A stretch of DNA of 64,000 bases from an uncultured bacterium (GTDB taxonomy: Bacteria > Patescibacteriota > Minisyncoccia > UBA6257 > 2-01-FULL-56-20), in NCBI GenBank assembly GCA_963768625.1, contig CAVYIK010000003.1, forward strand, positions 129,274-193,273. The letters run 5' to 3'. How positions within the stretch are numbered: the stretch's first letter is position 1; each line of letters starts with the position of its first letter. A program made the position numbers and the translations under genes. Positions 1-64,000 of this stretch are shown one piece after another. Under the pieces are notes generated by a model. It ran no database searches and was not told the DNA's origin. It was given only the letters and a program-made list of their open reading frames with translations.

Positions 1-62
1 GATCAAGCAAAAGAACAAGAGAAGGATGATGACCTTGGGGATGGTCGCGAACCGCAGCATGT

Positions 63-827
63 TCAGATTTCTTTTTTATCGAAGATCCAGATCGCTGCAC
101 CAAGAAGAAAAACAATGTAAGCCACGGCATACGCGACTGCGAGCGCAACGGAGAGGGCCGGCGCCGCTACGTTATGGATCGCAAGGTTCCTCACGTCAAA
201 TTTTTCCAGGTTCGGGAAAACGTAATACAAGAACTGCACGAGCGCGTATCTTACGCCGGAAACGCCGATCGATTGCGCATCCGCCAAAAGAGAGCTCACG
301 ATATGTCCAAGAAAGAACACCGCCGAAGTATAGACGATGGAAAGTAATGAACTTGAAAAAGTGGAGACGAAGAGCGCGAACGCGATGAACAGCGCCATTT
401 CAAGGTATTGCATGAAGATGGCAAGAAGGCCCATGCTGTCAAACCCGCCGTGTTCATAGGCGACGAGGCCGAGATATGCGACGCCGAGGATGGCTGTCGT
501 TACGAGGAGCACCATGCAAAGCCCGAAGAACTTCCCGAGCAGGAACTGCGCGCGCGAAACCGGCTTTGAAAGGATGAAATAGACCACTTTGCGGTCAATG
601 TCCTTAAAAAACGACGTGGTGCCGAGAAAGAGCGCGATGATCGCGCTGAAAAAATAGATGCCGGTGAGGCCGAAGCTCTTCACCATCGGCAGTTCCCGGA
701 GCACGAGATCCGCGAGGAAAAGCTCGAAGAGCACGTAGAGCAGGCCGAAAATGATGATGCCGTAGAGGATCTTGTCGCGGATCTCGAGTTTCAGCGTATT
801 CTTTGCGATAGTCCAGATATTGTTCAT
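63..827 (-). CDS. ABC-2 type transporter permease
   Basis: 254-aa ORF with about 6 hydrophobic TM segments. Its start overlaps the stop of the upstream ABC ATPase gene by 4 nt (ATGA coupling). Confidence 0.6.
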   Translation of the reverse strand: MNNIWTIAKNTLKLEIRDKILYGIIIFGLLYVLFELFLADLVLRELPMVKSFGLTGIYFFSAIIALFLGTTSFFKDIDRKVVYFILSKPVSRAQFLLGKFFGLCMVLLVTTAILGVAYLGLVAYEHGGFDSMGLLAIFMQYLEMALFIAFALFVSTFSSSLLSIVYTSAVFFLGHIVSSLLADAQSIGVSGVRYALVQFLYYVFPNLEKFDVRNLAIHNVAAPALSVALAVAYAVAYIVFLLGAAIWIFDKKEI

Positions 828-1543
828 GCGCGCATGTGTGCCTCGTGGGCTGCGACAGTTTCCATGAATCGCTCCTCAAGCGGCTTCCCCTTGCAAAACT
901 CTTTCACCGACCCGGCATAGAGCAGTTTCCCCTCGTGGATCACGCCTACCTGGTCGCAAACCTCTTCCACGTCGTAGAGGATGTGCGTGTTCAAGAATAC
1001 CTTCCTCCCCTCTTTCTTGAGTTCCAACATCACCGCCTTCATTTCGCGGCGGCCGATGGGGTCAAGGCCGTCCAACGGCTCGTCCAAAAACAAATATTCC
1101 GGGTCGTTCACCAAGGCCTGCGCGAAGCCAAGCCGCTGGCGCATGCCCTTGGAGTAGGTCCGCACCTCCGCGTTCCGCGCCTCATAGATGCCTACGCGCT
1201 TAAGGAGCGTTTCATAGTGCTCCGTCCGGTTCCGCCCCTGCGACCCGTCCAGTTCATCGCACAGCCTCATGAACTCCAATCCAGTCATCCGCTCGTAGAA
1301 ATACGGCGTCTCGGGCATATACCCCATCCGGCGCTTTGACGCCTCGTCCGCTGACGGCTTCCCGTCGAGTAAAATGGTTCCCACGCTCGGCGCGAGGAGC
1401 CCCACGACCATTTTCATGATCGTCGTCTTCCCCGCCCCGTTCTGGCCCAAAAAGCCGAATATCGGCACGTTCACGGTGAGCGAAAAATCGTCCACCACGT
1501 TCCGCTTTTTATAGGTCTTCGTCAGATGGGAAAACTGGGTCAT
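824..1543 (-). CDS. ABC transporter ATP-binding protein
   Basis: Walker A GQNGAGKTT and Walker B/D-loop LFLDEPLDGLDP in a 239-aa ORF. Confidence 0.85.
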   Translation of the reverse strand: MTQFSHLTKTYKKRNVVDDFSLTVNVPIFGFLGQNGAGKTTIMKMVVGLLAPSVGTILLDGKPSADEASKRRMGYMPETPYFYERMTGLEFMRLCDELDGSQGRNRTEHYETLLKRVGIYEARNAEVRTYSKGMRQRLGFAQALVNDPEYLFLDEPLDGLDPIGRREMKAVMLELKKEGRKVFLNTHILYDVEEVCDQVGVIHEGKLLYAGSVKEFCKGKPLEERFMETVAAHEAHMRA

Positions 1544-1544
1544 A

Positions 1545-2318
1545 CTAATACTCCGCCGGCACGCTCTCGAACTTTGTCTTCGTAACGATCACGTGGTCGA
1601 GCACGCTGATACCGATTATCTTCCCCGCTTCCACGATTTGCCGCGTAATCGCAATGTCCGCCTCGGAGGGTTTCGCGACGCCCGACGGATGATTGTGCGC
1701 AAGGATCAGGGCTGAAGCGGAATATTCGATAGCCGGCCTGAAGACCTCGCGCGGATGGATAATGTTTGAAGTGAGGCTCCCAATGGAGATCACTTCATCG
1801 TGGATCAATTGATAATGGCTATCGAGATAAAGCCCGCGCAGGTGCTCTTTGGGAAGGTCGCGCATGTCCTTCAAATATTCGTACACCTGCCTTGCGGTGC
1901 GGACGGTAAGCGGCCGCTTTCCGTCCGCCGTTTTGAAAAACCTTCGGCCAAGCTCAAAACACGCAACAACTTGGCACGCCTTCGTAATCGGGATGCCGAG
2001 CGATTCCTTCATTTTCTGGGGGTCCTTCTGGTTCACGATGGCACTGTCACCATATTCCTTGAGGAGCCGGCGAGACATGGCAAGCACCCCCTCCCGCTTT
2101 GTGCCGGCATTTAAAACGATGGTCAAGAGCTCCGTGACGGAGAGCGCCGCGGGGCCATATTTCATCAGTTTCTCGCGAGGTTTTTCTTCCGTTGGCAGAT
2201 CGCGAAGGCGGAGGACGTAATGCTTTTCCCCGTCCAAAACCAAGTCCTCATTCTTCTGAAGATATAGCTGATCCCTGAACGCAGTCACGGTGGCCATGTT
2301 CTTTTGCTTTGGTTTCAT
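1545..2318 (-). CDS. radC: RadC-like JAB/MPN domain protein
   Basis: C-terminal LAHNHPSG JAMM-type motif in a 257-aa ORF. Confidence 0.7.
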   Translation of the reverse strand: MKPKQKNMATVTAFRDQLYLQKNEDLVLDGEKHYVLRLRDLPTEEKPREKLMKYGPAALSVTELLTIVLNAGTKREGVLAMSRRLLKEYGDSAIVNQKDPQKMKESLGIPITKACQVVACFELGRRFFKTADGKRPLTVRTARQVYEYLKDMRDLPKEHLRGLYLDSHYQLIHDEVISIGSLTSNIIHPREVFRPAIEYSASALILAHNHPSGVAKPSEADIAITRQIVEAGKIIGISVLDHVIVTKTKFESVPAEY

Positions 2319-2330
2319 TATAACAAATAA

Positions 2331-4402
2331 TTATGCTTTAGGAGCATCCTGCGAACCCAGCGGCAAGGAAACGGTAAATTTGCTCCCCTTCCCAATGGCG
2401 CTCTCGACCATGATGGTGCCGCCGTGCATCTCCGCGATCTTCTTGCAGATATCAAGGCCAAGGCCCGTACCAGAGGAGCGATCGCCGCTGATCCGGTAAA
2501 AACGCTCAAAGATATGCACCGCATCTTCGGGCGCGATACCCGATCCAGTATCTTCCACAACAATCTCTGCCCGCTCTCCCTCCTTCTTTCCCGAAAGAGT
2601 GATCTTCCCTTCGCGCGGCGTGTGCTTCAGCGCATTGCTTACCAGATTCAAGATCACCGCTTTCAATTTTTCCCTATCGGCAAGCACGGGGAAATTGCCG
2701 CTCGAATAAGAAAGTGTTATACCGGCATTCTCCGCAAGTATTGAACAGTCGTTATAGACCTCCTCCAGCAGATTCTCCACCAAAATCTCCTGTTTGTGAA
2801 GCTTTTCTTTAGAAAAATTTAATCTCGCGATGGCGAGGAGGTGATCCACCATCTGCGCCATGTGCCCAAGCGTTGTCGAAGCGACCGCGAGCGCCGTTTT
2901 CCGGTTCCCTTTGCGCTTCCCCTCCAGGATGTCCATATTGGCCTTGAGCACCACTACGGGCGTTTTGAGCTCGTGCGAAATGTCGGTGACAAATTTCGAC
3001 TGTGCCTCTTGCATGTTCTGGAGCTCCGCCGTCCGCTCGCGCACCCGCCCCTCTAACGTCTCGCCGTGGCGCTGGGCTGCTTCATACAACCGTGCGTTCT
3101 CGATGGCCATGCCAGCCTGGTGTGTGAGCACTGATAATAGTTCGATATCCTTGAGCCGGAAAATATCACCGGAGAGTTTTTTCCCCAAAAGCATAGTGGC
3201 GGTCGAACCCTCACGCGCGAACAAGGGAAGGATGGCCGCGATCCCCGTCTCCGCGTCCGGATTCTCTCCCTGCTCCTGGAAAAAGACCGTTCCGCGCGTC
3301 CCTACCGCAAGAGCCATTATCGCCTCTTCGTATTTCATTCCCCCCGCCGGCACCCGCGGACCGTGGAAGAAGGAGCGCATGAGGCGCCTTCCGGTCGCAT
3401 CGTGGATCACGAAAACGGTGCGCTCGGGCTTCACGGTCCGCGCAAGAAAACCGTCGATCGTCCGCAGCAATGTTTCGAGATCGATGCTTGAGTGGAGTAA
3501 CGGTCCCAGTTCATGCACCGCCATATCATATTGATAGCTTTTCCGGAAAAAAATCGGGTCGGTGATCCGCTCGAAAAACGACGTAGCCATACAAAACCGA
3601 ATGCACCGATGATCGCCGCGGCAACATCGTCGCCCCAGCCCTCTATTTGTGTAAATCGGCGGACAATTAGGTCGATGCCGAAAAAAATGCACGCGACAGC
3701 GCCTATCAAGAAAGCGTATACAACGCTGCGCTGAATAACGACGGCAATATCCAAAAACTGATGCCGCACGATGGCATACGCTGCCATACCTATGAATATA
3801 ACTGAGAACAATGGCCCAAAGAGATTGAACGAAAAAATGTGGCATGCCGGCAGGATGACGTTCGTGATAAATGCAAAGAAGAGGAATATGCCTGCGCCGA
3901 CGGTAAGGTATCGTATCTGCACGCGCCGAATGCCTTGCATGCGACGATACTTCAAAAAAAGTTTTCCGATACCCCAGAGGATATAGGCGCCCATAACGGC
4001 TCCGAAAAGAAGGATGAGCGGGCCGTAGCTTGCTTCGAGATGGCCAGCGCTGAGCCGTGCGGTGCGGACCACGAGATCCGTGGGGGTAAGAAGAAAAATA
4101 GCAAGCCACGGCACAAGGCAGAATAAACAGGATCTCTCCGGGGCGTTTCCATCAGGGAAGACTTCTGCGAGAAGTACGAATCCCAGAACCATGATCTCTG
4201 CGCCTAAAAATGGAAGCGTGGTGAGCCACGCTTGTCCCGTAGAAGATAAGAACAAGATGCTCGCGCTCCAACTTACGATCCCAAATACAAATAGGAAAAA
4301 GGAGCGGTGCACTATGCCGCGCGGATTTTTGAAAAGCACGTAGCCTCCTATCGCAAGGTTTAAAACGTCTATAACGAGATGGGCGATAAGCGTAAGGAGC
4401 AT
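2331..4402 (-). CDS. sensor histidine kinase (7TM sensor-GAF-HisKA-HATPase), split by one frameshift near 3575-3600 in this assembly
   Basis: ORF 3431..4402 encodes a multi-TM N-terminal domain. ORF 2331..4109 encodes a GAF-like region, the H-box ISHELKTP and the G2 box GTGLGLDICK. The two overlap out of frame at an A5/T5 run, and both have nonsense N- or C-terminal tails in the wrong frame. Confidence 0.7.
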
Positions 4403-4484
4403 TACCTACAAAATACCAGATTTGGTTCGGGAGATGGCTCCGGCCGACACGCACCGCCGGAGCCACCGTCCGCAAAGACATTCA

Positions 4485-5066
4485 TTAAAACGGTTTAAGG
4501 GTAATCATGCCTTCCGTTATGAGCTTCATGATCTTCTCGCGTAACGCTTGTTCTGCATTGGTAAGCCCCATTGCACGCGGCAGAGGGCGGGGTGATAAAA
4601 GATAATAAGGGAGCACGCCGGCCGGGATATTCCTCAAAATCGGTTCTCCGGAAAGCGTAGTGACCCTGATGCCCATTTGGGCAAACCGGCGGGCTACCTG
4701 CGGCTTCACCTCTCCGATCCCCCATTCGCGCCGTTTCCCAAGCGCGTGGAGGATCGCGGTATATACGAGCGCTTCGGAGAGATCCTGAACCTTCACTGCC
4801 CATCGTCCGAGCTCTACGATCTTTGTTCGTTCGAAAACCCCGGGAAATGTCTTATAGTCCAGCGCGTAGGTCTTTTCAAGAGAAAAAGCCTCGCCACTGC
4901 TCAGCGAAAGCCCTATCGCTCCGACGAGATCACCTCTGTCCCAGGCGGCGAAGACGATTCCCGGCAAAGCATATGCATCACTGCCATACCGTTCATGCAT
5001 CGTCCGCTGGACAAAAATGGCCACGCTGCTTCTTTCGCTTTCTTCCATACGACGAATCATTATCAT
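4485..5066 (-). CDS. hypothetical protein, possibly an acyl-CoA N-acyltransferase fold (LuxI / N-acyl amino acid synthase / T_hemolysin-like)
   Basis: 193-aa ORF with a VELGRWAV motif resembling the E-x-S-R-x-A-V motif of LuxI-type acyltransferases. Weak evidence. Confidence 0.3.
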   Translation of the reverse strand: MIMIRRMEESERSSVAIFVQRTMHERYGSDAYALPGIVFAAWDRGDLVGAIGLSLSSGEAFSLEKTYALDYKTFPGVFERTKIVELGRWAVKVQDLSEALVYTAILHALGKRREWGIGEVKPQVARRFAQMGIRVTTLSGEPILRNIPAGVLPYYLLSPRPLPRAMGLTNAEQALREKIMKLITEGMITLKPF

Positions 5067-5194
5067 GGTATCACCTTTTTTCCTTTTCCGACCCTTGCTC
5101 CTTTTTTACGATATTAAGGGCCAAAGGTACTCCCCCGAGCATGGCACGACACCCATTAAAATTCTGCCAAATAAAGATTAAATTTTCATTAAAA

Positions 5195-5216
5195 AGCCGC
5201 AGGGGGCGGTTTTATG
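5195..5216. terminator. GC hairpin GCCGC-AGGG-GGCGG flanked by A-run and T-run (bidirectional intrinsic terminator)
   Basis: Hairpin followed by TTTTAT on plus and by TTTTTAAT on minus, directly downstream of minus-strand gene 5244..5813. Confidence 0.5.
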
Positions 5217-5243
5217 CGGACGCCACGCGGATCTTCGACGCGC

Positions 5244-5813
5244 TTATGCCACCGGCGGCACTGGCACGGGAACTGATACCGGCGGATGCTCTTTGTCCAA
5301 GTTAAGATTTGCGAACGCCAGGAGGAGCGCGGGCACCATGAGGTCTTTTCTCGTGAGCGTCCCGCCGGAGAAATATACTACCGGATCATCTTCCCCGGCC
5401 AGGTTCTGGGTCAATGAATCCATTTTAATGTTGCTGCCCTGCACCTCTTTCATCATCCAGATCGGCACCCTGATGCCGGGCGTAAAACTTTCGGCGTGCC
5501 TGCCGTCCCTGGTTTGGACAGAAACGCCGATCACGTAGTACCACTCGTCCGCGTTATAGATAAAGCTCAGTGCGTTCTCGATACCAATCCCAACATCGAT
5601 ATTGTCGTGACTGACCGCTTCCGCTGCGCAAGCCCGCGCTCTCTTGAAGAGCTCCTCAAATCCGAAGATCTGCGAAGGCAATGACGGGCGAAAGGAGTTG
5701 TTAAGGACCATCTCCGCTTCAATGCCAAGCTTTTTGACGGCTTCTTCTACGGCCGCCTGTTTCAATTCGAAATAATGCTTTGAAGTATAGAAGCCAATGG
5801 TCATCTCTGTCAT
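5244..5813 (-). CDS. non-canonical purine NTP phosphatase, DUF84/YjjX-like (inosine/xanthosine triphosphatase family)
   Basis: 189-aa ORF whose motif layout resembles YjjX: GIENA...VIGVS...G.FT.G.LTR. Confidence 0.45.
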   Translation of the reverse strand: MTEMTIGFYTSKHYFELKQAAVEEAVKKLGIEAEMVLNNSFRPSLPSQIFGFEELFKRARACAAEAVSHDNIDVGIGIENALSFIYNADEWYYVIGVSVQTRDGRHAESFTPGIRVPIWMMKEVQGSNIKMDSLTQNLAGEDDPVVYFSGGTLTRKDLMVPALLLAFANLNLDKEHPPVSVPVPVPPVA

Positions 5814-5849
5814 TATATCATTCTTGCCTTATAATGATGATTAAGACAT

Positions 5850-6245
5850 ATGGCTGACGATATCAATAAAATCCCCCGACCGCTCAACATCCTTGTGGTT
5901 GATGACGAAAGAATGTTCAGGGATGTGGTGGCGTCCCGTCTTGATAGGGCAGGATTCCGCGTAGAAACCGCGCAAGACGGCGCAACGGCCCTCGCGAAAC
6001 TGCAGCAAAAAAAGTTCGACCTTGTGGTGCTCGACATCGTCATGCCCGGCCTGAGCGGATTCGATGTCCTGCGGGAAGTAAGAGATAAAGACATCGAGAC
6101 GAAGATCATCATGCTCTCCATCTTGCGGCAAGAAGAGGACGTGCGCCGCGCGAAAGAACTGGGGGCGAGCGAATGCTTCGGGAAGCTATCCCCCGCCTTC
6201 ATGGACGACGTGGCGAAATACGCGGAACAACTGAGCCTTCAATAA
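5850..6245 (+). CDS. response regulator, stand-alone receiver (CheY-like) domain
   Basis: ILVVDDE...DLVVLDIVMPGLSGFDVLREVR and a conserved K region in a 131-aa ORF. Confidence 0.8.
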   Translation: MADDINKIPRPLNILVVDDERMFRDVVASRLDRAGFRVETAQDGATALAKLQQKKFDLVVLDIVMPGLSGFDVLREVRDKDIETKIIMLSILRQEEDVRRAKELGASECFGKLSPAFMDDVAKYAEQLSLQ

Positions 6246-6247
6246 TG

Positions 6248-6317
6248 CGGGGGCACTAGGAATCGAACCCAGGTTAGCGGTTTTGGAGACCGCCGTCCTA
6301 CCACTGAACGATGCCCC
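6248..6317 (-). tRNA. tRNA-Trp (anticodon CCA)
   Basis: Cloverleaf read directly. Acceptor GGGGGCA/TGCCCCC; D-stem GTTC/GGAC; anticodon stem GCGGT/ACCGC; anticodon loop CTCCAAA; T-loop TTCGATT. Confidence 0.85.
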
Positions 6318-6340
6318 CTCGCTACTATTGTAGCGCAATT

Positions 6341-6520
6341 TTACTTCCCCGTGATCCTCCCCTCTTTGTGGAGCGTTGCCTTGCGGCACCAATTACAAAA
6401 CTTCTTGAATTCGATCTTGCGCTCCACCGTCTTCTTGTTTTTGGTGGTGTAATAATTACGCCGTTTGCAAACGGAACAGCGGAGGGTGATCAATTTGTCC
6501 GCGCGCTTTACTTTCGCCAT
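6341..6520 (-). CDS. rpmG: 50S ribosomal protein L33
   Basis: MAKVKRADKLITLRCSVCKRRNYYTTKNKK...CNWCRKATLHKE, a 4-Cys zinc ribbon typical of L33. Start taken at the internal Met. Confidence 0.85.
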   Translation of the reverse strand: MAKVKRADKLITLRCSVCKRRNYYTTKNKKTVERKIEFKKFCNWCRKATLHKEGRITGK

Positions 6521-6570
6521 ACGGGAAATACTACCCCAGATTCCCAGAAAGTGCAACTGTCGGACCCTTG

Positions 6571-6838
6571 AGCCGATGGCCGGATTTGAACCGGCGACCT
6601 ACTCCTTCATGTGCACCTCAACTTCGCAACGCTTATATGAGGATTAGACTGTATCTTGCGCATACCGCTCGCGCGGCGCAGCGTCCCTTGTCAGTCGTTC
6701 GGGCGAAATCGTTCGCCACGGTCTTAGCCCCTGCGGGCCTTTAACCGTAATTCGGGATTCGCGGACAGGTTTCCCCGCCCGCGGGCATGGCCTTTCCGGC
6801 CCACCATGGAGTTGCTCTACCAGCTGAGCTACATCGGC
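6571..6838 (-). tRNA. tRNA-Thr (anticodon GGU) interrupted by a group I intron after U36
   Basis: 5' exon 6803..6838: GCCGATG-TA-GCTC-AGCTGGTA-GAGC-A-ACTCC-AUGGU. 3' exon 6571..6607: AA-GGAGT-AGGTC-GCCGG-TTCAAAT-CCGGC-CATCGGC-T. Acceptor, D, anticodon and T stems all pair. The mature loop AUGGUAA gives anticodon GGU. Confidence 0.7.
6608..6802 (-). ncRNA. group I intron (about 195 nt) in the anticodon loop of tRNA-Thr
   Basis: P1 pairs exon CAUGGU with intron GCCAUG, with a U.G wobble at the 5' splice site. The intron ends in G. The J8/7-like motif AAGAUACAGUC is present. P7 candidate is GGCUAAGAC/GUCUAAUCC with an internal A mismatch. A GAAA-capped P2 is present. Confidence 0.65.
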
Positions 6839-6886
6839 ACTGACCCTAATATACCCCAAACCTGTAGCTTCTTCAAATTTCTCTTG

Positions 6887-6957
6887 AGCCGGAGAGAGGA
6901 GTCGAACCTCCGTCATCGCTTTACAAAAGCGTTGCTCTGCCGTTGAGCTACTCCGGC
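6887..6957 (-). tRNA. tRNA-Thr (anticodon UGU)
   Basis: Acceptor GCCGGAG/CTCCGGC; D-stem GCTC/GAGC; anticodon loop TTTGTAA; T-loop TTCGACT. Confidence 0.8.
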
Positions 6958-7580
6958 GTTATTCCCAGAAAACTATCCTTGTATTCATCTATCCATCCGA
7001 GTATTAATTTCAATAATTTTTTATCAGCATACTTTAGGCCAATAGTTCCATATTGGGACTTATTTTTATATGTGCCCTGCTTACCTATATGGACATAACT
7101 AGGATAAAAATTTTCCCTACCAATCTTTGTTGTTTTTGCCCAAAATTCTTCAAGAAAGTCCTTGTCCTGATCGGGGTACATGTGGATCATAAGTTTAATC
7201 CTTTTTTCATCAATCCCGCAAATTCCTCTCAGAAATAACAGGAATAATCTTATCATCTCGGGGTTGCTATTCGAAAATCCCACAGAACCACCAGTCTTGG
7301 ATCCCTCGCCCCAATATAGCATTATCCCGGCGATTTTCAAATCGCTATCCCGAGGCGATAAATCCTGTTTTAATAGAAATGGTTGTTTTTTAAATTTAGT
7401 AACATTAAGGCTCGTAATTGCCTCACTGATGGAACGCTTAACGATTTTATTTTTCTCCAAAATACACCTCACCTTCCAAAATGGAATTCCAATGTTTTGA
7501 CTAATTTGAGCTACGGAAAGTCTATCTTCGAGATACATTTTAATAATCGTTCTATCTCCGATAGTTTTCATATACTTCAT
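6948..7580 (-). CDS. hypothetical HTH-containing protein in an AT-rich island (possibly homing-endonuclease-like)
   Basis: 210-aa Lys-rich ORF in a markedly AT-rich stretch (6958..7700). N-terminal HTH LSVAQISQNIGIPFWKV. Its 3' end overlaps the 5' end of tRNA-Thr(UGU) by 10 nt. Confidence 0.4.
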   Translation of the reverse strand: MKYMKTIGDRTIIKMYLEDRLSVAQISQNIGIPFWKVRCILEKNKIVKRSISEAITSLNVTKFKKQPFLLKQDLSPRDSDLKIAGIMLYWGEGSKTGGSVGFSNSNPEMIRLFLLFLRGICGIDEKRIKLMIHMYPDQDKDFLEEFWAKTTKIGRENFYPSYVHIGKQGTYKNKSQYGTIGLKYADKKLLKLILGWIDEYKDSFLGITPE

Positions 7581-7723
7581 ATACCATATTGATGATTAAA
7601 AAATGATTAAATGGAGGCGAGGTTGTTAGTTTTTCCCTTTTTTAGTAACATTCAGTAGATAGTGCGGTTAATTAATATTTAATGTTCCGCATCCTCGCTT
7701 GCGAGGGCTAACGCACGAACACT

Positions 7724-10700
7724 ATGCCTAAATTCGTCCACCTTCATACGCATTCCCATTATTCCCTTCTTGACGGCCTTTCAAAGATAGATCCGCTCAT
7801 AAAGCGCACGAAAGAGCTCGGCATGGACGCCGTCGCCCTTACCGACCATGGCGCGCTCTACGGCGCCGTGGAGTTTTATAAGGCGGCGAAGAAGAGCGGC
7901 ATGAAGCCGATCCTCGGCGTTGAGACCTACGTCGCGCCGCGCGACCGGTTTTCCAAAGAAGCAAGCGAAAAATATTACCACCTGGTCCTCCTCTGCGAGA
8001 ACAAGACGGGGTGGAAGAATCTCGATCAAACTCGTTTCAAAGGCCCACCTTGAAGGATTTTATTACCGCCCGCGCGTGGACAAGGACCTGCTCCGCGAAT
8101 ATCACGAGGGGCTGATCGCGCTTTCCGGCATGCCTTGGCGGCGAGATTGGGCAAGCGCTCCTTGCCGGGCGATTCGAAGAAGCGAAGAGGATCGCACTTG
8201 AATATCGCGATCTCTTCGGCGCGGAGAATTATTTCCTGGAGGTCCAAAAGCATCCCGCACGTTCCCGATTCCGAGCAGATAGAGCCGCTCCTCGTAAAGC
8301 TTTCCGACGAGACCGGCATCCCGCTCGTCGCGACCCAGGACAGCCACTACCTCCGTTCGGAAGACAACGAATATCACGACGTGCTGCTCGCCGTGCAGAC
8401 CGGCAACAAGCTGGCGGACGACGACCGGATGACCATGAAAGAGGATGATTTTTCGCTCCTCTCGCCGGAGGCGATGGCGGAAAAGTTCGCCCATATTCCC
8501 GGCGGCACGAGGCCATGCGCACCGCGGAGATCGCTGCGCGCTGCAACGTGGAACTTGAAGCTGGGGAAAGTACTGCTCCCCAATTTCCCGAAACCGGAAG
8601 GAAAAACCGCGAACGCCTATCTCCGCGAGCTCGTGGAGGAACGGCTACCGAAAAAGATTCCCGCCCGAGACGCAGACCAAAGAAATGGACGAGCGGCTGG
8701 AATACGAGCTCGGCGTCATTGAAAAGACCGGTTTCGCGGATTACTTCTTGATCGTCCAAGACCTCATCACCTGGGCAAAGGCGCATGGCATCGCCGTGGG
8801 GCCGGGCAGGGGCTCGGCAGCGGGCAGCTTGGTGTCCTACGTGCCTTGGACATCACCGACCTCGATCCCCTCACCTACGGGCTCCTCTTTGAGCGTTTCC
8901 TGAACCCGGAGCGCATCCAGATGCCGGACATCGACATAGACTTCGCCGACAAGCGGCGCGACGAGGTGCTCGCGTACGCCCGCGAGAAATATGGCGAGGA
9001 CCGAGTCGCGCGCATCATCACGTTCGGGACGATGGCGGCGCGCGCCGCGATCCGCGATGCCGGCCGCGCAATGGGCTACTCGTACGCCTTCTGCGACCAG
9101 ATCGCGAAATTGATTCCCTTCAATCCCACACAAGGCATGAAGGAGGGGTGGCTGGATGAGTGCCTGAGGAAAGTGGCTGAGCTGCGTGCGCTCTATGACG
9201 CGAAATGCGGAAGCGAAAAAATTGATCGATACCGCGCGTCATCTGGAGGGCGTGGCGCGGCACGCATCGGTCCATGCCTGCGGCACCGTGATCGCCAAGG
9301 AACCGCTCATTGAGCGCGTGCCGCTGCAGTTCGCGCCGCAGGAAAAGGACATCATGATCACGCAATTCGAGATGCACGCCATTGAAGACCTCGGTCTTCT
9401 GAAGATCGACCTTCTGGGACTCAAGAACCTCACGTATCATCGAAGACGCCATCCGCCTCATAAAAGAGCTCCACGGCGAGACCGTGGACATCTCGAATAT
9501 CCCGCTTGACGACAAGAAAACCTTCGACCTCCTCCAGAAAGCCGATACGACCGGCATCTTCCAGTTCGAATCGAGCGGCATGCGCCGGTACATGAAAGAG
9601 ATAAAACCGACCGAGCCTTGAGGACCTGATCGCCCTCGTGGCCCTCTTCCGACCCGGGCCGATGGAACTGATCCCATCCTTCATCAAACGCAAGCACGGC
9701 GAAGAGAAGATCGCCTATCTCCATCCCAAGCTTGAGCCCATCCTCAAAAACACCTACGGGGTCGGCGTGTACCAGGAACAAATGATGCAGATCGCCCGCG
9801 ACCTTGCGGGCTACACGCTCCCCGAAGCGGACACGCTCCGCAAAGCGATCGGCAAGAAGATCAAGTCGCTCCTTGACGAACAGGCCGTAAAGCTCGTCGG
9901 CGGCATGATCAAGAACGGCATCCCCGAACGGACCGCGAAGGCCATCTGGGAGCTCTTCCCGCCATTCGCCCGGTACGGGTTCAATAAGTCGCACGCCGCC
10001 TGCTACGCCCTCATCGGCTACCAAACGGCCTACCTGAAGGCCCACTATCCCGAAGAATTCATGGCGGCGCTCCTGAACGCCGAGGTGAGCGACATAGAGC
10101 GGATCTCGTTCCTTATCCAGGAAGCGAAGCAATCCGGGCTTGAGATCCTGCCGCCGGACATCAAGAAAAGCTTCGTCAACGTTCACGCCGGAAGGCGAAA
10201 AGATCCGCTTCGGCCTTGAAGCGGTAAAGAACGTGGGCTCGGAGATCACAAAAGCGATCATAGAAGAGCGAACGCGCCGCGGCCCGTTCAAGAGCTTTGA
10301 GGAAGTGCTCATGCGCATCCAGCATAAGGACCTGAACAAGAAATCAATCGAAAGCCTGGTCAAAGCGGGCGCGTTCGATTCGCTCGGCATCGAGCGTAAC
10401 CAGGCACTCCAGAACATGGACGACATCCTTCGCTTCGCGGTCGCCGCGCGGAGGAACGGCGGCGCGCAGAGCGGTGCGAGCTCGCTCTTCGGCGACACGA
10501 TGCCCGCCGCCGCGCTCAAGCTGAAGCCCGCGCCGCCCGCGACGAACGCCGAAAAGCTCATCTGGGAAAAGGAGCTGATCGGATTCTATCTCTCCGAACA
10601 TCCCCTCGCAGCTCACGCCGAGACGACTGAGAGCGTCGGCGTAAAACCCATTGCCGAACTCATGGCGATGAAGAACGAACGTCTCCTCGTGCGCACGGCC

Positions 10701-10928
10701 GGCGTCGTTTCAAAGATGAGAAAGATATTCACAAAAAGCGGCCAGCCATGATCTTCGCGACCATCGAGGACGCATCCCAGAAGCCGATCGAGGTCGTCGT
10801 GTTCAACAGCGTCTTGAAAAGACCGCGGCCGCATGGGTGGAAAACGCGCCCGTCATCGTGCAAGGACGGATGTCCCCGCGCGACGGCGAAATGAAATTGA
10901 TCTGCGACGACGCAAAGCGGTTAGCGTA
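7724..10928 (+). CDS. dnaE: DNA polymerase III alpha subunit (DnaE), split by at least 9 frameshifts in this assembly
   Basis: PHP domain [18 protein letters not shown]. Consecutive out-of-frame ORF fragments carry the DnaE palm, fingers, HhH and OB regions, and each fragment continues in a neighbouring frame. Confidence 0.85.
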
Positions 10929-11319
10929 GGCTGTTGTGATATTTGTGCGGCTCGTGCGGCGCAAGGACAACGATCTCAACGTCCCAATCAAAATCGGGGA
11001 GATGTTCCTCGAGATCGCGCTTGAGCGCGGCTTGGTCATATCCGAGCGCGATCACGCCGGGGCGATATTTCTTCACCACCCCATAGTCACCAAGCTCGGC
11101 GTCTCCCGGAACGGCCGTATCGGCAAGATCTTCCGTAGCGAGCGCCTCTATCCTCTCTTTTGTGTTCCTGCGCGGCGGATGATTTTTCAATTGTTCCACG
11201 ACCGCATCTTGCGCGACCGCCACGATCAGATAATTGCCCCGCAACCGCGCCTGCTTAAGAAACGCCCGATGGCCCTCATGAATACCATCGAACGTGCCGA
11301 AGACCAAAACCTTTTTCAT
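10921..11319 (-). CDS. cytidylyltransferase-like nucleotidyltransferase (HxGH family; FAD synthase / RibL-like)
   Basis: [21 protein letters not shown] carries the HxGH motif of the nucleotidyltransferase superfamily. About 133 aa. Confidence 0.55.
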   Translation of the reverse strand: MKKVLVFGTFDGIHEGHRAFLKQARLRGNYLIVAVAQDAVVEQLKNHPPRRNTKERIEALATEDLADTAVPGDAELGDYGVVKKYRPGVIALGYDQAALKRDLEEHLPDFDWDVEIVVLAPHEPHKYHNSLR

Positions 11320-12787
11320 TTCTTGGGCCGCATGAGCGGGAAGAACACGCACTCCCGTATGGGCCGATCCATGAGGACCGCAAAGAGCCGCTCCGAGACG
11401 CCGAATCCGCCCGCGGGCGGCATGCCATACGCCAAGCGCCTCCAGAAAATCTTCGTCCAGGCGCTGCGCTTCCTTATCCCCTGCCGCGCGGGCCTTTTCT
11501 GCTCCTCAAACCGCGCCCGCTGGTCAAGCGGGTCGTTCAGCTCTGAAAATCCCTTGCCGAGCTCCGTGCCGCACGCAATGACCTGGAACCGCTCCACTAC
11601 CTTCGGGTTCTCGGGCAGGCGCTTGGCAAGCGGTTCCACCTCCACCGGCGGGTCTACGAGGAAGCACGGCTGGACCATGCTTGGCCGACGTCTTTTTAAA
11701 AATAAGGTCTATGAGTCGCCCCTTGCCCGCGCCTTTTTCAAATTCGATCTTCATCTCCTGCGCTTTTTCCGCGAGCGCCTCGCGACTCGCCGCCGTCGGG
11801 TCGATCCCAATCGCCTTCTTGAATGCTTCAACATATTCCACTTTCGGCCACTTCTTTGACCAATCAACTTTCTTGCCTTCGAATTCCGTCGTGAGCCCGC
11901 CGCGGGTATTTTTGATCGCCTCCTTGTACGTTCGCTCTACAAGCTCCATCACGTCGTTGTAATCGCGGTACGCCCAGTAGAACTCAAGTTGCGTGTAATC
12001 CTGAAGGTGCTCACGGTCAATGCCTTCGTTCCGGAAAATGCGGCCGATCTCGAACACCTTGTCAAATCCGCCGACGAGAAGCCGCTTGAGCGGCAATTCC
12101 AAGCGAAATGCGGAGATAAAAATCCGTATCAAGCGCGTTGTGATGCGTCTTGAACGGCTCCGCCTCCGCGCCGCCCGGCACGCTTTCCAGAACCGGCGTT
12201 TCCACTTCCAAAAATCCCTCCTTTTTTAAGACGCCACGGAACGTCTCCCAGAATACCGTTTTCTTTTTGAATAACTCGCGCAGTTCGGGCGTCGCGATAA
12301 GATCCAAATAGCGCTTGCGCAAGCGCAACTCTTCGTCCTCAAGCCCTGCCCACTTGTCCGGCAGCGGCAGCAAACTTTTCGCCGCCATCTGAAGTTCGTG
12401 AACTTCCATACTTTTTTCGCCGCGCTTTGTCGTAAAAAGCATGCCCGTTGCGGAAACAAAATCTCCGAAGATCCAGAACTGACCTCCAAAAATCAAGGTC
12501 TTTTGCCGCGTCCTTCTGAATGCATCCTCCTTTAGAACAAGCTGGATTTCCCCGCTTTCGTCCTCAATGTCCGCAAAAATAATTTTTCCCTGGTCACGCA
12601 GGTTCCGCAATCGTCCCGCTAGCGAGATGAGATTTTTTGACTGTTCAAAGTCTTGGAACTTTTCGAAGTTTTCCAAAACCTCCGCGATAGCATGAGTCCT
12701 TTTGACGCGCGCCGGATACGGATCAATGCCCGCCTTTTTGAGCAGTTCCAGTTTCTTCCGCCGTTCCTTCACGATATCGTCCAGCAT
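11316..12787 (-). CDS. lysS: lysyl-tRNA synthetase class II, at least 3 frameshifts in this assembly
   Basis: N-terminal OB anticodon-binding domain (ORF 12062..12787); class II motif 2 FRNEGID...; C-terminal GMPPAGGFG. Fragments lie in three frames. Confidence 0.85.
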
Positions 12788-12814
12788 ATCTTAATAATAT
12801 CACCGCGCGCCCCG

Positions 12815-13273
12815 TTATTCTATTTTGAGTATCTCGTACGTTGCTGCTCCTGCCGGCGTCGCCGCACTTACCGTATCGCCCACTTTCCTCCTTAAGAACG
12901 CCTTGCCGAGCGGAGATTCGTCGGAGATCCTGCCCTCTTCCGGCTTCACCTCATAAGAACCGACGATCGTATAGCTCATCACTTTTTCACCCCGCTTCAC
13001 GGTTACGGTGGAACCCACGGTCACCGTGTCCCCTCCTTCGGATTTCTTGATGATCGCTGCCTGCTTCAAAAGGTCCTCAAGCTCGGCAATTCGCGTTTCC
13101 ACGCTTGCCTGTTCCTCGCGCGCCTCTGCGTATTCCGAGTTCTCGGAAAGGTCGCCGTATTCCTTTGCCTGCTTCAGGCGCTCCGCAACTTCAACGCGCC
13201 GTTTGCCCTTGAGCGTCTCAAGCTCCGCCGTGAGCTCCTCGAGCCGCTCCTTCGTAAGATATTGTTTGGCCAT
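12815..13273 (-). CDS. greA: transcription elongation factor GreA
   Basis: 152 aa, intact, with a coiled-coil N-terminus and the GreA C-terminal domain. Confidence 0.9.
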   Translation of the reverse strand: MAKQYLTKERLEELTAELETLKGKRRVEVAERLKQAKEYGDLSENSEYAEAREEQASVETRIAELEDLLKQAAIIKKSEGGDTVTVGSTVTVKRGEKVMSYTIVGSYEVKPEEGRISDESPLGKAFLRRKVGDTVSAATPAGAATYEILKIE

Positions 13274-13289
13274 TAGGTAGTTACTGCTT

Positions 13290-14027
13290 TTACGATACGA
13301 GCGGGCCGTATTTGCCCGCCCACAACCACCAGCGAATTGTAATGGTTTCCCAAAGAACTTTCAAGTAGGCGGATGCTTTGACGTGGGAACGGATATCGTT
13401 CACCCAATACACCGGGACTTCCTTGATCTTGTAGCCCATTTTCTTGGCGAGCGCGAGGGTCTCTACGTCAAAACCCCATCCCGCAATGCGGGACAATTCA
13501 AAAACCTTCATTGCTGCGGCGGCCGTGAACGCCTTGAAGCCGCATTGCGTATCCCAAAGGCCGGGCAGCACCAGCACTTGGATGAAAAGATTGCCCATCT
13601 TGCCCGGGATCTGTTTGGAAAGAGGTTCCGGTGGATCAAGCTTTGCTCCCTTGACCGCGCGCGAACCGATCACTACTTCATATCCATCTTTGAAGTACGG
13701 CATCATCTGGTCAAACTGATCGATGGCGGTCGAATTGTCAGCATCCATAAAAAGTCGGATTGCGCCATTCGAAAGCAGCATCCCCTGCCGCACGACGCCT
13801 CCCTTGCCTTTATTTTCAACGTTATCGATCAACTTCAGGTTCTTCACCACTTTCGCCATGTTGCGCACGACCTCTGCCGTGTTGTCTTTCGAACCGTCAT
13901 TCACGACGAATATCTCATAAGAATACGGCGCCTTTTCAAGGCGCTTGTCGATGTCCAAGAGTGTCTTCGGAACGCGCTCGGCTTCGTTATAAGCAGGAAT
14001 GATGATCGAAAGATAAGGTTGCGCCAT
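13290..14027 (-). CDS. glycosyltransferase family 2 (dolichyl-phosphate mannose/glucose synthase-like)
   Basis: LSIIIPAYNE...VVNDGSKD...DAD motifs. 245 aa, intact. Confidence 0.8.
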   Translation of the reverse strand: MAQPYLSIIIPAYNEAERVPKTLLDIDKRLEKAPYSYEIFVVNDGSKDNTAEVVRNMAKVVKNLKLIDNVENKGKGGVVRQGMLLSNGAIRLFMDADNSTAIDQFDQMMPYFKDGYEVVIGSRAVKGAKLDPPEPLSKQIPGKMGNLFIQVLVLPGLWDTQCGFKAFTAAAAMKVFELSRIAGWGFDVETLALAKKMGYKIKEVPVYWVNDIRSHVKASAYLKVLWETITIRWWLWAGKYGPLVS

Positions 14028-14042
14028 GGAAGATCGAGAAAA

Positions 14043-14801
14043 TTATACCATAGTGAGGATCCGCGGCCCGTCCTTCGTGATCGCCACGGTGTGTTCAAAG
14101 TGCGCGGCGAGCGAGCCGTCCGCGGTCGCCCAGCTTTCATCACGTAATTGCCGCAGGGTGGGCGCGCCAAGGACGAACATCGGTTCTATCGCGAGCACTG
14201 CGCCGGGAACAAGTTTTGCGCCCGTTCCTTTCCGGCCGGAATTGAACACCGTCGGCTCTTCGTGGAGCGCGCGGCCGATGCCGTGCCCCGTGAGCCCTTC
14301 CGCAACGGCGCACTTCTGCTTCTTTGCAACTTTCTCTATCGCAAAGCCGATGTCGCCGAGCGTCCTCCCGGCCTTCGCCTCCGCGATGCCGGCCGCAAGC
14401 GCTTCTTCCGTGGCCGCGATGAGTCGCTGCGCCGCTTTATCGGTCACGCTCACCCCCACCGTAAGCGCCGCGTCCAGAAAGAAACCTTCATAAGATAATC
14501 CGAGGTCAAGCTTCACGAGGTCGCCATCTTTCACCACGTACCCCGATGGCTGGCCGTGCACCACAACGCCGTTTATCGATGTGCAAAGTGTGAACGGATA
14601 CGCCTTGCTCGCGCCGCCGGGGCGGTATCCTAAGAACGCCGGCTTCGCTCCGGCCTTATGGATCAATTGGTACGCGAGGCGGTCAAGCTGTTTTGTGGTC
14701 ACGCCCGGATGCGTCTCTTCTTTGAGCTGCGCGAGCACCTCCGCCAGGCGCCGCCCTCCCTCGGTCATCACCTCTATTTCCTCGGACGTCTTAAGTTCCA
14801 T
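14043..14801 (-). CDS. map: methionine aminopeptidase type I
   Basis: Pita-bread fold motifs and the metal ligands. Start taken at the internal Met MELKTSEEIEVM. Confidence 0.85.
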   Translation of the reverse strand: MELKTSEEIEVMTEGGRRLAEVLAQLKEETHPGVTTKQLDRLAYQLIHKAGAKPAFLGYRPGGASKAYPFTLCTSINGVVVHGQPSGYVVKDGDLVKLDLGLSYEGFFLDAALTVGVSVTDKAAQRLIAATEEALAAGIAEAKAGRTLGDIGFAIEKVAKKQKCAVAEGLTGHGIGRALHEEPTVFNSGRKGTGAKLVPGAVLAIEPMFVLGAPTLRQLRDESWATADGSLAAHFEHTVAITKDGPRILTMV

Positions 14802-15393
14802 ATCGTTCAACAGCCACCACGATCCTCGACCACACTTCGGCCCGGCTCCCCTGCCCGGAGATCCGCCTGAACGCATACTTCTTTTTGAAAAAAACCACGA
14901 CGCGCCGGACCTGGCGTTCGTAATACCGCTTCCGGTTCCTGATGGCCCTTTCGGTATCGTCATCCCGCCGCACCAATTTCCCTCCTATCCGTTCCGTGCG
15001 TTGTCTCGCGCGGCGGATGCTCTCGCTCATGGGTAAGGCAAGATAAAGCACGAGCGGGTCGTTCCGCCGATATCGTTTCAACCATTTTGCCGCAAGCTTC
15101 GCCTCGCCGATCATCTTGGGGTGACCATCAAAGAGGATCCCCTTCTTCGCGGGAACCGTGCGGATCACCCGCCGAAGGATGTCCCGCACGACTCTTGTAG
15201 GAGTGAGGCCCCCGATGGCAGTAGTGTGCGCATAATCGTATTTTTTCCGCGTCTCGGGCTTCCGTATCTCCCGGCCCATATCGAAATCATAGAGGCGATA
15301 CTTCTTGACGAGCCGCGCCGCCTGCGTCTCCTTCCCGGAGGCGGGATCGCCGAGCAAGATGAGATTGAAGGGCTTTTTCTTCATTACGTTCAT
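14791..15393 (-). CDS. adenylate kinase-like nucleoside monophosphate kinase (second paralog)
   Basis: P-loop ILLGDPASGKETQ and an NMP-binding region. Lies directly downstream of adk. Confidence 0.6.
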   Translation of the reverse strand: MNVMKKKPFNLILLGDPASGKETQAARLVKKYRLYDFDMGREIRKPETRKKYDYAHTTAIGGLTPTRVVRDILRRVIRTVPAKKGILFDGHPKMIGEAKLAAKWLKRYRRNDPLVLYLALPMSESIRRARQRTERIGGKLVRRDDDTERAIRNRKRYYERQVRRVVVFFKKKYAFRRISGQGSRAEVWSRIVVAVERYGT

Positions 15394-15965
15394 GCAATGC
15401 CAAGCGCCGCGTCAATATTCTTTGCGATTTCGGGAACAGAAGGGCTCGCGTCGATTTCTATGAGCCGTGTCTCGTGCTTCAGATATTCTAAAATCGGTTT
15501 TGTCACTTCGTCGTAGTAGTGGAGTCGCGCTTCGATTGCCTCTCTCGTGTCGTCCGCCCGCCCTTCCTTTTTCGCGCGCAGAAGCAAGCGCTCGAAAGAC
15601 ATTTCCCGCGGGAGCGTGAACAAAATGGTCACCGGACGTTTCCTGCCTTGCGCCCGGAGAAAATTCACCAAGAAATTGGCCTGTCCCAGTTGTCGCGGGA
15701 CGCCATCAAAAACAACTCCCTGTGTGGGCAAGAGCGTTTCGAGTCGTTCTTTTGCGACACTGATCACGATATCGTCCGGAACTAACGCCCCGCTGCTCGT
15801 TATCCTTAATACTTCTTTTCCGAGCGGGGTGTTCTTTTTGCTCACCGCGCGCAAAATCGCCCCCATTTCAAAAAATAAAAAGCCGAGCTTCTCTGCGAGC
15901 ATCTTTCCCTGCGTGCCCTTGCCCGATCCTTGGGGACCAATAATTAATATGGCGTCGAAGTCCAT
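15390..15965 (-). CDS. adk: adenylate kinase (short type)
   Basis: P-loop IIGPQGSGKGTQ and FDGVPRQ. Start at the internal Met of the 327-aa ORF; the upstream part of that ORF is out-of-frame nonsense. Confidence 0.8.
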   Translation of the reverse strand: MDFDAILIIGPQGSGKGTQGKMLAEKLGFLFFEMGAILRAVSKKNTPLGKEVLRITSSGALVPDDIVISVAKERLETLLPTQGVVFDGVPRQLGQANFLVNFLRAQGRKRPVTILFTLPREMSFERLLLRAKKEGRADDTREAIEARLHYYDEVTKPILEYLKHETRLIEIDASPSVPEIAKNIDAALGIA

Positions 15966-16014
15966 GATGTGCTTCCTTATATTCTGATTGTAACCAATCG
16001 CGCCGCGAGATACA

Positions 16015-16734
16015 ATGACAACCATGCATGTCCGCCCGATAAGAACCAGTATCTTCCGCGAGGGCGATGACCTTGTCCGGTTCATCCGGCACCACATCCC
16101 CCGTATTCCGGATGGCGCAGTCCTCGTTGTTACTTCAAAGATCGTGGCACTCGCCGAGCGTCGCACGACACCCGCGCGCAGCGAAGCGGACAAAGTCCGC
16201 CTGATCAAAAAAGAAAGCCAGTGGGCGATCCGCACGAAATATGTGTGGCTCACCATGCGCAACGGCATGCCGATGGCATCCGCGGGTATTGATGAATCGA
16301 ATGGCAACGGGAAACTTATTCTTCTCCCGAAGGACTGCTTTGAGGCCGCCTCACAGCTCCGGACCGCGCTCAAAAATCTCTATAAAGCAAAGAGGTTCGG
16401 CGTTGTGATTACGGACAGCCGTATTTTCCCGCTCCGCAACGGCGTGGTGGGCGTGGCGCTCGGCTACGCCGGGTTCAAGGGAATAAAGGACTACCGGGGG
16501 AAGCCCGACCTCTTCGGCCGGAAATTCCATTTTTCAAAGACCGACGTCGCCGATAGCCTAGCGACCGCCGCCGTCCTCGCGATGGGCGAGGGTGATGAAC
16601 GACAACCCCTTGCCCTCATTACGGACGCCCCCGTTGAGTTCACGAACCGCATCGCCCGCCATGAACTCGATATCAATATCGCGGAAGATCTTTATCAGCC
16701 CCTATTCAGCAAGATCAAAAAATCAAAGCGGTAG
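16015..16734 (+). CDS. CofE-like protein (coenzyme F420-0:L-glutamate ligase family)
   Basis: VVTSKIVALAERR...ASAGIDESNGNGKLILLP motifs of the CofE/FbiB N-domain family. Plus-strand gene inserted between secY and adk. Confidence 0.55.
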   Translation: MTTMHVRPIRTSIFREGDDLVRFIRHHIPRIPDGAVLVVTSKIVALAERRTTPARSEADKVRLIKKESQWAIRTKYVWLTMRNGMPMASAGIDESNGNGKLILLPKDCFEAASQLRTALKNLYKAKRFGVVITDSRIFPLRNGVVGVALGYAGFKGIKDYRGKPDLFGRKFHFSKTDVADSLATAAVLAMGEGDERQPLALITDAPVEFTNRIARHELDINIAEDLYQPLFSKIKKSKR

Positions 16735-16758
16735 CCCGCCGACCAAGCTCGGAGCCTG

Positions 16759-18037
16759 CTATTCTATTCCTTCGTACTCACGAACGGTCAATTGCGAATC
16801 CACCTGCCGCATCGTCTCCAAGGCCACCGCAACGACGATCAAGAGCGCCGTGCCGCTGATCGTAAGGACCGCCACGCCCGTCATTGCCTGCACCACGATC
16901 GGCAAGATCGCCACAAGGCCGAGGAAGATCGCGCCCCAAAGCGTGATCCGGTTCACGACGCTGCCGAAGAACTTCTCCGTGCTCTCGCCCGGCCGGATGC
17001 CCGGCACGAATCCCCCACTCCGCTGCAGATTCTTCGCCACCTCTTCGGGGTTGAACGTGATGGAGGTATAGAAATACGTAAAGATGAACACGAGGAAGAA
17101 ATAGAAGATGCCGTACCACAGCTGATTCGCGACGAATGCCGTCGCGAACGCACTGATCTTCAGAGCCCCCACGACGCGGAGAAGATGGAAACGATCCATG
17201 CCGCGAACTGCGGGAAGAGCAATACCGAGATCGCGAAGATAAGCGGGATCATGCCCGCCTGGTTCACCTTCAGCGGCAGATAGCTCTGCGCGCCGCCATA
17301 CATCTTGTTCCCGCGCACGCGGCGGGCATAGGCGACCGGGATCTTCCGTTCGCCTTCGTTCAGATACACGATACCCGCGATAAGGAGCGACTGCGACGGC
17401 CGCGAAGCCGAAATAGGTCGTGAGAAGCGTCGGCGTGTAGGACGCGACGAGCGTTCCGAGGAACGAGGGCAGGCGCGCAAGGATACCGGCCAAGATGATG
17501 AGCGATATGCCGTTCCCCACTTTCTGTTCGGTGATGAGCTCGCCGAGCCACAGCGCGATCATGGAACCGCAGGCGATCACGATGATGTTCGTCGCAAAGC
17601 GCGAACGGAGCCGGCCGGTCGATGACGCCCTGCGAGATAAGGAGCGTAAGAAATCCATAGGCATGCACGAGCGCCAAGCGGCACCGTGAGAAGCCGCGAG
17701 TACTGGTTGAACTTCGCCTGCCCGCGCGCGCCTTCCTCGTAATACATCTCCTTGAAGTTGCGGGAAAATGATCGTCAGAAGCTGCATGATGATCGTCGCC
17801 GTGATGTAGGGGCCCACGCCAAGCATCATGACCGAGAGGTTTGAAAGCCCGCCGCCGGAGAAGAAGTTCAAAAAGCCGAAAAGCTGGTTTGAGTTGAAAT
17901 AGTTGCTGGAGCCGCGCGGCATCCACGCCCGGGATCGGGATTGCCGCAAGCACGCGGTACGCGACCAAAAGCCCCGCCACAATAAGCACCTTGTTGCGGA
18001 GGTCCTTGATCTTGAATATTTGGAGAAACCGGTTCAT
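16759..18037 (-). CDS. secY: preprotein translocase SecY, several frameshifts in this assembly
   Basis: N-terminus [22 protein letters not shown]2 plug region and C-terminal TMs are found in two overlapping ORFs in different frames, separated by nonsense stretches. Confidence 0.85.
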
Positions 18038-18488
18038 GAATAGGTTACTTCGTGACGCTCCCGCCCGCCTTCCCGATCTTCATCTTTAGCGCTCTTCGGA
18101 CACTTGTATGCCTTTCACTGTGATCGGGAACGCTATTTCTCCCTCGCTCCAAGAATCTTCACTTCTCCCCTGAAATCTTTCTTGAGAAGCCCTGCTGCCT
18201 TCAAGAGTTCCTGGTCGACTCAAGCGGCGTCTTCCCCTGTGCGAACGACTTCAGCGCACGGAAAGCTTGCCGAGATTGAAAACGATCGTGCGATCGCTTT
18301 TCGTTGTGTTCGCGAAAACCGCGCATCTTCGGGATCCGCAAGATGAGGTCGCGCTCCGCCGGACGGATGCGGTGCCCCGAACGGGATTTTTGTCCTTTCA
18401 CGCCGCGGCCCGGAATAGCTGCCGCGCTTGCCGCTGCGGCCGATGCGCTGTACGCGCTTCCTCTTTATTGATGGGAGTTCTGGAGTTT
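18038..18488 (-). CDS. rplO: 50S ribosomal protein L15, frameshifted
   Basis: MKLQN...KGQKSRSG fragments. The start overlaps the S5 stop. Confidence 0.6.
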
Positions 18489-18981
18489 CATAGTATTATG
18501 CTTGCAATTTTTTGAGCGCTTCGACGGTCGCCAAGGCGTTCGTGAGCTTGTTCGGCGTGCGGCCAAGGCATTTCGCCGTCGCGTCCTTGCACGCCCGCGA
18601 AAGCGAGCACGAAACGGACCGCGCCGCCCGCGCGGAGTCCGTGGCCCTGACTTGCCGGTTTCACGAGCACCACTCGCGGCGCTGTATTTTGCCATCACCT
18701 CATGCGCGATCGTGCGCCCGTCCTTCAGGTTGACCGTAAGAATGTTCTTCTTTGCCTCGGTCTTCGCTTTCGCGACCGCCTGCTGGACGTCGAGCCCCTT
18801 CGCGACGCCGACGCCGACGCGCCCCTTCTCGTCGCCCGAGGACGAGCGTGCAGCGGAAGCGGAAACGCTTGCCGCCCGCAACGACGCGCGTAACGCGGCG
18901 CATGTCGAGCACGCGCTCCTTGAATTCCTCTCTGACCTTCGGGCCCATGTCCCTCCGGTTATGTCGCTGTGGTTGTGGCAT
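18488..18981 (-). CDS. rpsE: 30S ribosomal protein S5, frameshifted
   Basis: EEFKERVLDMRRVTRVVAGGKRFRF and GRVGVGVAKGLDVQQAV...LKDGRTIAHEV found in three ORF fragments. Confidence 0.8.
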
Positions 18982-18984
18982 TAT

Positions 18985-19338
18985 ATTGTTAGTCCTCCTT
19001 TTTTAGCACCTTCGGCGAGCTCTTTACTCTGCCATGGAATTCGCCGACCGACGATCAAAACGAACCGCCTTGATCCCCTTTTCCGCTGCCTTTTTCCCGA
19101 GCGCCTCGCCGGCAGCGAACGCCTGCACGCTCTTTGTCCCCTTTGTCGTCCCGCCTTTGCCGAAGCTCGAAACCGCCGCAAGCGTGCGGCCTGTCGCGTC
19201 ATCGATAAGCTGCGCGTAGATATAGCGGTTCTGCGATTCACAACGAGCCGCGGCACGGCCGCCGTGCCTATAATGCGGGCGCTCGACCCGCGCCGCCCGC
19301 CGCGCCCTTTTTGGTTGAGTTTTTTCTTGCGCTTTCAT
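18985..19338 (-). CDS. rplR: 50S ribosomal protein L18, frameshifted
   Basis: MKAQEK...[18 protein letters not shown]...[11 protein letters not shown]. Confidence 0.7.
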
Positions 19339-19871
19339 AGAAGTGTTATGCCGCGGTGCCCGCTGTCGCCGCTTTCTTTCCGACCTTCCTGCCGGATCAC
19401 CTCGCCTTGGTAGTGGATGCCTTTGCCCTTGTACGGTTCCGGCTTCTTGAGCGCGCGGATCTCTGCCGCTAACGCGTCCGACAAGCTCCTTGTCGATGCC
19501 CGAGAATTTGATCGTGTTCTTCTCAACCGCGACCACAGCTCCTCGAGGGAACCTTCACGCGGACCGGTAGCGCATAGCCGAGGTACAGCACGAGTTCTTT
19601 TCCTTCAAGCACGGCGCGATAACCGACTCCTTCGATCTCCAAGATTTTCGTGAATCCCTCCGTGACGCCCTGGATGGCGTTCTTTGCGAGCGACCACTCC
19701 GTTCCCGCGTCCACCCAGAGATCGTTCTCCTTCAATCTTTGCGTTCACCCCGGGCGCGAGCTTCACCCGCTGCTCGCCCTTCGGGCCCTTGACCGTCAAA
19801 AACCCGCTGCTTATTGCGACGGTCACTCCTTTTCCTATGGGAATCGATTTTTTAACAAGACGGCTGCTCAT
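19338..19871 (-). CDS. rplF: 50S ribosomal protein L6, frameshifted
   Basis: [33 protein letters not shown] and [19 protein letters not shown] found in three frames. Confidence 0.8.
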
Positions 19872-19878
19872 GATAGTG

Positions 19879-20270
19879 TTACCAAATTTCAAACAAATAT
19901 TCTCCGCCGACCTTCTTCTTTCCTGGCCGCCTATCGGTCATGATGCCCTTCGGCGTGGAAAGGACCCCTATGCCGTATCCCTGCCGCACTGACCGCAGGC
20001 TGCGGTAATCAATGTAGCGGTGCCGGCTCGGCTTGCTCATGACCTTGAAGTCGGTGAATGATTTTCCCTGTCCCTTTGAAGCAAGACGGGCTACGATGAC
20101 GCTCTTCTTCCCGAGCGCTTCCCTCTCCACGCTCTTCAGATAGCCGGCCTCCATAAGCGCCTTCAAGACCGCAAGGTCCATCTGTGAGAATGGGACGGTC
20201 AATTTCTCCTTCCGCGCCCGCGATCGTATTTTTAATTTTAGGCAAAAGATCGTAGTACATAATAGAGGTT
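19879..20270 (-). CDS. rpsH: 30S ribosomal protein S8, frameshifted
   Basis: [10 protein letters not shown]...[22 protein letters not shown]...[15 protein letters not shown]. Confidence 0.7.
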
Positions 20271-20457
20271 TACCATGAATGCTTTTTTCACGCCCGGGAT
20301 CTCCTGGTTGGTCGCCATTTCGCGGAAACAGATGCGGCACAGACCGAAATCGCGCATATAACCGCGCTTGCGGCCGCAGCGGAAACAGCGCCGCACGATG
20401 CGGGATGGAGAACTTCGGCTTCTTTTTGCTGCGCGCGATGACGGATTCTTTTGCCAT
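20270..20457 (-). CDS. rpsN: 30S ribosomal protein S14 (Z-type), frameshifted
   Basis: [17 protein letters not shown] matches the S14 N-terminus; the Cys-containing remainder is out of frame. Confidence 0.55.
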
Positions 20458-20458
20458 G

Positions 20459-20995
20459 TTATTTTTTCTTGAGCGGTACGCCCAATTCCCGGAATGCTTC
20501 GAGCGCCTGGGCGCGCTGCTTCCGGCGGGGAACGATCGTGATCCCGAACGAGAAAGATACGGGCGATTGCTCCGGCGCGATCTCCGGGAAAACGAACTGG
20601 TCCCGAACGCCTATGTTCAGGACACCGTGTTCATCGATATTCTTCGGGTCCAAGCCATTGAAGTCCCGCACGCGAGGCAATACTATAGTAATCAATCGCT
20701 CAAAAAAATCAACCATTTTCTCGCGGCGAAGCGTGACCTGCACGCCCACGATCTGGCCTTCGCGCATCTTGAATCCCGCGATGGATTTCTTCGCGCGGCG
20801 GATCTGCGGCTTCTGCCCGGTCATTGCCGCAAGGTCGCGCATCACCTGGGCGAGCGCTTTCTCTTCGAAGTTCGGCGTCTGGCTCAAGCGGCCGACGCCC
20901 GCGTCAAGCACGATCTTCTCCAAAAATGTCTTCGCTGATTTCTTTTTTCATGACTTATAGTGGATTGCTTTGCACTTTTTGCAGTACCGGACCTT
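20459..20995 (-). CDS. rplE: 50S ribosomal protein L5, frameshifted near the N-terminus
   Basis: [10 protein letters not shown]...FDGRGNYSLG-like core in a 154-aa ORF that lacks the first ~25 residues in frame. Confidence 0.8.
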
Positions 20996-20997
20996 TC

Positions 20998-21263
20998 GCG
21001 GGCCATCCATGCGGAAGCCGACGCGCGTCGGGTTCTTGCAGTTGGAGCAGACGAGCATCACCCTGCGAGGCCGGAAGCGGCCGCGGCACGAGCACCATCT
21101 GCCCTTTTTCTCCCTGCCGCTTCGGCCGCGAATGTTTCTTGAAGACGTTCAGGCCGTCCACGATGATGCGGTTCTCTTCAGGGTCAACATGCGAAACGGT
21201 CCCGGTCTTCCCGCGGTCCTTGCCCGAAAATATTTTTACGTATCTCCCTTTTTGATGTTTCAT
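20998..21263 (-). CDS. rplX: 50S ribosomal protein L24, frameshifted at the C-terminus
   Basis: [47 protein letters not shown] (KOW motif). Confidence 0.75.
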
Positions 21264-21266
21264 GGT

Positions 21267-21634
21267 ATTACACGATTTCCTCCGCCATCGTCATCAATTT
21301 TTCGTATCCTTTCTCTTTGAGTTCGCGCGGCAACGGGCCGAAGATACGGGTCGCGATCGGCTCCTTTTTGGCGTCGATCAGAACCACGGCGTTCTCGTCA
21401 AAGCGGACGTACGAGCCATCCTTCCGGCGCAAGCGCATTCTTCGTGCGGACCACGAGCACTTTCACGATATCCTTCTTCTTCACGTTCTTCCGCGGCTCC
21501 GCCGACTGCACGGAAGTGACGATGATGTCGCCCACGCCCGCATAGCGGTGCCGCGTGCCGCCGAGGATGCGGAAACACCGCACGATCTTTGCGCCGCTGT
21601 TGTCCGCAACTTTCAATATGGAGCGTTCCTGGAT
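21267..21634 (-). CDS. rplN: 50S ribosomal protein L14, frameshifted
   Basis: [27 protein letters not shown]...GDIIVTSV. Confidence 0.8.
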
Positions 21635-21639
21635 CATGG

Positions 21640-21903
21640 TTATTGTGAAACTTTTCCGATGATCGTCCACCGCTTCTCCCTGGAGAGCGGGCGCGTCTCT
21701 TCGATCACGACCTTGTCGCCTGTCTTATATTCGTTATTCTCGTCGTGCGCCTTGAACTTCGACGTTGCCGTGTAGTACTTCAGGTACTTCGGATGCTTCT
21801 TCAGGCGGTCAACCGCAACCACGCGCGTCTTCTTCATCTTGTCAGAGACGACGACACCCGTGATCCTCCGTCTTTTTATTTTGCGGCTGGTTTGCACGTT
21901 CAT
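21640..21903 (-). CDS. rpsQ: 30S ribosomal protein S17
   Basis: 87 aa, intact; [20 protein letters not shown]. Confidence 0.9.
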
Positions 21904-21905
21904 GG

Positions 21906-22100
21906 ATGAAGGTTTTCATCCGCGCGACTTTTTTCTTGAGGTCCCTGATCCCGCTTATATCTTTCACTTTTCCGGCCGCAAGGTCAAATCTGAGCGCCCG
22001 CAGCTTCTCGTTCCCTTCTACAATGAGATGCACAAGGTCTTCCACGGGGCGATGCTTCAATTCTTGGATGTCTTTTTTTTTCATGTTGTGGTTATTTTGC
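21906..22100 (-). CDS. rpmC: 50S ribosomal protein L29
   Basis: [39 protein letters not shown] sits at the 3' end of the fused 451-aa ORF. Confidence 0.7.
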
Positions 22101-22510
22101 GATGATTCTTGCTTTTCACCGGAAGTTTGAAGGATGCCAAGCGCAACGCCTCGCGCGCGGTCGCTTCGTCCACGCCGTCGATCTCGAACAGCATGCGGCC
22201 GGGGCGCACCGGGAACACATAGTGGTCCACGCTTCCCTTGCCGCCGCCCATCGTGGTCTCCGGCGGCCGGAGCGTGACCGGCTTGTCCGGGAAAACGCGG
22301 ATCCAAAGGCGGCCGCTGCGCTTCATGAAGTTCGTGATCGTCTTCCGCGCTGCCTCGATCTGCCGCGCGGTGAGCCACGGTAGCTTCGAGCGCCTTGAGG
22401 CCGTACTGGCCGTAAGCAGAGCTCAAGCCCGCGGGTCTCCACCAGGCGGCCGCTTTGAGCGGCCCTTCTGCCACTTGCGATGTTTTACTTTTTTCGGAAT
22501 AAGCATGGTC
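22084..22510 (-). CDS. rplP: 50S ribosomal protein L16, frameshifted
   Basis: The C-terminal fragment [25 protein letters not shown] is in ORF 22081..22326; the YGLKALE N-terminal region is in another frame. Confidence 0.7.
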
Positions 22511-23197
22511 GTGGTCTATTGCGCCTTTTGGCTTTCCTTTTTCTTCATCGAAAATCTCTCCCTTATAGATCCAGACGCTTATGCCGATCGTGCCGTAGGT
22601 CGTGAACGCCGTCGCCGTGCCGTAATCGATGTCGGCGCGCAAGGTCTGGAGCGGAAGCGATCCGCGCGAAAGCCGCTCGCGGCGCGCGATCTCGTTCCCG
22701 TCGAGCCGACCCGAGAGGAATATCTTCGCTCCTTTCGCGTCGTTGTTCTGCATCACCTGCTCGATATATTTCTTCATCGTCCGGCGGAACGGCATGCGCT
22801 TTTCAAGGTCCCATGCGATCTGCTGGGCGACGTACGTCGCCGAGATCTCCGACCGCTTCAACTCCTCCACGTTCACGCTCAACGGCACCGGCGCCTTGCT
22901 CTTGCGGCGCCTTGCGCAATGCGTCCGCGATCGCTTTATTAGGTCCTCCATGCCCTTCCCGCCGCGGCCGATGATAAAACCCGGCCGCGCCGCCTTGATA
23001 AACACGCGGAGGTTCCCCTGCGTGCGCTCGATCTCGATCGCCGCGATGCCCGCGAGGCCGATCTTCTTCTTGATCACCTTGCGGATCGCTTCGTCCTCCT
23101 CGAGATACTTCGCATAGCCGCCTTTAATGAACCAGCGCACCGGCCAGTTCTTCGTGATCCCCAACCTGAATGAATTTGGATTGATTTTTTGTCCCAT
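22510..23197 (-). CDS. rpsC: 30S ribosomal protein S3, frameshifted at the C-terminus
   Basis: MGQKINPNSFRLGITKNWPVRWF and the KH domain GRGGKGMEDL. The ORF reads through into L16/L29 sequence. Confidence 0.85.
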
Positions 23198-23199
23198 GG

Positions 23200-23719
23200 T
23201 TATTTAGATGCCCTTGATTTCGGGTTGAACATCCGCTTGAAGAATCCGGGCTTCTTGGTCTCTGCCCGCTCTTCCTCCGGTTTCTGTTTTTGCTTCTCCC
23301 GCTTTCCCTTGATCGGTTTTTCCTCGCCGGGCGGCAGCTTCACTTTTTTCGGCACCACGATCTTGAATTTCGGCGTCAGCTGTTCGTTCACGCCGAGCAT
23401 GAGCGTCACATTGCTCATCTTCTTCTGGATCGGCGACGCCGAACCGCGCGCGCGCGGCAGCATCCGCTTCAGCATCGGCCCCTGGTCCACGCGGACATTC
23501 GACGATGAAAAGATGGTCGGGATTCAAGCGCTTGTTGTTTTTAGCATTCGCGACCGCCGAGCGCAAGAGTTTCAGAAGCGCTTTTGCCGGCCGGCGGCGC
23601 TGGACCATAAGCTGGGCCTCCGCATCGTTCACGGGAAGTCCTTTCAAGAGGTCGCCAACGCTCCGCACTTTGCGCGGCGCGATCCTGAGATAGTTCAATT
23701 TTGCGATTTGCTGTTCCAT
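23200..23719 (-). CDS. rplV: 50S ribosomal protein L22, one frameshift
   Basis: MEQQIAKLNYLRIAPRKVR... N-terminus and DQGPMLKRMLPRARGSASPIQKK C-terminus lie in different frames. Confidence 0.8.
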
Positions 23720-23721
23720 GA

Positions 23722-24067
23722 TTATTTCTTTGCCGGTTCCGCCGCTTTCGCCGCCGTGGCCTGCGTCTTTTGCGCTTCCGCCGCCTTGATCTCGAGTTCT
23801 TTCTGCATCTTGCCGCCGTGCCTCACGAATTTCCGCGTCGGCGAGAACTCGCCGAACCGGTGGCCCACCATTTCTTCGCTCACCTTCACTTCAATGAATA
23901 TCTTGCCGTTGTGCACGCCGAACGTGTATCCCACCATTTCCGGCGCGATCTCCGAAGCGCGCGACCAGGTCTTTATGACCGTGCCGCTTTCCGGTTTCAG
24001 CCTTGGCGACCTTCTTCAAAAGCTTTGGGTCGACGTAGGGACCTTTTTTGAGCGAGCGTGACATGAT
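23722..24067 (-). CDS. rpsS: 30S ribosomal protein S19, one frameshift
   Basis: [19 protein letters not shown] and [35 protein letters not shown]. Confidence 0.8.
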
Positions 24068-24904
24068 AGTAATATATTTTTCTTCCTCGCGTTGAAGAAT
24101 GAATTTGCTCGACCGTTTCTTCTTGTTGCGCGTCTTGTGGCCGCCCGTGATATTGCCCCACATGTCTTTCGGCTTCCTGGTACCGCGCGGCTGGCTGCCT
24201 TCGCCGCCGCCGTACGGGTGGTCCACCGGGTTCATTGCCTTGCCGCGGACCGTCGGCCGGATGCCCAGCCACCGCGAACGGCCTGCTTTTCCGATCGTCA
24301 CCAGATTCCATTCGGCGTTCGAAACCTGTCCGAGCGACGCAAGCCCGTCCCACGGCACGCGGCGCACTTCGCCCGAAGAAAGCTTCAGATCGGTGTAGCC
24401 GTCCGCGTTCGCAAGCACTTCCGCGTAGGAACCCGCCGAACGCGCGAGCTGGCCGCCACGGCCGGGACTGAGTCTCAACATTGTGGACCTGATAGCCGAC
24501 CGGGATATTCTTCAATTTCATGCGGTTGCCCATCGTGAGCGGCGCCGCTTCGGCGGTCACGATCTCCGTGCCCACCTTCAAGCCCTTCCGGAGCCAAGAT
24601 ATACGCGTGGCGTACCGTCCGCGTATTTCACGCGCGCGATGAACGCCGTGCGGTACGGATCGTATTCGATCGTCTCCACGACCGCTTTCGAATTCAGCCG
24701 GTTCTGCTTGAAATCCACCATGCGGTACAACTTTTTGTTGCCGCCGCCCTGGTGGCGCACCGTGATCCGGCCCTGCGAGTTGCGGCCGCTGTGCGACTTC
24801 AAGCTGTATCGTGAGCGACTCCGGGGGCGGACGTGGGAAAGTCCCCGATAGTCGGGGCTCGTCATGGAGCGCCGCGAGGCACTGGTGGGTTTATAGGTTT
24901 TCAT
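24068..24904 (-). CDS. rplB: 50S ribosomal protein L2, frameshifted; stop apparently lost into rpsS
   Basis: [12 protein letters not shown]...; [17 protein letters not shown]; [12 protein letters not shown]. Confidence 0.85.
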
Positions 24905-24906
24905 AT

Positions 24907-25185
24907 TATTGGATATCTATTTTTTGTCCGTCTTTCAGCGTCACGATCGCCTTGCGGTATCCTTCCTGTGTGCCTTTCATTACGCCGCCGAACCGCTTCC
25001 GCTTCGGCGGCCGGTTCACCACGTTCACTGCAACCGCGTCCACTTTATAGATCTCCTTCACCGCCTTTTTTGATTTCCGGCTTCGTCGCTTTTGACTTCA
25101 CCATAAAAACATATTTACCCATCGTCGCAAGGCCGGTGGATTTTTCCGTCACCCAGGGTTTTTTGATAAGGAATACGTCGGCCAT
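24907..25185 (-). CDS. rplW: 50S ribosomal protein L23, one frameshift (extra G after the A6 run near 25073)
   Basis: [16 protein letters not shown]...KPEIKK then [26 protein letters not shown] continues in the -1 frame. Confidence 0.8.
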
Positions 25186-25835
25186 GGTTATATCTTTGTA
25201 ATGTTTCGCTATGGTCGCGACCGCTTCTTTCTCCATGAAAAGATTCTTGTGGTTCAAAACGTCGAAAACATTGAGCGACGCGGCATCGATTGCCTTCGCT
25301 TTCTCCAGATTGGACGAGGCGCGGAACAGGTTCTTGTTCGCGTGGTCGCCCACGAGAAGCACGTCGTACCGCTTCGCGTTCTTCTTCATGTTCAAAATGG
25401 CGTTCAGGCGTCGAAGCCAAGACCTTCGTCTTCGGCGCTTCGATGGCGAACGTATCAAAAACCTTCACCTCGCCGTCCTTCGCTTTCCGCGAAAGCACCG
25501 AAAAGAGCGCCGCGCGCTTCATCTTTTTGTTCACTTTCTGCGAATAATCGCGCTCGTTGCGGGGACCATGCGATTTTCCGCCGCCTACCCAGAGCGGCGA
25601 CCGGATGGAGCCGTGCCGGGCGCGGCCCGTCCCCTTCTGGCGCCACGGTTTCTTGCCGCCGCCGCGCACTTCGCCGCGTCCCTTCGCGTGCGCCCACGGG
25701 ATCGCGTGCATTCGCGCGCTGGGCGTTCAGAACCTGCTTCACGAGGATAGGGTTCCACTTCGCGCCGAAAACGCCTTCGGGCAATTCAAGCGTTCCCACT
25801 TTTTCGTTCTTCAAATTGTAGACGTCGGCGTTCAT
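25186..25835 (-). CDS. rplD: 50S ribosomal protein L4, frameshifted
   Basis: [23 protein letters not shown]; [25 protein letters not shown]; [14 protein letters not shown] spread over three frames. Confidence 0.8.
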
Positions 25836-25837
25836 GA

Positions 25838-26397
25838 TTATTTCCTGATCTCGATCAGCCCGCCGCGCGCGCCCGGCACCGCACCGCGGAGGAATATCAA
25901 ATTTTTCTCTTTATCAATATCGGCGACAACCAAGTTCTTCACCGTCACGCGATCCGTACCCATATGGCCCGCCATGCGGCGCCCTGTGACGACGCGCTGG
26001 AATGCCGTGCGAGCCGATGGAACCCGGCGCGCGATGACGGTTCTTCTGCCCGTGCGTCTTCGGTCCGCCGGCAAAACCATGCCGCTTCACCGTACCCTGG
26101 AAACCGCGGCCCTTCGTCACGCCGCTCACGCGGACCTTTTCTCCCGCCTTGAACGACTCAACGGTCGACCGCATCGCCCACATTGAACTTCGCGGCCTCC
26201 ACCGGATTCGCCGGCCGATTCCGGAATTCGCGCTTTTTCCTGCCAAGCGAAACCTGGACGGCCTCATAGCCGTCCCGTTCCTTAGTGCGCACGATCGCCA
26301 CCTTGTTCGGTTCCGCCAAAACCACCGTGACGGGAACCACCTTCCCCTCCTTCCAGATCTGCGTCATTTTCAGTTTTTTGCCGAGAATGAACGACAT
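25838..26397 (-). CDS. rplC: 50S ribosomal protein L3, two frameshifts
   Basis: [25 protein letters not shown]; [25 protein letters not shown]; [15 protein letters not shown]. Confidence 0.8.
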
Positions 26398-26419
26398 AAA
26401 AAATCCGGTTTTCGCCGGA
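26398..26419 (-). promoter_or_regulatory. terminator-like hairpin plus U6 abutting the rplC start codon (candidate attenuator)
   Basis: Minus strand reads UCCGG-CGAAAA-CCGGA followed by UUUUUU then AUG. It lies about 130 nt downstream of a sigma70-like promoter. Confidence 0.45.
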
Positions 26420-26539
26420 AGTCCATGCCAACGCCTGCCCGAACCCGCCCTAAGCGGGATCAGTGCCTAAAGAAAACGAAATTCGTCTTCCAGAGCGCGT
26501 AAATATTGGCATATAACTTCCGAGGAAACCTTGGTTGAA

Positions 26540-26567
26540 AGTATAGCAGAACAGCCAAAAGTGTCAA
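26540..26567 (-). promoter_or_regulatory. sigma70-like promoter for rplC and downstream r-protein genes
   Basis: Minus strand TTGACA, 16-nt spacer, TATACT. Confidence 0.5.
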
Positions 26568-26640
26568 TCTGGAGGCGGAAAAGAAAGAGCGGCTCGCTTG
26601 GGGCGGGCCGCTGTTAGTGAAAACCGATCGAAATTGCACA

Positions 26641-27051
26641 TTATCTGCGCAGCTTTATCGGCACAAGTTCACTGAGGCGCGAGAGCATCTTGGCTACAGC
26701 GGGAAAAACCGGATCATCCGCTGATACTCCGCGCGGGAACGATGAGACTTGGATCCCTTGTCGGTTTTCCCGGCCGTTGCTCGTGATACTGATTACTTCG
26801 CCTAAATAAGGAGAATAAATCGTTAACACTCCGGGTTCCGCGGGACTGTCGTGAGCTTTGAATGTAATGCATCCTCCCTCCAACGAAGCAGAATGCAACT
26901 TGCATCCGGGATAGCACTCGGTAGTTTTTGCTTCTCCCTTCTTGAATTCGTCGAGTAAAGTTTGCAGCACCGCTCTTGGTTCCATGTGGCCCTCCCTCTG
27001 TCTGCCTGCGATCATAATCTTTGATGAGTGAGATTTCAAGCCCCTCCGCAC
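26641..27051 (-). CDS. hypothetical protein
   Basis: 136-aa ORF in the lower-GC insertion between rpsJ and rplC; no motif recognised. Confidence 0.4.
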   Translation of the reverse strand: MRRGLKSHSSKIMIAGRQREGHMEPRAVLQTLLDEFKKGEAKTTECYPGCKLHSASLEGGCITFKAHDSPAEPGVLTIYSPYLGEVISITSNGRENRQGIQVSSFPRGVSADDPVFPAVAKMLSRLSELVPIKLRR

Positions 27052-27639
27052 TCAGACCTTATCCTTCAATGCTATGCCGTCCATCTTGATAATGGAAAAG
27101 TGTTCGCCTTTTCTCTCGAGCTCTGCAAAGCCACAGTTTTCAATTTGCACATCACCCAATTTTATGACCTCCCTAAAGATGAACGATATGGGACCGCCGT
27201 GAGATAAAACGCCGATCGTCTTATAAGGCAAACTGGTTATTTTATCCAAGGCTTTCCTGACCCGCTCCCCAAAACGCTCGTAGTCTTCGCTCTCCGGCAC
27301 GGAATGGCGGCGCTGTTTCAGCGCTTCCACATGTTCGGGATATCTTTCCTTCGCGTTCGTCTTCACCATGCCCGTTAAAATACCGTACATATTCCGCTCG
27401 CGGATATCATGAACAACATCGATTTTGCAACCTATTTTTTCAGCAACGATTCTTGCCGTTTCCTGAGCACGAATCCTCGGACTGCAAAAGATGACTTCAA
27501 TACCTGAACCTACAAGCTTTTCAGCAAGTTTCTTTGATTGTTCCTTGCCTTCATCGGTAAGATGGTCGTCATAATCGCCGCCATAGCGATCCTCCACGTC
27601 CCCTGTTGTTTTGCCGTGACGGATGAGATAGATTTTCAT
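27052..27639 (-). CDS. histidine phosphatase family protein (phosphoglycerate mutase-like)
   Basis: N-terminal LIRHGKT (RHG catalytic motif) and a C-terminal LSHGG-like motif. Confidence 0.7.
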   Translation of the reverse strand: MKIYLIRHGKTTGDVEDRYGGDYDDHLTDEGKEQSKKLAEKLVGSGIEVIFCSPRIRAQETARIVAEKIGCKIDVVHDIRERNMYGILTGMVKTNAKERYPEHVEALKQRRHSVPESEDYERFGERVRKALDKITSLPYKTIGVLSHGGPISFIFREVIKLGDVQIENCGFAELERKGEHFSIIKMDGIALKDKV

Positions 27640-28232
27640 GACTTCGTTTCCATGTCCTTCTTCCTTTCCGCCGCAAGAGAATAAAACAGTTCTTTAGTAG
27701 AAGGCGAGCACAGCGGACGGCGCACAAGTTTTTCGTCATTTATCCAAAAATCATAGCTTTGCTCTGGCGTCATGCCCATCGATCTCGCAGCCATCTCAAA
27801 AGCATACCAGCTTGTCTGCGGCCAGATAAAATCCAAGTCGTTGAAAAGCGCCATCTCTTTGCATTCCTTGAATGGAGAATCGTCATTAAGCACCCAATTA
27901 TCGTGCACGCCAATATAATGCACGATCTTTTTTGTAATCTCCGAGTCATAATCCACTTCTTTAAGTATTTTTTCTGCAATCCTTGCGCCCTCACGCATAT
28001 GCACGATTTTCGTCTCTTTGCTCTTTACGTTTGGGTTCTTTTCGTCTACTGCGGAATAGCCAATATCGTGCAAGATAACGATCGGCAAAAGAAGCCTTTT
28101 GTTAAAACCTTCCTTATCTGCGATCTTCTCCGCTTCTCCCATCATCCACTCAATATGAGGTACGTCATATAACCTGCCTTGGAGATAATAAGGTTTTGCT
28201 AACTCCCAAATCTTTAGATATATGGAATCCAT
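27636..28232 (-). CDS. HD domain phosphohydrolase
   Basis: ILHDIGY contains the HD dyad; further His/Asp ligands downstream. The 217-aa ORF is trimmed to the internal Met. AT-rich. Confidence 0.65.
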   Translation of the reverse strand: MDSIYLKIWELAKPYYLQGRLYDVPHIEWMMGEAEKIADKEGFNKRLLLPIVILHDIGYSAVDEKNPNVKSKETKIVHMREGARIAEKILKEVDYDSEITKKIVHYIGVHDNWVLNDDSPFKECKEMALFNDLDFIWPQTSWYAFEMAARSMGMTPEQSYDFWINDEKLVRRPLCSPSTKELFYSLAAERKKDMETKS

Positions 28233-28307
28233 ATTTTTGATAATAGCACCTTTCTTTGACCCACTGCGGGCCAACAAAAAACCGCCCAAGCGGGCGGTTT
28301 TTTGTAC

Positions 28308-28637
28308 TTAGACCATCTTCACTTCCACGTCCACTCCTGCCGGAAGATTCAGATTGCTCAATGATTCTACGATCTTCTGGCTCGGGTTCATGATTTCCAC
28401 AAGGCGCTTGTGAACCCGGAGCTCGAACTGTTCGCGCGAGTCCTTGTGGACAAACGTCGAGCGGTTCACCGTGTAGTGCTTGATCTCCGTCGGCAACGGA
28501 ATCGGGCCCACCACTTTCGCGTCGTTCCGTTCGGCCGCCTCGATGATCTGGCGCGCCGAATTGTCGATCAGTTTGTGGTCGTAGGACTTGATCCGGAGGC
28601 GGATCTTCTGCGGCGTGTCCGATTCCTTTTTTGCCAT
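28308..28637 (-). CDS. rpsJ: 30S ribosomal protein S10
   Basis: 109 aa; [20 protein letters not shown]... Confidence 0.9.
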
Positions 28638-28639
28638 TG

Positions 28640-29839
28640 TTATTTGGTGATCTTCGTCACCGCGCCAGCGCCCACTGTCTTGCCTCCCTCGCGGATGGCA
28701 AAGCGCTGTTTCTCTTCAAGCGCAACGGGCGAGATCAATTTGACGCTCAACTTCACCGTGTCGCCCGGCATTACCATTTCCATGCCCTGAGGCAAGGTCA
28801 CTTCGCCGGTCACATCGGTCGTCCTGATGTAGAACTGCGGTTTGTATCCGGCGAAGAACGGCGAGTGGCGTCCGCCTTCCTCCTTCGAAAGCACATAGAC
28901 CTCTGCTTCGAATTCGGTGTGCGGCGTTACGGTCCCCGGCTTCGCGATCACCTGGCCGCGCTCCACGTCTTCTTTCTTCAAGCCCCGGAGCAAGGCGCCG
29001 ATGTTGTCGCCGGCCATGCCTTCGTCCAAAAGCTTGTTGAACATTTCAATGCCCGTAATGACGGTTTTCGCCGTCGGTTTCAAACCGACGATCTCCACTT
29101 CTTCGTTCACTTTTACTTTTCCACGCTCCACGCGGCCAGTCACAACCGTGCCGCGGCCTTCAATCGAGAAGATGTCTTCGATCGGCATAAGGAACGGCTT
29201 GTCGATGTCGCGCACCGGGTCCGGAATGTAGTCATCCAGAGCCTTTACGAGGTCCAGGATCGGCTTCGCCTCCGGGCTGTCCGCCGAAGCGGCGCTCAAC
29301 GCCTTCAAGGCCGAACCGCGGATGACAGGCGTATTGTCGCCATCGTAGTGGTACTTCTTCAGAAGCTCGCGCACCTCGGATTCAACGAGGTCAATGAGCT
29401 CCGGGTCGTCCACCTGGTCGCACTTATTGAGGAACACGACGATCTTCGGCACGCCAACCTGGTACGCAAGCAAGATGTGCTCCCGCGTCTGCGGCATCGG
29501 GCCGTCGGTCGCGGCAACCACGAGAATCGCACCGTCCATCTGGGCGGCGCCCGTGATCATGTTCTTGATGTAGTCCGCGTGTCCCGGCGCGTCAATGTGC
29601 GCGTAGTGGCGCTTCTCCGACTCGTACTCCGAGTGGTGCAGGGCGATCGTAATACCGCGCGCTTTCTCTTCCGGCGCGTTGTCGATCTGGTCAACACCCT
29701 CTTCTTTCTTTGCGAGACCCTTTTTGAACAAGATGTGTGTGATCGCGGCGGTCAAGGTCGTCTTTCCGTGGTCAACGTGCCCGATCGTGCCGACGTTCAC
29801 GTGCGGCTTCGCTCGGTTAAATTTTTCTTTTTCTGCCAT
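28640..29839 (-). CDS. tuf: elongation factor Tu
   Basis: 399 aa, intact; [26 protein letters not shown]. Confidence 0.95.
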
Positions 29840-29974
29840 GGTGTTTTAGATTATTTTTTAATTTTTTTAAAGCGGGCTTGCTAGTTCCCGCAACTCACTT
29901 TTCCCTCTCCCTCCCAAAGGACATTAGCCAATCGACCTAAAAAGGATCCCCCGGGTAAGGATGGTACGAAGGTT

Positions 29975-30004
29975 AGTGTAAGCCAAATCCGGGCCTTTTG
30001 TCAA
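29975..30004 (-). promoter_or_regulatory. sigma70-like promoter upstream of tuf
   Basis: Minus strand TTGACA, 18-nt spacer, TACACT, about 140 nt upstream of the tuf ATG. A perfect DnaA-box 9-mer TGTGGATAA lies at 30026..30034. Confidence 0.4.
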
Positions 30005-30076
30005 ATCGGGGCCCCTGTGGATTCTGTGGATAAAATCAGGGGGCGCTTTTAAGATTAAATTTTCATTAAATAATGC

Positions 30077-30104
30077 TTGACCTGCTCGGCTCTCTTGGTA
30101 AAAT
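30077..30104 (+). promoter_or_regulatory. sigma70-like promoter on plus strand (TTGACC, 16-nt spacer, TAAAAT)
   Basis: Near-consensus -35 and -10. No plus-strand ORF follows; an intrinsic terminator lies about 30 nt downstream of the predicted TSS. Confidence 0.45.
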
Positions 30105-30132
30105 GTATGTATCTTTGGGATTACCCACTCAC

Positions 30133-30159
30133 CCCGCCTTCGAGGCGGGAGTATTTTTT
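30133..30159 (+). terminator. intrinsic terminator: CCCGCC-UUCGA-GGCGGG followed by U-rich tract
   Basis: GC stem followed by TATTTTTTATT on the plus strand. Its 3' U-tract abuts the stop codon of minus-strand gene 30158..30556. Confidence 0.5.
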
Positions 30160-30556
30160 ATTGGCAATAAAAATTTAGGAAGGCGGCCTTAATAAGGTCA
30201 ATATTAGCGTCCGTTAACATTCCGATCTTGCTTCTCAGGCGGCTTCTGTCCAAGCTCCTTACCTGATTAAGAATGGCTCTGCCTTCCCTACCGCCATAGC
30301 GTATCGGCACATACCAGCTTCCTTCTTTTTGTCGAGTGGTAAGCGGTATAGCCAAAAATCCATCGGCATTGAATCTTTTGAATATCAGAACTGGGCGGCT
30401 AAAATTATGATCCTTTCCAAAAATCTCCACGCCAACGTTCACCCCTATGCTGCACCACCAAATTTCCCCCTCTTTAAAAAGGACTGGCTCTCTCTGATTT
30501 CTAAGCAAAATCTGTGTCTTACACCAATCCAAAAGGGCGAAGATATAATCAATCAT
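30158..30556 (-). CDS. type II toxin-antitoxin toxin, MazF/PemK-like (putative)
   Basis: 132-aa ORF whose pattern GEIWW...RPVLIF...AIPLTT...NQVRSLDRSRL...IG aligns with the MazF/Kid fold motifs. AT-rich accessory context. No convincing antitoxin ORF upstream. Confidence 0.45.
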   Translation of the reverse strand: MIDYIFALLDWCKTQILLRNQREPVLFKEGEIWWCSIGVNVGVEIFGKDHNFSRPVLIFKRFNADGFLAIPLTTRQKEGSWYVPIRYGGREGRAILNQVRSLDRSRLRSKIGMLTDANIDLIKAAFLNFYCQ

Positions 30557-30727
30557 GCAACCACACTACTACTTCACCGATTAAATTTTTCTAAAAACGC
30601 GCACGGGCCTGGACGATTTTCGAACGATAATGAAATTGGCTTCTCTTTTGTCCGAACCGTGAAATATTGATAATTGGATTGGGCCATGATATAACACGCT
30701 CAGTAAGCATAGGAAAGAGAGGAAGCG

Positions 30728-31036
30728 ATGGAACTGCTGAAATCTTGGGGAGCAACTTGGACCCCTGCTTTACATTACGCTATTGACTTCAGTTGCCGGT
30801 GCGGCTTCGAGCTGCCATTCAAACCCGAAAATCGCATACCGTACCTAGTGGGATTTTCTATGGAAGGGCCGCCCAGCAATAGAATATGCACTGGTGATGT
30901 TGTTGGTGTGCAGATTTTCCAGTGCCCTCAATGTTTCGAGATGTTCTGGTTTCATATGGGGAATCTCGCTGCGGCGTTCTATGCAATCAACGCACCACAA
31001 TGGCCGAAATGGTCCACTATGCCCCGCGACAGATAA
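30728..31036 (+). CDS. hypothetical Cys-rich (zinc-ribbon-like) protein
   Basis: 102-aa ORF with CRCG...CPQC. Flanked by 25-nt direct repeats GCACrGGCCTGGACGATyTTCGAAC at 30601 and 31076. Confidence 0.35.
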   Translation: MELLKSWGATWTPALHYAIDFSCRCGFELPFKPENRIPYLVGFSMEGPPSNRICTGDVVGVQIFQCPQCFEMFWFHMGNLAAAFYAINAPQWPKWSTMPRDR

Positions 31037-31145
31037 GGCCCCACGCTTTGCTGTTCGCGGGGTCTTTTCTTTTGTGCACAGGCCTGGACGATCTTCGAAC
31101 TGCTTTATTATCTTATACGGCGAATAAGTTTTATCGTACGCGTAC

Positions 31146-31439
31146 TTGACGTATATATTAATGAAAGTTATACTATGCCCAGCGTCTGCTAGAGGTTTTA
31201 CCTCCAAAGGAGAGACTGTCGTGCTAAAGAAGCTCAAGAATCGGTTTTGGCGCATCCCTATGATCTACGTCATTTCCGCGATGATCGCTTTCTCGGGGGT
31301 TGCCGCCGATCATCGGTGGTATAGCCTGGTTGTTATCTTCGGTCTTATGTCTCTTGTCGTTACGATCGCGACAGTAACTGATGGGTTCGATCAGCTGAAC
31401 ACCGGTTGTGGGTCCGCATTTATCAAGAAAGGAGGTTGA
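31146..31439 (+). CDS. hypothetical small membrane protein
   Basis: 97-aa ORF with two hydrophobic segments, followed by an intrinsic terminator. Confidence 0.4.
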
Positions 31440-33747
31440 TCGAGCGAGGGAAAACATTTCCGGAACATCGAAAGATGTTCCTTTTTTGTGCGCAGGAAAG
31501 GATTCGAACTGAAATTTGAGAATGTGGCTTCGCGCATAAACTATCCTTGAGGGGCATCTCGGAGCCGCGAAGGCGGCGAGAGCGAGGTGCGCTCCGAGCA
31601 CGGAGCGACACCGTCCCCGAAAGGATGGTTTGTGCGCGAAGCCTATCTCTTTTTCCTTCGATGATCAGCTGCGCCACGTTGTTCGGCGTCGGCTCATAGT
31701 GATCAAATTCCATCGTGAAGCTTCCGCGGCCCTGGGACATGGAGCGGAGCTCGGTCGCGTAGCCGAACATTTCAGACAAGGGCACTTTCGCGTCGATGAC
31801 TTTCAACCCCGGCCGGTCGCCAAGCGATTCTATGCGGCCGCGCTTTGAGTTCAATTGGCCCGTCACCTCGCCCAAAAAGTCCGGCGGGACAAGCACCTGC
31901 AATTTCATGATCGGCTCCAAGATCACCGGCTTTGCGCGCTTCGCGGCTTCCTGAAACGCAAGCGATCCCGCCATCTTGAACGCCATTTCCGAAGAGTCCA
32001 CTTCGTGGAAAGAACCGTCAAAAAGCGTCACCTCCACGTCCGTCACCGGATAGTGGGCGAGAATGCCGCGCGTGAGCGCCTCCTCCACGCCTTTTTCGGT
32101 AGGATTGATGAACTCCTTCGGGACCGTGCCGCCCTTGATCTCATCAAGGAACACGAAGCCCTGGCCGCGCTCGAGCGGGCGGATCTTGAGCCATACGTGG
32201 CCGTACTGGCCGCGGCCACCGGACTGTTTGATATATTTCCCTTCCGCTTCCGCTTCACCCATGATCGTTTCCTTGTATGCCACCTGCGGCCGCCCGACGT
32301 TCGCCGCCACGCCGAACTCCCGCTTCATGCGGTCCACGATAATCTCCAAGTGCAGTTCGCCCATACCGGAAATGATGGTCTCGCCCGTGTCCGGATCCCC
32401 CGCCACGCGGAAGGTCGGATCCTCTTCGGCCAGGCGGTGCAACGCCGTGCCCATTTTTTCCTGGTCAGCTTTTGTTTTCGGCTCAATGCGGATGCCAATG
32501 ACGGGCTCGGGGAACGTAATTTTTTCCAAAACGATCGGCGAATCCGGATCGCAAAGCGTGTCCCCCGTCGTCGTATTCTTCAGGCCCACGATCGCCGCGA
32601 TCTCACCCGCATATACCTCCTCCACCTCTTCGCGGTCGTTTGCGTGCATGCGAACCACGCGGCCGATGCGTTCCTGGTTGTTTTTCGATGAATTCAAAAT
32701 GTATGAACCGCGCTTCAAGACGCCGGAATAGTTTCTGAAGAACGCGAGCGTGCCCACGTACGGGTCGGTTGCGATCTTGAACGCGAGCCCGGACAACGGT
32801 TCGCTGTCAATCGGGCGGCGTTCTACCTCCGCGCCTGTCTTGAGGTCGTGTCCTTTTACCGGCGGCAGGTCGGTCGGCGCGGGAAGATAATCCACCACGG
32901 CATCCAGCATGAACTGCACGCCCTTGTTCTTTAGCGCGGACCCGCAGAAGACCGGCACGATCTTGTTCGCGATGACTGCTTTGCGGAGCGTCTTCCTCAA
33001 ATCCTCAATGCCGATATCCTTTCCGTCCAAATACATCGCCATCACCACGTCGTCGTTTTCCGCGATCTTTTCAATAAGTTCATGGCGGTGTTTTTGAACG
33101 TCCGCCTTCATGTCGTCCGGAATGGGCATTTCCACGATCTTTTCGCCGTGCTCTCCTTCAAAGGCAAATGCCTTGTCCAGTAAAAGATCTACGATGCCCC
33201 TGAAATTCCCCTCAAGACCGATCGGCAGCTGCACCGGGAGCGCGTACTGCGTAAGACGGTCTTTGATGGACTGGAAACTATTCACAAAGCTCGCGCCCAT
33301 GCGGTCCAATTTATTGATGAAGCAAATGCGCGGCACATTATATTCGTCCGCATAGCGCCAGTTCGTTTCGGACTGCGGTTCCACACCCGCGACGCCGTCA
33401 AAGACGACGACCGCGCCGTCCAAAACGCGCAGCGACCGCTTCACCTCCACCGTAAAATCGATGTGTCCCGGCGTGTCAATAAGGTTGATCTGATGCTCAA
33501 AATTCTTGTCGTGGTTCCGTTCGGTCGGGATCCAGAACGCGGTCGTCGCTGCCGAAGTGATCGTGATGCCACGCTCGCGCTCCTGCTCCATCCAGTCCAT
33601 CACGGTGTCGCCCGTGTGCACCTCGCCGATCTTGTGCGAAACGCCGGTATAGAAAAGCACCCGCTCGGAGACGGTCGTCTTCCCGGCATCAATGTGCGCA
33701 ATGATACCGATATTGCGCACCTTTTCAATAGGATATTTTCTGGGCAT
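31423..33747 (-). CDS. fusA: elongation factor G; annotated ORF carries a probably artefactual ~75-aa C-terminal extension
   Basis: AHIDAGKTT and all five EF-G domains. The canonical C-terminus ...[11 protein letters not shown] is followed by an Arg/Ser-rich tail. One extra A in the A5 run near 31650..31654 would give ...GKKR-stop. Confidence 0.95.
31462..31487 (+). terminator. intrinsic terminator GGAACAUC-GAAA-GAUGUUCC followed by U6
   Basis: Perfect 8-bp stem with a GAAA loop, then TTTTTTG. Confidence 0.6.
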
Positions 33748-33761
33748 TGCTGAAATTCAGA

Positions 33762-34229
33762 TTATCGCGCGAAATGCGCAAAGGCGCGGTTCGCTTCCGC
33801 CATCCGGTGCGTGTCCTGTTTCTTCTTGATCGCCGAACCCTCATTCTTGGATGCCGCAATAATCTCTTCTGCAAGTTTTTCCGCCATCGGTTTCCCTTTC
33901 TTTGAACGCGCGGCGCCGATGATCCAGCGGATGGCTAAAATAAAGCGACGTTCCGGGCGTACTTCCCGCGGCACCTGGTAGTTCGCGCCGCCAACGCGCT
34001 TTGAAGCAACCTCCAAAAGTGGAGATGCGTTCTCGATTGCCTTATCAAAAACCACCATGGGATCCTGTTTCGTCGTGCTCTTTATTATGTCGAATGCGCC
34101 GTAGACCACGCGCTCGGCGGTGGACTTCTTTCCGTCCTTCATCACGTAATTGATGAACCGGCCAAGCTCAACGCGGCCGTGGACGATGTCGGCTTTGTGA
34201 TATTTTCTATAAACGCGCTTTTTTCTCAT
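33762..34229 (-). CDS. rpsG: 30S ribosomal protein S7
   Basis: MRKKRV...; start at the internal Met of the ORF. Confidence 0.9.
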
Positions 34230-34230
34230 A

Positions 34231-34641
34231 TTATTTCGGCCGCTTTGCCCCGTACTTTGACCGTTGCTGTTTCCGATTGTCCACGCCCGTCGTATCAAGG
34301 ACGCCGCGCACCACATGGTAGCGCACGCCCGGAAGATCCTTCACGCGCCCGCCGCGCACCATGACGATGGAGTGCTCCTGGAGTGCGTGCCCTTCGCCCG
34401 GAATGTACGCCGTGATCTCCATACCGTTCGTGAGCCGCACGCGCGCCACTTTCCGCAAGGCCGAGTTCGGCTTCTTCGGTGTCGTCGTGAAGACCTTCAA
34501 GCACACACCCCGCTTGAACGGCGACCCCGAATCCACCGGCCGGTTCGTGAGCGAATTGAAATAGTACGACAAAGCCGGCGCCTTGGTCTTTGACTTCAAG
34601 GGCTTCCTCCCCTTCTTTATTAGTTGTCGTATGGTAGGCAT
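34231..34641 (-). CDS. rpsL: 30S ribosomal protein S12
   Basis: [13 protein letters not shown]...[19 protein letters not shown]. The upstream part of the ORF is a read-through of tRNA-Ala on the other strand. Confidence 0.9.
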
Positions 34642-34747
34642 GTGAGAACTAAGATGCGAACAAAGAAAAGTGTAAGCGAAACCGCGGAAACTGTCAATAA
34701 ACGGGCCTTCTCGGCTCGTTTCACTTTTTCGCTGCGCGGTGGTAGCA

Positions 34748-34821
34748 TGGAGCCATTCGGGCCTGTAGCTTAGTGGCAGAGCAGCCGGTTTGCATCCGGC
34801 AGATAGGGGTTCGATTCCCCT
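34748..34821 (+). tRNA. tRNA-Ala (anticodon UGC), CCA encoded
   Basis: Acceptor GGGCCUG/CAGGUCC with the G3.U70 Ala identity pair; anticodon loop TTTGCAT; T-loop TTCGATT. Confidence 0.85.
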
Positions 34822-34885
34822 CAGGTCCACCAGGCAAGCAAAAAGGGTTTGGGAGGAGTACTCGGAAGGGCTCCTTCCAAACCCT
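34822..34885 (+). repeat. long perfect hairpin, copy 1 of 3 (conserved loop UACUCGGAAGGG, 26-bp stem)
   Basis: GGCAAGCAAAAAGGGTTTGGGAGGAG - loop - CTCCTTCCAAACCCTTTTTGCTTGCC, immediately after tRNA-Ala. Confidence 0.8.
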
Positions 34886-35106
34886 TTTTGCTTGCCTGGT
34901 GGCCTCCTCGTTGTGGTGGAAGCGAACCCGAGCAGAACCCCGTGTAGGAAGGAGCGCGCGAAGCGCGGCGGGTGGGAAACCGAGGGTTTCCCAGATCGGG
35001 GGTCGGGGTGCTGCGACAGGGTTCGATTCCCTCCGACGGGCCTTTTGTTTTGGCTAAAAAAAGACTGCGGCGGCGGGGGTTAGCCGCGCGTCGCAGTCAG
35101 AATGCT

Positions 35107-35430
35107 TCAATGGCCCAAAAGCTTGGCCTTGCCGCTCGGCTTTCTTGTGATACAAAACACCCCGGGATAATACTCGAAAGCCACCTCGAGTACGATGGGA
35201 TCTTTGTCTGCATCCTGAAGCCCCGGGACAGCGCGGAGACTGGAAAGCCTACCGCGGCAACGCTTGCGCAGACGCTTGATGATGGCGAGAAGGCCGTGCG
35301 GGAAATTTTCCTTCATCATGCCGGGCGGGATGGTAAAGTAGCGCCTTCCTCCGCCCTCGTTTACCTCGACGATCATGTTCCCTTCCAGCCTGATGATCGG
35401 ATGAAATTTTGCGGGATGGGATTTGGTCAT
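35107..35430 (-). CDS. hypothetical protein
   Basis: 107 aa from MTKSHPAKFHPIIRLEGN; no motif recognised. Its start overlaps the stop of a 41-aa TM peptide ORF (ATGA). Confidence 0.4.
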   Translation of the reverse strand: MTKSHPAKFHPIIRLEGNMIVEVNEGGGRRYFTIPPGMMKENFPHGLLAIIKRLRKRCRGRLSSLRAVPGLQDADKDPIVLEVAFEYYPGVFCITRKPSGKAKLLGH

Positions 35431-35553
35431 TGACCTTTCCTCATCGGGCAAGGCGGCGCGGTTTTCGGGCGGTCGTAAGCCCCTGACGCAAATGCAACTA
35501 TGACGAATACTATGACCGCGATGGCCAGTATGACCCAGTTTAGCAAAGACATT
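35428..35553 (-). CDS. putative 41-aa single-TM peptide (MSLLNWVILAIAVIVFVIVAFASG...)
   Basis: Good Shine-Dalgarno GAGGGAG 8 nt upstream. Translationally coupled to the downstream ORF. Below the 60-aa ORF-track cutoff. Confidence 0.3.
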
Positions 35554-35615
35554 GCTTGTTTCTCCCTCAGACAGCCACTCTGTGACCGCCTCTTAGGTTG
35601 CTAAAAGCAATTATA

Positions 35616-36254
35616 TCACAAAAGCGGCGGTTGTCCAGTCGCGAGCGTGAAAAGTAAACTTATGATCGGCATGATGAGCTGGAACCCGAAGAAGACAAAA
35701 ACGAGGACGAGGAGCAATCCCCAGCGTTCCAGGAAATACATCGCGCGGTAGGTCGCGGGCGTCTGCGGCAGTGCGGCGAAAAGCACGCGCGATCCGTCAA
35801 GCGGCGGGATAGGAACAAGGTTGAATGTGCCGAGTAGGATGTTTATGAAGACGATGACTGCGAGCAGAGTGAGAAAAGAATCCGGCACCGCGGGGAAATA
35901 GGCAAGGATGCGGATCGCGATCCCGAAGATGGCGGCGAGGAGGAAGTTCGTGCCCGGCCCTGCGAGCGCGATCTTCACCGAGCCGGTTCGGGGGTTCTTC
36001 AGGTTGTTCGGATTGTAAGGCACCGGCTTCGCGGCGGCAAAGAAGAACGCGCCGCCCGAGGCGATATAAAGGAGGATGGGCATAAGAATTGATCCGAAGG
36101 GATCAAGATGCACGAGCGGGTTCAGCGTGAGACGCCCGGCGTTCCGCGCCGTGGGGTCCCCCAGCCGTTCCGCCTCATAGCCGTGCGCGATCTCGTGGAG
36201 TACCGCCGAAAAAAGCAAAACGATGAATTCAAAGATAGTGATTGCAATGTTCAT
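35616..36254 (-). CDS. site-2 protease family zinc metalloprotease (peptidase M50)
   Basis: HEIAHG (HExxH) and NLVPIPPLDGS (LDG motif); about 6 TM segments. Confidence 0.8.
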   Translation of the reverse strand: MNIAITIFEFIVLLFSAVLHEIAHGYEAERLGDPTARNAGRLTLNPLVHLDPFGSILMPILLYIASGGAFFFAAAKPVPYNPNNLKNPRTGSVKIALAGPGTNFLLAAIFGIAIRILAYFPAVPDSFLTLLAVIVFINILLGTFNLVPIPPLDGSRVLFAALPQTPATYRAMYFLERWGLLLVLVFVFFGFQLIMPIISLLFTLATGQPPLL

Positions 36255-36295
36255 AAAGGTAATTGTACCATTAGGTTATCTACGACGCCCTCGTA

Positions 36296-36370
36296 GTCTA
36301 ACGGATAAAACGCGAGCCTTCGAAGCTCGATTTGGGGGTTCGAATCCCTCCGAGGGCACCAAGAGTTTTA
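36296..36370 (+). tRNA. tRNA-Arg (anticodon UCG), CCA encoded
   Basis: Acceptor GCCCTCG/CGAGGGC; anticodon stem CGAGC/GCTCG; loop CTTCGAA. Confidence 0.75.
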
Positions 36371-36406
36371 CAAAACCCAGGAAATAGGATAAGTTTTTAC
36401 AGAAAG

Positions 36407-36482
36407 CGCCCATAGCTCAATTGGCAGAGCAGCTCCCTCTTAAGGAGACGGTTCTAGGTTCAAGTCCTAGTGGGCGCACCAA
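36407..36482 (+). tRNA. tRNA-Lys (anticodon CUU), CCA encoded
   Basis: Acceptor GCGCCCA/TGGGCGC; D-stem GCTC/GAGC; anticodon loop CTCTTAA; T-loop TTCAAGT. Confidence 0.7.
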
Positions 36483-36494
36483 CAATCGGCTCAT

Positions 36495-38636
36495 GTGCTA
36501 TACTATGGGCAACCAATGGCCCAGGTTGCGCTTGACACTCCGCTTTTTGAGGTCCTCGGCGCGAAGTCCGCGTTCTTGAAACGGTTGGAGCGCCTCGGCC
36601 TCATGAATGTCCGCGACCTTCTCTGGCATTTCCCGTTCCGCTACGAAGATTTTTCAAAGATCTATCCCATCGCCGACCTTGAACCCGGGCAGCAAGCGAC
36701 GATCCAGGGCGTGATCGAAGAAGTGCATGTCGGCCACAGCTGGCGGAAGCACATGAGCATCGTGGACGCGACAATCGCGGACGACACGGAGTCCATCCGC
36801 GCGGTCTGGTTCAACCAGCCGTACGTCGCGAACGTCCTGAAGGTAGGCCGCCTCGCAAACTTTGCGGGGAAGGTTTCCATTTCCGAAGAAGGCGACCTGT
36901 ACTTGAGCCATCCTTCCTACGAGATCGTGCATGCCACGGAGACCAAGCACACCGCCCGACTCGTCCCCATCTATCCCGAAACGCGCGGCCTCACGTCGCG
37001 CGGCCTGCGGTTCATCATCCAATCGGTCCTTAAGCGGGCGCCCACGCTCAAAGAGTGGATCCCGGAGCCCACACTCGCAAAGCTCGGTTTCCCCGAACTC
37101 AACCATGCGATCCATTCCATTCATTTTCCGAAGCGGATGGAAGATGCTGCCGCCGCACGGAAAAGATTTTTATTTGAAGACCTTTTCCTCCTCCAGCTCG
37201 CGAACCTCCAGCAAAAATTGAAGCTTGCGCGGGAAAAAGCGCCGGTCGTGACGGCGGACATAGAAAAGGTGAAGGCGGTGCTTGCGCGGCTGCCCTTCGC
37301 GCTCACCGATTCGCAGAAAAAATCGCTCTGGGAGATCATCAAAGACATTGAACGCCCGCGTCCGATGAACCGCCTTTTGCAGGGAGATGTGGGTTCCGGG
37401 AAAACGGTGGTCGCTGCCGTCGCCGCAATGGTCGCGGCGGAGAATAAATATCAGACCGCTTTCATGGCGCCGACCGAGATCCTCGCGCGCCAGCATTTTG
37501 AAACGATGAAGGGACTGCTTGCGAAGCTCCCTGAGGAGCTCCAGCCCACGATCGGGCTCGTCACGGGAAGTGGCGCCACCGTGCTCTACGAAAACGACGT
37601 CGCGGCGCCCGTCTCCAAGCCCGCGATGGCGGAGAAAGTGGCCGCGGGCGAGATCGCGATCGTTTTCGGCACACACGCCCTCATCCAAAAAACCCTCCGG
37701 TTCAAAAATATCGGCCTTGTGATCGTGGACGAACAGCATCGCTTCGGCGTGCGCCAGCGGGCCGAGCTCGTCACGAAAAAGAACGGGATCATCCCCCACT
37801 TCTTGAGCATGTCGGCGACGCCGATCCCGCGGACGCTCATGCTCACCGTTTTCGGCGACCTTGATCTCTCGCTCATCACGGAGCTCCCGGGCGGCCGCAA
37901 GCCCGTTGCGACGAAGATCGTCCTTCCTATTGAGCGGCAGGCGACCTATACCTTTGTGAAAAAACAGATAAAAGAAGGGCGGCAGGCGTTCGTGATCTGC
38001 CCTCGAATAGAAAAAAGCGAGGTGCTGGATCTTCCTAACGCCGTGCTTGAGATGCGATCCGTCAAAGAAGAATATGAAAAGCTGCGCACGAAGATATTTC
38101 CCGACCTCCGCATTGCTATGCTCCACGGTCAGATGAAAGGAAAAGAAAAAACGGAGATCATGCAGCGGTTCAAGGCGCGGGAGTTCGACCTCCTCGTTAC
38201 GACTTCCGTCGTCGAGGTCGGCGTGGACGTCCAAAACGCATCCATCATGCTCATAGAAGGCGCGGACCGGTTCGGCCTCGCCCAGCTTTACCAGTTCCGC
38301 GGACGCGTCGGACGCGGCGAATACCAATCATATTGTTTTTTGATGGCGGAGTCCGATGCGAAAGCGGCGAACGCGCGGCTCAAGGCGATCATGGAAGCGA
38401 AGAACGGCTTTGAACTTGCAGAGAAGGACCTCGCGCTCCGCGGCCCCGGCCAGTTCTTCGGCGAAGTGCAGACGGGGCTGCCCGACATAGCGATGACCGC
38501 GCTCCAGGATCCCATGCTTGTAAAAGCGAGCCGCGAAGCCGCAGCCGCACTCCTCCAGAGCGACCCCTCGCTTAAAGCTTCCCTCCCCCTCAAAGCGAAG
38601 GTCGCCGAGTTCCGCACTGGTCTTCACCTAGAATAG
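36495..38636 (+). CDS. recG: ATP-dependent DNA helicase RecG
   Basis: 713 aa, intact. N-terminal wedge/OB domain; helicase motif I GDVGSGKT, motif II DEQHRFG, motif VI QLYQFRGRVGRG. Confidence 0.85.
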   Translation: MLYYGQPMAQVALDTPLFEVLGAKSAFLKRLERLGLMNVRDLLWHFPFRYEDFSKIYPIADLEPGQQATIQGVIEEVHVGHSWRKHMSIVDATIADDTESIRAVWFNQPYVANVLKVGRLANFAGKVSISEEGDLYLSHPSYEIVHATETKHTARLVPIYPETRGLTSRGLRFIIQSVLKRAPTLKEWIPEPTLAKLGFPELNHAIHSIHFPKRMEDAAAARKRFLFEDLFLLQLANLQQKLKLAREKAPVVTADIEKVKAVLARLPFALTDSQKKSLWEIIKDIERPRPMNRLLQGDVGSGKTVVAAVAAMVAAENKYQTAFMAPTEILARQHFETMKGLLAKLPEELQPTIGLVTGSGATVLYENDVAAPVSKPAMAEKVAAGEIAIVFGTHALIQKTLRFKNIGLVIVDEQHRFGVRQRAELVTKKNGIIPHFLSMSATPIPRTLMLTVFGDLDLSLITELPGGRKPVATKIVLPIERQATYTFVKKQIKEGRQAFVICPRIEKSEVLDLPNAVLEMRSVKEEYEKLRTKIFPDLRIAMLHGQMKGKEKTEIMQRFKAREFDLLVTTSVVEVGVDVQNASIMLIEGADRFGLAQLYQFRGRVGRGEYQSYCFLMAESDAKAANARLKAIMEAKNGFELAEKDLALRGPGQFFGEVQTGLPDIAMTALQDPMLVKASREAAAALLQSDPSLKASLPLKAKVAEFRTGLHLE

Positions 38637-38650
38637 TTGTCACGTCAGTC

Positions 38651-38726
38651 AAGCAGCCAGAAGGAAGTAGCTTTGGAGAGAGTACTCGGAAGGGCTCTCT
38701 CCAAAGCTACTTCCTTCTGGCTGCTT
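38651..38726 (+). repeat. long perfect hairpin, copy 2 of 3 (same conserved loop, different covarying arms)
   Basis: ...CAGCCAGAAGGAAGTAGCTTTGGAGAGAG - UACUCGGAAGGG - CTCTCTCCAAAGCTACTTCCTTCTGGCTG..., directly after the recG stop. Confidence 0.8.
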
Positions 38727-38740
38727 CCCCGCAAGGCAGG

Positions 38741-46720: not shown

Positions 46721-48112
46721 CTACTCCCCGTACAGCGCGTTCAGCTTCGCCTTCGTCTTCGGTCCCACCACTCCATATCCAGGCGCACCAAGAGTGGAAA
46801 TCCCATATTTCAGCTGGAACCGTTCCACGGCTTTTACCGTGAGCACTCCGTAGTAACCGGTGATACGTCCTTCAGGATACACGCTCGGATCTTCCGCAAG
46901 CATGCTCTGGAGCGTGATCACCCGTTGCCCCGTCTGTGCGTAATAGAAGACGCCCGTAACCTGCGGGAATTTTTTACCGGTCGGCGGCGCTGGTGCGGCG
47001 GGCGTTGTTGAAGGCGCCTGCGGCGCTGCCGGAACCGAAGGGATCCCGCCCGCAAACAAAGCGTTCAATTTCGCCCTCGTCTTCGGTCCCACGGCGCCGT
47101 AGCCTGGCCCACCGAGAGAAGTAATCCCATATTTCACCTGGAACCGCTCCACGGCTGTCATGGTAAGCGTCCCATAGTAACCCGTGATGCGTGCTTCAGG
47201 ATAATCCCCGTCAGCGATGAGCGCCTGTTGCAATAAAGAAACATCCGCCCCCTGATCTCCCCACACGAGATTCCTAAGAAAGAGAATTTTCCCGCTATTT
47301 CCGCCGCTGATGCCGGCGCCAGTACCAGTGCCGGTGCCAATACCGCCACCGCCGGTTCCACTCTTCACCGTAATAACTATCTGATTTGAATACGCAGTAT
47401 CTCCGTAGGCGTCCCGCAAGACAGCCACGAGCGTATGAGTACCGCTCGCGAGAGAAGTGGTATCAAGCATCGGGGTGTACGGTGGCGTTGTCGCTTCGCT
47501 GCCTGCCGCCACGCCGTCCACTATCAATCGTACTCCGACAACTTGGGAAAGATTTGTAGCGGAAACAGCGACCGCGACCTGTCCTCCGAGCACCGTATTA
47601 CTCGATGGAGAGGTAATGCTCGCCGAGGTGAATTGAGAAACGTATGGGCCGCCCGAGGGGACGCCGACCGATACGGATGATCCTCCGCCGGAGACGGGCG
47701 GGGTGCTGGTCGACGCCGTAGTGCACTGCGCCCCGGCCGGAGAGATCGTATACGTGGTCGAGCCCGTCGTCTGGCTGATCGTGGTCGATGCGACGCCCGA
47801 GGTGCAACTCGTCGTCACCGTGCCGCCCCCGCTCGAGCTCGCAATCGTGAGATCGAAAGAAGCAGAAGTGAGCGAGAACGTACCGCCCGTGGAAGAAGAA
47901 AGGGTCACCGTGACGTTCCCCGCATTCACGACGAACGTATCGGCGGCCGAATTCGCAACGATCGTGAAATTCGCCACGGGCGAGGTCAAGGAAACCGTCG
48001 TGTTCGTGCTCCATGCGAGTGGCGCCGCCAGGGCCAGCGAGTGCGCGACAAAAACGCCCGCGACGGCAAGGATAAGAAAAAAGATGAATAAATTAAAACG
48101 GGCCATTTCCAA
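46721..48112 (-). CDS. secreted Ser/Thr-rich surface protein with two C-terminal peptidoglycan-binding (PG_binding_1-like) repeats
   Basis: Signal peptide/TM at the N-terminus. Two repeats of ...ITGYYG.LT..AVERFQ.KYGI..LG.PGYG.VGPKT.AKLNAL. Confidence 0.65.
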   Translation of the reverse strand: MEMARFNLFIFFLILAVAGVFVAHSLALAAPLAWSTNTTVSLTSPVANFTIVANSAADTFVVNAGNVTVTLSSSTGGTFSLTSASFDLTIASSSGGGTVTTSCTSGVASTTISQTTGSTTYTISPAGAQCTTASTSTPPVSGGGSSVSVGVPSGGPYVSQFTSASITSPSSNTVLGGQVAVAVSATNLSQVVGVRLIVDGVAAGSEATTPPYTPMLDTTSLASGTHTLVAVLRDAYGDTAYSNQIVITVKSGTGGGGIGTGTGTGAGISGGNSGKILFLRNLVWGDQGADVSLLQQALIADGDYPEARITGYYGTLTMTAVERFQVKYGITSLGGPGYGAVGPKTRAKLNALFAGGIPSVPAAPQAPSTTPAAPAPPTGKKFPQVTGVFYYAQTGQRVITLQSMLAEDPSVYPEGRITGYYGVLTVKAVERFQLKYGISTLGAPGYGVVGPKTKAKLNALYGE

Positions 48113-48118
48113 AAGAAA

Positions 48119-49594
48119 CTACCTGCTGATCCCGACCCCCCTAATCCTTCTCGTGCTCGTAGCGGCACCTCCACCCCCCGTACTGCCCGCCCTGAACGCC
48201 GCCACCTGCGACTGCCAGCCGCTAATAGGGGTGCTGCCGCCCTCAAGATAAGAGTAGGTCCAATTCACGTTTATGGTGCTCGTAGTCGTGTTGTAGTAAT
48301 GCATAAAGCCGCCGTCCTGGTCCAAACCAAGATTTTCATATTGGTCGGTCTGTACGGCATCGAAATAGCCGGTGGAAACGGCGGTGACGGTCTCGCCCGA
48401 CTGCTCGATCCCGCCGATCACAAGCTCGTTCGCCGCACTGGGGGTGATCGACGGGCCGATGACCACGCCGGAGGTGGCAGCCGAGGAGCCCGTGGAGCTC
48501 GAAAAGGTGTCAAAAGGAGTACTGCTCGCCCCCGTAATGTCGTAGAAAGTGAGTATGGGATAGGTCGGGACCGCCGTATGAGAGACCGTGATGGTCGTCG
48601 TGGCGGACGCGGCCGAACTCGATGCATACCAGATCCAGATGGAGTCCTGGCCGTCCGAGTGCGATGTCACGTGGCTCCAGCTGCTCACGTTCGAGCTCGT
48701 CACGTTCGTGGGGACGACGTTCGTTGCGCCGTTCCAGATCATCGCAAGGAGATTGCCGGTGGTAGGCGCTTGGACCGTCATCTTCTGCGGAATGGCGCTC
48801 AGATAGCCTGTCGAACCATCGATGACCTGGACACTCGCCACACGGATGCCGGCCGCGGGAGCGGTGCCAGCGGTCGCTGCCTTGAGGGCGATGGCCGAGG
48901 TGACGCCGCTTGTGATATTGGGGGTAAGCGAGAGGCTGGGATTCACGGCTCCATGGGTGCCCTGGACCTCGTACTGGGTAGAGACCGCCGAAGTGCCGTC
49001 GGCGGTGAGAAGGGTAAAGTTCGAGCCGGCGGTCCAGATCCATGGCTTGCTCGGATTCGAGAAGCCGTCGGCGGCGGCGTATTGGAAGACAAGGTCGCCG
49101 TCCACGGTGGTGGACACGTTGCCGGCGGCGATGGCCCCAACGGTAGCCGTCACGGCGGAACTTGAAGCGTCGAGGACGGTCGAACTCACGGTGGAAATGT
49201 TGTACCACTCGCTCGCAACGCACTGGACATAGGCAGCGCCACCACTGGGGGTGACCGTGATCTGCCGGGTGCCTGAGGCGATGTTCACGGCGTAGAAGGT
49301 TTGGGCGCTGGCATTGGTCCCATCCTGGGCAACGGGACCGCTCTTCCATGCATTACTTTTATCGTCGGTCACCGTGACCGTGGTGGCGCTGCCCCATGTA
49401 CACCCGAGGATCAATGCGTTGCCGGTGAGAGTGGGGTCCGGCAGGTTCATTTTCCAGTAGGCAATGGTGGTAGCGCCCATGAGAGGGTGGCTCACGGACT
49501 GAACGAGGGTGGGCGTCGCGGCATGGGCGACCGAGTGGAAAAAGCAAAGAGTGGCCGCCGCGCCAAAAAATAATAATGACTTACGCATGCGCAT
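48119..49594 (-). CDS. secreted Ser/Thr-rich surface protein (hypothetical)
   Basis: 491 aa with a signal peptide and low-complexity T/S/A/G-rich composition. Confidence 0.55.
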   Translation of the reverse strand: MRMRKSLLFFGAAATLCFFHSVAHAATPTLVQSVSHPLMGATTIAYWKMNLPDPTLTGNALILGCTWGSATTVTVTDDKSNAWKSGPVAQDGTNASAQTFYAVNIASGTRQITVTPSGGAAYVQCVASEWYNISTVSSTVLDASSSAVTATVGAIAAGNVSTTVDGDLVFQYAAADGFSNPSKPWIWTAGSNFTLLTADGTSAVSTQYEVQGTHGAVNPSLSLTPNITSGVTSAIALKAATAGTAPAAGIRVASVQVIDGSTGYLSAIPQKMTVQAPTTGNLLAMIWNGATNVVPTNVTSSNVSSWSHVTSHSDGQDSIWIWYASSSAASATTTITVSHTAVPTYPILTFYDITGASSTPFDTFSSSTGSSAATSGVVIGPSITPSAANELVIGGIEQSGETVTAVSTGYFDAVQTDQYENLGLDQDGGFMHYYNTTTSTINVNWTYSYLEGGSTPISGWQSQVAAFRAGSTGGGGAATSTRRIRGVGISR

Positions 49595-50877
49595 TATGGC
49601 AGCGCTTGATAAGAAACCGTCATCGTGAACTGTGAGCTTGATGCGGCGGAGGTGACAAACCGGAATACGTCTCCGGCGGCGAAGGTGGTAGAACCGTTGA
49701 TGGTAAGGATCGAAGCCGTCGTGGTCGCCGTTACGGCTTGGTTCGAAGTGAAGGCCGCCTTGGAGGTCGAGCTCGCGTTGCTCCTGCTTGCGTTCCAGAC
49801 AACGTTGAAGGTCACTGTGTCGCCGGTCGATTTATTGACGGCGGCTATTCTTGTTATCTTCCCGTTCATGTCGGCGATCCAGAACGCATCGTCCTCGGTC
49901 GAGGTCGGGTTTTCTATGATCCATTGCAGCGTGGAGGTGGGATTGAGCGCGAGAATGTTCGTCCCGTCGTAGTATTCAAGCGTTGAGGTAGCGGTCCTCA
50001 CCACAACCTGCCCGGCGACCGTGAGCGCGGTAGAAGTGGGGATCTGGAGCCGCGTGGTTACGTTCAGGTTGGCGATGGTTGAAGTACCGATGGAGAGCAA
50101 GTCCGTCGAGCTCGTGTAAGCAAGCGTTGAATAGCCGCTGAGCGTGGTCGTTGTGTTATAGACCGCAAGGAATGTTGATGTGCCGTTCCCAGAAATGCCC
50201 GACGTCGACGTCACGTACTTGTTCCCGGAGGCGTCGAAGAGCGTGGGAATGGTGGCGGAGGCAATATAGGTATTGCCCGAAGATGAAACGTTGCTGCTGA
50301 ATGTCTCAATGCCGGTAAAAGCAAAGTTGGCACTGGTATCGAGCGGCGGCGCAGCATCGGAACGCATGAAGGTGGCCGCCGAGCCGTTGACCGTTGAAAC
50401 TCCCACTTTCGCGGTCGTTGGACTCGCCGCAGTAGGCGGTGCGGATCCGCTTGACTGCGCGGTCGCGCGGCCATATGCATCAAAGGTGGCTGAACAATAC
50501 GTGCAGGCCCCCGCGGTCACGCCGGAGGATGCGAGCGTGAGAGTGGTCGTTGCCCCGCTCACGGTCGAGCTGATCTGCCCGGCCGTCCCGACGACAAAAG
50601 ATGCGGACGTCGACGTCACGTACTTGTTCCCGGAGGCGTCGACTAAATTTCCAATGATGATGCCCCCCGAGAAAGTCGTGCTGACCCCGCTCCGTCCGAT
50701 GGCGATCGTCGTGGCATTCGTACCGCCGATGGTAAGTGCCCCGCTGTTATCAATAGTAAGTGCCGCGTCCCCCGTTACGTTGTTCGCGGTGAACGTGAGC
50801 GCGCCGAAGGATACGGAAGCCCCGAGAAGCGCCGCGACCGCAAAAAATATCAAAAAAACAAGGGCTAGTTTTTTCAT
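49594..50877 (-). CDS. secreted Ser/Thr-rich surface protein (hypothetical)
   Basis: 427 aa with a signal peptide and repetitive ...DASGNKYVTSTS... segments. Confidence 0.55.
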   Translation of the reverse strand: MKKLALVFLIFFAVAALLGASVSFGALTFTANNVTGDAALTIDNSGALTIGGTNATTIAIGRSGVSTTFSGGIIIGNLVDASGNKYVTSTSASFVVGTAGQISSTVSGATTTLTLASSGVTAGACTYCSATFDAYGRATAQSSGSAPPTAASPTTAKVGVSTVNGSAATFMRSDAAPPLDTSANFAFTGIETFSSNVSSSGNTYIASATIPTLFDASGNKYVTSTSGISGNGTSTFLAVYNTTTTLSGYSTLAYTSSTDLLSIGTSTIANLNVTTRLQIPTSTALTVAGQVVVRTATSTLEYYDGTNILALNPTSTLQWIIENPTSTEDDAFWIADMNGKITRIAAVNKSTGDTVTFNVVWNASRSNASSTSKAAFTSNQAVTATTTASILTINGSTTFAAGDVFRFVTSAASSSQFTMTVSYQALP

Positions 50878-50928
50878 CTTCTCTTAAGGTTTCATTATAT
50901 CATAAGGTATGCCGCGACCATCCACCCA

Positions 50929-50961
50929 TAAAAAACCGTCGACCTCTGGGGGGGTCGACGG
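50929..50961 (-). terminator. intrinsic terminator (CCGUCGACC-loop-GGUCGACGG + U-tract on the minus strand)
   Basis: 9-bp GC stem preceded on the plus strand by an A7 run, directly downstream of STAS gene 50982..51350. Confidence 0.6.
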
Positions 50962-50981
50962 GAAATCGTTGCGGGCGGAGG

Positions 50982-51350
50982 TTATCTCTTTTGCGTGAAA
51001 CTTTCTATGGCTTCGTCTTTGTGAGAGCAGATCGTGAATTCGCCGTCCGGCATCCACGCTTTCGTCTCATGTCTTATGGTGTTCCCCATCTTAGGCCAAG
51101 CGATTATCTTAAACAAACGTCCGTCGCGCTTGCACATGTTCCGTGCTTCGACGAGCGCTTGAAAGCCCTTTCTGTCGATCAACACGATCCTCTTGAGATT
51201 CACCGCCACGTGCAGGCAGTCCTCCAGCGCCTGGGCGACTTCCTCCACGAGGAAATGACCTCGTAACAAATGGCCGTGTACGTTGAGAAATCTGGCGATC
51301 CTTATCCTATTCTGATAAAGATCTTCCCTGACTATTCCGTTCGGATTCAA
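50982..51350 (-). CDS. STAS-domain protein (anti-sigma-factor antagonist-like)
   Basis: 122 aa; LIDRKGFQALVEARNMCKRDGRLFKI resembles the SpoIIAA/STAS fold pattern. Confidence 0.5.
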   Translation of the reverse strand: MNPNGIVREDLYQNRIRIARFLNVHGHLLRGHFLVEEVAQALEDCLHVAVNLKRIVLIDRKGFQALVEARNMCKRDGRLFKIIAWPKMGNTIRHETKAWMPDGEFTICSHKDEAIESFTQKR

Positions 51351-51494
51351 AGAAAACCTCCTTCGTGCTGTTTATAATACTACCGGCACATACAAATTGT
51401 TTCAATGATATCCCCGAAACCAGCGCGGCCTCCGGAAGCATTCCGGAGGCCGCGCGTATTTTGTTCCCGCCTTGTCCCCGCAAAAACCGTCTGC

Positions 51495-51824
51495 CTACTT
51501 ACCCGTCAGTGTCGTGCTCGTCCCCTGCTGCATCATGCCGTTGCCGTTATAGACGCGCAATCCCATCATGCCGGGACCCGTGGGCACAGCCCCGTTCATG
51601 CCGTATCCGTACGGCGTTCGCATCATCATGTAGCCGCCGTGCCGCCCATATCCGCCGAAAGCGCCTCTCAGCTCGCCGAGTTTCACGCCTGCCGCAAAAA
51701 CGAATATGAGGACGATGATCCCGATGAGGACCCAGAGCAGAACCCGGTGGCCGCCGTGCTTGCACATGTAGCAACCGCAGCCTTCGCCGCAGACGCACTC
51801 GCCCTTATTGTCCTTATTTTCCAT
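51495..51824 (-). CDS. small membrane protein with an N-terminal Cys cluster and a Gly/Met/Tyr-rich tail (putative metal-binding)
   Basis: CVCGEGCGCYMC..H, then one TM helix, then GGYGRHGGYMMMRTPYGYGMNG...GPGMMG...GNGMMQQG. Confidence 0.45.
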   Translation of the reverse strand: MENKDNKGECVCGEGCGCYMCKHGGHRVLLWVLIGIIVLIFVFAAGVKLGELRGAFGGYGRHGGYMMMRTPYGYGMNGAVPTGPGMMGLRVYNGNGMMQQGTSTTLTGK

Positions 51825-51951
51825 TTGGGTTGTTCTGAATGTTTAAAAATAGACGACCTTTCGATGCCTTCTATTATAGTACGTGCGCCAAGCCCTCTTT
51901 GGTGCAAGCCAGTGCTGCATTATATAATCACATCATACGACCACAACGGCC

Positions 51952-52986
51952 ATGAAAATACTTGCGATTGAAACTTCCTGCGACGAGACGGGCATAGCTC
52001 TTCTTGAGGCCGCGGGCGCCGGGCGGACATCGGGTGGGATACCCCACTTCCGGGTACTCCACAATCTCGTCGCCTCGCAGATAAAGATCCACCGGCCGTT
52101 CGGCGGCGTGGTGCCGAACCTCGCAAAGCGCGAGCACCTGAAGAATCTCCCAATCCTCTTTGCAAAACTTCCCGAGATGAAACCTGATCTCATCACGGTC
52201 ACGGTTGGCCCGGGCCTGGAACCCGCGCTCTGGACCGGCATCGGCTTCGCAAAAGAGCTTGCGAAGCGATTGAAGGTGCCGCTTGTGGGCGCGAACCACC
52301 TTGAGGGCCACCTCTATAGTTTTCTTTTGCCCCCTTCAAAGGCGGCGGGCATGCGCGCGAAAGATATTTTTCCCGCAGTGGCGCTCATCGTAAGCGGCGG
52401 GCATACTATTCTCCTCCGAGTGAAGTCGCTTACAAAGTGGCGGCGGCTCGGCGAAACGCGCGACGACGCGGCGGGCGAAGCGTTCGATAAGGTAGCGCGG
52501 CTGCTTGCGCTTCCCTACCCCGGCGGGCCGGAGATAGAGAAACTGGCGCGTCGCGGCGATCCGAAGGCGATCGCATTCCCTCGTCCGATGCTCAATCACA
52601 AAAGCTATGATTTCAGTTTCTCCGGCCTCAAGACCTCCGTCCTCTATTATGTACGCGACCATAAGGACGTGAACCGAAGCGCCGCGCGAAAGGCTGACGT
52701 TGCGGCATCATTTGAAGAAGCCGCGCTTGACGTGCTTGTCCTAAAAACCATCCGCGCCGCAATGGCGACGGGCGCGCGGTCCATCCTGCTCTCCGGCGGC
52801 GTCGCCGCGAACCAGACATTGCGCACGCGCCTCCAAAAAGCGGCGAAGAGGATCAACTGCAATTGTTTTGTTCCCGCTCCCACCTACAACCTGGACAATG
52901 CCGCGATGATCGGCGCCGCAGGATACTTCGCCCATCTCCGCAAAAAACACTACCGCCTCGCGGCAAAGGGAGATCTTGCGATCTGA
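51952..52986 (+). CDS. tsaD: tRNA N6-adenosine threonylcarbamoyltransferase TsaD (Kae1/YgjD family)
   Basis: MKILAIETSCDETGIALLE..., HLEGHL metal-binding histidines; 344 aa. Confidence 0.85.
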   Translation: MKILAIETSCDETGIALLEAAGAGRTSGGIPHFRVLHNLVASQIKIHRPFGGVVPNLAKREHLKNLPILFAKLPEMKPDLITVTVGPGLEPALWTGIGFAKELAKRLKVPLVGANHLEGHLYSFLLPPSKAAGMRAKDIFPAVALIVSGGHTILLRVKSLTKWRRLGETRDDAAGEAFDKVARLLALPYPGGPEIEKLARRGDPKAIAFPRPMLNHKSYDFSFSGLKTSVLYYVRDHKDVNRSAARKADVAASFEEAALDVLVLKTIRAAMATGARSILLSGGVAANQTLRTRLQKAAKRINCNCFVPAPTYNLDNAAMIGAAGYFAHLRKKHYRLAAKGDLAI

Positions 52987-53002
52987 CCGGCCGACCGCGG
53001 CG

Positions 53003-53806
53003 TTACCCGCCGCGCGCGAAATATATCGCAAGAATAACCAAGGCGAGGACCGCAACCGCGCCTACTGTTATGCAGACCAGCAAGAATTTTCTGCCGGACT
53101 TCGCTGCCGGGTTCGCGGCACCGGCCGCGCCTGCCGTGCCCGCTTTCAGCCGGCGCAAGTTCTCATATATTGTGAAGGCGTAGCAAGTTCCGAATGTAGT
53201 GAAACAGAGGAAAAGCACAAAATAGACCACGGTGCCCGTGAGCAACCCGAAAAGCACCACGGAGGGCACATAGAGCAGGGCGAGCAAAAAGCCGAATAGT
53301 ATCCCGAGGAGGATGACCCTTCCGACAACGGCCCACCAATATCCCTTTATATATTCCTTGCTTTCCAAAAGCGCCTGCATTCCGTGCTTGTCTTCAACGA
53401 CAAGCACATAGGTCGCGAACATGAGCCCGATGCCGAGGATGATGGCGGGAACAATGAGGAGCACGAAGCCGCCGGCGATCGCAAGGATTTCTAAAATGCA
53501 TATCCATGCCGCTGCCCAGAAGAGCTTTAGGCCCACGCGATAAGAGGTCACGACGTCCGTCCCGTGCGCAAGCGCATTAATGAGCGCAAGCGATGCGATG
53601 AGGGACGCGATCGAACCCACGATGGAAAATATCTCGCCCCAGGCCCCCGCGGAAGCGGAGGTTGTTTTCCCCGTGAGAAGCAGCTGTCCCAAAAAGAAGA
53701 TGACGCTCGGCCCGAAAAATATCCAAATCAACGCCCAGAAGCGTTCTTTGTATCGCCGCCATGCGCCCGCGAAGAGCGCATCCAATGTGTCCATTTTCAT
53801 CATTGT
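53003..53806 (-). CDS. hypothetical polytopic membrane protein
   Basis: About 6 TM helices. Start taken at the internal Met so that it overlaps the upstream gene stop by 4 nt. Confidence 0.45.
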   Translation of the reverse strand, partial: TMMKMDTLDALFAGAWRRYKERFWALIWIFFGPSVIFFLGQLLLTGKTTSASAGAWGEIFSIVGSIASLIASLALINALAHGTDVVTSYRVGLKLFWAAAWICILEILAIAGGFVLLIVPAIILGIGLMFATYVLVVEDKHGMQALLESKEYIKGYWWAVVGRVILLGILFGFLLALLYVPSVVLFGLLTGTVVYFVLFLCFTTFGTCYAFTIYENLRRLKAGTAGAAGAANPAAKSGRKFLLVCITVGAVAVLALVILAIYFARGG

Positions 53807-55344
53807 AGTACGTTCAATGCCCTTCTTGTCCTTGCCCCGACCAATCCCCAGCCGGTCGTAGAGGGGCTTCCCGAGCAAACGATGTTCGCCGCGCACTGGA
53901 ATTGCTGTACCGCTTTCTGCGTAAGTGACCCGAAGAAACCTGTTCCGTAGGCCGCGCCGAGATAGCCGTGCGCGATGAGCACATTCTGTAGCTCCGTTAC
54001 CTGGCTACCGCGGAGGCCGTAATAAATGAGGGTGGTGAAGGCGGGAGCGGAAGGCGTGGGCGTTGAAACCGGCACCGGCGTTGGCGTGGGAGTCGGCGTG
54101 GGTACGAGAGCAGGCATCGTGACAATAATAGGGGTCGTTGCCACCGGCGTCACCGTGAGCGTTGTCGCCGCGACGGATCCCTGCGCCGAGATGTTCCCCG
54201 CCGCGTCGTATGCCTTCACGGCATACGTATAGGTAGTGCTCGTGGCGAGGCCGTAGTCCGTATATGTAGTGGATGCCGTGCTCGCGATCTCTACGCCGTT
54301 CCGGAAAAGATAATATCCCGCGACTTTGACATTGTCCGTGGAGGGCTGCCACGCAAGCGTTATCTGCGAAGCGGAGACGGGCGTAGCCGCGAGGCCGCTC
54401 GGGATGGAAGGCGGCGTGTAATCCTGCGCCTGCGTCGTCACATTCACCTGCGCGCTCGCGGCCGAATGGTTGCCGACAATGTCATATGCGACCACCCAAT
54501 AATAATGAGTGGATTGTTGCGCAAGGCCGCCGTCGAAATACGAAGTGGTGGATGAAATGACGCTCGCGATCTGGTTTCCGTCGCGATATATATAGTATCC
54601 CCCGATGCCCGTGTTGTCCGTGGAAGGCTGCCAGCTTACCACAACGGCACTGGACGAGGTCGCGACCGCGGAAACGCCGGTGGGCGTCGAAGGTGGGGTG
54701 ACGTCAAAGATGGCCGTAGCGGTTACCCCATTCGAATGGTTCGACACATTCCCCGCCGCGTCGTAGGCAGTGACAGTATAGGAATAGGTGGTGCCGGGCG
54801 CGAGCCCCGTGTCCGTATAGGTGGTTCCCGTGATGGCGGATGGTGTCACGATCTGCTTGCCGCTCCGATAAATATAGTAACCGACAACGGCAACGTTATC
54901 GGCAGCCCCTTGCCACGCGAGAGTGATGGTGGAAGAGCCTGCGGTTGCCGTGAGATTTTGCGGGGTTGTCGGCGGCATGGTATCCGGCAGCACCGAGAGC
55001 GGCGCGGTCGTATTTGATTGGGAAGAAATGCTTCCCGTGGAATCGTAGGCGGTAACGGAGTAGGAATAGACGCCGGCAGGGACGGTGTCGAGATAATAGG
55101 TCCAGCCGGGTATGCTCGCGATCATCGAGCCGTTGCGGTAGAGATAGTACCCCTCTATGGCTGCGCCCGGAGTGCCATCCGAAGCGGCGCTCCATGAAAC
55201 ATAGATCTGTCCCGATTGGTTCACGTACGCCGAAATGCTTGCGGGCGTTGACGGGCCCGGCGTCACCGCCTGCTGGGCCAAAGCCGCGGCCGTAAGGACG
55301 CAGAGCCCCGCGCACACCGCACCGACGATCGCAATGTTTTTCAT
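53800..55344 (-). CDS. secreted protein with about 4 fibronectin type III-like repeats and a C-terminal peptidoglycan-binding domain
   Basis: Signal peptide. Repeated ...P.TP.GLSA...VSW..S.DN..V.GYY.YR.G..IA motif four times. C-terminal LQNVLIAHGYLGAAYGTGFFGSLTQKAVQQFQ. Confidence 0.65.
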   Translation of the reverse strand: MKNIAIVGAVCAGLCVLTAAALAQQAVTPGPSTPASISAYVNQSGQIYVSWSAASDGTPGAAIEGYYLYRNGSMIASIPGWTYYLDTVPAGVYSYSVTAYDSTGSISSQSNTTAPLSVLPDTMPPTTPQNLTATAGSSTITLAWQGAADNVAVVGYYIYRSGKQIVTPSAITGTTYTDTGLAPGTTYSYTVTAYDAAGNVSNHSNGVTATAIFDVTPPSTPTGVSAVATSSSAVVVSWQPSTDNTGIGGYYIYRDGNQIASVISSTTSYFDGGLAQQSTHYYWVVAYDIVGNHSAASAQVNVTTQAQDYTPPSIPSGLAATPVSASQITLAWQPSTDNVKVAGYYLFRNGVEIASTASTTYTDYGLATSTTYTYAVKAYDAAGNISAQGSVAATTLTVTPVATTPIIVTMPALVPTPTPTPTPVPVSTPTPSAPAFTTLIYYGLRGSQVTELQNVLIAHGYLGAAYGTGFFGSLTQKAVQQFQCAANIVCSGSPSTTGWGLVGARTRRALNVLQ

Positions 55345-55410
55345 ATCTTTATTATATCAATTCGGGTGGAACAAATGAGGTTTTAATCCTATAATCCAGA
55401 TGATATCGCT

Positions 55411-57576
55411 ATGGAGCCCCGCTATGACATCAAGGAGGTTGAGGCGCGCATTTCTGCCGCATGGGAAAAGTCCGGATACTTCAATCCGGATGTTTGCGTG
55501 GCGAAAGGCGTGACGAAGCCGGATGCCGAGCCCTTTTCTATCGTTCTGCCCCCGCCGAACGTGACGGGCACGCTCCATATCGGACATGCGTTTGAAGATA
55601 CCTTGCAGGATATTGCGGTCCGCTATGCACGTATGCAAGGCAAGCGGACGCTTTGGGTACCGGGCACCGACCATGCTGCGATCGCAACGCAATCCAAGGT
55701 GGAAAAGGAACTTTTGAAGACCGAGAAGAAGTCGCGGCACGATCTTGGACGCGAGGAGTTCCTGCGCCGCGTGAATGAGTTTGCGAAAGCGAGCCATGAT
55801 ACCATCGTCCGCCAGATAAAACGGCTGGGAAGCTCGCTCGATTGGACGCGCGAAGCGTACACGCTTGATGAGCGCCGCAATCTCGGCGTCCGCACGGCGT
55901 TCAAAAAAATGTACGATCTCGGACTCATCTACCGCGGCAGCCGCGTAGTGAACTGGGACCCGAAGGGACAGACGGTGATCTCGGACGACGAGGTGATGCA
56001 CGAAGAGCGCAAGGCGAAATTGTATACCTTCCGGTATGACAAGAATTTTCCTATCGCCATCGCGACGACCCGGCTTGAAACGAAATTCGGCGATACGGCG
56101 GTAGCGGTGCATCCTTCGGACGCGCGCTACAGACAATTTGTTGGAAAGGAATACGACGCCGTGTATTGCGGGGCGCCGATCCACGTCCGGATCGTCGCGG
56201 ACGAATCGGTGGAAAAAGATTTCGGGACCGGTGCCTTGGGCGTCACTCCCGCGCATAGCATGATCGACTGGGAGATCGCGCAGCGACACAAACTGCCGCT
56301 CGTGCAAGTCATCAATGAATACGGCAAGATGACGGTTGCGGGTCCCGCGAACGGAAAGAAGACCGAAGAGGCGCGCGAATGGGTTGCGGGAGAACTCCGG
56401 AAGCAGGGCCTCATCCAAAAAGAAGAGGAGGTCGTGCAAAACGTTTCCATTGCCGAACGCACGGGGGCCATCATCGAACCGCTGCCAAAACTTCAATGGT
56501 TCGTGGCGGTGGAGAAGGCGTTCTCCGCGAAAAAGGGACCGCTCGGCCTGTGGAATAAAAAAACGACGCTTAAAAAACTGATGCGCGATGCCGTCGCAAG
56601 CGGTCGCGTCCGCATCACGCCGGAACGTTTCGAAAAGATCTATTTCCACTGGATCGACAACCTCCGCGACTGGTGCATTTCACGCCAGATCTGGTTCGGG
56701 CACCAGATCCCCGTGTGGTACAGAGGCGAGGAAATATCCGTGGGCATGAAAGCGCCGGAGGGCGATGGCTGGAAGCAAGACCCGGATACGCTGGACACCT
56801 GGTTCTCCTCGGCGCTCTGGCCGTTCTCAACGCTCGGTTGGCCGGACAAGACCAAAGACCTCGAAACTTATTTCCCCAACTCGCTCATGGCGCCTGGCTA
56901 CGAGATTCTGCAGCTCTGGGTCGCGCGCATGATATTGATGAGCGGTGTGCTGTTGGACAATATCCCCTTCAAGACGGTGCTTATCCACGGGATCGTGCGT
57001 GACGCGAAGGGCCAGAAGTTCAGCAAGTCGCTCGGCAACGGCACCGATCCCCTGATCCTCGCCGATACGTACGGCGCGGATGCCTTGCGCATGGCGCTTA
57101 TCGTGGGCGCGGCGCCGGGCAACGACGTAAAATTTGATGAGCAGCGCGTGAAGGGCTACCGCAATTTTTCCACAAAGATCTGGAACATCGCTCGGTTCAT
57201 AGAGATGAACAAGCCCGCGGGCGGAGCGGCGGCCGGGCGCGCCACGACCGATGCGGCCCTCGCAGGCCGCGCGGAGATAAAAGATCTTGCCGCGCTTAAA
57301 AAAGAAGTGGCGGCGCACATTGAAACGTTTGAGTTCCATCTCGCCGCGGAAAAGCTCTACCACTATATCTGGCACACGCTCGCGGACAAGACCGTGGAGG
57401 CGGAGAAGAAAAACCTCCGCGACGGCACGGCCGCACAAAAAGCCGAGTCGTATGCCCTGCTAGAACATCTCCTTTTAGAATCGCTCAAGATGCTCCACCC
57501 CTTCATGCCTTTCGTCACCGAAGAGGTCTACGGCATTTTCCGTCCGGGGAAAATGCTTATGATAGAACGCTGGTAG
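55411..57576 (+). CDS. valS: valyl-tRNA synthetase (short form, lacks a C-terminal coiled coil)
   Basis: HIGH region PPPNVTGTLHIGHA; KMSKS region KFSKSLGN; editing-domain signatures. 721 aa. Confidence 0.85.
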   Translation: MEPRYDIKEVEARISAAWEKSGYFNPDVCVAKGVTKPDAEPFSIVLPPPNVTGTLHIGHAFEDTLQDIAVRYARMQGKRTLWVPGTDHAAIATQSKVEKELLKTEKKSRHDLGREEFLRRVNEFAKASHDTIVRQIKRLGSSLDWTREAYTLDERRNLGVRTAFKKMYDLGLIYRGSRVVNWDPKGQTVISDDEVMHEERKAKLYTFRYDKNFPIAIATTRLETKFGDTAVAVHPSDARYRQFVGKEYDAVYCGAPIHVRIVADESVEKDFGTGALGVTPAHSMIDWEIAQRHKLPLVQVINEYGKMTVAGPANGKKTEEAREWVAGELRKQGLIQKEEEVVQNVSIAERTGAIIEPLPKLQWFVAVEKAFSAKKGPLGLWNKKTTLKKLMRDAVASGRVRITPERFEKIYFHWIDNLRDWCISRQIWFGHQIPVWYRGEEISVGMKAPEGDGWKQDPDTLDTWFSSALWPFSTLGWPDKTKDLETYFPNSLMAPGYEILQLWVARMILMSGVLLDNIPFKTVLIHGIVRDAKGQKFSKSLGNGTDPLILADTYGADALRMALIVGAAPGNDVKFDEQRVKGYRNFSTKIWNIARFIEMNKPAGGAAAGRATTDAALAGRAEIKDLAALKKEVAAHIETFEFHLAAEKLYHYIWHTLADKTVEAEKKNLRDGTAAQKAESYALLEHLLLESLKMLHPFMPFVTEEVYGIFRPGKMLMIERW

Positions 57577-57597
57577 CGGAATGGTAGAATAAGAGAA

Positions 57598-58287
57598 ATG
57601 TCGCTGCTCGTGATCGCGCTCATCTTCGGGCTTTTGCCGGGCTTCGCATGGCTCATTTTTTATTTCACCGAGGAGCCACACCCCGAACCGAAGCGGCTGA
57701 TCGCCCTTACGTTTTTCGCCGGCATCGCGTTCGGATTTTTTACGATCGCTATTGAAGAAATATTCAGCAATACCGCGTCCGGCTGGGGCATTCAACTGAC
57801 CTCCATCCTTTCGCTCCTCGGCCTCGCGCTCATTGAGGAAATAATGAAGTTCGGTGCCGCGTACTTTGCGGTCGGCAAAAGCCCGCTGCTTGATGAACCG
57901 GTGGAGTGGATGCTCTATATGATCGTCGCCGCAATGGGGTTCGCAACGCTTGAGAACATCGGTGCCATCACAAACGTTTCCCTCGCCGCGACGCAGACAG
58001 CGCTCGCGAGCGCAGCGTTCCAGACCGCCTCGCTCCGCTTTGTGGGCGCAACGCTCCTCCACTCGCTCACCTCCGGCATCGTGGGCTATCACTGGGCGCT
58101 CGGCATCGCCCGAAAAAAACTTTGGCGGAACCTTGCTATAGGATTCGCGATCGCAACCGTCTTGCACGCCTTTTTCAACTACCTTATACTGAACTACGGG
58201 AATATCGCCTACACCGTGCTCTTGCTCGTCATCGTCGGATTCTTCGTTCTGAACGATTTTGAGAAGCTCAAGGCGAAACCGGTATAA
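57598..58287 (+). CDS. PrsW-family intramembrane metalloprotease
   Basis: IEEIMKF (EExxK); FATLENIGA (FxxxE); HSLTSGIVGY; HAFFN. About 7 TM helices. Confidence 0.65.
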   Translation: MSLLVIALIFGLLPGFAWLIFYFTEEPHPEPKRLIALTFFAGIAFGFFTIAIEEIFSNTASGWGIQLTSILSLLGLALIEEIMKFGAAYFAVGKSPLLDEPVEWMLYMIVAAMGFATLENIGAITNVSLAATQTALASAAFQTASLRFVGATLLHSLTSGIVGYHWALGIARKKLWRNLAIGFAIATVLHAFFNYLILNYGNIAYTVLLLVIVGFFVLNDFEKLKAKPV

Positions 58288-58300
58288 CGCACGCAACACC

Positions 58301-58807
58301 ATGGATGCAAACGACGAAAAATTTTTTGAAGCATTGGCCGGCGCGAAATCCGACGCGGACGGGGACTTTCCGATAGAGCTCGCGAAAGCCGACGCAAGCG
58401 CGCTCACCGCACGGACGAAAACCGCGAAGTCGAAAGTCGAGGCGAAGGAGGAAAAAACCTGGACCGATGCCGAACCGGAAGGACAGCTTACCGTGGACGT
58501 CTACCAGACACCCGACGACATCGTCGTGGAATCCGCGATCGCCGGCGTGAAGCCCGAGGATATCGACGTGAACGCCACGCAGGACTCCGTCGTGATCCGC
58601 GGCTCGCGCATGCGTGAAAAGCAGGCGCAGGACGAAGATTATCTTTATCAAGAATGCTACTGGGGGCGCTTTGCACGTTCCATCATTTTGCCGCAGGAGG
58701 TGGACCCCGAGAGCGCGAGCGTTTCCTTCAAGAACGGCATCCTCACGGTGCGCCTGCCCAAGGTGAACAAGAAGAAATCGCGGAAGCTGAACGTGAAAGT
58801 GGAATAG
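58301..58807 (+). CDS. Hsp20/alpha-crystallin family small heat shock protein
   Basis: Alpha-crystallin domain GQLTVDVYQTPDDIVVESAIAGVKPEDIDV...SFKNGILTVRLPK. Confidence 0.8.
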   Translation: MDANDEKFFEALAGAKSDADGDFPIELAKADASALTARTKTAKSKVEAKEEKTWTDAEPEGQLTVDVYQTPDDIVVESAIAGVKPEDIDVNATQDSVVIRGSRMREKQAQDEDYLYQECYWGRFARSIILPQEVDPESASVSFKNGILTVRLPKVNKKKSRKLNVKVE

Positions 58808-58853
58808 GAAAGCGGTTGCAAAAACTCTCCCGCCCTGCTATACTCCGAAAACT

Positions 58854-59066
58854 ATGAGACAGTGTGCCATTTGCCACAAAGGATCGCAGATGGGCGGCGC
58901 GCGCCGCCTGCTTCGCGGCCACTATAATCCCGTAAACTGGACCCGCAAGTATCCGAACCTCCAATACGCCCGCGTGGAGGGCAAGCGAATGCTCATCTGC
59001 ACGAACTGCCTGAAGACGCTCGCGAAGAAAGCGACGACAAAGAAAACCGCCGCGGCCAAGAAATGA
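58854..59066 (+). CDS. rpmB: 50S ribosomal protein L28
   Basis: MRQCAICHKGSQMGGARRLLRGHYNP...LICTNCLK with a Lys-rich tail. Confidence 0.7.
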   Translation: MRQCAICHKGSQMGGARRLLRGHYNPVNWTRKYPNLQYARVEGKRMLICTNCLKTLAKKATTKKTAAAKK

Positions 59067-59581
59067 AACACCGAGAGGAGGCAGCCCAAGCCGAAAACGA
59101 AAAAGAGACAGGGGAAGCGACCAAAGAACGGAGGGATAAACTGTTTACTGAAAACCGCGAGATCCTCGAGGACCCCATCTTCCAGAAAATCGTTTCTTCC
59201 ATTGAGACGGGCTGGGATGCTTTGAGCGACAAGGACAAAGAAACTATCCTCGATGTCTTTGCCGAACTTCTCACGGCCATCAAGAATTATGATGACAGCT
59301 ATAGAACTCTCAAGGGCGTTCTTAAATACAAACTCTCTGATGAGGCGAGCTCCGAGAGCACAAAGCGCCACCAGGAGCACGAGAGTGAAGCAGATCGCCG
59401 CGAGCATGAGCTGCACGAAGCGTTCCTCGACTCGGTAAATATCCTTTCCCGGAGAATGAAAGAGCTGGGATTGGATAACTCATGGCGGGCCGACGAGGCA
59501 ATTTATCCCATTTCCAATGATCATGAGGCAAATAGGACCAAAGTGAAGCGCTGGATGTTCAGGGTTTTCAGTGAGAGTTAG
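59063..59581 (+). CDS. hypothetical acidic protein
   Basis: 172-aa Glu/Asp/Lys-rich ORF overlapping the rpmB stop by 4 nt. Confidence 0.4.
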   Translation: MKHREEAAQAENEKETGEATKERRDKLFTENREILEDPIFQKIVSSIETGWDALSDKDKETILDVFAELLTAIKNYDDSYRTLKGVLKYKLSDEASSESTKRHQEHESEADRREHELHEAFLDSVNILSRRMKELGLDNSWRADEAIYPISNDHEANRTKVKRWMFRVFSES

Positions 59582-60353
59582 AATGCAGAAGCATAGCTAA
59601 TTTTTCGGACACAAGAACTAAGCGGCCGCTTAGGAATACATCTTCCGGATAGATCTCGATTAGCTGTATATAATGAGCACCGCAAAAGATCCTCTTCTTC
59701 TCTATTGTTGCGTCATACTCGCTTTTAACTCCCGCTAAGCCGAAGAATTCAACGATAATATTCGGCTCAATAAAGAAATCTGCGGTCATTTTTGTCGTGC
59801 CGTAGCGCCAATTTCTCTTGTGCTTGATTTCCTGTCCATGAAGCCAGTTGTCAATAATGGATTCTGTAAACGAATCGCAGGGATGGCCGTCGTCTGACTT
59901 AAATTTATAGGCGAACAAACGAGGATTAACAGCAAATCCGGCTGCGCGAATTGCTGCATTCCAACTTCCGAATTGCCGTTGATATGTTTCATACATATTA
60001 AATTCTCTCTTCAACGGAATCCTGTGATGCTGTCTGTGAAAATCAATTATCTTCTTTAATAATTCCCCTCGGGTGTACGTCTTTCTATAACGAACGAGGC
60101 GAATTCTAGCTAAATCACTGAGCCGCTTGCGCAATGCAGGAGTAAAAACTTTTTTATCTCTCCGTACCTGAATGGCGGCTCTTTGTTCGGGGGTCAACAC
60201 GATATCTTTCGTCCATATATCTGCCGTGCTGATACTGACTCCTAATTGCTTGGCAATCTCCCGATGCGTTTTGCCCTCTTCGCGTAATGTCCGACCTCGC
60301 TTCCGCGTAGACGCAGGATACCGGATTCCATTTCTGTGTTTTGTGTTTTCCAT
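59568..60353 (-). CDS. HTH + Vsr/DUF559-like (PD-(D/E)xK) endonuclease-domain protein, homing-endonuclease-like
   Basis: AT-rich gene. N-terminal HTH GKTHREIAKQLGVSISTADIW; FGSWNAAIRAAGF motif; C-terminal DFFIEPNIIVEFFG...K resembles the Vsr-type nuclease core. Adjacent to tRNA-Pro. Confidence 0.45.
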   Translation of the reverse strand: MENTKHRNGIRYPASTRKRGRTLREEGKTHREIAKQLGVSISTADIWTKDIVLTPEQRAAIQVRRDKKVFTPALRKRLSDLARIRLVRYRKTYTRGELLKKIIDFHRQHHRIPLKREFNMYETYQRQFGSWNAAIRAAGFAVNPRLFAYKFKSDDGHPCDSFTESIIDNWLHGQEIKHKRNWRYGTTKMTADFFIEPNIIVEFFGLAGVKSEYDATIEKKRIFCGAHYIQLIEIYPEDVFLSGRLVLVSEKLAMLLHSNSH

Positions 60354-60384
60354 AAAAAAAGCGTATCATGATGAGGTTAAAAAT

Positions 60385-60455
60385 AGATTAAAAGACGGGC
60401 CGTCGTATAATGGTAGTACGCGTGGCTGGGGGTCATGCAGTCCGGGTCCGATTCC
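60385..60455 (+). tRNA. tRNA-Pro (anticodon GGG), tentative
   Basis: Acceptor CGGGCCG/CGGCCCG with the C1-G72 pair and A73 typical of tRNA-Pro; T-arm CCGGG-TCCGATT-CCCGG; anticodon stem CGTGG/TCATG with loop CTGGGGG. The D-arm is irregular. Confidence 0.55.
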
Positions 60456-60469
60456 CGGCGGCCCGACAA

Positions 60470-61363
60470 ATGGATCAAACTGAATTTAATAAGCAATATC
60501 TTGCAAGGGCCCGCAACGAGCTCACCGAGCACATCGTGTACCACAAGCTTGCCCTCCGGGAAAAGAAGCCGGAGAACCGCGCGCTGCTTGAGAAGCTTTC
60601 CGCGCAGGAAGGCACGCATTACGAGTTCTGGAAGTCGCTCCTTCCGGGCGTCGAAATAAAGCCGTACTGGTTCGGCCGCTGGAGCATCCCCTTCTTGCGC
60701 ACGCTCTTCGGCGTCACCTTTACGACGAAGCTGCTCGAATCGCACGAAAAGGATGCATCTGCGATGTACACGGCGATGCTCCCTGCGCTTCCCGAAGCGC
60801 AGAAACGGCGGCTCCGCGAAATTATTGAGGACGAGAAGTCGCACGAACTTGCGTTTATCGGCGAACTCAAAGAGCGGCGCGTGGCGTATCTCGGCTTCGT
60901 GGCGCTCGGCCTTGCGGACGCAATCGTGGAGATCACGGGCGTGCACGCGGGGTTCCTCGGCGTCACCGGCTCCACGCTCATCGCCGGTATCGCGGGCGTC
61001 ATCGTGGGATTCGCCGCAGCCATCTCGATGGGCTCCGCGGCATACCTCCAGGCAAAACAAGATCCAGGAAAATCGCCGGTCGTCTCCGCCTTCATCACAG
61101 GCATTTCATATCTCGCCTCCGTCATCTGCCTCGCGCTCCCCTACTTCCTTATCCGGACAATGCTCACGGCATTCACCACTTCAACCTTGATCGGCGTGGT
61201 TCTCCTCGGCACTTTCACATTCTACGGCGCGGTCATCTTCGACAAGAAATTTTTCCGTGAGTTCGGCGAATCACTTTCCTTGATGCTCGGCACTGCGCTC
61301 GCGACCTACCTCTTGGGGAAGATCATCGGCAACGCATTCCACGTAAGCGCGCTCAGTTTCTAA
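60470..61363 (+). CDS. VIT1/CCC1-family iron/manganese transporter with an N-terminal ferritin-like domain
   Basis: Ferritin-like ExxH-type helices (LTEHIVYHK...EGTHYEFW...EDEKSHE) followed by five TM helices. Confidence 0.65.
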   Translation: MDQTEFNKQYLARARNELTEHIVYHKLALREKKPENRALLEKLSAQEGTHYEFWKSLLPGVEIKPYWFGRWSIPFLRTLFGVTFTTKLLESHEKDASAMYTAMLPALPEAQKRRLREIIEDEKSHELAFIGELKERRVAYLGFVALGLADAIVEITGVHAGFLGVTGSTLIAGIAGVIVGFAAAISMGSAAYLQAKQDPGKSPVVSAFITGISYLASVICLALPYFLIRTMLTAFTTSTLIGVVLLGTFTFYGAVIFDKKFFREFGESLSLMLGTALATYLLGKIIGNAFHVSALSF

Positions 61364-61391
61364 AACCGCGCCTCTGCGGTAGAATGATCCA

Positions 61392-61718
61392 ATGGACCTC
61401 ACGAAAAAACATTGCGTCCCCTGCGAAGGCGGCATGCCGCCGCTCGATCCAGAGCGCGTACCGAACTATTTGAAGTACACGCCGGGCTGGACCTCGCCCG
61501 ACGGGAAAAAGATCACGCGCGAGTTCAAGTTCAAGGACTTCAAGGAAGCAATGGCATTTGTGAACCGCGTGGCGGACATCGCGGAAGGCGAAGGCCACCA
61601 CCCCGACATCTATATTTTCTACAATACGGTCCGCTTTGAAAATTCCACGCACGCGATCGGCGGGCTTTCCGAGAACGATTTCATCCTTGCGGCAAAGATA
61701 AACGCGCTCGGCGCATAG
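61392..61718 (+). CDS. pterin-4a-carbinolamine dehydratase (PCD/DCoH)
   Basis: EGHHPD catalytic motif; 108 aa. Confidence 0.8.
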   Translation: MDLTKKHCVPCEGGMPPLDPERVPNYLKYTPGWTSPDGKKITREFKFKDFKEAMAFVNRVADIAEGEGHHPDIYIFYNTVRFENSTHAIGGLSENDFILAAKINALGA

Positions 61719-61768
61719 CGGCGCGTGCATCGAAGCCCGAAGCGGGTTCGTCAAAACGCAAAGCAAAA

Positions 61769-61794
61769 GGCCGGCCTCACGCCGGCTCTTTGCT
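61769..61794 (+). terminator. GC hairpin GCCGGC-CTCAC-GCCGGC with a weak U-tract
   Basis: Located 50 nt downstream of the PCD gene stop. Confidence 0.4.
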
Positions 61795-61939
61795 ATCCCG
61801 CCTGATCTCTGGCTTACGCCAAGTGGGTGGGTTCAACTGCGGCCCAAGGGCTGCAGCGCTTTTACCCTCCCTGAGATAATTATTTGATCCGAGATCTGGG
61901 GCGGGATACATCTATTATACCACGCAGGGACGGCTTGAG

Positions 61940-63298
61940 GTGCAAGGCCGCATCCTCTACAATCTATTCCGTACCGGCGCGATGACCCGAAAAACCAGAA
62001 AAACCATCTTTTACGTCCTCGTGGGGGCTTTTTTCCTTATTGGCCTCACGGTCATCCTTTATGCCGACGGATGGCGGTTTGACTTCGCCTCCTGGCGCGC
62101 CGAAAAAGTAGGCGCGATCTTCGTCCGTTCCTTTCCCGGCGATGCCCGGATCTCTTTGAACAACAAGCCGACGGCAAACCAATCAAGCTTCCTTTCGGCG
62201 GGCACGCTGCTCTCCGGACTTTTCCCGCGCACCTATGCACTCACGCTCACGGAGAATGGCTATGCTGACTGGCATGAGAACGTGGCCGTGCTTCCCTCGC
62301 TCGTCACCGAATTGAAATACGCGGTGCTCGTGCCGCAGACGCCGAACGCGATCACCTCAACCACTGCCGCAAACTTTTTCACCGCGGCCGGGGAAACGGT
62401 CGTGCAAACGACGGGAGGCGCCATCGTCTGGCGCGGCAAAACGATCGGGCACGGTGCGCTCGTGAGCGAAAGCGCCGACTTCAAGACCATCATCATGCAA
62501 AACACGGCGACCGGAGCATATTTGTTCTATGATTTCGGCGAGAGCGCCACGCTCAACCTCTCGGCGCTCCTTCCGAAGCCGATCTCGAGCATCGCGATCG
62601 ATCCGCATGATGCAACGAAGGTGATCGCGGGAGCCGAAGGAAGAATTTTTATCATTGACACGACGCAGGCGCCGATCAGGGCGACCTCTATCGAACGCCT
62701 GCCCGCCGGAGAGGCGCTCGGCTCGTCGCTCGCCTCTTCGCCTTCCTTCCTTGCTTGGACAAGGTTCACGACAAAATCCAACGTGTCCGCCGTCGTGCTC
62801 TACGACAAATTTGCGAAAACAGCTACGGTGGGCTCCTCAACGCTCCCAGGACGGAACCTTGAGCTCAAATGGATCAACGATCACCTCCTTGGCGCGCTTG
62901 AAGACAACGGTTCGCTCTATAGTTATGACACGGGCACCCGGGTGGTCCAGAAAATAGCCGACGACGTGAAGGAATTCGAGCCCGCGGATGACGGTTCGGC
63001 GGTCGCCGCGCTCGAAAACAGGAGTTTGGAGATCATTCCCTTCACGGATGTCCAGACCTACCACCGTTTCAATCTCCCCGACGTCGTGAATGCCATGGAC
63101 CTCATCTGGTACAAAGACATGGATCATCTCTTCGTCGTTTATCCTGACCGCGTCGCGTTCCTTGATATCGAAGATCTCGGCCTCCGCAACTTCATTACGG
63201 TCGCCGAAGGGACTTCCCCTCTTTACAAACCGCAGGAAAATATTTTCTATCTCATAAATTCCGCCCAAAAAGTGGTTGGATTTGACTTTCCGTCCTAA
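61940..63298 (+). CDS. hypothetical membrane-anchored protein with a PEGA-like domain
   Basis: N-terminal TM segment; PGDARISLNNKPT...YALTLTENGYADWHENVAV resembles the PEGA fold; the rest is beta-rich. Confidence 0.45.
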   Translation: MQGRILYNLFRTGAMTRKTRKTIFYVLVGAFFLIGLTVILYADGWRFDFASWRAEKVGAIFVRSFPGDARISLNNKPTANQSSFLSAGTLLSGLFPRTYALTLTENGYADWHENVAVLPSLVTELKYAVLVPQTPNAITSTTAANFFTAAGETVVQTTGGAIVWRGKTIGHGALVSESADFKTIIMQNTATGAYLFYDFGESATLNLSALLPKPISSIAIDPHDATKVIAGAEGRIFIIDTTQAPIRATSIERLPAGEALGSSLASSPSFLAWTRFTTKSNVSAVVLYDKFAKTATVGSSTLPGRNLELKWINDHLLGALEDNGSLYSYDTGTRVVQKIADDVKEFEPADDGSAVAALENRSLEIIPFTDVQTYHRFNLPDVVNAMDLIWYKDMDHLFVVYPDRVAFLDIEDLGLRNFITVAEGTSPLYKPQENIFYLINSAQKVVGFDFPS

Positions 63299-63392
63299 AG
63301 CTGACGAAAAACTGTTATCCACAGCTATGCTTGCGCACGGCGCGGTGGTAGAATGGTTTTACGTCCAAATTAAATATTTATAAATTTTTTAT

Positions 63393-64000
63393 TAATGATC
63401 TTCGGCAAGCATCGTTTTGAAGAAGTACGGAAAAGGGACGGCCGCTTGGTGCCGTTCGACCAGAATAAGATCACAAACGCCGTCGCGAAAGCGATGAGCG
63501 TGACCGGCGAGGCGAAAACCCGCGAGGACGCGGAGAAAGTTTCCGAACAAGTGGTCGGAGCGCTCGAAAAGAAGTTCCCCAAGGAGCATATCCCCACTAT
63601 CGAAGACGTCCAGGACGCCGTGGAGAGCCAGCTTATCCTTATGGACTACGCAAAAACGGCGAAGTCGTATATTTTGTACCGCGCCGACCGCGCCGAGATC
63701 CGCGAAAAGAAGCGCGAGATCCCCGAGCGCGTAAAACAGCTCGCGGAAGAGAGCAAAAAATATTTCCGGAACCAGCTTGCCGAGTTCGTCTACTACCGCA
63801 CGTACGCGAACTGGATCCCCGACGAGGGCCGCCGCGAGACCTGGATCGAAACGGTGGACCGCTACATAAATTTCATGAAAGAAAATCTCGGCAGCAAATT
63901 GACCGATGCCGAGTACGCGGAAGTGCGCGAAGGAATTTTGAAACAGGAAGCGATGCCCTCAATGCGGCTTTTGCAGTTCGCGGGCAAGGCGGCGCGCACG
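63393..64000 (+). CDS. ribonucleotide reductase with an N-terminal ATP-cone, 5' partial (continues beyond the window)
   Basis: ATP-cone VRKRDGRLVPFDQNKITNAVAKA...; then YRTYANWIPDEGRRETWIETVDRYINFMKE, typical of class II (NrdJ-like) RNRs. Open at the window end. A DnaA-box 9-mer TTATCCACA lies at 63316. Confidence 0.6.

Follow-up and report, generated by a model that had tools for sequence, protein, structure and literature searches.

A tRNA-Thr(GGU) gene split into two halves by a 195-nt insert lies on the minus strand at positions 6838..6571 of the window, by which we mean the whole 64-kb stretch of DNA that was analyzed. Along that strand, a 210-aa open reading frame (ORF) is followed by tRNA-Thr(UGU), the split tRNA-Thr(GGU), rpmG, and tRNA-Trp, with dnaE located upstream of this cluster and divergent from it. 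The cluster contains the following features.

7580..6948, minus strand: 210-aa ORF, LAGLIDADG-like, heading the tRNA cluster
6886..6957, minus strand: tRNA-Thr(UGU), first gene of the same tRNA-rpmG cluster
6803..6838, minus strand: 5' exon of tRNA-Thr(GGU), 36 nt, tRNA positions 1 to 36, ending with the anticodon GGU (ARAGORN on the joined exons)
6608..6802, minus strand: group I intron, 195 nt, between U36 and A37 (covariance model, profile, and covariation)
6571..6607, minus strand: 3' exon of tRNA-Thr(GGU), 37 nt, tRNA positions 37 to 73, discriminator U at 6571
6341..6520, minus strand: rpmG, encoding ribosomal protein L33 (Pfam PF00471, E = 5e-19)
6318..6247, minus strand: tRNA-Trp, after rpmG

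The first-pass annotation had placed the gene correctly at 6571..6838, leaving the strand unstated, and had described two tRNA halves 195 nt apart with perfectly paired stems. When the 5' exon (GCCGAUGUAGCUCAGCUGGUAGAGCAACUCCAUGGU, from 6838 downward) and the 3' exon (AAGGAGUAGGUCGCCGGUUCAAAUCCGGCCAUCGGCU, ending at 6571) were joined in silico, ARAGORN reported a 74-nt tRNA-Thr(GGU) with an acceptor stem of 7 bp, a D stem of 4 bp, an anticodon stem of 5 bp, and a T stem of 5 bp, all perfectly paired, and with AUGGUAA as the anticodon loop, in agreement with that description. No CCA is encoded; CAAG directly follows the 3' exon. The discriminator U is the same base that is found in the adjacent tRNA-Thr(UGU).

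The split gene was not reported by ARAGORN with default settings or by the Rfam tRNA model, and seven other tRNAs in the window were. The intron mode of ARAGORN detects the gene with its boundary shifted by 3 nt and labels it tRNA-His(AUG) with an intron at 33/34, a shift that arises because AUG is present at both boundaries. The first-pass annotation had set aside the 90-aa ORF at 6644..6916 as an artifact, and this is upheld, since the ORF matches nothing in Pfam and runs across the intron and parts of two tRNA genes. A second tRNA-Thr(GGU) was not found within the 64-kb window. In three published complete genomes that carry a Thr intron, tRNAscan-SE finds two tRNA-Thr genes, whereas most Patescibacteria have three, and the split gene is therefore probably the sole GGU copy. 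The gene is probably essential. Apparent frame breaks occur in dnaE and lysS, so sequence errors are possible in the window; the intron itself aligns to the family model described below without odd insertions or deletions.

Uninterrupted alleles define the insertion point

Close relatives were sampled through their L33 proteins (75 to 90% identical), regardless of intron status. Six of the sampled lineages have an uninterrupted tRNA-Thr(GGU) and keep the order dnaE, tRNA-Thr(UGU), tRNA-Thr(GGU), rpmG, tRNA-Trp, so that the intron-less alleles for which the first-pass annotation had suggested a search do exist. The uninterrupted gene at L333:1568-1641 is identical to the joined exons of the window at 73 of 73 positions, demonstrating that the two halves are one gene, as had been proposed. 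The allele of L334 matches at 72 of 73 positions, and those of the remaining lineages match at 69 to 71 of 73.

The first base of the intron is G and the first base of the 3' exon is A, whereas the last base of the 5' exon is U and the last base of the intron is G. Since the bases at the two boundaries differ and intron-less alleles are available, the insertion lies exactly between U36 and A37. The tRNA-His(AUG) reading given by ARAGORN is ruled out by the uninterrupted allele and by the rule that U precedes a group I intron (U-1) and G ends it (omega-G).

Two other sampled lineages carry the intron, which is 91% identical to that of the window in L321 and 87% identical in L323-325. The Thr intron is thus present in 2 of 8 sampled lineages, and the exons are identical or nearly so across them. 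A look-up of identical L33 proteins returned as its sole match a contig that begins at rpmG. As a test of vertical inheritance, intron distances were correlated with exon distances (r = 0.07), with L33 distances (r = 0.15), and with distances of the 210-aa ORF (r = -0.09), all of which reflect a weak or saturated signal.

The intron belongs to a family spread across Patescibacteria

Further copies were sought in one-genome-per-species contigs with a two-gap DNA pattern composed of the P7 5' strand, J8/7 plus the P7 3' strand, and a tRNA T-arm at a fitting distance. This search identified at least 119 loci, each from a species-level genome. By their taxon labels, the 119 listed loci comprise 98 from Patescibacteria/CPR, 11 from unlabeled bacterial metagenome-assembled genomes, and 10 from outside the CPR. 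Besides Saccharibacteria, the Patescibacteria labels name more than 20 further candidate phyla. The 10 non-CPR loci are labeled Gammaproteobacteria, Pedobacter, Ignavibacteriales, Kapaibacterium, and Methanoperedens, and we suspect that these labels are binning or naming errors. The intron of L321 carries GACUGG where the pattern demanded GACUGA, and the pattern therefore undercounts the family.

A split tRNA is recognized by the intron mode of ARAGORN in 113 of the 119 listed loci. At the canonical anticodon position, 103 listed loci yield tRNA-Thr(GGU) with an intron that is preceded by U and terminates in G, and 103 of the 108 canonically placed introns end in G. Intron lengths range from 177 to 257 nt, with a median of 197 nt, and the anticodon loop is AUGGUAA in 98 members and UUGGUAA in 5. 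Among the listed loci there is no host tRNA other than Thr(GGU), even though the pattern accepts any. ARAGORN labels many relatives as Arg(GCG), His, or Pro; these labels are overruled by the U-1/omega-G rule together with the uninterrupted allele.

A profile hidden Markov model built from 102 homologous introns, excluding the window, gave a single full-length match at 6810..6601 on the minus strand with E = 3.7e-47. A family covariance model (R1) found one copy, full-length or cut off by a contig end, at 98 bits or more, in each of 99 loci; with this model the window intron scores 205.8 bits and ranks 2 of 101. The window intron is 54 to 86% identical to the members of the family alignment (A1). 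Judged by these comparisons of sequence, the insert is a member of a Patescibacteria-wide family of introns located at position 36/37 of tRNA-Thr. The nearest relatives of the L33 protein and of the 210-aa ORF are labeled Paceibacterota or Minisyncoccia.

The insert has a group I secondary structure

A group I structure was drawn from the window copy, and its pairs were then counted in A1, a MAFFT alignment of 103 distinct sequences. The structural elements, all on the minus strand, are as follows.

6789..6801, minus strand: P1 extension hairpin GGCC-GGAAA-GGCC, variable across the family
6784..6786, minus strand: P1 guide G17-C18-C19, pairing with exon G34-G35-U36 (6805..6803); G17 (6786) wobbles with U36
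6760..6783, minus strand: P2, a 10-bp stem with a GAAA tetraloop; double changes at 9 of 10 pairs
6754..6757, minus strand: P3 5' strand UCCC, pairing with GGGA at 6687..6684 and forming a pseudoknot with P7
6718..6748, minus strand: P4 (ACGGU/ACCGU), J4/5 (UAAA), P5, and J5/4; P4 is invariant in 103 sequences
6739..6726, minus strand: P5 hairpin; double changes at 4 of 5 pairs
6702..6717, minus strand: P6 hairpin GGCGAA-CGAU-UUCGCC; 6 of 6 pairs covary
6684..6701, minus strand: J6/7 (CGAAC), P7 5' strand GACUG (6696..6692), J7/3 (ACAA), and P3 3' strand GGGA; near-invariant
6659..6683, minus strand: P8, with 3 outer bp, the internal loop CUGCG..UAUG, 5 inner bp, and a GCGA loop
6647..6657, minus strand: J8/7 (AAGAUA) and P7 3' strand CAGUC, family-invariant and part of the search pattern
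6608..6644, minus strand: P9.0 (AU at 6644..6643 with AU at 6610..6609), P9 (6642..6616), and omega-G (6608)

Across the 59 pairs of the MAFFT alignment, 90.2% of the pair cells are standard, compared with 30 to 42% when the 3' partners were slid by 1 to 3 columns. Double changes are seen at 44 of the 59 pairs (1,083 cells). The covariation score of this alignment is 0.422 versus 0.154 after shuffling, and 0 of 500 shuffles reached 0.422. Since the aligned sequences are related, the shuffle control overstates significance, and the slid-partner control is the fairer one. In the model-fitted alignment, 91.0% of cells are paired and the covariation score is 0.505. P4, P7, and J8/7 never vary and are therefore uninformative on pairing; P7 and J8/7 are also fixed by the search pattern. 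When the window intron was folded alone, the minimum-free-energy structure recovered P2, P4-P5, P6, P7, P8, and P9, with z = -2.8.

The helices that vary do so in a compensatory manner. P2 is closed by a GNRA cap in the family, and its loop-closing pair is GC in 50 members, AU in 47, and GU in 6, with zero mismatches. The three C-G pairs of P3 (CCC/GGG) are 97 to 100% paired and show C-G to U-A double changes. Exchanges in P6 include, for example, GC in 80 members, AU in 15, and CG in 7, and GGCG/CGCC alternates with CCCG/CGGG. All 8 pairs of P8 covary, and P9 is 98% paired. P9.0 is formed by the dinucleotide that follows CAGUCUA and the dinucleotide just before the terminal G; this helix is 99% paired and occurs as GC/GC, AU/AU, AC/GU, and GU/AC, a covariation that marks the 3' splice site independently. 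The block from J6/7 through P7 and J7/3 to the P3 3' strand, CGAACGACUGACAAGGG, is invariant or near-invariant in the family. P7 (GACUG/CAGUC) is an invariant and clean 5-bp helix. The first-pass annotation had drawn P7 with an unpaired A; this is not borne out, as a sixth A-U pair would bulge a C. P7.1/P7.2 and P2.1 are absent from the structure of the Thr intron, and P10 comprises 0 to 1 bp in 74 of 103 members.

The exon contributes 3 bp to P1. The pairing of GGU with GCC is conserved in A1 as GC in 103 of 103 sequences, GC in 103 of 103, and UG in 102 of 103, which confirms the U.G wobble that had been noted at the 5' splice site; the terminal G, the GAAA-capped P2, and the J8/7-like motif AAGAUACAGUC are likewise present. 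The longer P1 that had been drawn between CAUGGU and GCCAUG can indeed be formed in the window, but all six pairs, including a wobble with G12, are found in just 8 of 103 members. These 8 members are the nearest relatives of the window copy and carry CAUG in place of the CCUG of most members. In the window only one version of P1 can form at a time; either one puts U36 in a wobble, which leaves the predicted splice site as it was. Taken with the uninterrupted allele, the covariation across the family, U-1, and omega-G agree with the earlier call of a compact group I intron after position 36.

GAAA loops of L2 co-occur with a receptor-like P8

L2 is GAAA in 64 of the 103 members. The classical 11-nt GAAA receptor is CCUAAG...UAUGG. 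Of the 64 members with GAAA in L2, 36 have a P8 internal loop that resembles this receptor, CU[A/G/U][A/C/G]G...[U/A/C]A[U/A/C]G, versus 2 of the 39 with other L2 loops, and 37 of the 39 members with GYAA or other L2 loops have a plain, shorter P8. The association gives p = 5e-8 by Fisher's test, which ignores kinship. The window copy combines an L2 of GAAA with CUGCG...UAUG in P8. By analogy with the L2-P8 clamp of the Azoarcus intron, the GAAA of L2 probably docks into the receptor-like loop of P8.

RF00028 does not detect the intron

A search with the Rfam group I model RF00028, which the first-pass annotation had recommended as a check, gave no match in the window at the gathering score and none at E <= 10 within positions 6450-6950. 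At the gathering score, RF00028 also failed to match 18 other family members, and Thr-class introns are missed by this model according to Nakagawa 2026 (PMC13011429). The RF00028 seed alignment consists of 12 sequences, zero of them bacterial (Williams 2020; 10.1101/2020.01.27.920355). The failure probably reflects the divergent P4-P6 region and the short peripheral helices relative to these seeds. As evidence against an intron, the missing match was set aside: the model is insensitive, and the same holds for the class in PMC13011429.

The core of the intron does resemble the consensus of RF00028. The motif AAGAUACAGUC of the window occurs in that consensus, which reads gAAGAUAUAGUCuaauc for the compared J8/7 and P7 3' strand; over J8/7-P7'-J7/9, AAGAUACAGUCUAAUC of the window and AAGAUAUAGUCuaauc of the consensus match at 15 of 16 bases. 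The motif GACUGA(20-50 nt)AAGAUAnAGUC is found in at least 120 viral-contig loci, and in at least 11 of the 18 viral loci examined it falls inside the P7-P3'-P8-J8/7 part of an RF00028 match of 50 to 75 bits. The family model in turn gives weak matches to canonical viral group I introns, with E values of about 1e-3 to 1e-2.

A LAGLIDADG-like ORF heads the cluster

The 210-aa ORF has a G+C content of 32 to 39%, compared with 50 to 62% in its flanks. In Pfam it has weak helix-turn-helix matches and no match to another family. Its family numbers 364 Patescibacteria proteins annotated as hypothetical, in which the acidic motif residue E89 is invariant. The spacing from dnaE to tRNA-Thr(UGU) is 767 nt in the window versus 100 to 220 nt in close relatives, and the ORF is therefore an insertion. 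In our interpretation, the ORF is a free-standing gene of LAGLIDADG-like type whose target is the head of the tRNA cluster.

The ORF adjoins the tRNA that comes first in the cluster, whichever tRNA that is. In metagenome loci selected for the ORF, it adjoins tRNA-Thr(UGU) in 56 of 73 and tRNA-Tyr in 3, and the intron is present in just 6 of 80. In loci selected for the intron, the ORF adjoins the split tRNA in 52 of 105. Across the ORF-selected and intron-selected loci no association between intron and ORF was seen, and L321 and L323 carry the intron and lack the ORF. A search for repeats around the tRNA cluster returned nothing informative.

Discussion

The locus is very likely a functional tRNA-Thr(GGU) gene with a 195-nt, ORF-less group I intron at U36|A37 that would be removed by the standard group I pathway. 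The precursor would be transcribed together with the tRNA-Thr(UGU)/rpmG/tRNA-Trp cluster. P1 would arise from pairing of anticodon bases G34-G35-U36 with the guide G17-C18-C19 and would hold U36 in the U.G wobble, and the P4-P6 and P3-P8-P7 domains would fold around P1, probably clamped by the GAAA of L2 and P8. An exogenous guanosine held in P7 would then attack after U36. In the last step, P9.0 would place the terminal G (6608) in the guanosine site, and exon ligation would yield the loop AUGGUAA, with a predicted junction reading ...CUCCAUGGU|AAGGAG... As P10 is weak, the exons are probably kept in register by the anticodon stem, in line with a role of this stem in the splicing of tRNA introns for which PMC13011429 cites Zaug 1993. 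The family would be restricted to tRNA-Thr(GGU) because its guide, GCC, is complementary to the anticodon.

A group I fold whose efficient splicing needs a protein cofactor, either a LAGLIDADG maturase-like protein such as the product of the 7580..6948 ORF or an RNA chaperone, strikes us as unlikely. LAGLIDADG maturases are known to serve organellar group I introns, and the very short P1 and weak P10 would suit such a dependence. But half of the intron-bearing loci have no ORF nearby, L321 and L323, both closely related to the window, carry the intron without it, and few ORF-bearing loci (6 of 80) have the intron. The invariant acidic E89 is also more in keeping with a nuclease than with a protein that acts purely as a maturase. 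Other small bacterial tRNA introns self-splice (PMC13011429), and so does the Azoarcus intron.

Still less probable is that the insert has decayed into a group I remnant that no longer splices, which would make the locus a tRNA pseudogene, a reading suggested by the lack of an RF00028 match and by the apparent frameshifts in other genes of the window. Against decay, the core junctions and helices are all intact, the window copy ranks 2 of 101 by the family model, and more than 100 species maintain the structure through compensatory changes. The exons are identical to an uninterrupted allele at 73 of 73 positions. The 64-kb window contains no other tRNA-Thr(GGU), and in the published complete genomes the split gene accounts for the third tRNA-Thr that seemed to be missing. 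Readings of the insert as something other than a group I intron (a bulge-helix-bulge intron of archaeal type, a piece of a group II intron, a small mobile element, or a chimeric assembly) have the RF00028 result as the sole point in their favor and are effectively refuted. At least 119 independent assemblies share the insert at this position. Its topology is that of group I introns, including the P3/P7 pseudoknot, the U.G pair at the 5' splice site, P9.0, and omega-G, and its J8/7-P7 sequence equals the group I consensus. U-1 and G-omega are conserved at 36/37, which follows the rule for group I introns and not that for bulge-helix-bulge introns, and a length of 195 nt is far below that of group II introns.

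We consider it doubtful, though conceivable, that among natural group I ribozymes that splice themselves the Thr(GGU) family is the smallest class (177 to about 200 nt, compared with 205 nt in Azoarcus) and that it is still mobile within the CPR without an endonuclease gene. The suggestion of mobility comes from the patchy presence of the intron among close relatives with identical or nearly identical exons (2 of 8 lineages). Spread could occur by reverse splicing directed by the GCC guide. By analogy with "collaborative homing," it could also be helped by the free-standing, AT-rich LAGLIDADG-like gene, an independent insertion at the front of this tRNA cluster.

Thr introns have been described before. 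The first-pass annotation had regarded an intron in tRNA-Thr or in a CPR genome as undescribed, but Nakagawa 2026 (PMC13011429) reports introns at 36/37 of tRNA-Thr(GGU) in three complete Patescibacteria genomes. According to that study, RF00028 and ARAGORN miss or mis-call these introns and tFind detects them; the detector of the Thr class is tFind's gpI_bact_tRNA model (Williams 2020), and the same work extended the 4 types of intron in bacterial tRNA genes to 21. PMC13011429 uses the term "divergent group I introns" for the Thr introns, with reference to Castelle 2018, and its tree places them on long branches among the subgroup IA introns of Patescibacteria. ARAGORN labels a Thr intron gene Arg(GCG) 34/35 in that study, for example in GCA_001029635.1, and gives the label Arg(GCG) to a member of our family in the complete Wolfebacteria genome CP011209.1 (L138). 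The in vitro assays in PMC13011429 covered Asn and Asp introns only and establish that these introns of Patescibacteria self-splice. Compared with the published class, the window intron has the same tRNA, anticodon, insertion site, phylum, and negative RF00028 result, and nothing essential is different. It is one more member of an already published class, the existence of which is no discovery of ours. Beyond what we found in Nakagawa 2026 and Williams 2020, the present analysis adds the breadth of the family, which occupies more than 20 candidate phyla and at least 119 genomes at the species level, together with a P1-P9.0 structure tested by covariation, the covariation of L2 with P8, members of only 177 nt, and patchy presence among close relatives with identical exons.

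These introns matter for annotation. When the gene is missed by tRNAscan-type models, default ARAGORN, and RF00028, a genome seems to lack a tRNA that reads ACC and ACU. A spurious 90-aa ORF is called across the missed gene, and estimates of completeness for Patescibacteria are affected. If self-splicing holds true, the family would offer a model for a minimal ribozyme, with its very compact group I core (177 to 257 nt) available in over 100 naturally occurring versions.

The Azoarcus sp. BH72 tRNA-Ile(CAU) intron, reportedly described by Reinhold-Hurek and Shub in 1992, is a 205-nt member of subgroup IC3. Its GAAA L2 docks into a receptor in P8. The Thr intron resembles it in lying in the anticodon loop after position 36, in being ORF-less and compact without peripheral extensions, in the layout of P1-P2, P4-P6, and P3-P9, in the 3 exon bp of P1, and in a GAAA L2 that probably docks into a receptor-like P8. 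It differs in its host tRNA and in its core sequence, which is AAGAUACAGUC in the window, and lengths in the family go down to 177 nt. Self-splicing, demonstrated for the Azoarcus intron, is predicted for the Thr class. The Azoarcus intron belongs to IC3, but the published tree (PMC13011429) places Thr introns with IA; with respect to subgroup, the putative L2-P8 contact thus resembles IC3 and the tree indicates IA.

Other tRNA introns stand at various distances from the Thr class. The Asn and Asp introns of Patescibacteria share its phylum and its location in the anticodon loop, are mostly ORF-less, and group with it in the published tree. Unlike Thr introns, they are recognized by RF00028, lie one position earlier, have been validated in vitro, and in some cases carry HNH endonuclease genes. 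The introns of cyanobacterial and plastid tRNA-Leu(UAA) at 34/35 and of Agrobacterium tRNA-Arg(CCU) at 36/37 (IC3) occupy other host tRNAs in other lineages and are detected by standard models.

Distribution of the intron among close relatives and under other labels

Close relatives of the window were sampled through their ribosomal protein L33 (75 to 90% identical) and compared for the tRNA-Thr(GGU) intron. The intron was present in two closely related lineages (loci L321 and L323-325) and not in six others (L329-L340); the tRNA-Thr(GGU) exons in these lineages were identical at 69 to 73 of 73 positions. This patchy distribution points to recent loss or gain, even though the intron has no endonuclease gene. 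At 6567..6592 and 6883..6908 of the window, both tRNA-Thr genes end in discriminator U and share one CAAG trailer in place of CCA.

Family introns were also found on a contig labeled as the archaeon "Candidatus Methanoperedens nitroreducens" (L207, NZ_JMIY01000006.1) and on contigs labeled Pedobacter, Gammaproteobacteria, Ignavibacteriales, and Kapaibacterium (L122, L140/144/145/157/198/236, L187, and L222). These contigs are probably mis-binned or mis-named Patescibacteria and not true hosts.

Covariation within the intron and its core motif in viruses

In the alignment of 103 family introns (A1), the form of P8 covaries with the type of the L2 tetraloop (columns 75-78). When L2 is GAAA, P8 carries a loop resembling the 11-nt receptor, and when L2 is GYAA, P8 is short and plain, with many C-C/G-G pairs in its helix. 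The covariation suggests that L2 and P8 form a conserved tertiary contact.

The motif GACUGA(20-50 nt)AAGAUAnAGUC occurred at 120 or more IMG/VR viral loci (L002-L121), including giant-virus MAGs, and its span was very often an identical 63 nt among the matches listed. Of 18 viral loci examined, at least 11 had the motif within a group I intron positive for RF00028, and several viral contigs contained two or three such introns each.

Reading frames of window genes

Reading frames are broken in two genes of the window and apparently in a third region:

7724..10751 (+), dnaE, split into several overlapping ORFs in differing frames
11316..12787 (-), lysS, split in the same way
2331..4402, histidine kinase region, similarly broken in appearance

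Since dnaE of the relatives encodes a single product of about 1070 aa, the dnaE and lysS breaks suggest indel errors in the assembly; that these genes are pseudogenes is less likely. The window intron aligned to the family covariance model with no odd indels.

A second group I intron in a Doudnabacteria contig

Candidatus Doudnabacteria contig VMFF01000064.1 (L219) contains, about 800 nt from its Thr(GGU) intron, a group I intron of a distinct type:

L219:3563-3778 (-), second group I intron

Its core is canonical (AGAGACUAGA...GAAGAUAUAGUCC). The host reads as tRNA-Tyr(GUA), interrupted between positions 35 and 36 (loop CUGU|AAA), and ARAGORN made no call for this split tRNA. The Tyr 35/36 intron type has already been listed (PMC13011429).

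Follow-up and report, generated by a model that had tools for sequence, protein, structure and literature searches.

The genes that separate rpsJ (S10) from rplC (L3, ATG 26397) in this Paceibacteria genome most probably form a lineage-specific accessory cassette, acquired in the intergenic stretch where two ancestral transcription units meet. The cassette covers 1.9 kb of the minus strand and carries three genes, for an HD hydrolase, a histidine phosphatase and a hypothetical (orphan) protein, as a preliminary description of the window (the whole stretch of 64,000 nucleotides analysed here) had reported. On our reading, rpsJ would be the last gene of a tuf-rpsJ unit closed by an intrinsic terminator, and not the first gene of the S10 operon, while rplC would head a separate operon, read from a consensus sigma-70 promoter and preceded by a structured leader with a terminator-like hairpin at its end. 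The cassette would fit exactly between this terminator and this promoter and leave both units undisturbed, so that the position could tolerate and accumulate varied genes, as could the spacer between fusA and tuf. Its own genes may be expressed independently, or via weak read-through. The features of the locus are summarised in Table 1.

Table 1. Features of the tuf-rpsJ-rplC region, in window coordinates
Feature	Position	Strand	Basis
tuf (EF-Tu), intact, 399 aa	28640..29839	-	ORF list and sequence
rpsJ (S10), intact, 109 aa	28308..28637	-	Pfam Ribosomal_S10, E 9.4e-35
Predicted intrinsic terminator	28274..28305	-	Directly 3' of rpsJ
HD-domain phosphohydrolase, 198 aa	27636..28232	-	PF01966
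His_Phos_1 phosphatase, 195 aa	27052..27639	-	PF00300, E 8.1e-39
Orphan protein, 114 aa from ATG 26985	26641..26985	-	No family match
Hairpin and TCTTTCTTTT, weak terminator-like element at cassette end	26578..26612	-	Fold and sequence
Predicted sigma-70-type promoter of the rplC operon	26540..26567	-	TTGACA, 16 nt, TG-extended TATACT
Structured leader RNA of the rplC operon	26398..26534	-	Conservation and folding
rplC (L3), two single-base insertions in the window	25838..26397	-	Comparison with L001

The boundary between rpsJ and rplC

Judged by their spacing, tuf and rpsJ are a tight two-gene unit: in the window the rpsJ start follows the tuf stop after only 2 nt, and among relatives the gap is 41 nt at the median and at most 150 nt in 69 of 77. 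Right after the rpsJ stop codon lies a G+C-rich hairpin followed by a U-run, the make-up of an intrinsic terminator. Its perfect 14-bp stem (ACAAAAAACCGCCC / GGGCGGTTTTTTGT) encloses a 4-nt loop and has a predicted dG of -22.6 kcal/mol (z -3.35), with none of 200 shuffles equally stable; an A-run precedes the hairpin and a T-run (T6) trails it, and the terminator is potentially bidirectional. This strong element right behind rpsJ was overlooked in the preliminary description. Terminator-like hairpins follow rpsJ in 47 of 81 relatives, compared with 15 of 400 random windows. Since rpsJ is linked to tuf and followed by such a hairpin, the site reads as an operon boundary, and the earlier placement of the three genes inside the S10 operon does not hold. 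The assertion that essentially all bacteria have rpsJ next to rplC likewise fails for this lineage, in which their separation varies from ~0.1 to 4 kb among relatives. It had also been suggested that the insertion may ensure co-expression with ribosomal proteins; this is at odds with the predicted layout, in which the cassette lies 3' of the rpsJ terminator and ends in a weaker T-tailed hairpin of its own. The closing hairpin (GCGGCC..GGCCGC type, centroid -15.5 kcal/mol) is not better than shuffles (z -0.97) and so is not significant alone. Its 79% complementarity to the rpsJ terminator is too weak to interpret.

The promoter-like sequence ahead of rplC, TTGACA-N16-TATACT with a TG extension, matches 11 of the 12 consensus positions, and each of the nine closest relatives has an equivalent promoter, 170–275 nt ahead of rplC. 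Promoter and leader accompany rplC in all nine whatever their cargo, including the island-free relative L003, and the predicted terminator is likewise present in L003 and the eight others. The preliminary description was therefore right that rplC has its own sigma70-like promoter and leader, but not that it acquired them; they appear to be ancestral, because they are conserved in island-free relatives. The insert is flanked by a predicted upstream terminator and downstream promoter that predate it, as expected of an insertion between operons.

The leader is ~140 nt long and consists of a 5' box (AAGGTTTCCTCGGAAG..ATGCCAA), two hairpins and a terminator-like hairpin (26419–26404), after which a T6 run (26403–26398) abuts the rplC ATG. 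It is 86% identical to the leader of L003 and folds with an MFE of -57.1 (z -5.15). Across nine genomes, 87.7% of positions in its three helices are paired, compared with 42–60% in slid controls, and covariation among these close relatives gives modest support (0.358 versus 0.284, with 0 of 500 shuffles as high). When 81 sources were searched with a covariance model of the leader, only the nine sequences used to train it came up as members, other matches (E 0.05–0.8) being noise. Against Rfam, only tRNAs reached the gathering threshold in the window, and nothing credible was found at E<=10 in 26300–26700; the nearest tRNA lies 6 kb from the cassette. A conserved, structured 5' leader with a terminal hairpin and U-run is characteristic of attenuator-type leaders, and the rplC leader is a candidate, and a probable one, for an autoregulatory attenuator like the L4/S10 leader of E. 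coli.

Gain of the cassette and variability of the slot

The cassette and its arrangement are found in three independent assemblies (the window, Logan ERR11594402 and JGI 3300010379), and in the latter two the alignment is unbroken over both cassette junctions. The alignment to contig L001 begins inside rpsJ and extends to rplW, and that to L002 begins inside rpsJ and reaches into the rplC leader; the cassette identities are 100% and 99.4% respectively. Exact-sequence look-ups of the S10 and EF-Tu of the window returned no match. Many essential genes in the ribosomal region of the window are broken across frames, and within 24.6–26.2 kb the window differs from L001 by 15 single-base indels and 81 mismatches. 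Two single-base insertions, at 26166 and 26009, interrupt rplC when the window is compared with L001 (97.5% identical), in which L3 (185 aa), L4 and L23 are all intact; these insertions look like consensus errors.

The markedly lower GC content noted at first was confirmed by the GC and tetranucleotide profiles. The GC of the cassette is 0.470, against a mean of 0.557 (sd 0.030) for windows of 1.9 kb (z = -2.9), only 1.4% of which are lower, and its tetranucleotide distance has a z of +2.5. The GC3 of the cassette genes is 0.50–0.52, compared with 0.77–0.79 in tuf and rpsJ and 0.65–0.76 in most long ORFs. This foreign composition speaks for an insertion.

No homologue of the HD, phosphatase or orphan gene was found by tblastn in 80 related Paceibacteria loci, each covering ~6 kb on either side. 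The nearest island-free relative, L003 (S10 96% identical), has an rpsJ-rplC spacer of 296 nt that contains the predicted terminator, promoter and leader and no other element. Because none of the 80 related loci holds any of the three genes, sequence comparison identifies the cassette as a lineage-specific gain; the nearest homologues of the HD protein (72%) and the phosphatase (74%) sit in other genomic contexts. The view that this is an insertion and not an ancestral arrangement is thus upheld, and the pattern that would speak for ancestry, the same trio throughout the lineage with host-like composition, was looked for in the 80 loci and not seen. The cassette lacks the recombinase gene, direct repeats and tRNA target of a genomic island or mobile element: there are no integrase, transposase or recombinase ORFs in or beside it (26398–28300), and a repeat search found no flanking direct repeats or target-site duplication beyond chance-size matches.

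Extra genes at this site are frequent. Of 65 relatives, 21 have an rpsJ-rplC gap longer than 400 nt, and among the close ones the share is 18 of 24, while the fusA-tuf gap exceeds 400 nt in 20 of 43; in L044, L047 and L058 there is no L3/rplC in ~6 kb downstream of rpsJ. The cargo at rpsJ|rplC in relatives includes a LiaF-like pair, a methyltransferase, TSCPD, a Metallophos_2 metallophosphoesterase and many ORFans, and L022 carries a diversity-generating retroelement (bAvd and an RVT_1 reverse transcriptase). A gene for a PemK/MazF toxin occupies the fusA|tuf slot of the window itself. Among the longest-ORF calls in the GC-rich spacers of relatives are antisense artefacts, and homology-supported forward-strand ORFs were used for the cargo of L006 and L008. 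Part of the cargo is common to members of subclades; a 359-aa ORF is 62% identical between L008 and L011, compared with 76–77% for L3 and L4. Unrelated cargo in so many spacers does not agree with the earlier remark that the insertion is unusual. Compared in this way across relatives, the cassette is a real but fairly ordinary case of an old boundary that often holds extra genes.

Proteins of the cassette

The HD protein is read from ATG 28232, where its homologues also begin; an alternative start, TTG 28289 (217 aa), falls within the rpsJ terminator. It matches PF01966 with 29.6 bits (cut-off 22) and TIGR00277 (HDIG) with 28.1 bits (cut-off 27.6). Its 106 homologues are proteins of ~195–200 aa, with named matches from Paceibacterota and DPANN archaea, and H55, D56, H78, H110, D111, D132 and D134 are invariant in 37 of them. 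A profile match above the curated cut-off and conserved metal ligands place the protein in the HD superfamily. The AF2 model (pLDDT 96.3) is all-alpha, with 13 helices, and its best structural neighbours are HD proteins (3djb, TM 0.62; YedJ; PgpH), although no Foldseek match falls below E 0.01 (PgpH, E 0.07, TM 0.46–0.50); the best PDB sequence match is SE1688 (2qgs), at E 1.5e-3. Profile-HMM searches, proposed earlier as a way to assign the subfamily, returned general models only: in Pfam the general HD family (E<=0.01) and in NCBIfam HDIG as the only model above its cut-off (E<=0.1), with no match to models of YqeK, HD-GYP/PgpH, YfbR or SpoT/SAH. The motif reads HDIGYS, and the GYP motif is absent. 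An extended -10-like motif, TGCTATTAT, ends 7 nt before the HD ATG, which by sequence reading has no Shine-Dalgarno, and the HD mRNA is possibly leaderless, starting from this extended -10.

The phosphatase matches PF00300 with 133.7 bits over profile positions 1–190 of 194 and has an RHG motif at residues 7–9 (IRHGKT, 6–11), which together assign it to branch 1 of the histidine phosphatase superfamily. It falls below all NCBIfam equivalog cut-offs (CobC, 90.7 vs 162.9; dPGM_arch, 72.5 vs 225; SixA, 48.4 vs 74.5; PspA, 75.6 vs 350), and close homologues are annotated by JGI as ‘broad specificity phosphatase PhoE’. Its ATG overlaps the HD stop codon by 4 nt (ATGA), which suggests translational coupling of the two genes. 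The two are not neighbours in many unrelated genomes, as a conserved gene pair would be: a homologue of the cassette phosphatase lies alongside in 0 of 83 HD-family loci (tblastn E<=1e-4), and one Paceibacterota locus has a 31%-identical paralogue two genes off. Neighbours of the HD family are diverse, with NUDIX the commonest (6/100) and HIT in 2/100. The genes of the phosphatase's closest relatives (69–74% identity) show the same 4-nt-overlap layout, with a HIT nucleotide hydrolase as the coupled partner. The HIT family includes dinucleoside-polyphosphate hydrolases. A non-orthologous displacement, with the HD protein taking over the role of HIT beside the phosphatase, is speculation, because the neighbours of the HD family show no consistent partner. 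The substrates of both enzymes may be small phosphorylated compounds, with nucleotides the most plausible, in house-cleaning or salvage and not in a dedicated signalling pathway, a suggestion to which we give somewhat less than even weight. PADLOC gave no match for the HD protein, the phosphatase or the orphan at E<=0.01, and the sole PHROGs match was an unannotated family, for the phosphatase.

The orphan ORF gives 136 aa from GTG 27051 or 114 aa from ATG 26985. Of these the ATG is the more likely start: a GGGAGGG Shine-Dalgarno precedes it, and two other assemblies use it. The protein has no Pfam, NCBIfam, PADLOC or PHROG match, and its single credible relative among 1.84 billion representatives is P0229 (127 aa, 31–32% identity, E 4e-4), a weak match encoded beside rpsT on a 1.3-kb contig; a match to a 2954-aa adhesin was rejected as a repeat artefact. 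The AF2 model (pLDDT 83.5) comprises a helix, a six-stranded sheet and a second helix, and has no significant match in PDB or BFVD (best p32/gC1qR, E 0.02, TM 0.40).

Alternative explanations and known systems

The preliminary description saw in the HD hydrolase and the phosphatase a pair that degrades a nucleotide second messenger or modified nucleotides, co-expressed within the S10 operon; such a pair could be a translation-linked module for clearing alarmones or dinucleotides. We consider this improbable. The overlapping genes, the H..HD..H..HD..D set of dinuclear HD phosphodiesterases, the weak fold likeness to PgpH (a c-di-AMP phosphodiesterase) and the HIT partner of the phosphatase's relatives would all suit it, but a strong predicted terminator parts the cassette from rpsJ, the promoter of rplC is separate and ancestral, and other genomes carry unrelated cargo at the same site. 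The pairing is missing from every HD-family locus searched, amid very diverse neighbours, and the HD protein matches neither YqeK, the HD-GYP families nor any equivalog, with all Foldseek matches above E 0.01. It is also very unlikely that the trio was ancestral at rpsJ|rplC and lost differentially in relatives. Not even a fragment of the three genes is kept in the 80 loci, the spacer of the nearest relative, L003, is compact, the GC3 of the cassette is ~0.25 below that of host genes, and the nearest homologues occur in other contexts; against this stand the filled slots of most close relatives and the 359-aa ORF of L008 and L011, whose identity below that of L3 and L4 fits vertical descent of part of the cargo.

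A mobile element or anti-phage system that targets conserved housekeeping loci would be in keeping with the toxin gene in the neighbouring fusA|tuf slot and the retroelement of L022, yet there is little chance that the cassette is such an island, given the lack of recombinase genes, flanking repeats of chance size only, the negative PADLOC result for all three proteins and a PHROG match that is unannotated and limited to the phosphatase. Most improbable is an assembly artefact in which a low-GC segment of another organism was joined in silico to the ribosomal cluster: error-prone as the ribosomal region is, two independent assemblies from other samples run unbroken across both junctions with near-identical cassettes. 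A cassette gained between two ancestral transcription units is thus the reading we prefer. We would extend it only tentatively, and with some doubt, to the proposal that fusA|tuf and rpsJ|rplC are clade-wide landing pads in Paceibacteria, with conserved flanks serving as homology arms for recombination after DNA uptake and slots insulated by an ancestral terminator and promoter, and that the rplC leader is an undescribed L4- or L3-responsive attenuator with an origin separate from that of the E. coli S10 leader.

In this CPR lineage S10 and L3 do not appear to form one operon, and genes between them therefore do not breach the most conserved operon. Methods built on the 16 syntenic ribosomal proteins should, in CPR genomes, allow for a separation of S10 from L3, and the rpsJ|rplC and fusA|tuf spacers are worth searching for genes that Paceibacteria acquired recently. 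In the conserved rplC leader the lineage has a candidate for a new ribosomal-protein regulatory RNA, and the uncharacterised HD family could be relevant to how ultra-small cells scavenge nucleotides.

The HD protein of the cassette shares its size, all-alpha HD fold and His/Asp ligands with stand-alone HD hydrolases of ~200 aa whose function is uncharacterised or broad (SE1688, 2qgs; BT9727_1981, 3djb; YedJ, 3gw7; YpgQ-like), although identity is just 14–20%, with no Foldseek match below E 0.01. The phosphatase resembles the broad-specificity PhoE/CobC/GpmB-like phosphatases in its RHG motif and full-length His_Phos_1 match, and differs from them in falling below every NCBIfam equivalog cut-off and in having HD in place of the HIT partner of its relatives.

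S10 goes with the str/tuf unit in archaea, cyanobacteria and plastids, where the large operon begins at rplC, as in work on Spirulina platensis. In the locus described here, rpsJ is likewise linked to tuf and rplC heads an operon with a leader before it, but most of the Paceibacteria loci examined keep rplC a few kb 3' of rpsJ. Conserved RNA structures are reported upstream of rplC in cyanobacteria (PMC12873609), and an L4 leader precedes rplC-rplD-rplW-rplB in Archaeoglobi (PMC7247131). Like the S10 leader of E. coli, which acts by L4-mediated attenuation and translational control, the rplC leader is a structured element before an L4-encoding operon, with one or more upstream hairpins and then a terminator hairpin and U-run at the first start codon; unlike it, it stands before rplC and not rpsJ, and has no detectable sequence or structure homology to it.

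[quoted passage not shown] As in those inserts, a few unrelated genes occupy an inter-operon spacer and the flanking units are intact. The present case differs from them in that the boundary lies one gene further on, with rpsJ in the upstream tuf unit, and in that the slot is far more variable among close genomes, its cargo being mostly ORFans and small hydrolases.

Reality and gain of the cassette

The 1.9-kb cassette between rpsJ (S10) and rplC (L3), made up of an HD-domain gene, a His_Phos_1 phosphatase gene and an orphan ORF, is a real and lineage-specific insertion. The same arrangement is found in two independent assemblies, Logan contig ERR11594402 (L001, 3.8 kb) and JGI contig 3300010379 (L002, 1.9 kb), each of which aligns as one block over the cassette junctions. 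Relatives came from scanning a single genome for each species, which gave 80 loci with S10 identities of 64–96%, all of them MAGs and mostly labelled Paceibacterota, Parcubacteria-group (Liptonbacteria, Wolfebacteria) or similar Patescibacteria names. Searches with tblastn found tuf, rpsJ, rplC and rplD in these loci, but the three cassette genes had no homologue in any of the 80; in the closest genome (L003, S10 96%) the rpsJ–rplC spacer is only 296 nt. The trio is thus not a lineage-wide feature of host-like composition, and the reading of the preliminary description, an insertion rather than an ancestral arrangement, stands. GC is 0.470 in 26398-28300 (mean of 1.9-kb windows 0.557, sd 0.030; z = -2.9), with only 1.4% of such windows lower, and the tetranucleotide distance has z = +2.5. 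GC3 is 0.50–0.52 in the three cassette genes versus 0.77 in tuf and 0.79 in rpsJ, and 0.65–0.76 in most long ORFs of the window.

Four further low-GC islets occur in the window. Two very low-GC genes, 6948-7580 and 59568-60353 (GC3 0.38 and 0.45), adjoin tRNA-Thr (6886-6957) and tRNA-Pro (60396-60467), respectively; the former has no match in Pfam, and the latter encodes an HTH and a homing-endonuclease-associated repeat (PF18780, E 5.8e-12).

The window and L001 are identical from 28451 down to ~26200, and from there to 24596 they differ by 81 mismatches and 15 single-base indels, which break L3, L4, L2, S3 and other genes into several frames. The indels (e.g. 26166, 26009, 25718, 25703, 25409, 25284, 25192, 25072, 24819, 24804, 24611) are mostly an extra G or C, and the conserved genes split in 8000-26200 include L3, L4, L23, L2, S3, L16, secY and a dnaE-like gene. 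Long ORFs are broken up between ~8 and 26 kb and intact from 36 kb on, and L3, L4 and L23 are intact in the 97.5%-identical Logan contig. The frame splits are probably consensus errors in conserved regions common to co-occurring strains, not pseudogenes, and they leave the cassette unaffected.

Features of the region, where every gene lies on the minus strand, and rplC leaders of related loci
Feature	Position	Strand	Remarks
fusA	33747 to ~31640	-	Upstream end of the listed gene order
Low-GC stretch, 1.6 kb	Between fusA and tuf		
tuf	29839-28640	-	
rpsJ (S10)	28637-28308	-	Pfam E 9e-35
Hairpin, perfect 14-bp stem with A-run and T-run	28305-28274	-	After rpsJ
HD-domain gene, 198 aa	ATG 28232 to 27636	-	Pfam 29.6 bits (cut-off 22)
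His_Phos_1 gene, 195 aa	27639-27052	-	Pfam E 8e-39; ATG overlaps HD stop codon
Third ORF, 114 aa	ATG 26985 to 26641	-	136 aa if from GTG 27051
Weak hairpin with T-rich tail	Between third ORF and promoter-like site	-	
Promoter-like site TTGACA-16-TATACT	26567-26540	-	TG extension
rplC leader, ~140 nt	26534-26398	-	
rplC (L3) ATG	26397	-	
Leader, L003	6432-6571		
Leader, L004	7025-7161		
Leader, L005	6945-7095		
Leader, L006	8202-8340		
Leader, L007	7267-7404		
Leader, L008	9985-10164		
Leader, L011	8123-8263		
Leader, L012	7491-7629		

An operon boundary with variable slots

The insertion had been described as splitting the S10 operon, with rplC acquiring its own promoter and leader. Instead, the site is an ancestral operon boundary, and it serves this clade as a slot that repeatedly holds accessory genes. 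By its spacing rpsJ groups with tuf, the gap between them being at most 150 nt in 69 of 77 relatives. A simple detector of a hairpin plus T-run, applied to the 100 nt after the rpsJ stop, was positive in 47/81 sequences, against 15/400 windows of 100 nt taken at random from these loci, and the predicted terminator in our window has a dG of -22.6 kcal/mol (z -3.35). On the other side, all nine closest genomes have a TTGACA-N16-18-TATA(C/A)T site 170–275 nt before rplC, TG-extended in most and with TAGACT as its -10 box in L004, and this site is kept whether the spacer is 296 or 3904 nt. The predicted promoter and leader of the window (26567-26398) align to L003 6400-6570, where an 87-nt core matches at 86% identity and so exceeds the adjoining ribosomal genes (77% at the DNA level). 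Both are thus present in a genome lacking the cassette, which reverses the supposed order of events: the predicted promoter and leader are ancestral, and the cassette sits between a terminator and a promoter that were there before it. A strong predicted terminator upstream of the cassette also argues against the high co-expression with rpsJ that had been proposed. A TGCTATTAT motif stops 7 nt short of the HD start codon, and no Shine-Dalgarno was read before that codon, which hints at a leaderless HD transcript.

Spacer lengths around tuf and rpsJ
Spacer	Median	>400 nt	>1 kb
tuf–rpsJ	41 nt	2/77	1/77
rpsJ–rplC, all relatives	232 nt	21/65	8/65
rpsJ–rplC, S10 >=77% identical	781 nt	18/24	8/24
fusA–tuf	361 nt	20/43	15/43

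The rpsJ–rplC slot holds LiaF-like membrane protein pairs in L006 and L008 (the latter also with a SAM methyltransferase and a 359-aa unknown protein common to L011), a TSCPD protein in L020, and in L022 (5700-8353) a diversity-generating retroelement with bAvd-like (E 1.8e-14) and reverse transcriptase (E 2.2e-25) genes, adjoined by a 262-aa ORF without Pfam match. In L045 a Metallophos_2 phosphoesterase follows rpsJ and the contig stops before rplC; most other genomes have ORFs without Pfam match. A little cargo is common within subclades, at identities lower than those of L3 and L4, so that the slot has inherited and unique genes alike. The S10–L3 linkage seems fully broken in L044, L047 and L058, where rplC was not found in the ~6 kb fetched downstream of rpsJ (6325-12323 in the first two, 6328-12326 in L058). 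Two of these three loci carry the label Wolfebacteria or simply 'bacterium'. Visual inspection suggests ychF-, class II aldolase-, L25- and release factor-like genes downstream in L044 and L047, and NUDIX-like and deacetylase-like ORFs in L058.

The fusA–tuf slot of the window (29840-31420, GC ~0.43-0.48) is also occupied, by a PemK/MazF-type toxin gene (30158-30556; Pfam E 2.4e-11) and unknown ORFs. A tuf promoter-like site, TTGACA-18-TACACT, lies downstream of this insert (30004-29975); in L003 a TTGACA-17-TACAAT site directly follows fusA. The fusA ORF goes ~70 codons (31423-31650) beyond the conserved C-terminus (...IIEGKR), L003 ending ...AAAAGATAG (stop) and the window reading ...AAAAAGAGATAGG, so that its TAG falls in another frame. 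The extra codons are either genuine or due to one more error in the sequence.

The cassette proteins

The HD protein, whose start is backed by an alignment of 37 homologues, belongs to a family of ~195–200-aa proteins (106 hits), with H55, D56, H78, H110, D111, D132 and D134 invariant. The few named members belong to Paceibacterota or, among the archaea, to Nanoarchaeota or Woesearchaeota; this spread hints at exchange across the two domains among ultra-small cells. These homologues, from CPR bacteria and DPANN archaea, are 50–60% identical. No characterised subfamily model matched. The AF2 model is all-helical (pLDDT 96.3) and has no close solved structure, SE1688 (2qgs) being the best by sequence (E 1.5e-3) and 3djb the best by fold (TM 0.62), with every fold match above E 0.01.

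The phosphatase has the RHG motif and scores under every NCBIfam equivalog cut-off. Each of its nearest relatives (69–74% identity) follows a HIT-family gene, with the same overlap of 4 nt, and in three such loci the pair lies ~2 kb downstream of rpsD-rpoA-rplQ-rplM-rpsI. These HIT–His_Phos_1 pairs (4567-5590 in L090-L093, 4567-5582 in L095) are, in L090-L093, again beside a ribosomal-protein cluster. Another homologue, P0172, is a SET–His_Phos_1 fusion. The cassette phosphatase adjoins the HD gene in none of the 83 HD-family loci, and a His_Phos_1 gene near HD in L086 is just 31% identical to it, which makes the pair, as judged from gene neighbourhoods, a local mosaic and not a conserved module. 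Neighbours in those 83 loci vary widely, with 129 Pfam families among 100 flanking ORFs; the commonest is NUDIX (6/100), then GNAT, MarR and HIT.

The third ORF, whose 114-aa start is backed by a Shine-Dalgarno and gene calls on two other contigs, has no Pfam match and is all but an orphan, its single relative being 31–32% identical; its predicted fold (helix, six-stranded sheet, helix; pLDDT 83.5) gave no significant structural match. No cassette protein had a PADLOC match or an informative PHROG match. Family membership and neighbours allow a tentative reading, in which the two enzymes may be broad phosphohydrolases that serve nucleotide house-cleaning or salvage, accompanied by a small unknown protein.

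A candidate attenuator before rplC

The predicted transcript from the rplC promoter folds at -57.1 kcal/mol (z -5.15), and nine genomes share its parts: a 5' box AAGGTTTCCTCGGAAG..ATGCC, two hairpins, and a CCGG-type hairpin with a T-run after it. In an alignment built on a model, pairing in the three helices reaches 87.7%, compared with 42–60% for slid partners, and covariation (0.358) exceeds all 500 shuffles (mean 0.284); support for the structure is moderate, because the sequences are few and related. When a single sequence is folded, base pairs form between the 5' box and the final hairpin's left arm, which would suggest an antiterminator/terminator alternative. The leader, whose last hairpin is terminator-like and has a U-run, is a candidate ribosomal-protein attenuator. 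The T-run abuts the rplC ATG in the window and L001, which are without the extra 3' module TACTGGATTTCC...GGAACGATCAAGAA of 5/7 other relatives. The leader had no match in Rfam, and its model found no members beyond the known ones in 81 sources searched.

These by-products, the variable slots on both sides of tuf–rpsJ and the uncatalogued leader, outweigh the cassette itself. In Gammaproteobacteria and Bacilli, this cluster changes mainly by insertions of a few genes between its operons (PMC8046335); the inter-operon insertions here are alike, but the boundary differs, falling after rpsJ. Leaders preceding rplC are known in cyanobacteria (PMC12873609) and Archaeoglobi (PMC7247131), and the E. 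coli S10 leader acts through L4-stimulated termination (PMC3616713), so the rplC leader is of a kind already known, though this particular member is uncatalogued.

Follow-up and report, generated by a model that had tools for sequence, protein, structure and literature searches.

Three transcription units between fusA and tuf

In the window, a stretch of 64,000 nucleotides from an uncultured member of the Patescibacteria, fusA (homologous part to ~31645) and tuf (start at 29839) both lie on the minus strand, ~1.8 kb apart. The spacer consists of three independent small transcription units, which encode a 132-aa PemK/MazF protein, a 102-aa four-cysteine protein and a small membrane ORF. Its GC content is 0.41-0.52, compared with 0.55-0.61 in the flanking genes; an earlier note on this DNA was right about the lower-GC composition but gave the length as 1.3 kb. 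Two other loci provide independent confirmation of the sequence, L164 with 100% identity to window positions 29741-31586 and L092 with 99.5% identity to 29754-30989.

The same note took fusA and tuf to be normally adjacent. This holds for non-CPR bacteria, where the gap is 15-224 bp and mostly <150 bp, but not for Patescibacteria, where it ranges from ~70 to >5000 bp. Across the phylum, the gaps are occupied by ordinary genes, among them pilin genes, purD/purN and genes for surface proteins. Patescibacteria in general vary in what they carry between fusA and tuf, a hotspot in this phylum, and given this variability, an insertion between the two genes is in itself not unusual. The spacer in the window is accessory DNA, with content that was not found in the relatives sampled (80 fusA loci). 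A promoter-like sequence on the minus strand (TTGACA-18-TACACT, 29975-30004), identified by consensus match only, could make tuf transcription independent of the interrupted operon. At the other end, a 118-nt inverted repeat on the minus strand (31526-31643; fold z = -7.7) forms a long hairpin that begins at the G of the likely fusA stop codon and has a core, CTCGCCGCCTTCGCGGCTCCGAGA, in common with hairpins in two other CPR loci (L085 and L105).

The 102-aa protein (30728-31036, plus strand) belongs to a conserved family with 130 cluster representatives at E <= 1e-3, in which W7, G8, C23, C66, C69 and W92 are invariant and C25 is found in at least 90% of members. The four conserved cysteines are zinc-ribbon-like; the protein matched no Pfam family and no structural analogue in PDB or BFVD, and its AF2 model has a pLDDT of 90. 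As judged from this conservation, it represents a real, uncharacterised gene family. The gene is preceded by a promoter-like TTGATA-17-TATAAC (30667-30695, read from the sequence) that is shared with locus L167, and is followed by a terminator-like hairpin (31045-31063) and a T run. Its closest homologue is encoded elsewhere, beside a Fic/HTH pair in another accessory region.

The membrane ORF, listed as 97 aa (31146-31439, plus strand), likely starts at a GTG at 31221 behind AAGGAG, giving ~73 aa from GVTG. A promoter-like TTGACG-17-TATACT is located at 31146-31174. At 31462-31481, a hairpin resembling a terminator precedes a T run, in agreement with the earlier description of an ORF with its own terminator. 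The sole homologue found is an identical copy, and similarity to DUF6095 is weak and sub-threshold (E = 0.014).

As previously described, the 102-aa gene is bracketed by 25-nt direct repeats, GCACGGGCCTGGACGATTTTCGAAC at 30601-30625 and GCACAGGCCTGGACGATCTTCGAAC at 31076-31100, which are identical at 23 of 25 positions where 0.01 matches are expected by chance. A degenerate third copy, TTTTGTGCGCAGG..GGATTCGAAC, was read from the sequence at 31484-31504. The repeats were absent beside the zinc-ribbon homologue in L167, in viral contigs and in the rest of the window; they bear no likeness to the 3´ ends of the window tRNA genes and are no more similar to the fusA 3´ end than expected by chance.

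A MazF/PemK-family gene that stands alone

The 132-aa protein (30158-30556, minus strand) matched Pfam PemK_toxin (PF02452) over residues 28-126 with 44.2 bits against a cut-off of 23.1, and PHROG 9567, "MazF-like growth inhibitor", with E = 1e-13. A profile of the family detected the B. subtilis EndoA/MazF structures in the PDB at E = 1e-6, and the AlphaFold (AF2) model (pLDDT 90) was aligned by Foldseek to 1ne8, 4mdx and 5ckd with probability 1.0 and target-normalised TM scores of 0.74-0.79. By this model, the toxin has the SH3-like barrel fold of MazF and Kid. These searches bear out the assignment as MazF/Kid-like made from motif order, with no placement in a non-toxin family. In an alignment of 55 family members, R54 is invariant, T73 is at least 90% conserved and the RPV motif aligns with that of EndoA; R54 and T73 align with the EndoA pair R25/T48, which, like R29/T52 of E. 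coli MazF, we take to be the catalytic Arg and Thr. A helix at the N terminus (residues 2-20, pLDDT 90-97) with an invariant W11 is specific to this MazF subfamily. Across the CPR clade, the proteins are only ~50% identical. Beyond Patescibacteria, related toxins are encoded on phage-like contigs and on plasmids of Campylobacter, Helicobacter and Bacteroides.

The presumed toxin promoter (30563-30597, minus strand), read from the sequences, comprises a -10-like TAGTGT (30563-30568) positioned 6 nt ahead of the ATG and an AT motif, TTTTTAGAAAAATTTAAT, at 30580-30597. Among 17 distinct homologue upstream regions, 14 have TGnTAnnnT 6-9 nt (mostly 6-7 nt) before the ATG, and most have a TTTAR-N6-TTTAAT-like motif upstream. 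Given a -10-like element only 6 nt before the ATG, the toxin mRNA is predicted to be leaderless.

Homologues of the toxin are found solo between housekeeping genes in ten independent genomic contexts, examples being pilB/pilC, dcd/glyA, upstream of infA-rpsM, and between rpoC and dnaG. The previous called gene is 39-233 bp away (mostly <100 bp), and no gene was called in between in any of the ten contexts.

A predicted convergent small-RNA gene at the toxin stop codon

Directly downstream of the toxin gene is a candidate RNA partner gene, convergent with it on the plus strand at ~30111-30159 and absent from the earlier note. It is preceded by a promoter at 30053-30104 (10/12 matches in a promoter scan) that is composed of an UP-like element, GATTAAATTTTCATTAAAT, at 30053-30071, a -35 TTGACC at 30077-30082 and a -10 TAAAAT at 30099-30104 with an upstream TG. 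The predicted ~49-nt sRNA (30111-30159), a candidate RNA antitoxin on the basis of fold, conservation and linkage, would form a 5´ hairpin, UGGG-AUUA-CCCA (30116-30127), and a terminator hairpin (30133-30149) followed by a U run (30154-30159), the last 2 nt of which fall within the toxin stop codon (30158-30160). The predicted folding energy is -18.3 kcal/mol (z = -3.2), and no Rfam family was matched.

The same arrangement recurs with the toxin homologues. Just past the toxin stop codon, a convergent sigma-70 promoter (invariant TTGAC, 16 nt, TAnnnT) was present in 10/10 contexts, and in nine of the ten it would drive a predicted two-hairpin RNA of ~45-55 nt ending at the stop codon. TTGAC and TAnnnT, as well as TTGGGAT..CC, are invariant in all 23 aligned copies of the element; the two-hairpin architecture is found in 22 of them, and the terminator stems vary in sequence and length while the pairing is always kept. 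Within the CPR clade, the 5´ hairpin (UGGG-AUUW-CCCA) hardly varies; once more distant relatives are included, its variants are UGGG/CCCA, UGCC/GGCA, GGCC/GGCC and UCCC/GGGA, the type shifting together with the toxin clade. For four hand-registered sequences, we observed 100% pairing in this hairpin with compensatory change in 4/4 pairs, equaled by 0/500 shuffles. Promoter and terminator are consensus matches only, and several copies have a weak U run behind the terminator. Comparison of folds on the two strands gave a mean energy difference of 0 (G-U pairs 14 vs 5) and does not discriminate the strand. The sRNA showed no conserved complementarity to the toxin mRNA at its 5´ end (mean z = -0.07), and the toxin ORF extends into the RNA region in six loci. 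An RNA that acts as a cis-antisense does not depend on a conserved sequence; that the 5´ hairpin is invariant therefore suggests an additional constraint.

The RNA element is near-exclusively linked to this toxin family. It lies directly behind a MazF-like ORF in 22 of 25 distinct copies, while three copies of the RNA gene persist without a toxin. A DNA-pattern scan of metagenomes that was blind to protein content recovered 19 true copies, with the end of a MazF ORF within ~50 nt in 13 of the 16 that had room for one. With an nhmmer profile of the element, the only match in the window was at 30051-30164 (E = 1.7e-21), and there was none in the 80 fusA loci (~0.9 Mb). Toxin homologues at 40-46% identity retain the RNA; one homologue (L152), at 48% identity over 77% of the length, has the convergent promoter and lacks the two-hairpin RNA. 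Partial profile matches revealed promoters of the UP-like plus TTGAC type, lacking the RNA part, elsewhere in the same contigs; the half that is specific to the RNA is confined to these toxin modules.

We propose, with a probability of roughly 0.58, that positions 30053-30597 constitute a compact ~545-bp module of a toxin and an RNA antitoxin with type I-like architecture. From sequence we infer expression of the RNA, activity of the toxin, its neutralisation by the RNA and the way in which this happens. A weak -10-type promoter probably gives rise to a leaderless mRNA for the MazF/PemK endoribonuclease, and the convergent ~49-nt sRNA would be transcribed from a strong promoter, with an UP-like element and consensus -35 and -10. 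On the toxin strand, no U run follows the terminator hairpin; the toxin mRNA should thus read through the sRNA gene and, as a consequence, be perfectly complementary to the sRNA. As the antitoxin, the sRNA would pair with the 3´ end of the toxin mRNA, making first contact through the mirrored hairpin loops, and the pairing would trigger decay of the mRNA or block expression. The same mode is used by the Firmicutes convergent type I systems and probably by the cjrA RNA with the homologous toxin of Campylobacter jejuni pVir.

The spacer as a whole had earlier been suggested to be a small mobile or defence island, a reading in which the 25-nt repeats mark the ends of an inserted cassette. The repeats far exceed chance expectation, the degenerate third copy after the next unit suggests serial insertions, the GC content is below that of the flanks, none of the 80 related loci has this content, and the closest zinc-ribbon homologue is also in an accessory region. 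However, there is no integrase, transposase, recombinase or other mobility gene in 29840-31645, none of seven proteins matched a PADLOC defence model, and the three units do not co-occur elsewhere, the MazF homologues being alone in the ten other contexts. The repeats, moreover, do not accompany the L167 homologue or recur in viral contigs or the rest of the window, and the fusA-tuf gap holds ordinary, variable content phylum-wide. These results do not support the spacer as a single unit of this kind, and we regard the island as unlikely. We find it very improbable that the toxin has a protein antitoxin after all. By position, the candidates would be a 37-aa ORF 18 bp upstream on the same strand and the divergent zinc-ribbon gene 171 bp away, but the 37-aa ORF and four other small flanking ORFs matched no Pfam family at E <= 1, and no zinc-ribbon homologue was found in any MazF locus. 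With the upstream space mostly <100 bp and no gene called there in any homologue locus, no such ORF is conserved, in line with the previous view that the 37-aa ORF is unlike MazE. On sequence criteria, the toxin is without a recognisable protein antitoxin.

Two further readings concern the RNA itself. The sRNA may, instead of or besides pairing with the mRNA, make direct contact with the MazF-like protein and act as its pseudo-substrate or inhibitor, in a type III-like manner; we consider this unlikely, though it would fit a 5´ hairpin that is near-invariant while the proteins are ~50% identical and the terminator varies, the change of hairpin type along with toxin clade, and the three RNA genes that persist without a toxin, like orphan antitoxins. 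ToxN of type III systems also has a Kid/MazF-like fold. Against direct binding, the locus lacks the tandem-repeat RNA and the upstream same-strand arrangement that define known type III loci, the toxin belongs to the PemK family and not to ToxN/AbiQ, and the kinetics of kissing loops could equally explain the conserved hairpins. Alternatively, the toxin might be a true orphan, held in check by weak leaderless expression or by the helix at its own N terminus, with the downstream element a terminator plus an unrelated or regulatory promoter acting by transcriptional interference. The subfamily-specific helix, the promoters without an RNA part in the same contigs and the lone convergent promoter of L152 agree with this idea. 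We nevertheless judge it improbable: the RNA-specific half is confined to these modules, a promoter with a transcript that stops ~50 nt on, at a hairpin, is most simply explained as a small-RNA gene, and the pVir counterpart is an abundant, discrete 77-nt RNA. Of the earlier phrase "orphan or atypically partnered toxin", the first half was not upheld and the second was, given the conserved convergent small-RNA gene downstream. More speculatively, the toxin–RNA module proposed here might belong to a widespread MazF-family clade that swapped its protein antitoxin for a short structured RNA whose 5´ hairpin is recognised by the toxin, a type I/III hybrid in the form of a ~545-bp self-contained selfish module between essential genes of very small genomes; we put this forward tentatively and think it unlikely.

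Comparison with known toxin-antitoxin systems

In annotation pipelines, such genes receive the label "type II toxin" and remain orphans. The present comparison supplies a concrete candidate partner, a ~50-nt RNA whose promoter, ends and structure are defined, and suggests that "orphan toxin" calls need a check for conserved non-coding neighbours. If the proposal is true, RNA control of MazF toxins would reach beyond the one case on a Campylobacter plasmid to a clade spread through Patescibacteria, organisms with tiny genomes and few known defence or regulatory systems, and one toxin fold would be able to switch between protein and RNA antidotes. The rules of operon adjacency from model bacteria are also not transferable to Patescibacteria.

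The toxin resembles those of the type II systems MazEF, PemIK and Kid-Kis in family, predicted fold (TM of about 0.7-0.8) and the residues at catalytic positions, but has no upstream co-transcribed MazE, AbrB or RHH antitoxin, carries the extra conserved N-terminal helix and has an mRNA predicted to be leaderless. As in type III systems, examples of which are ToxIN, CptIN and TenpIN, the candidate partner of a Kid/MazF-fold endoribonuclease is an RNA and not a protein. In contrast to type III, where a terminator separates the upstream antitoxin RNA from the toxin gene on the same strand, a repeat search found no tandem repeats around the toxin gene, the RNA gene is single-copy, downstream and convergent, and the toxin is not of the ToxN family.

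In the convergent type I systems of Firmicutes (txpA/RatA, bsrG/SR4 and par RNAI/RNAII), toxin mRNA and antitoxin RNA overlap at their 3´ ends and share a hairpin terminator, the antitoxin has the stronger promoter, and the toxins are small hydrophobic peptides. Convergent transcription, 3´ overlap, a stronger RNA promoter and a shared hairpin terminator are all predicted here; the window toxin, unlike the peptides, is a 132-aa soluble RNase-fold protein from a family otherwise found with protein antitoxins. Type I control of a nuclease toxin is known only exceptionally, as with SymE and RalR (PMC8167048).

The nearest parallel is the PemK/MazF gene of pVir (30634-31038), whose product is 31% identical to the window toxin (E = 3e-17), aligned from ~W11 (residue 10). 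We take this gene to be cjpT, so that it and the small RNA CJpv3 are probably the CjrA/CjpT pair, reportedly described as a type I toxin-antitoxin pair by Shen and colleagues in 2016 (Mol Microbiol 101:909). On C. jejuni pVir, CJpv3 was detected by northern analysis as a 77-nt RNA running from 31119 to 31043 on the opposite strand (PMC3656092, Table S12), and PMC7826846 cites the cjrA RNA on pVir as an experimentally validated type I antitoxin. The pVir RNA differs in having three hairpins, compared with two hairpins in ~49 nt in the window, and in being transcribed from a Campylobacter-type extended -10 promoter; the nhmmer profile of the CPR element gave no match in the pVir loci L165 and L166, the two RNAs having no detectable sequence similarity. 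The pVir module is also plasmid-borne, whereas the CPR module is chromosomal, amid housekeeping genes. What the two have in common is a homologous toxin, including the N-terminal W-containing extension, a toxin gene that stands solo with no annotated antitoxin, and a convergent sRNA whose 3´ end lies 5 nt from the stop codon in pVir (31043 and 31038) and, as predicted, overlaps it by 2 nt in the window.

A PemK/MazF-family toxin gene and a predicted convergent small RNA

The 132-aa ORF of the fusA-tuf spacer (30556..30158, minus strand), which the earlier note had described as MazF/PemK-like, matches Pfam PemK_toxin above threshold, and its family profile retrieves the B. subtilis EndoA/MazF structures. 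The AlphaFold model (55 homologues as input, pLDDT 90) superposes on MazF structures, and the Arg and Thr aligned to the EndoA/MazF catalytic residues are conserved in the family, which comprises 148 matches of ~130-160 aa with an invariant Trp in an N-terminal extension. The helix conserved at the N-terminus may serve a separate function.

In all ten independent genomic contexts (10/10), the toxin homologue is a single gene between housekeeping genes, including pilB/pilC, dcd/glyA and the region upstream of infA-rpsM-rpsK; further sites are the rpoC to dnaG-rpoD interval and a position upstream of a tRNA synthetase gene. The homologues lie 39-233 bp, mostly <100 bp, from the previous called gene. 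This space holds no called gene in any of the ten contexts, and no antitoxin ORF is conserved upstream of the toxin. The 37-aa upstream ORF, in which the earlier note saw no MazE-like features, and the zinc-ribbon protein encoded nearby were both rejected as antitoxins, neither being conserved beside toxin homologues, and a domain search with the small ORFs flanking the window toxin gave no matches. The earlier view of an orphan or atypically partnered toxin is borne out as regards a protein antitoxin, which is missing in the ten contexts, but has to be revised in that a conserved convergent sRNA gene is a candidate partner: the search for an antitoxin ORF or RNA yielded no conserved ORF but did yield a conserved convergent element past the stop codon.

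TGnTAnnnT is found 6-9 nt (mostly 6-7) before the toxin ATG in 14/17 distinct homologue upstream regions, and no Shine-Dalgarno sequence was seen in the upstream regions compared. This combination suggests a leaderless toxin mRNA transcribed from an extended -10 promoter, and implies that the toxin promoter would be weak compared with that of the sRNA.

The element, spotted by side-by-side comparison of toxin homologue flanks, lies directly past the toxin stop codon, and its parts are readable on the opposite strand: an AT-rich UP-like motif ATTAAAnnnTCATTAAA; TTGAC, 16 nt and TAnnnT; UUUGGGAUUWCCCAC, ~7-10 nt past TAnnnT; and a GC-rich hairpin followed by a U-rich tail. In the window, the predicted -35 (30077-30082, plus strand) and -10 (30099-30104, plus strand) match the consensus, and the U run of the predicted transcript (~30111-30159, plus strand) shares 2 nt with the toxin stop codon.

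Per-sequence folding gave the same two hairpins in 22/23 aligned sRNA copies. The terminator stems are wholly different in sequence and length among copies with pairing always kept, and the 5´ hairpin is invariant across the CPR clade. More distant relatives, from viral-type contigs, show this layout too, their stems being UGCC/GGCA, GGCC/GGCC and UCCC/GGGA; in hand-registered windows the 5´ hairpin is 100% paired with compensatory change at 4/4 pairs, the covariation coming entirely from four sequences, and no shuffle reaches its score. Equal-length windows were registered by hand for this count because MAFFT mis-registered the divergent 5´ hairpins. As stem lengths differ among copies, RNAalifold on MAFFT alignments was unsuitable for the terminator, and structure was therefore judged by per-sequence folds and an nhmmer profile in place of a covariance model. 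Toxin homologues of L151 and L154 (40-46% identity) retain the sRNA, and that of L152 retains the convergent promoter only. Rfam, at gathering and E-value thresholds, gave no match at the sRNA, and the sRNA DNA pattern had no match in viral contigs. Folding energy, which did not differ between strands, was discarded as a guide to the strand of the RNA; a conserved peptide encoded in the sRNA region was rejected by eye, the frame being broken in L090 and the hairpin lengths varying.

Linkage of the element to toxin genes

Metagenome contigs were scanned with a DNA pattern taken from the element only, blind to protein, which returned 58 loci. Nineteen instances among these are true copies by the criteria of hairpin and GGTGGG, the remainder being chance matches, and a MazF-like ORF ends within ~50 nt in 13/16 copies with sufficient flanking DNA. 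Overall, 22/25 distinct copies compared are MazF-linked. [quoted passage not shown]

An nhmmer profile of the element (23-sequence alignment) had exactly one match in the window (E = 1.7e-21) and none in 80 fusA loci. Elsewhere it matched the promoter half only, which indicates that the promoter type is general in these organisms and the RNA part module-specific. The promoter half, ATTAAAnnnTCATTAAA and TTGAC, occurs without the RNA part in L105 (8103-8161, 11003-11060, 11966-12004), L136 (4822-4876, 7061-7117) and L121 (7961-8010), and appears to represent a type of strong promoter that is common among these organisms.

Some contigs carry two toxin and sRNA modules, as do L105 (4587-4711, 8874-8995) and L136 (5904-6029, 7725-7850). 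On the viral-type contig L158, two tandem sRNA-like units, UUUUGGCCAUUAGGCC... and UUUGGCCACUAGGCC..., both of which have a terminator hairpin, lie downstream of a MazF-like gene and may represent a duplicated antitoxin gene.

The fusA-tuf site and the other units of the spacer

The spacer lies in a minus-strand ribosomal gene cluster of the str/S10 type, in which the genes are ordered rpsL, rpsG, fusA (33747 to ~31645), tuf (29839-28640) and rpsJ. In a scan of 185,579 species genomes, the best EF-G relatives were Patescibacteria (CPR) MAGs at 60-75% identity, by which the organism is placed as an uncultured member of the Patescibacteria without a close sequenced relative. The insertion is no assembly artefact, since its sequence is found again in two further public assemblies, L164 (sample ERR11594402; 100% identity over 29741-31586) and L092 (IMG 3300010379; 99.5% identity over 29754-30989). 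Every feature that the earlier note lists was recovered in the spacer, and the lower GC content was confirmed (0.41-0.52 vs 0.55-0.61 for fusA and tuf). The premise that fusA and tuf are normally adjacent applies to non-CPR bacteria, with gaps of 15-224 bp, mostly <150 bp, among the 80 loci from the genome scan in which the distance was measured, but not to Patescibacteria, with gaps from ~70 bp to >5 kb, many of them ~400-1000 bp. The bigger Patescibacteria gaps contain ordinary genes (surface proteins, pilins, purD/purN); the site is a phylum-wide hotspot with variable content, and none of the spacer content of the window recurs in the 80 fusA loci. In the gaps of several Patescibacteria (L005, L012, L013, L035, L037, L038, L040, L061, L066), the gene immediately upstream of tuf encodes a small conserved protein (~95-125 aa, N-terminus like MSKQLKQVINLAKKTGDRIIVFD...YENL), which is absent from the window.

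The 102-aa zinc-ribbon ORF (30728..31036, plus strand), previously noted for its CxC...CPQC pattern, was an apparent orphan in a word-indexed search, and HMMER, run exhaustively, retrieved 130 cluster representatives. These conserve four cysteines, W7, G8 and W92 (motif KSWGV..C.C..VGF..ECP.CFE.FWFH..WPK; window 30728-31036, L167 115-393); the small-protein family is real and uncharacterised. Its predicted fold is confident (pLDDT 90), yet neither PDB nor BFVD offered a structural analogue; the family has no Pfam model, and phage and plasmid collections gave nothing similar to the protein. Some family members have a C-terminal fusion to unknown ~100-aa domains. The nearest homologue (63% identity) adjoins a Fic/HTH pair, and repeats of the type flanking the window gene are absent there.

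Those 25-nt direct repeats, R1 (30601-30625) and R2 (31076-31100), are as reported before, identical at 23/25 positions with 0.01 chance matches expected; a third, degenerate copy lies at 31484..31504. An origin of the three copies as tRNA 3´-end (att) fragments was rejected, with 0/7 window tRNAs matching and the T-arm unpaired, as was an origin of the repeats as inverted fusA 3´-end copies, the best local alignment being reached by 57/300 shuffles. The repeat pattern had no match in viral contigs. The 97-aa membrane ORF (31146..31439, plus strand), whose only homologue found is an identical copy, does have the terminator-like site ascribed to it; by sequence reading, separate promoter-like and terminator-like sites on the plus strand are present for this ORF and for the zinc-ribbon gene, and neither of the two genes accompanies the toxin in the homologue loci compared. 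The proposal of a mobile or defence island found no support: the spacer has no recombinase and no PADLOC match, and its units were not together elsewhere in the loci compared. In our reading, the spacer is a permissive site in which three small units were acquired separately, rather than one island.

Other features of the region were also noted. The fusA ORF lacks an in-frame stop and continues 75 codons to 31423 (minus strand). In relatives the C-terminus reads ..IIEGKAKK* or ..IIEGRKK*. In the window, the TAG at 31645-31643 is shifted from the frame by a single base, and a sixth A in the A5 run (31650-31654) would yield ..EGKKR*. An assembly error in this homopolymer, not a real extension, is the probable cause of the run-on. 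A long-hairpin family (window 31526-31643, L085 2751-2920, L105 ~2436-2560; fold z = -7.7), with no Rfam match at gathering and E-value thresholds, has a conserved core CTCGCCGCCTTCGCGGCTCCGAGA and long locus-specific arms, which take in, or start from, the stop codon belonging to the gene upstream (fusA in the window, a pilB-like gene in L085). Three near-perfect 76-nt hairpins (34827-34902, 38651-38726, 41911-41986), with none in the other loci compared, share the centre TTTGGRGNGAG-TACTCRGAAGGG-CTCYYTCCAAA between variable 32-nt arms; two begin inside a tRNA gene 3´ end (Ala, Glu), such that the distal arm repeats the end of the tRNA gene in inverted orientation. The rplC gene (25838-26397, minus strand) is split over three reading frames, reflecting either an assembly frameshift error or a pseudogene. 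A second lower-GC insertion in the cluster, in the rpsJ-rplC interval (~26400-28300), encodes an HD-domain protein (217 aa), a histidine phosphatase (195 aa) and a 136-aa ORF without a Pfam match.

Proposed control of the toxin and the Campylobacter precedent

By sequence comparison, the element supplies a clade of MazF toxins that look like orphans with a conserved candidate RNA partner; this is the main result, for which a precedent is already known in Campylobacter. We favour antisense control of the toxin at the mRNA 3´ end, given the convergent architecture, the predicted read-through and the six loci in which the toxin ORF itself enters the RNA region. With no U run past the shared hairpin on the toxin strand, the mRNA should read through the sRNA gene; it would then be fully complementary to the sRNA, which would act on the mRNA 3´ end by antisense pairing. 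The idea that the sRNA pairs with the leaderless mRNA at its 5´ end was rejected, with a mean z of -0.07 over ten loci and nothing conserved. The near-invariance of the sRNA 5´ hairpin is more than cis-antisense pairing requires, which leaves room for kissing-loop kinetics as its reason, or for a type III-like mechanism in which the toxin itself would recognise the hairpin directly, a reading with which such a hairpin is compatible.

A tblastn search against plasmids revealed relatives in Campylobacter, Helicobacter, Nitratiruptor and Bacteroides, which are solo genes with the annotation 'type II PemK/MazF toxins'. The product of one, the toxin gene of C. jejuni 81-176 pVir (30634-31038), is 31% identical to the window toxin (E = 3e-17) and alignable from the N-terminal Trp onward. 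This PemK/MazF gene (product WP_011117588.1) probably encodes CjpT, the toxin of Shen et al. 2016. On the strand opposite the toxin gene, pVir encodes CJpv3, a Northern-detected sRNA of 77 nt (31119 to 31043; Dugar et al., PMC3656092 Table S12), and its start coincides with the TSS predicted here from the promoter in a sister plasmid. A passage of PMC7826846 cites the cjrA RNA of pVir, from 2016 work, as an experimentally validated type I antitoxin. The pVir and window sRNAs have no detectable sequence similarity. With its strong antitoxin promoter, weak toxin promoter and 3´-end overlap, all predicted, the module resembles convergent type I systems.
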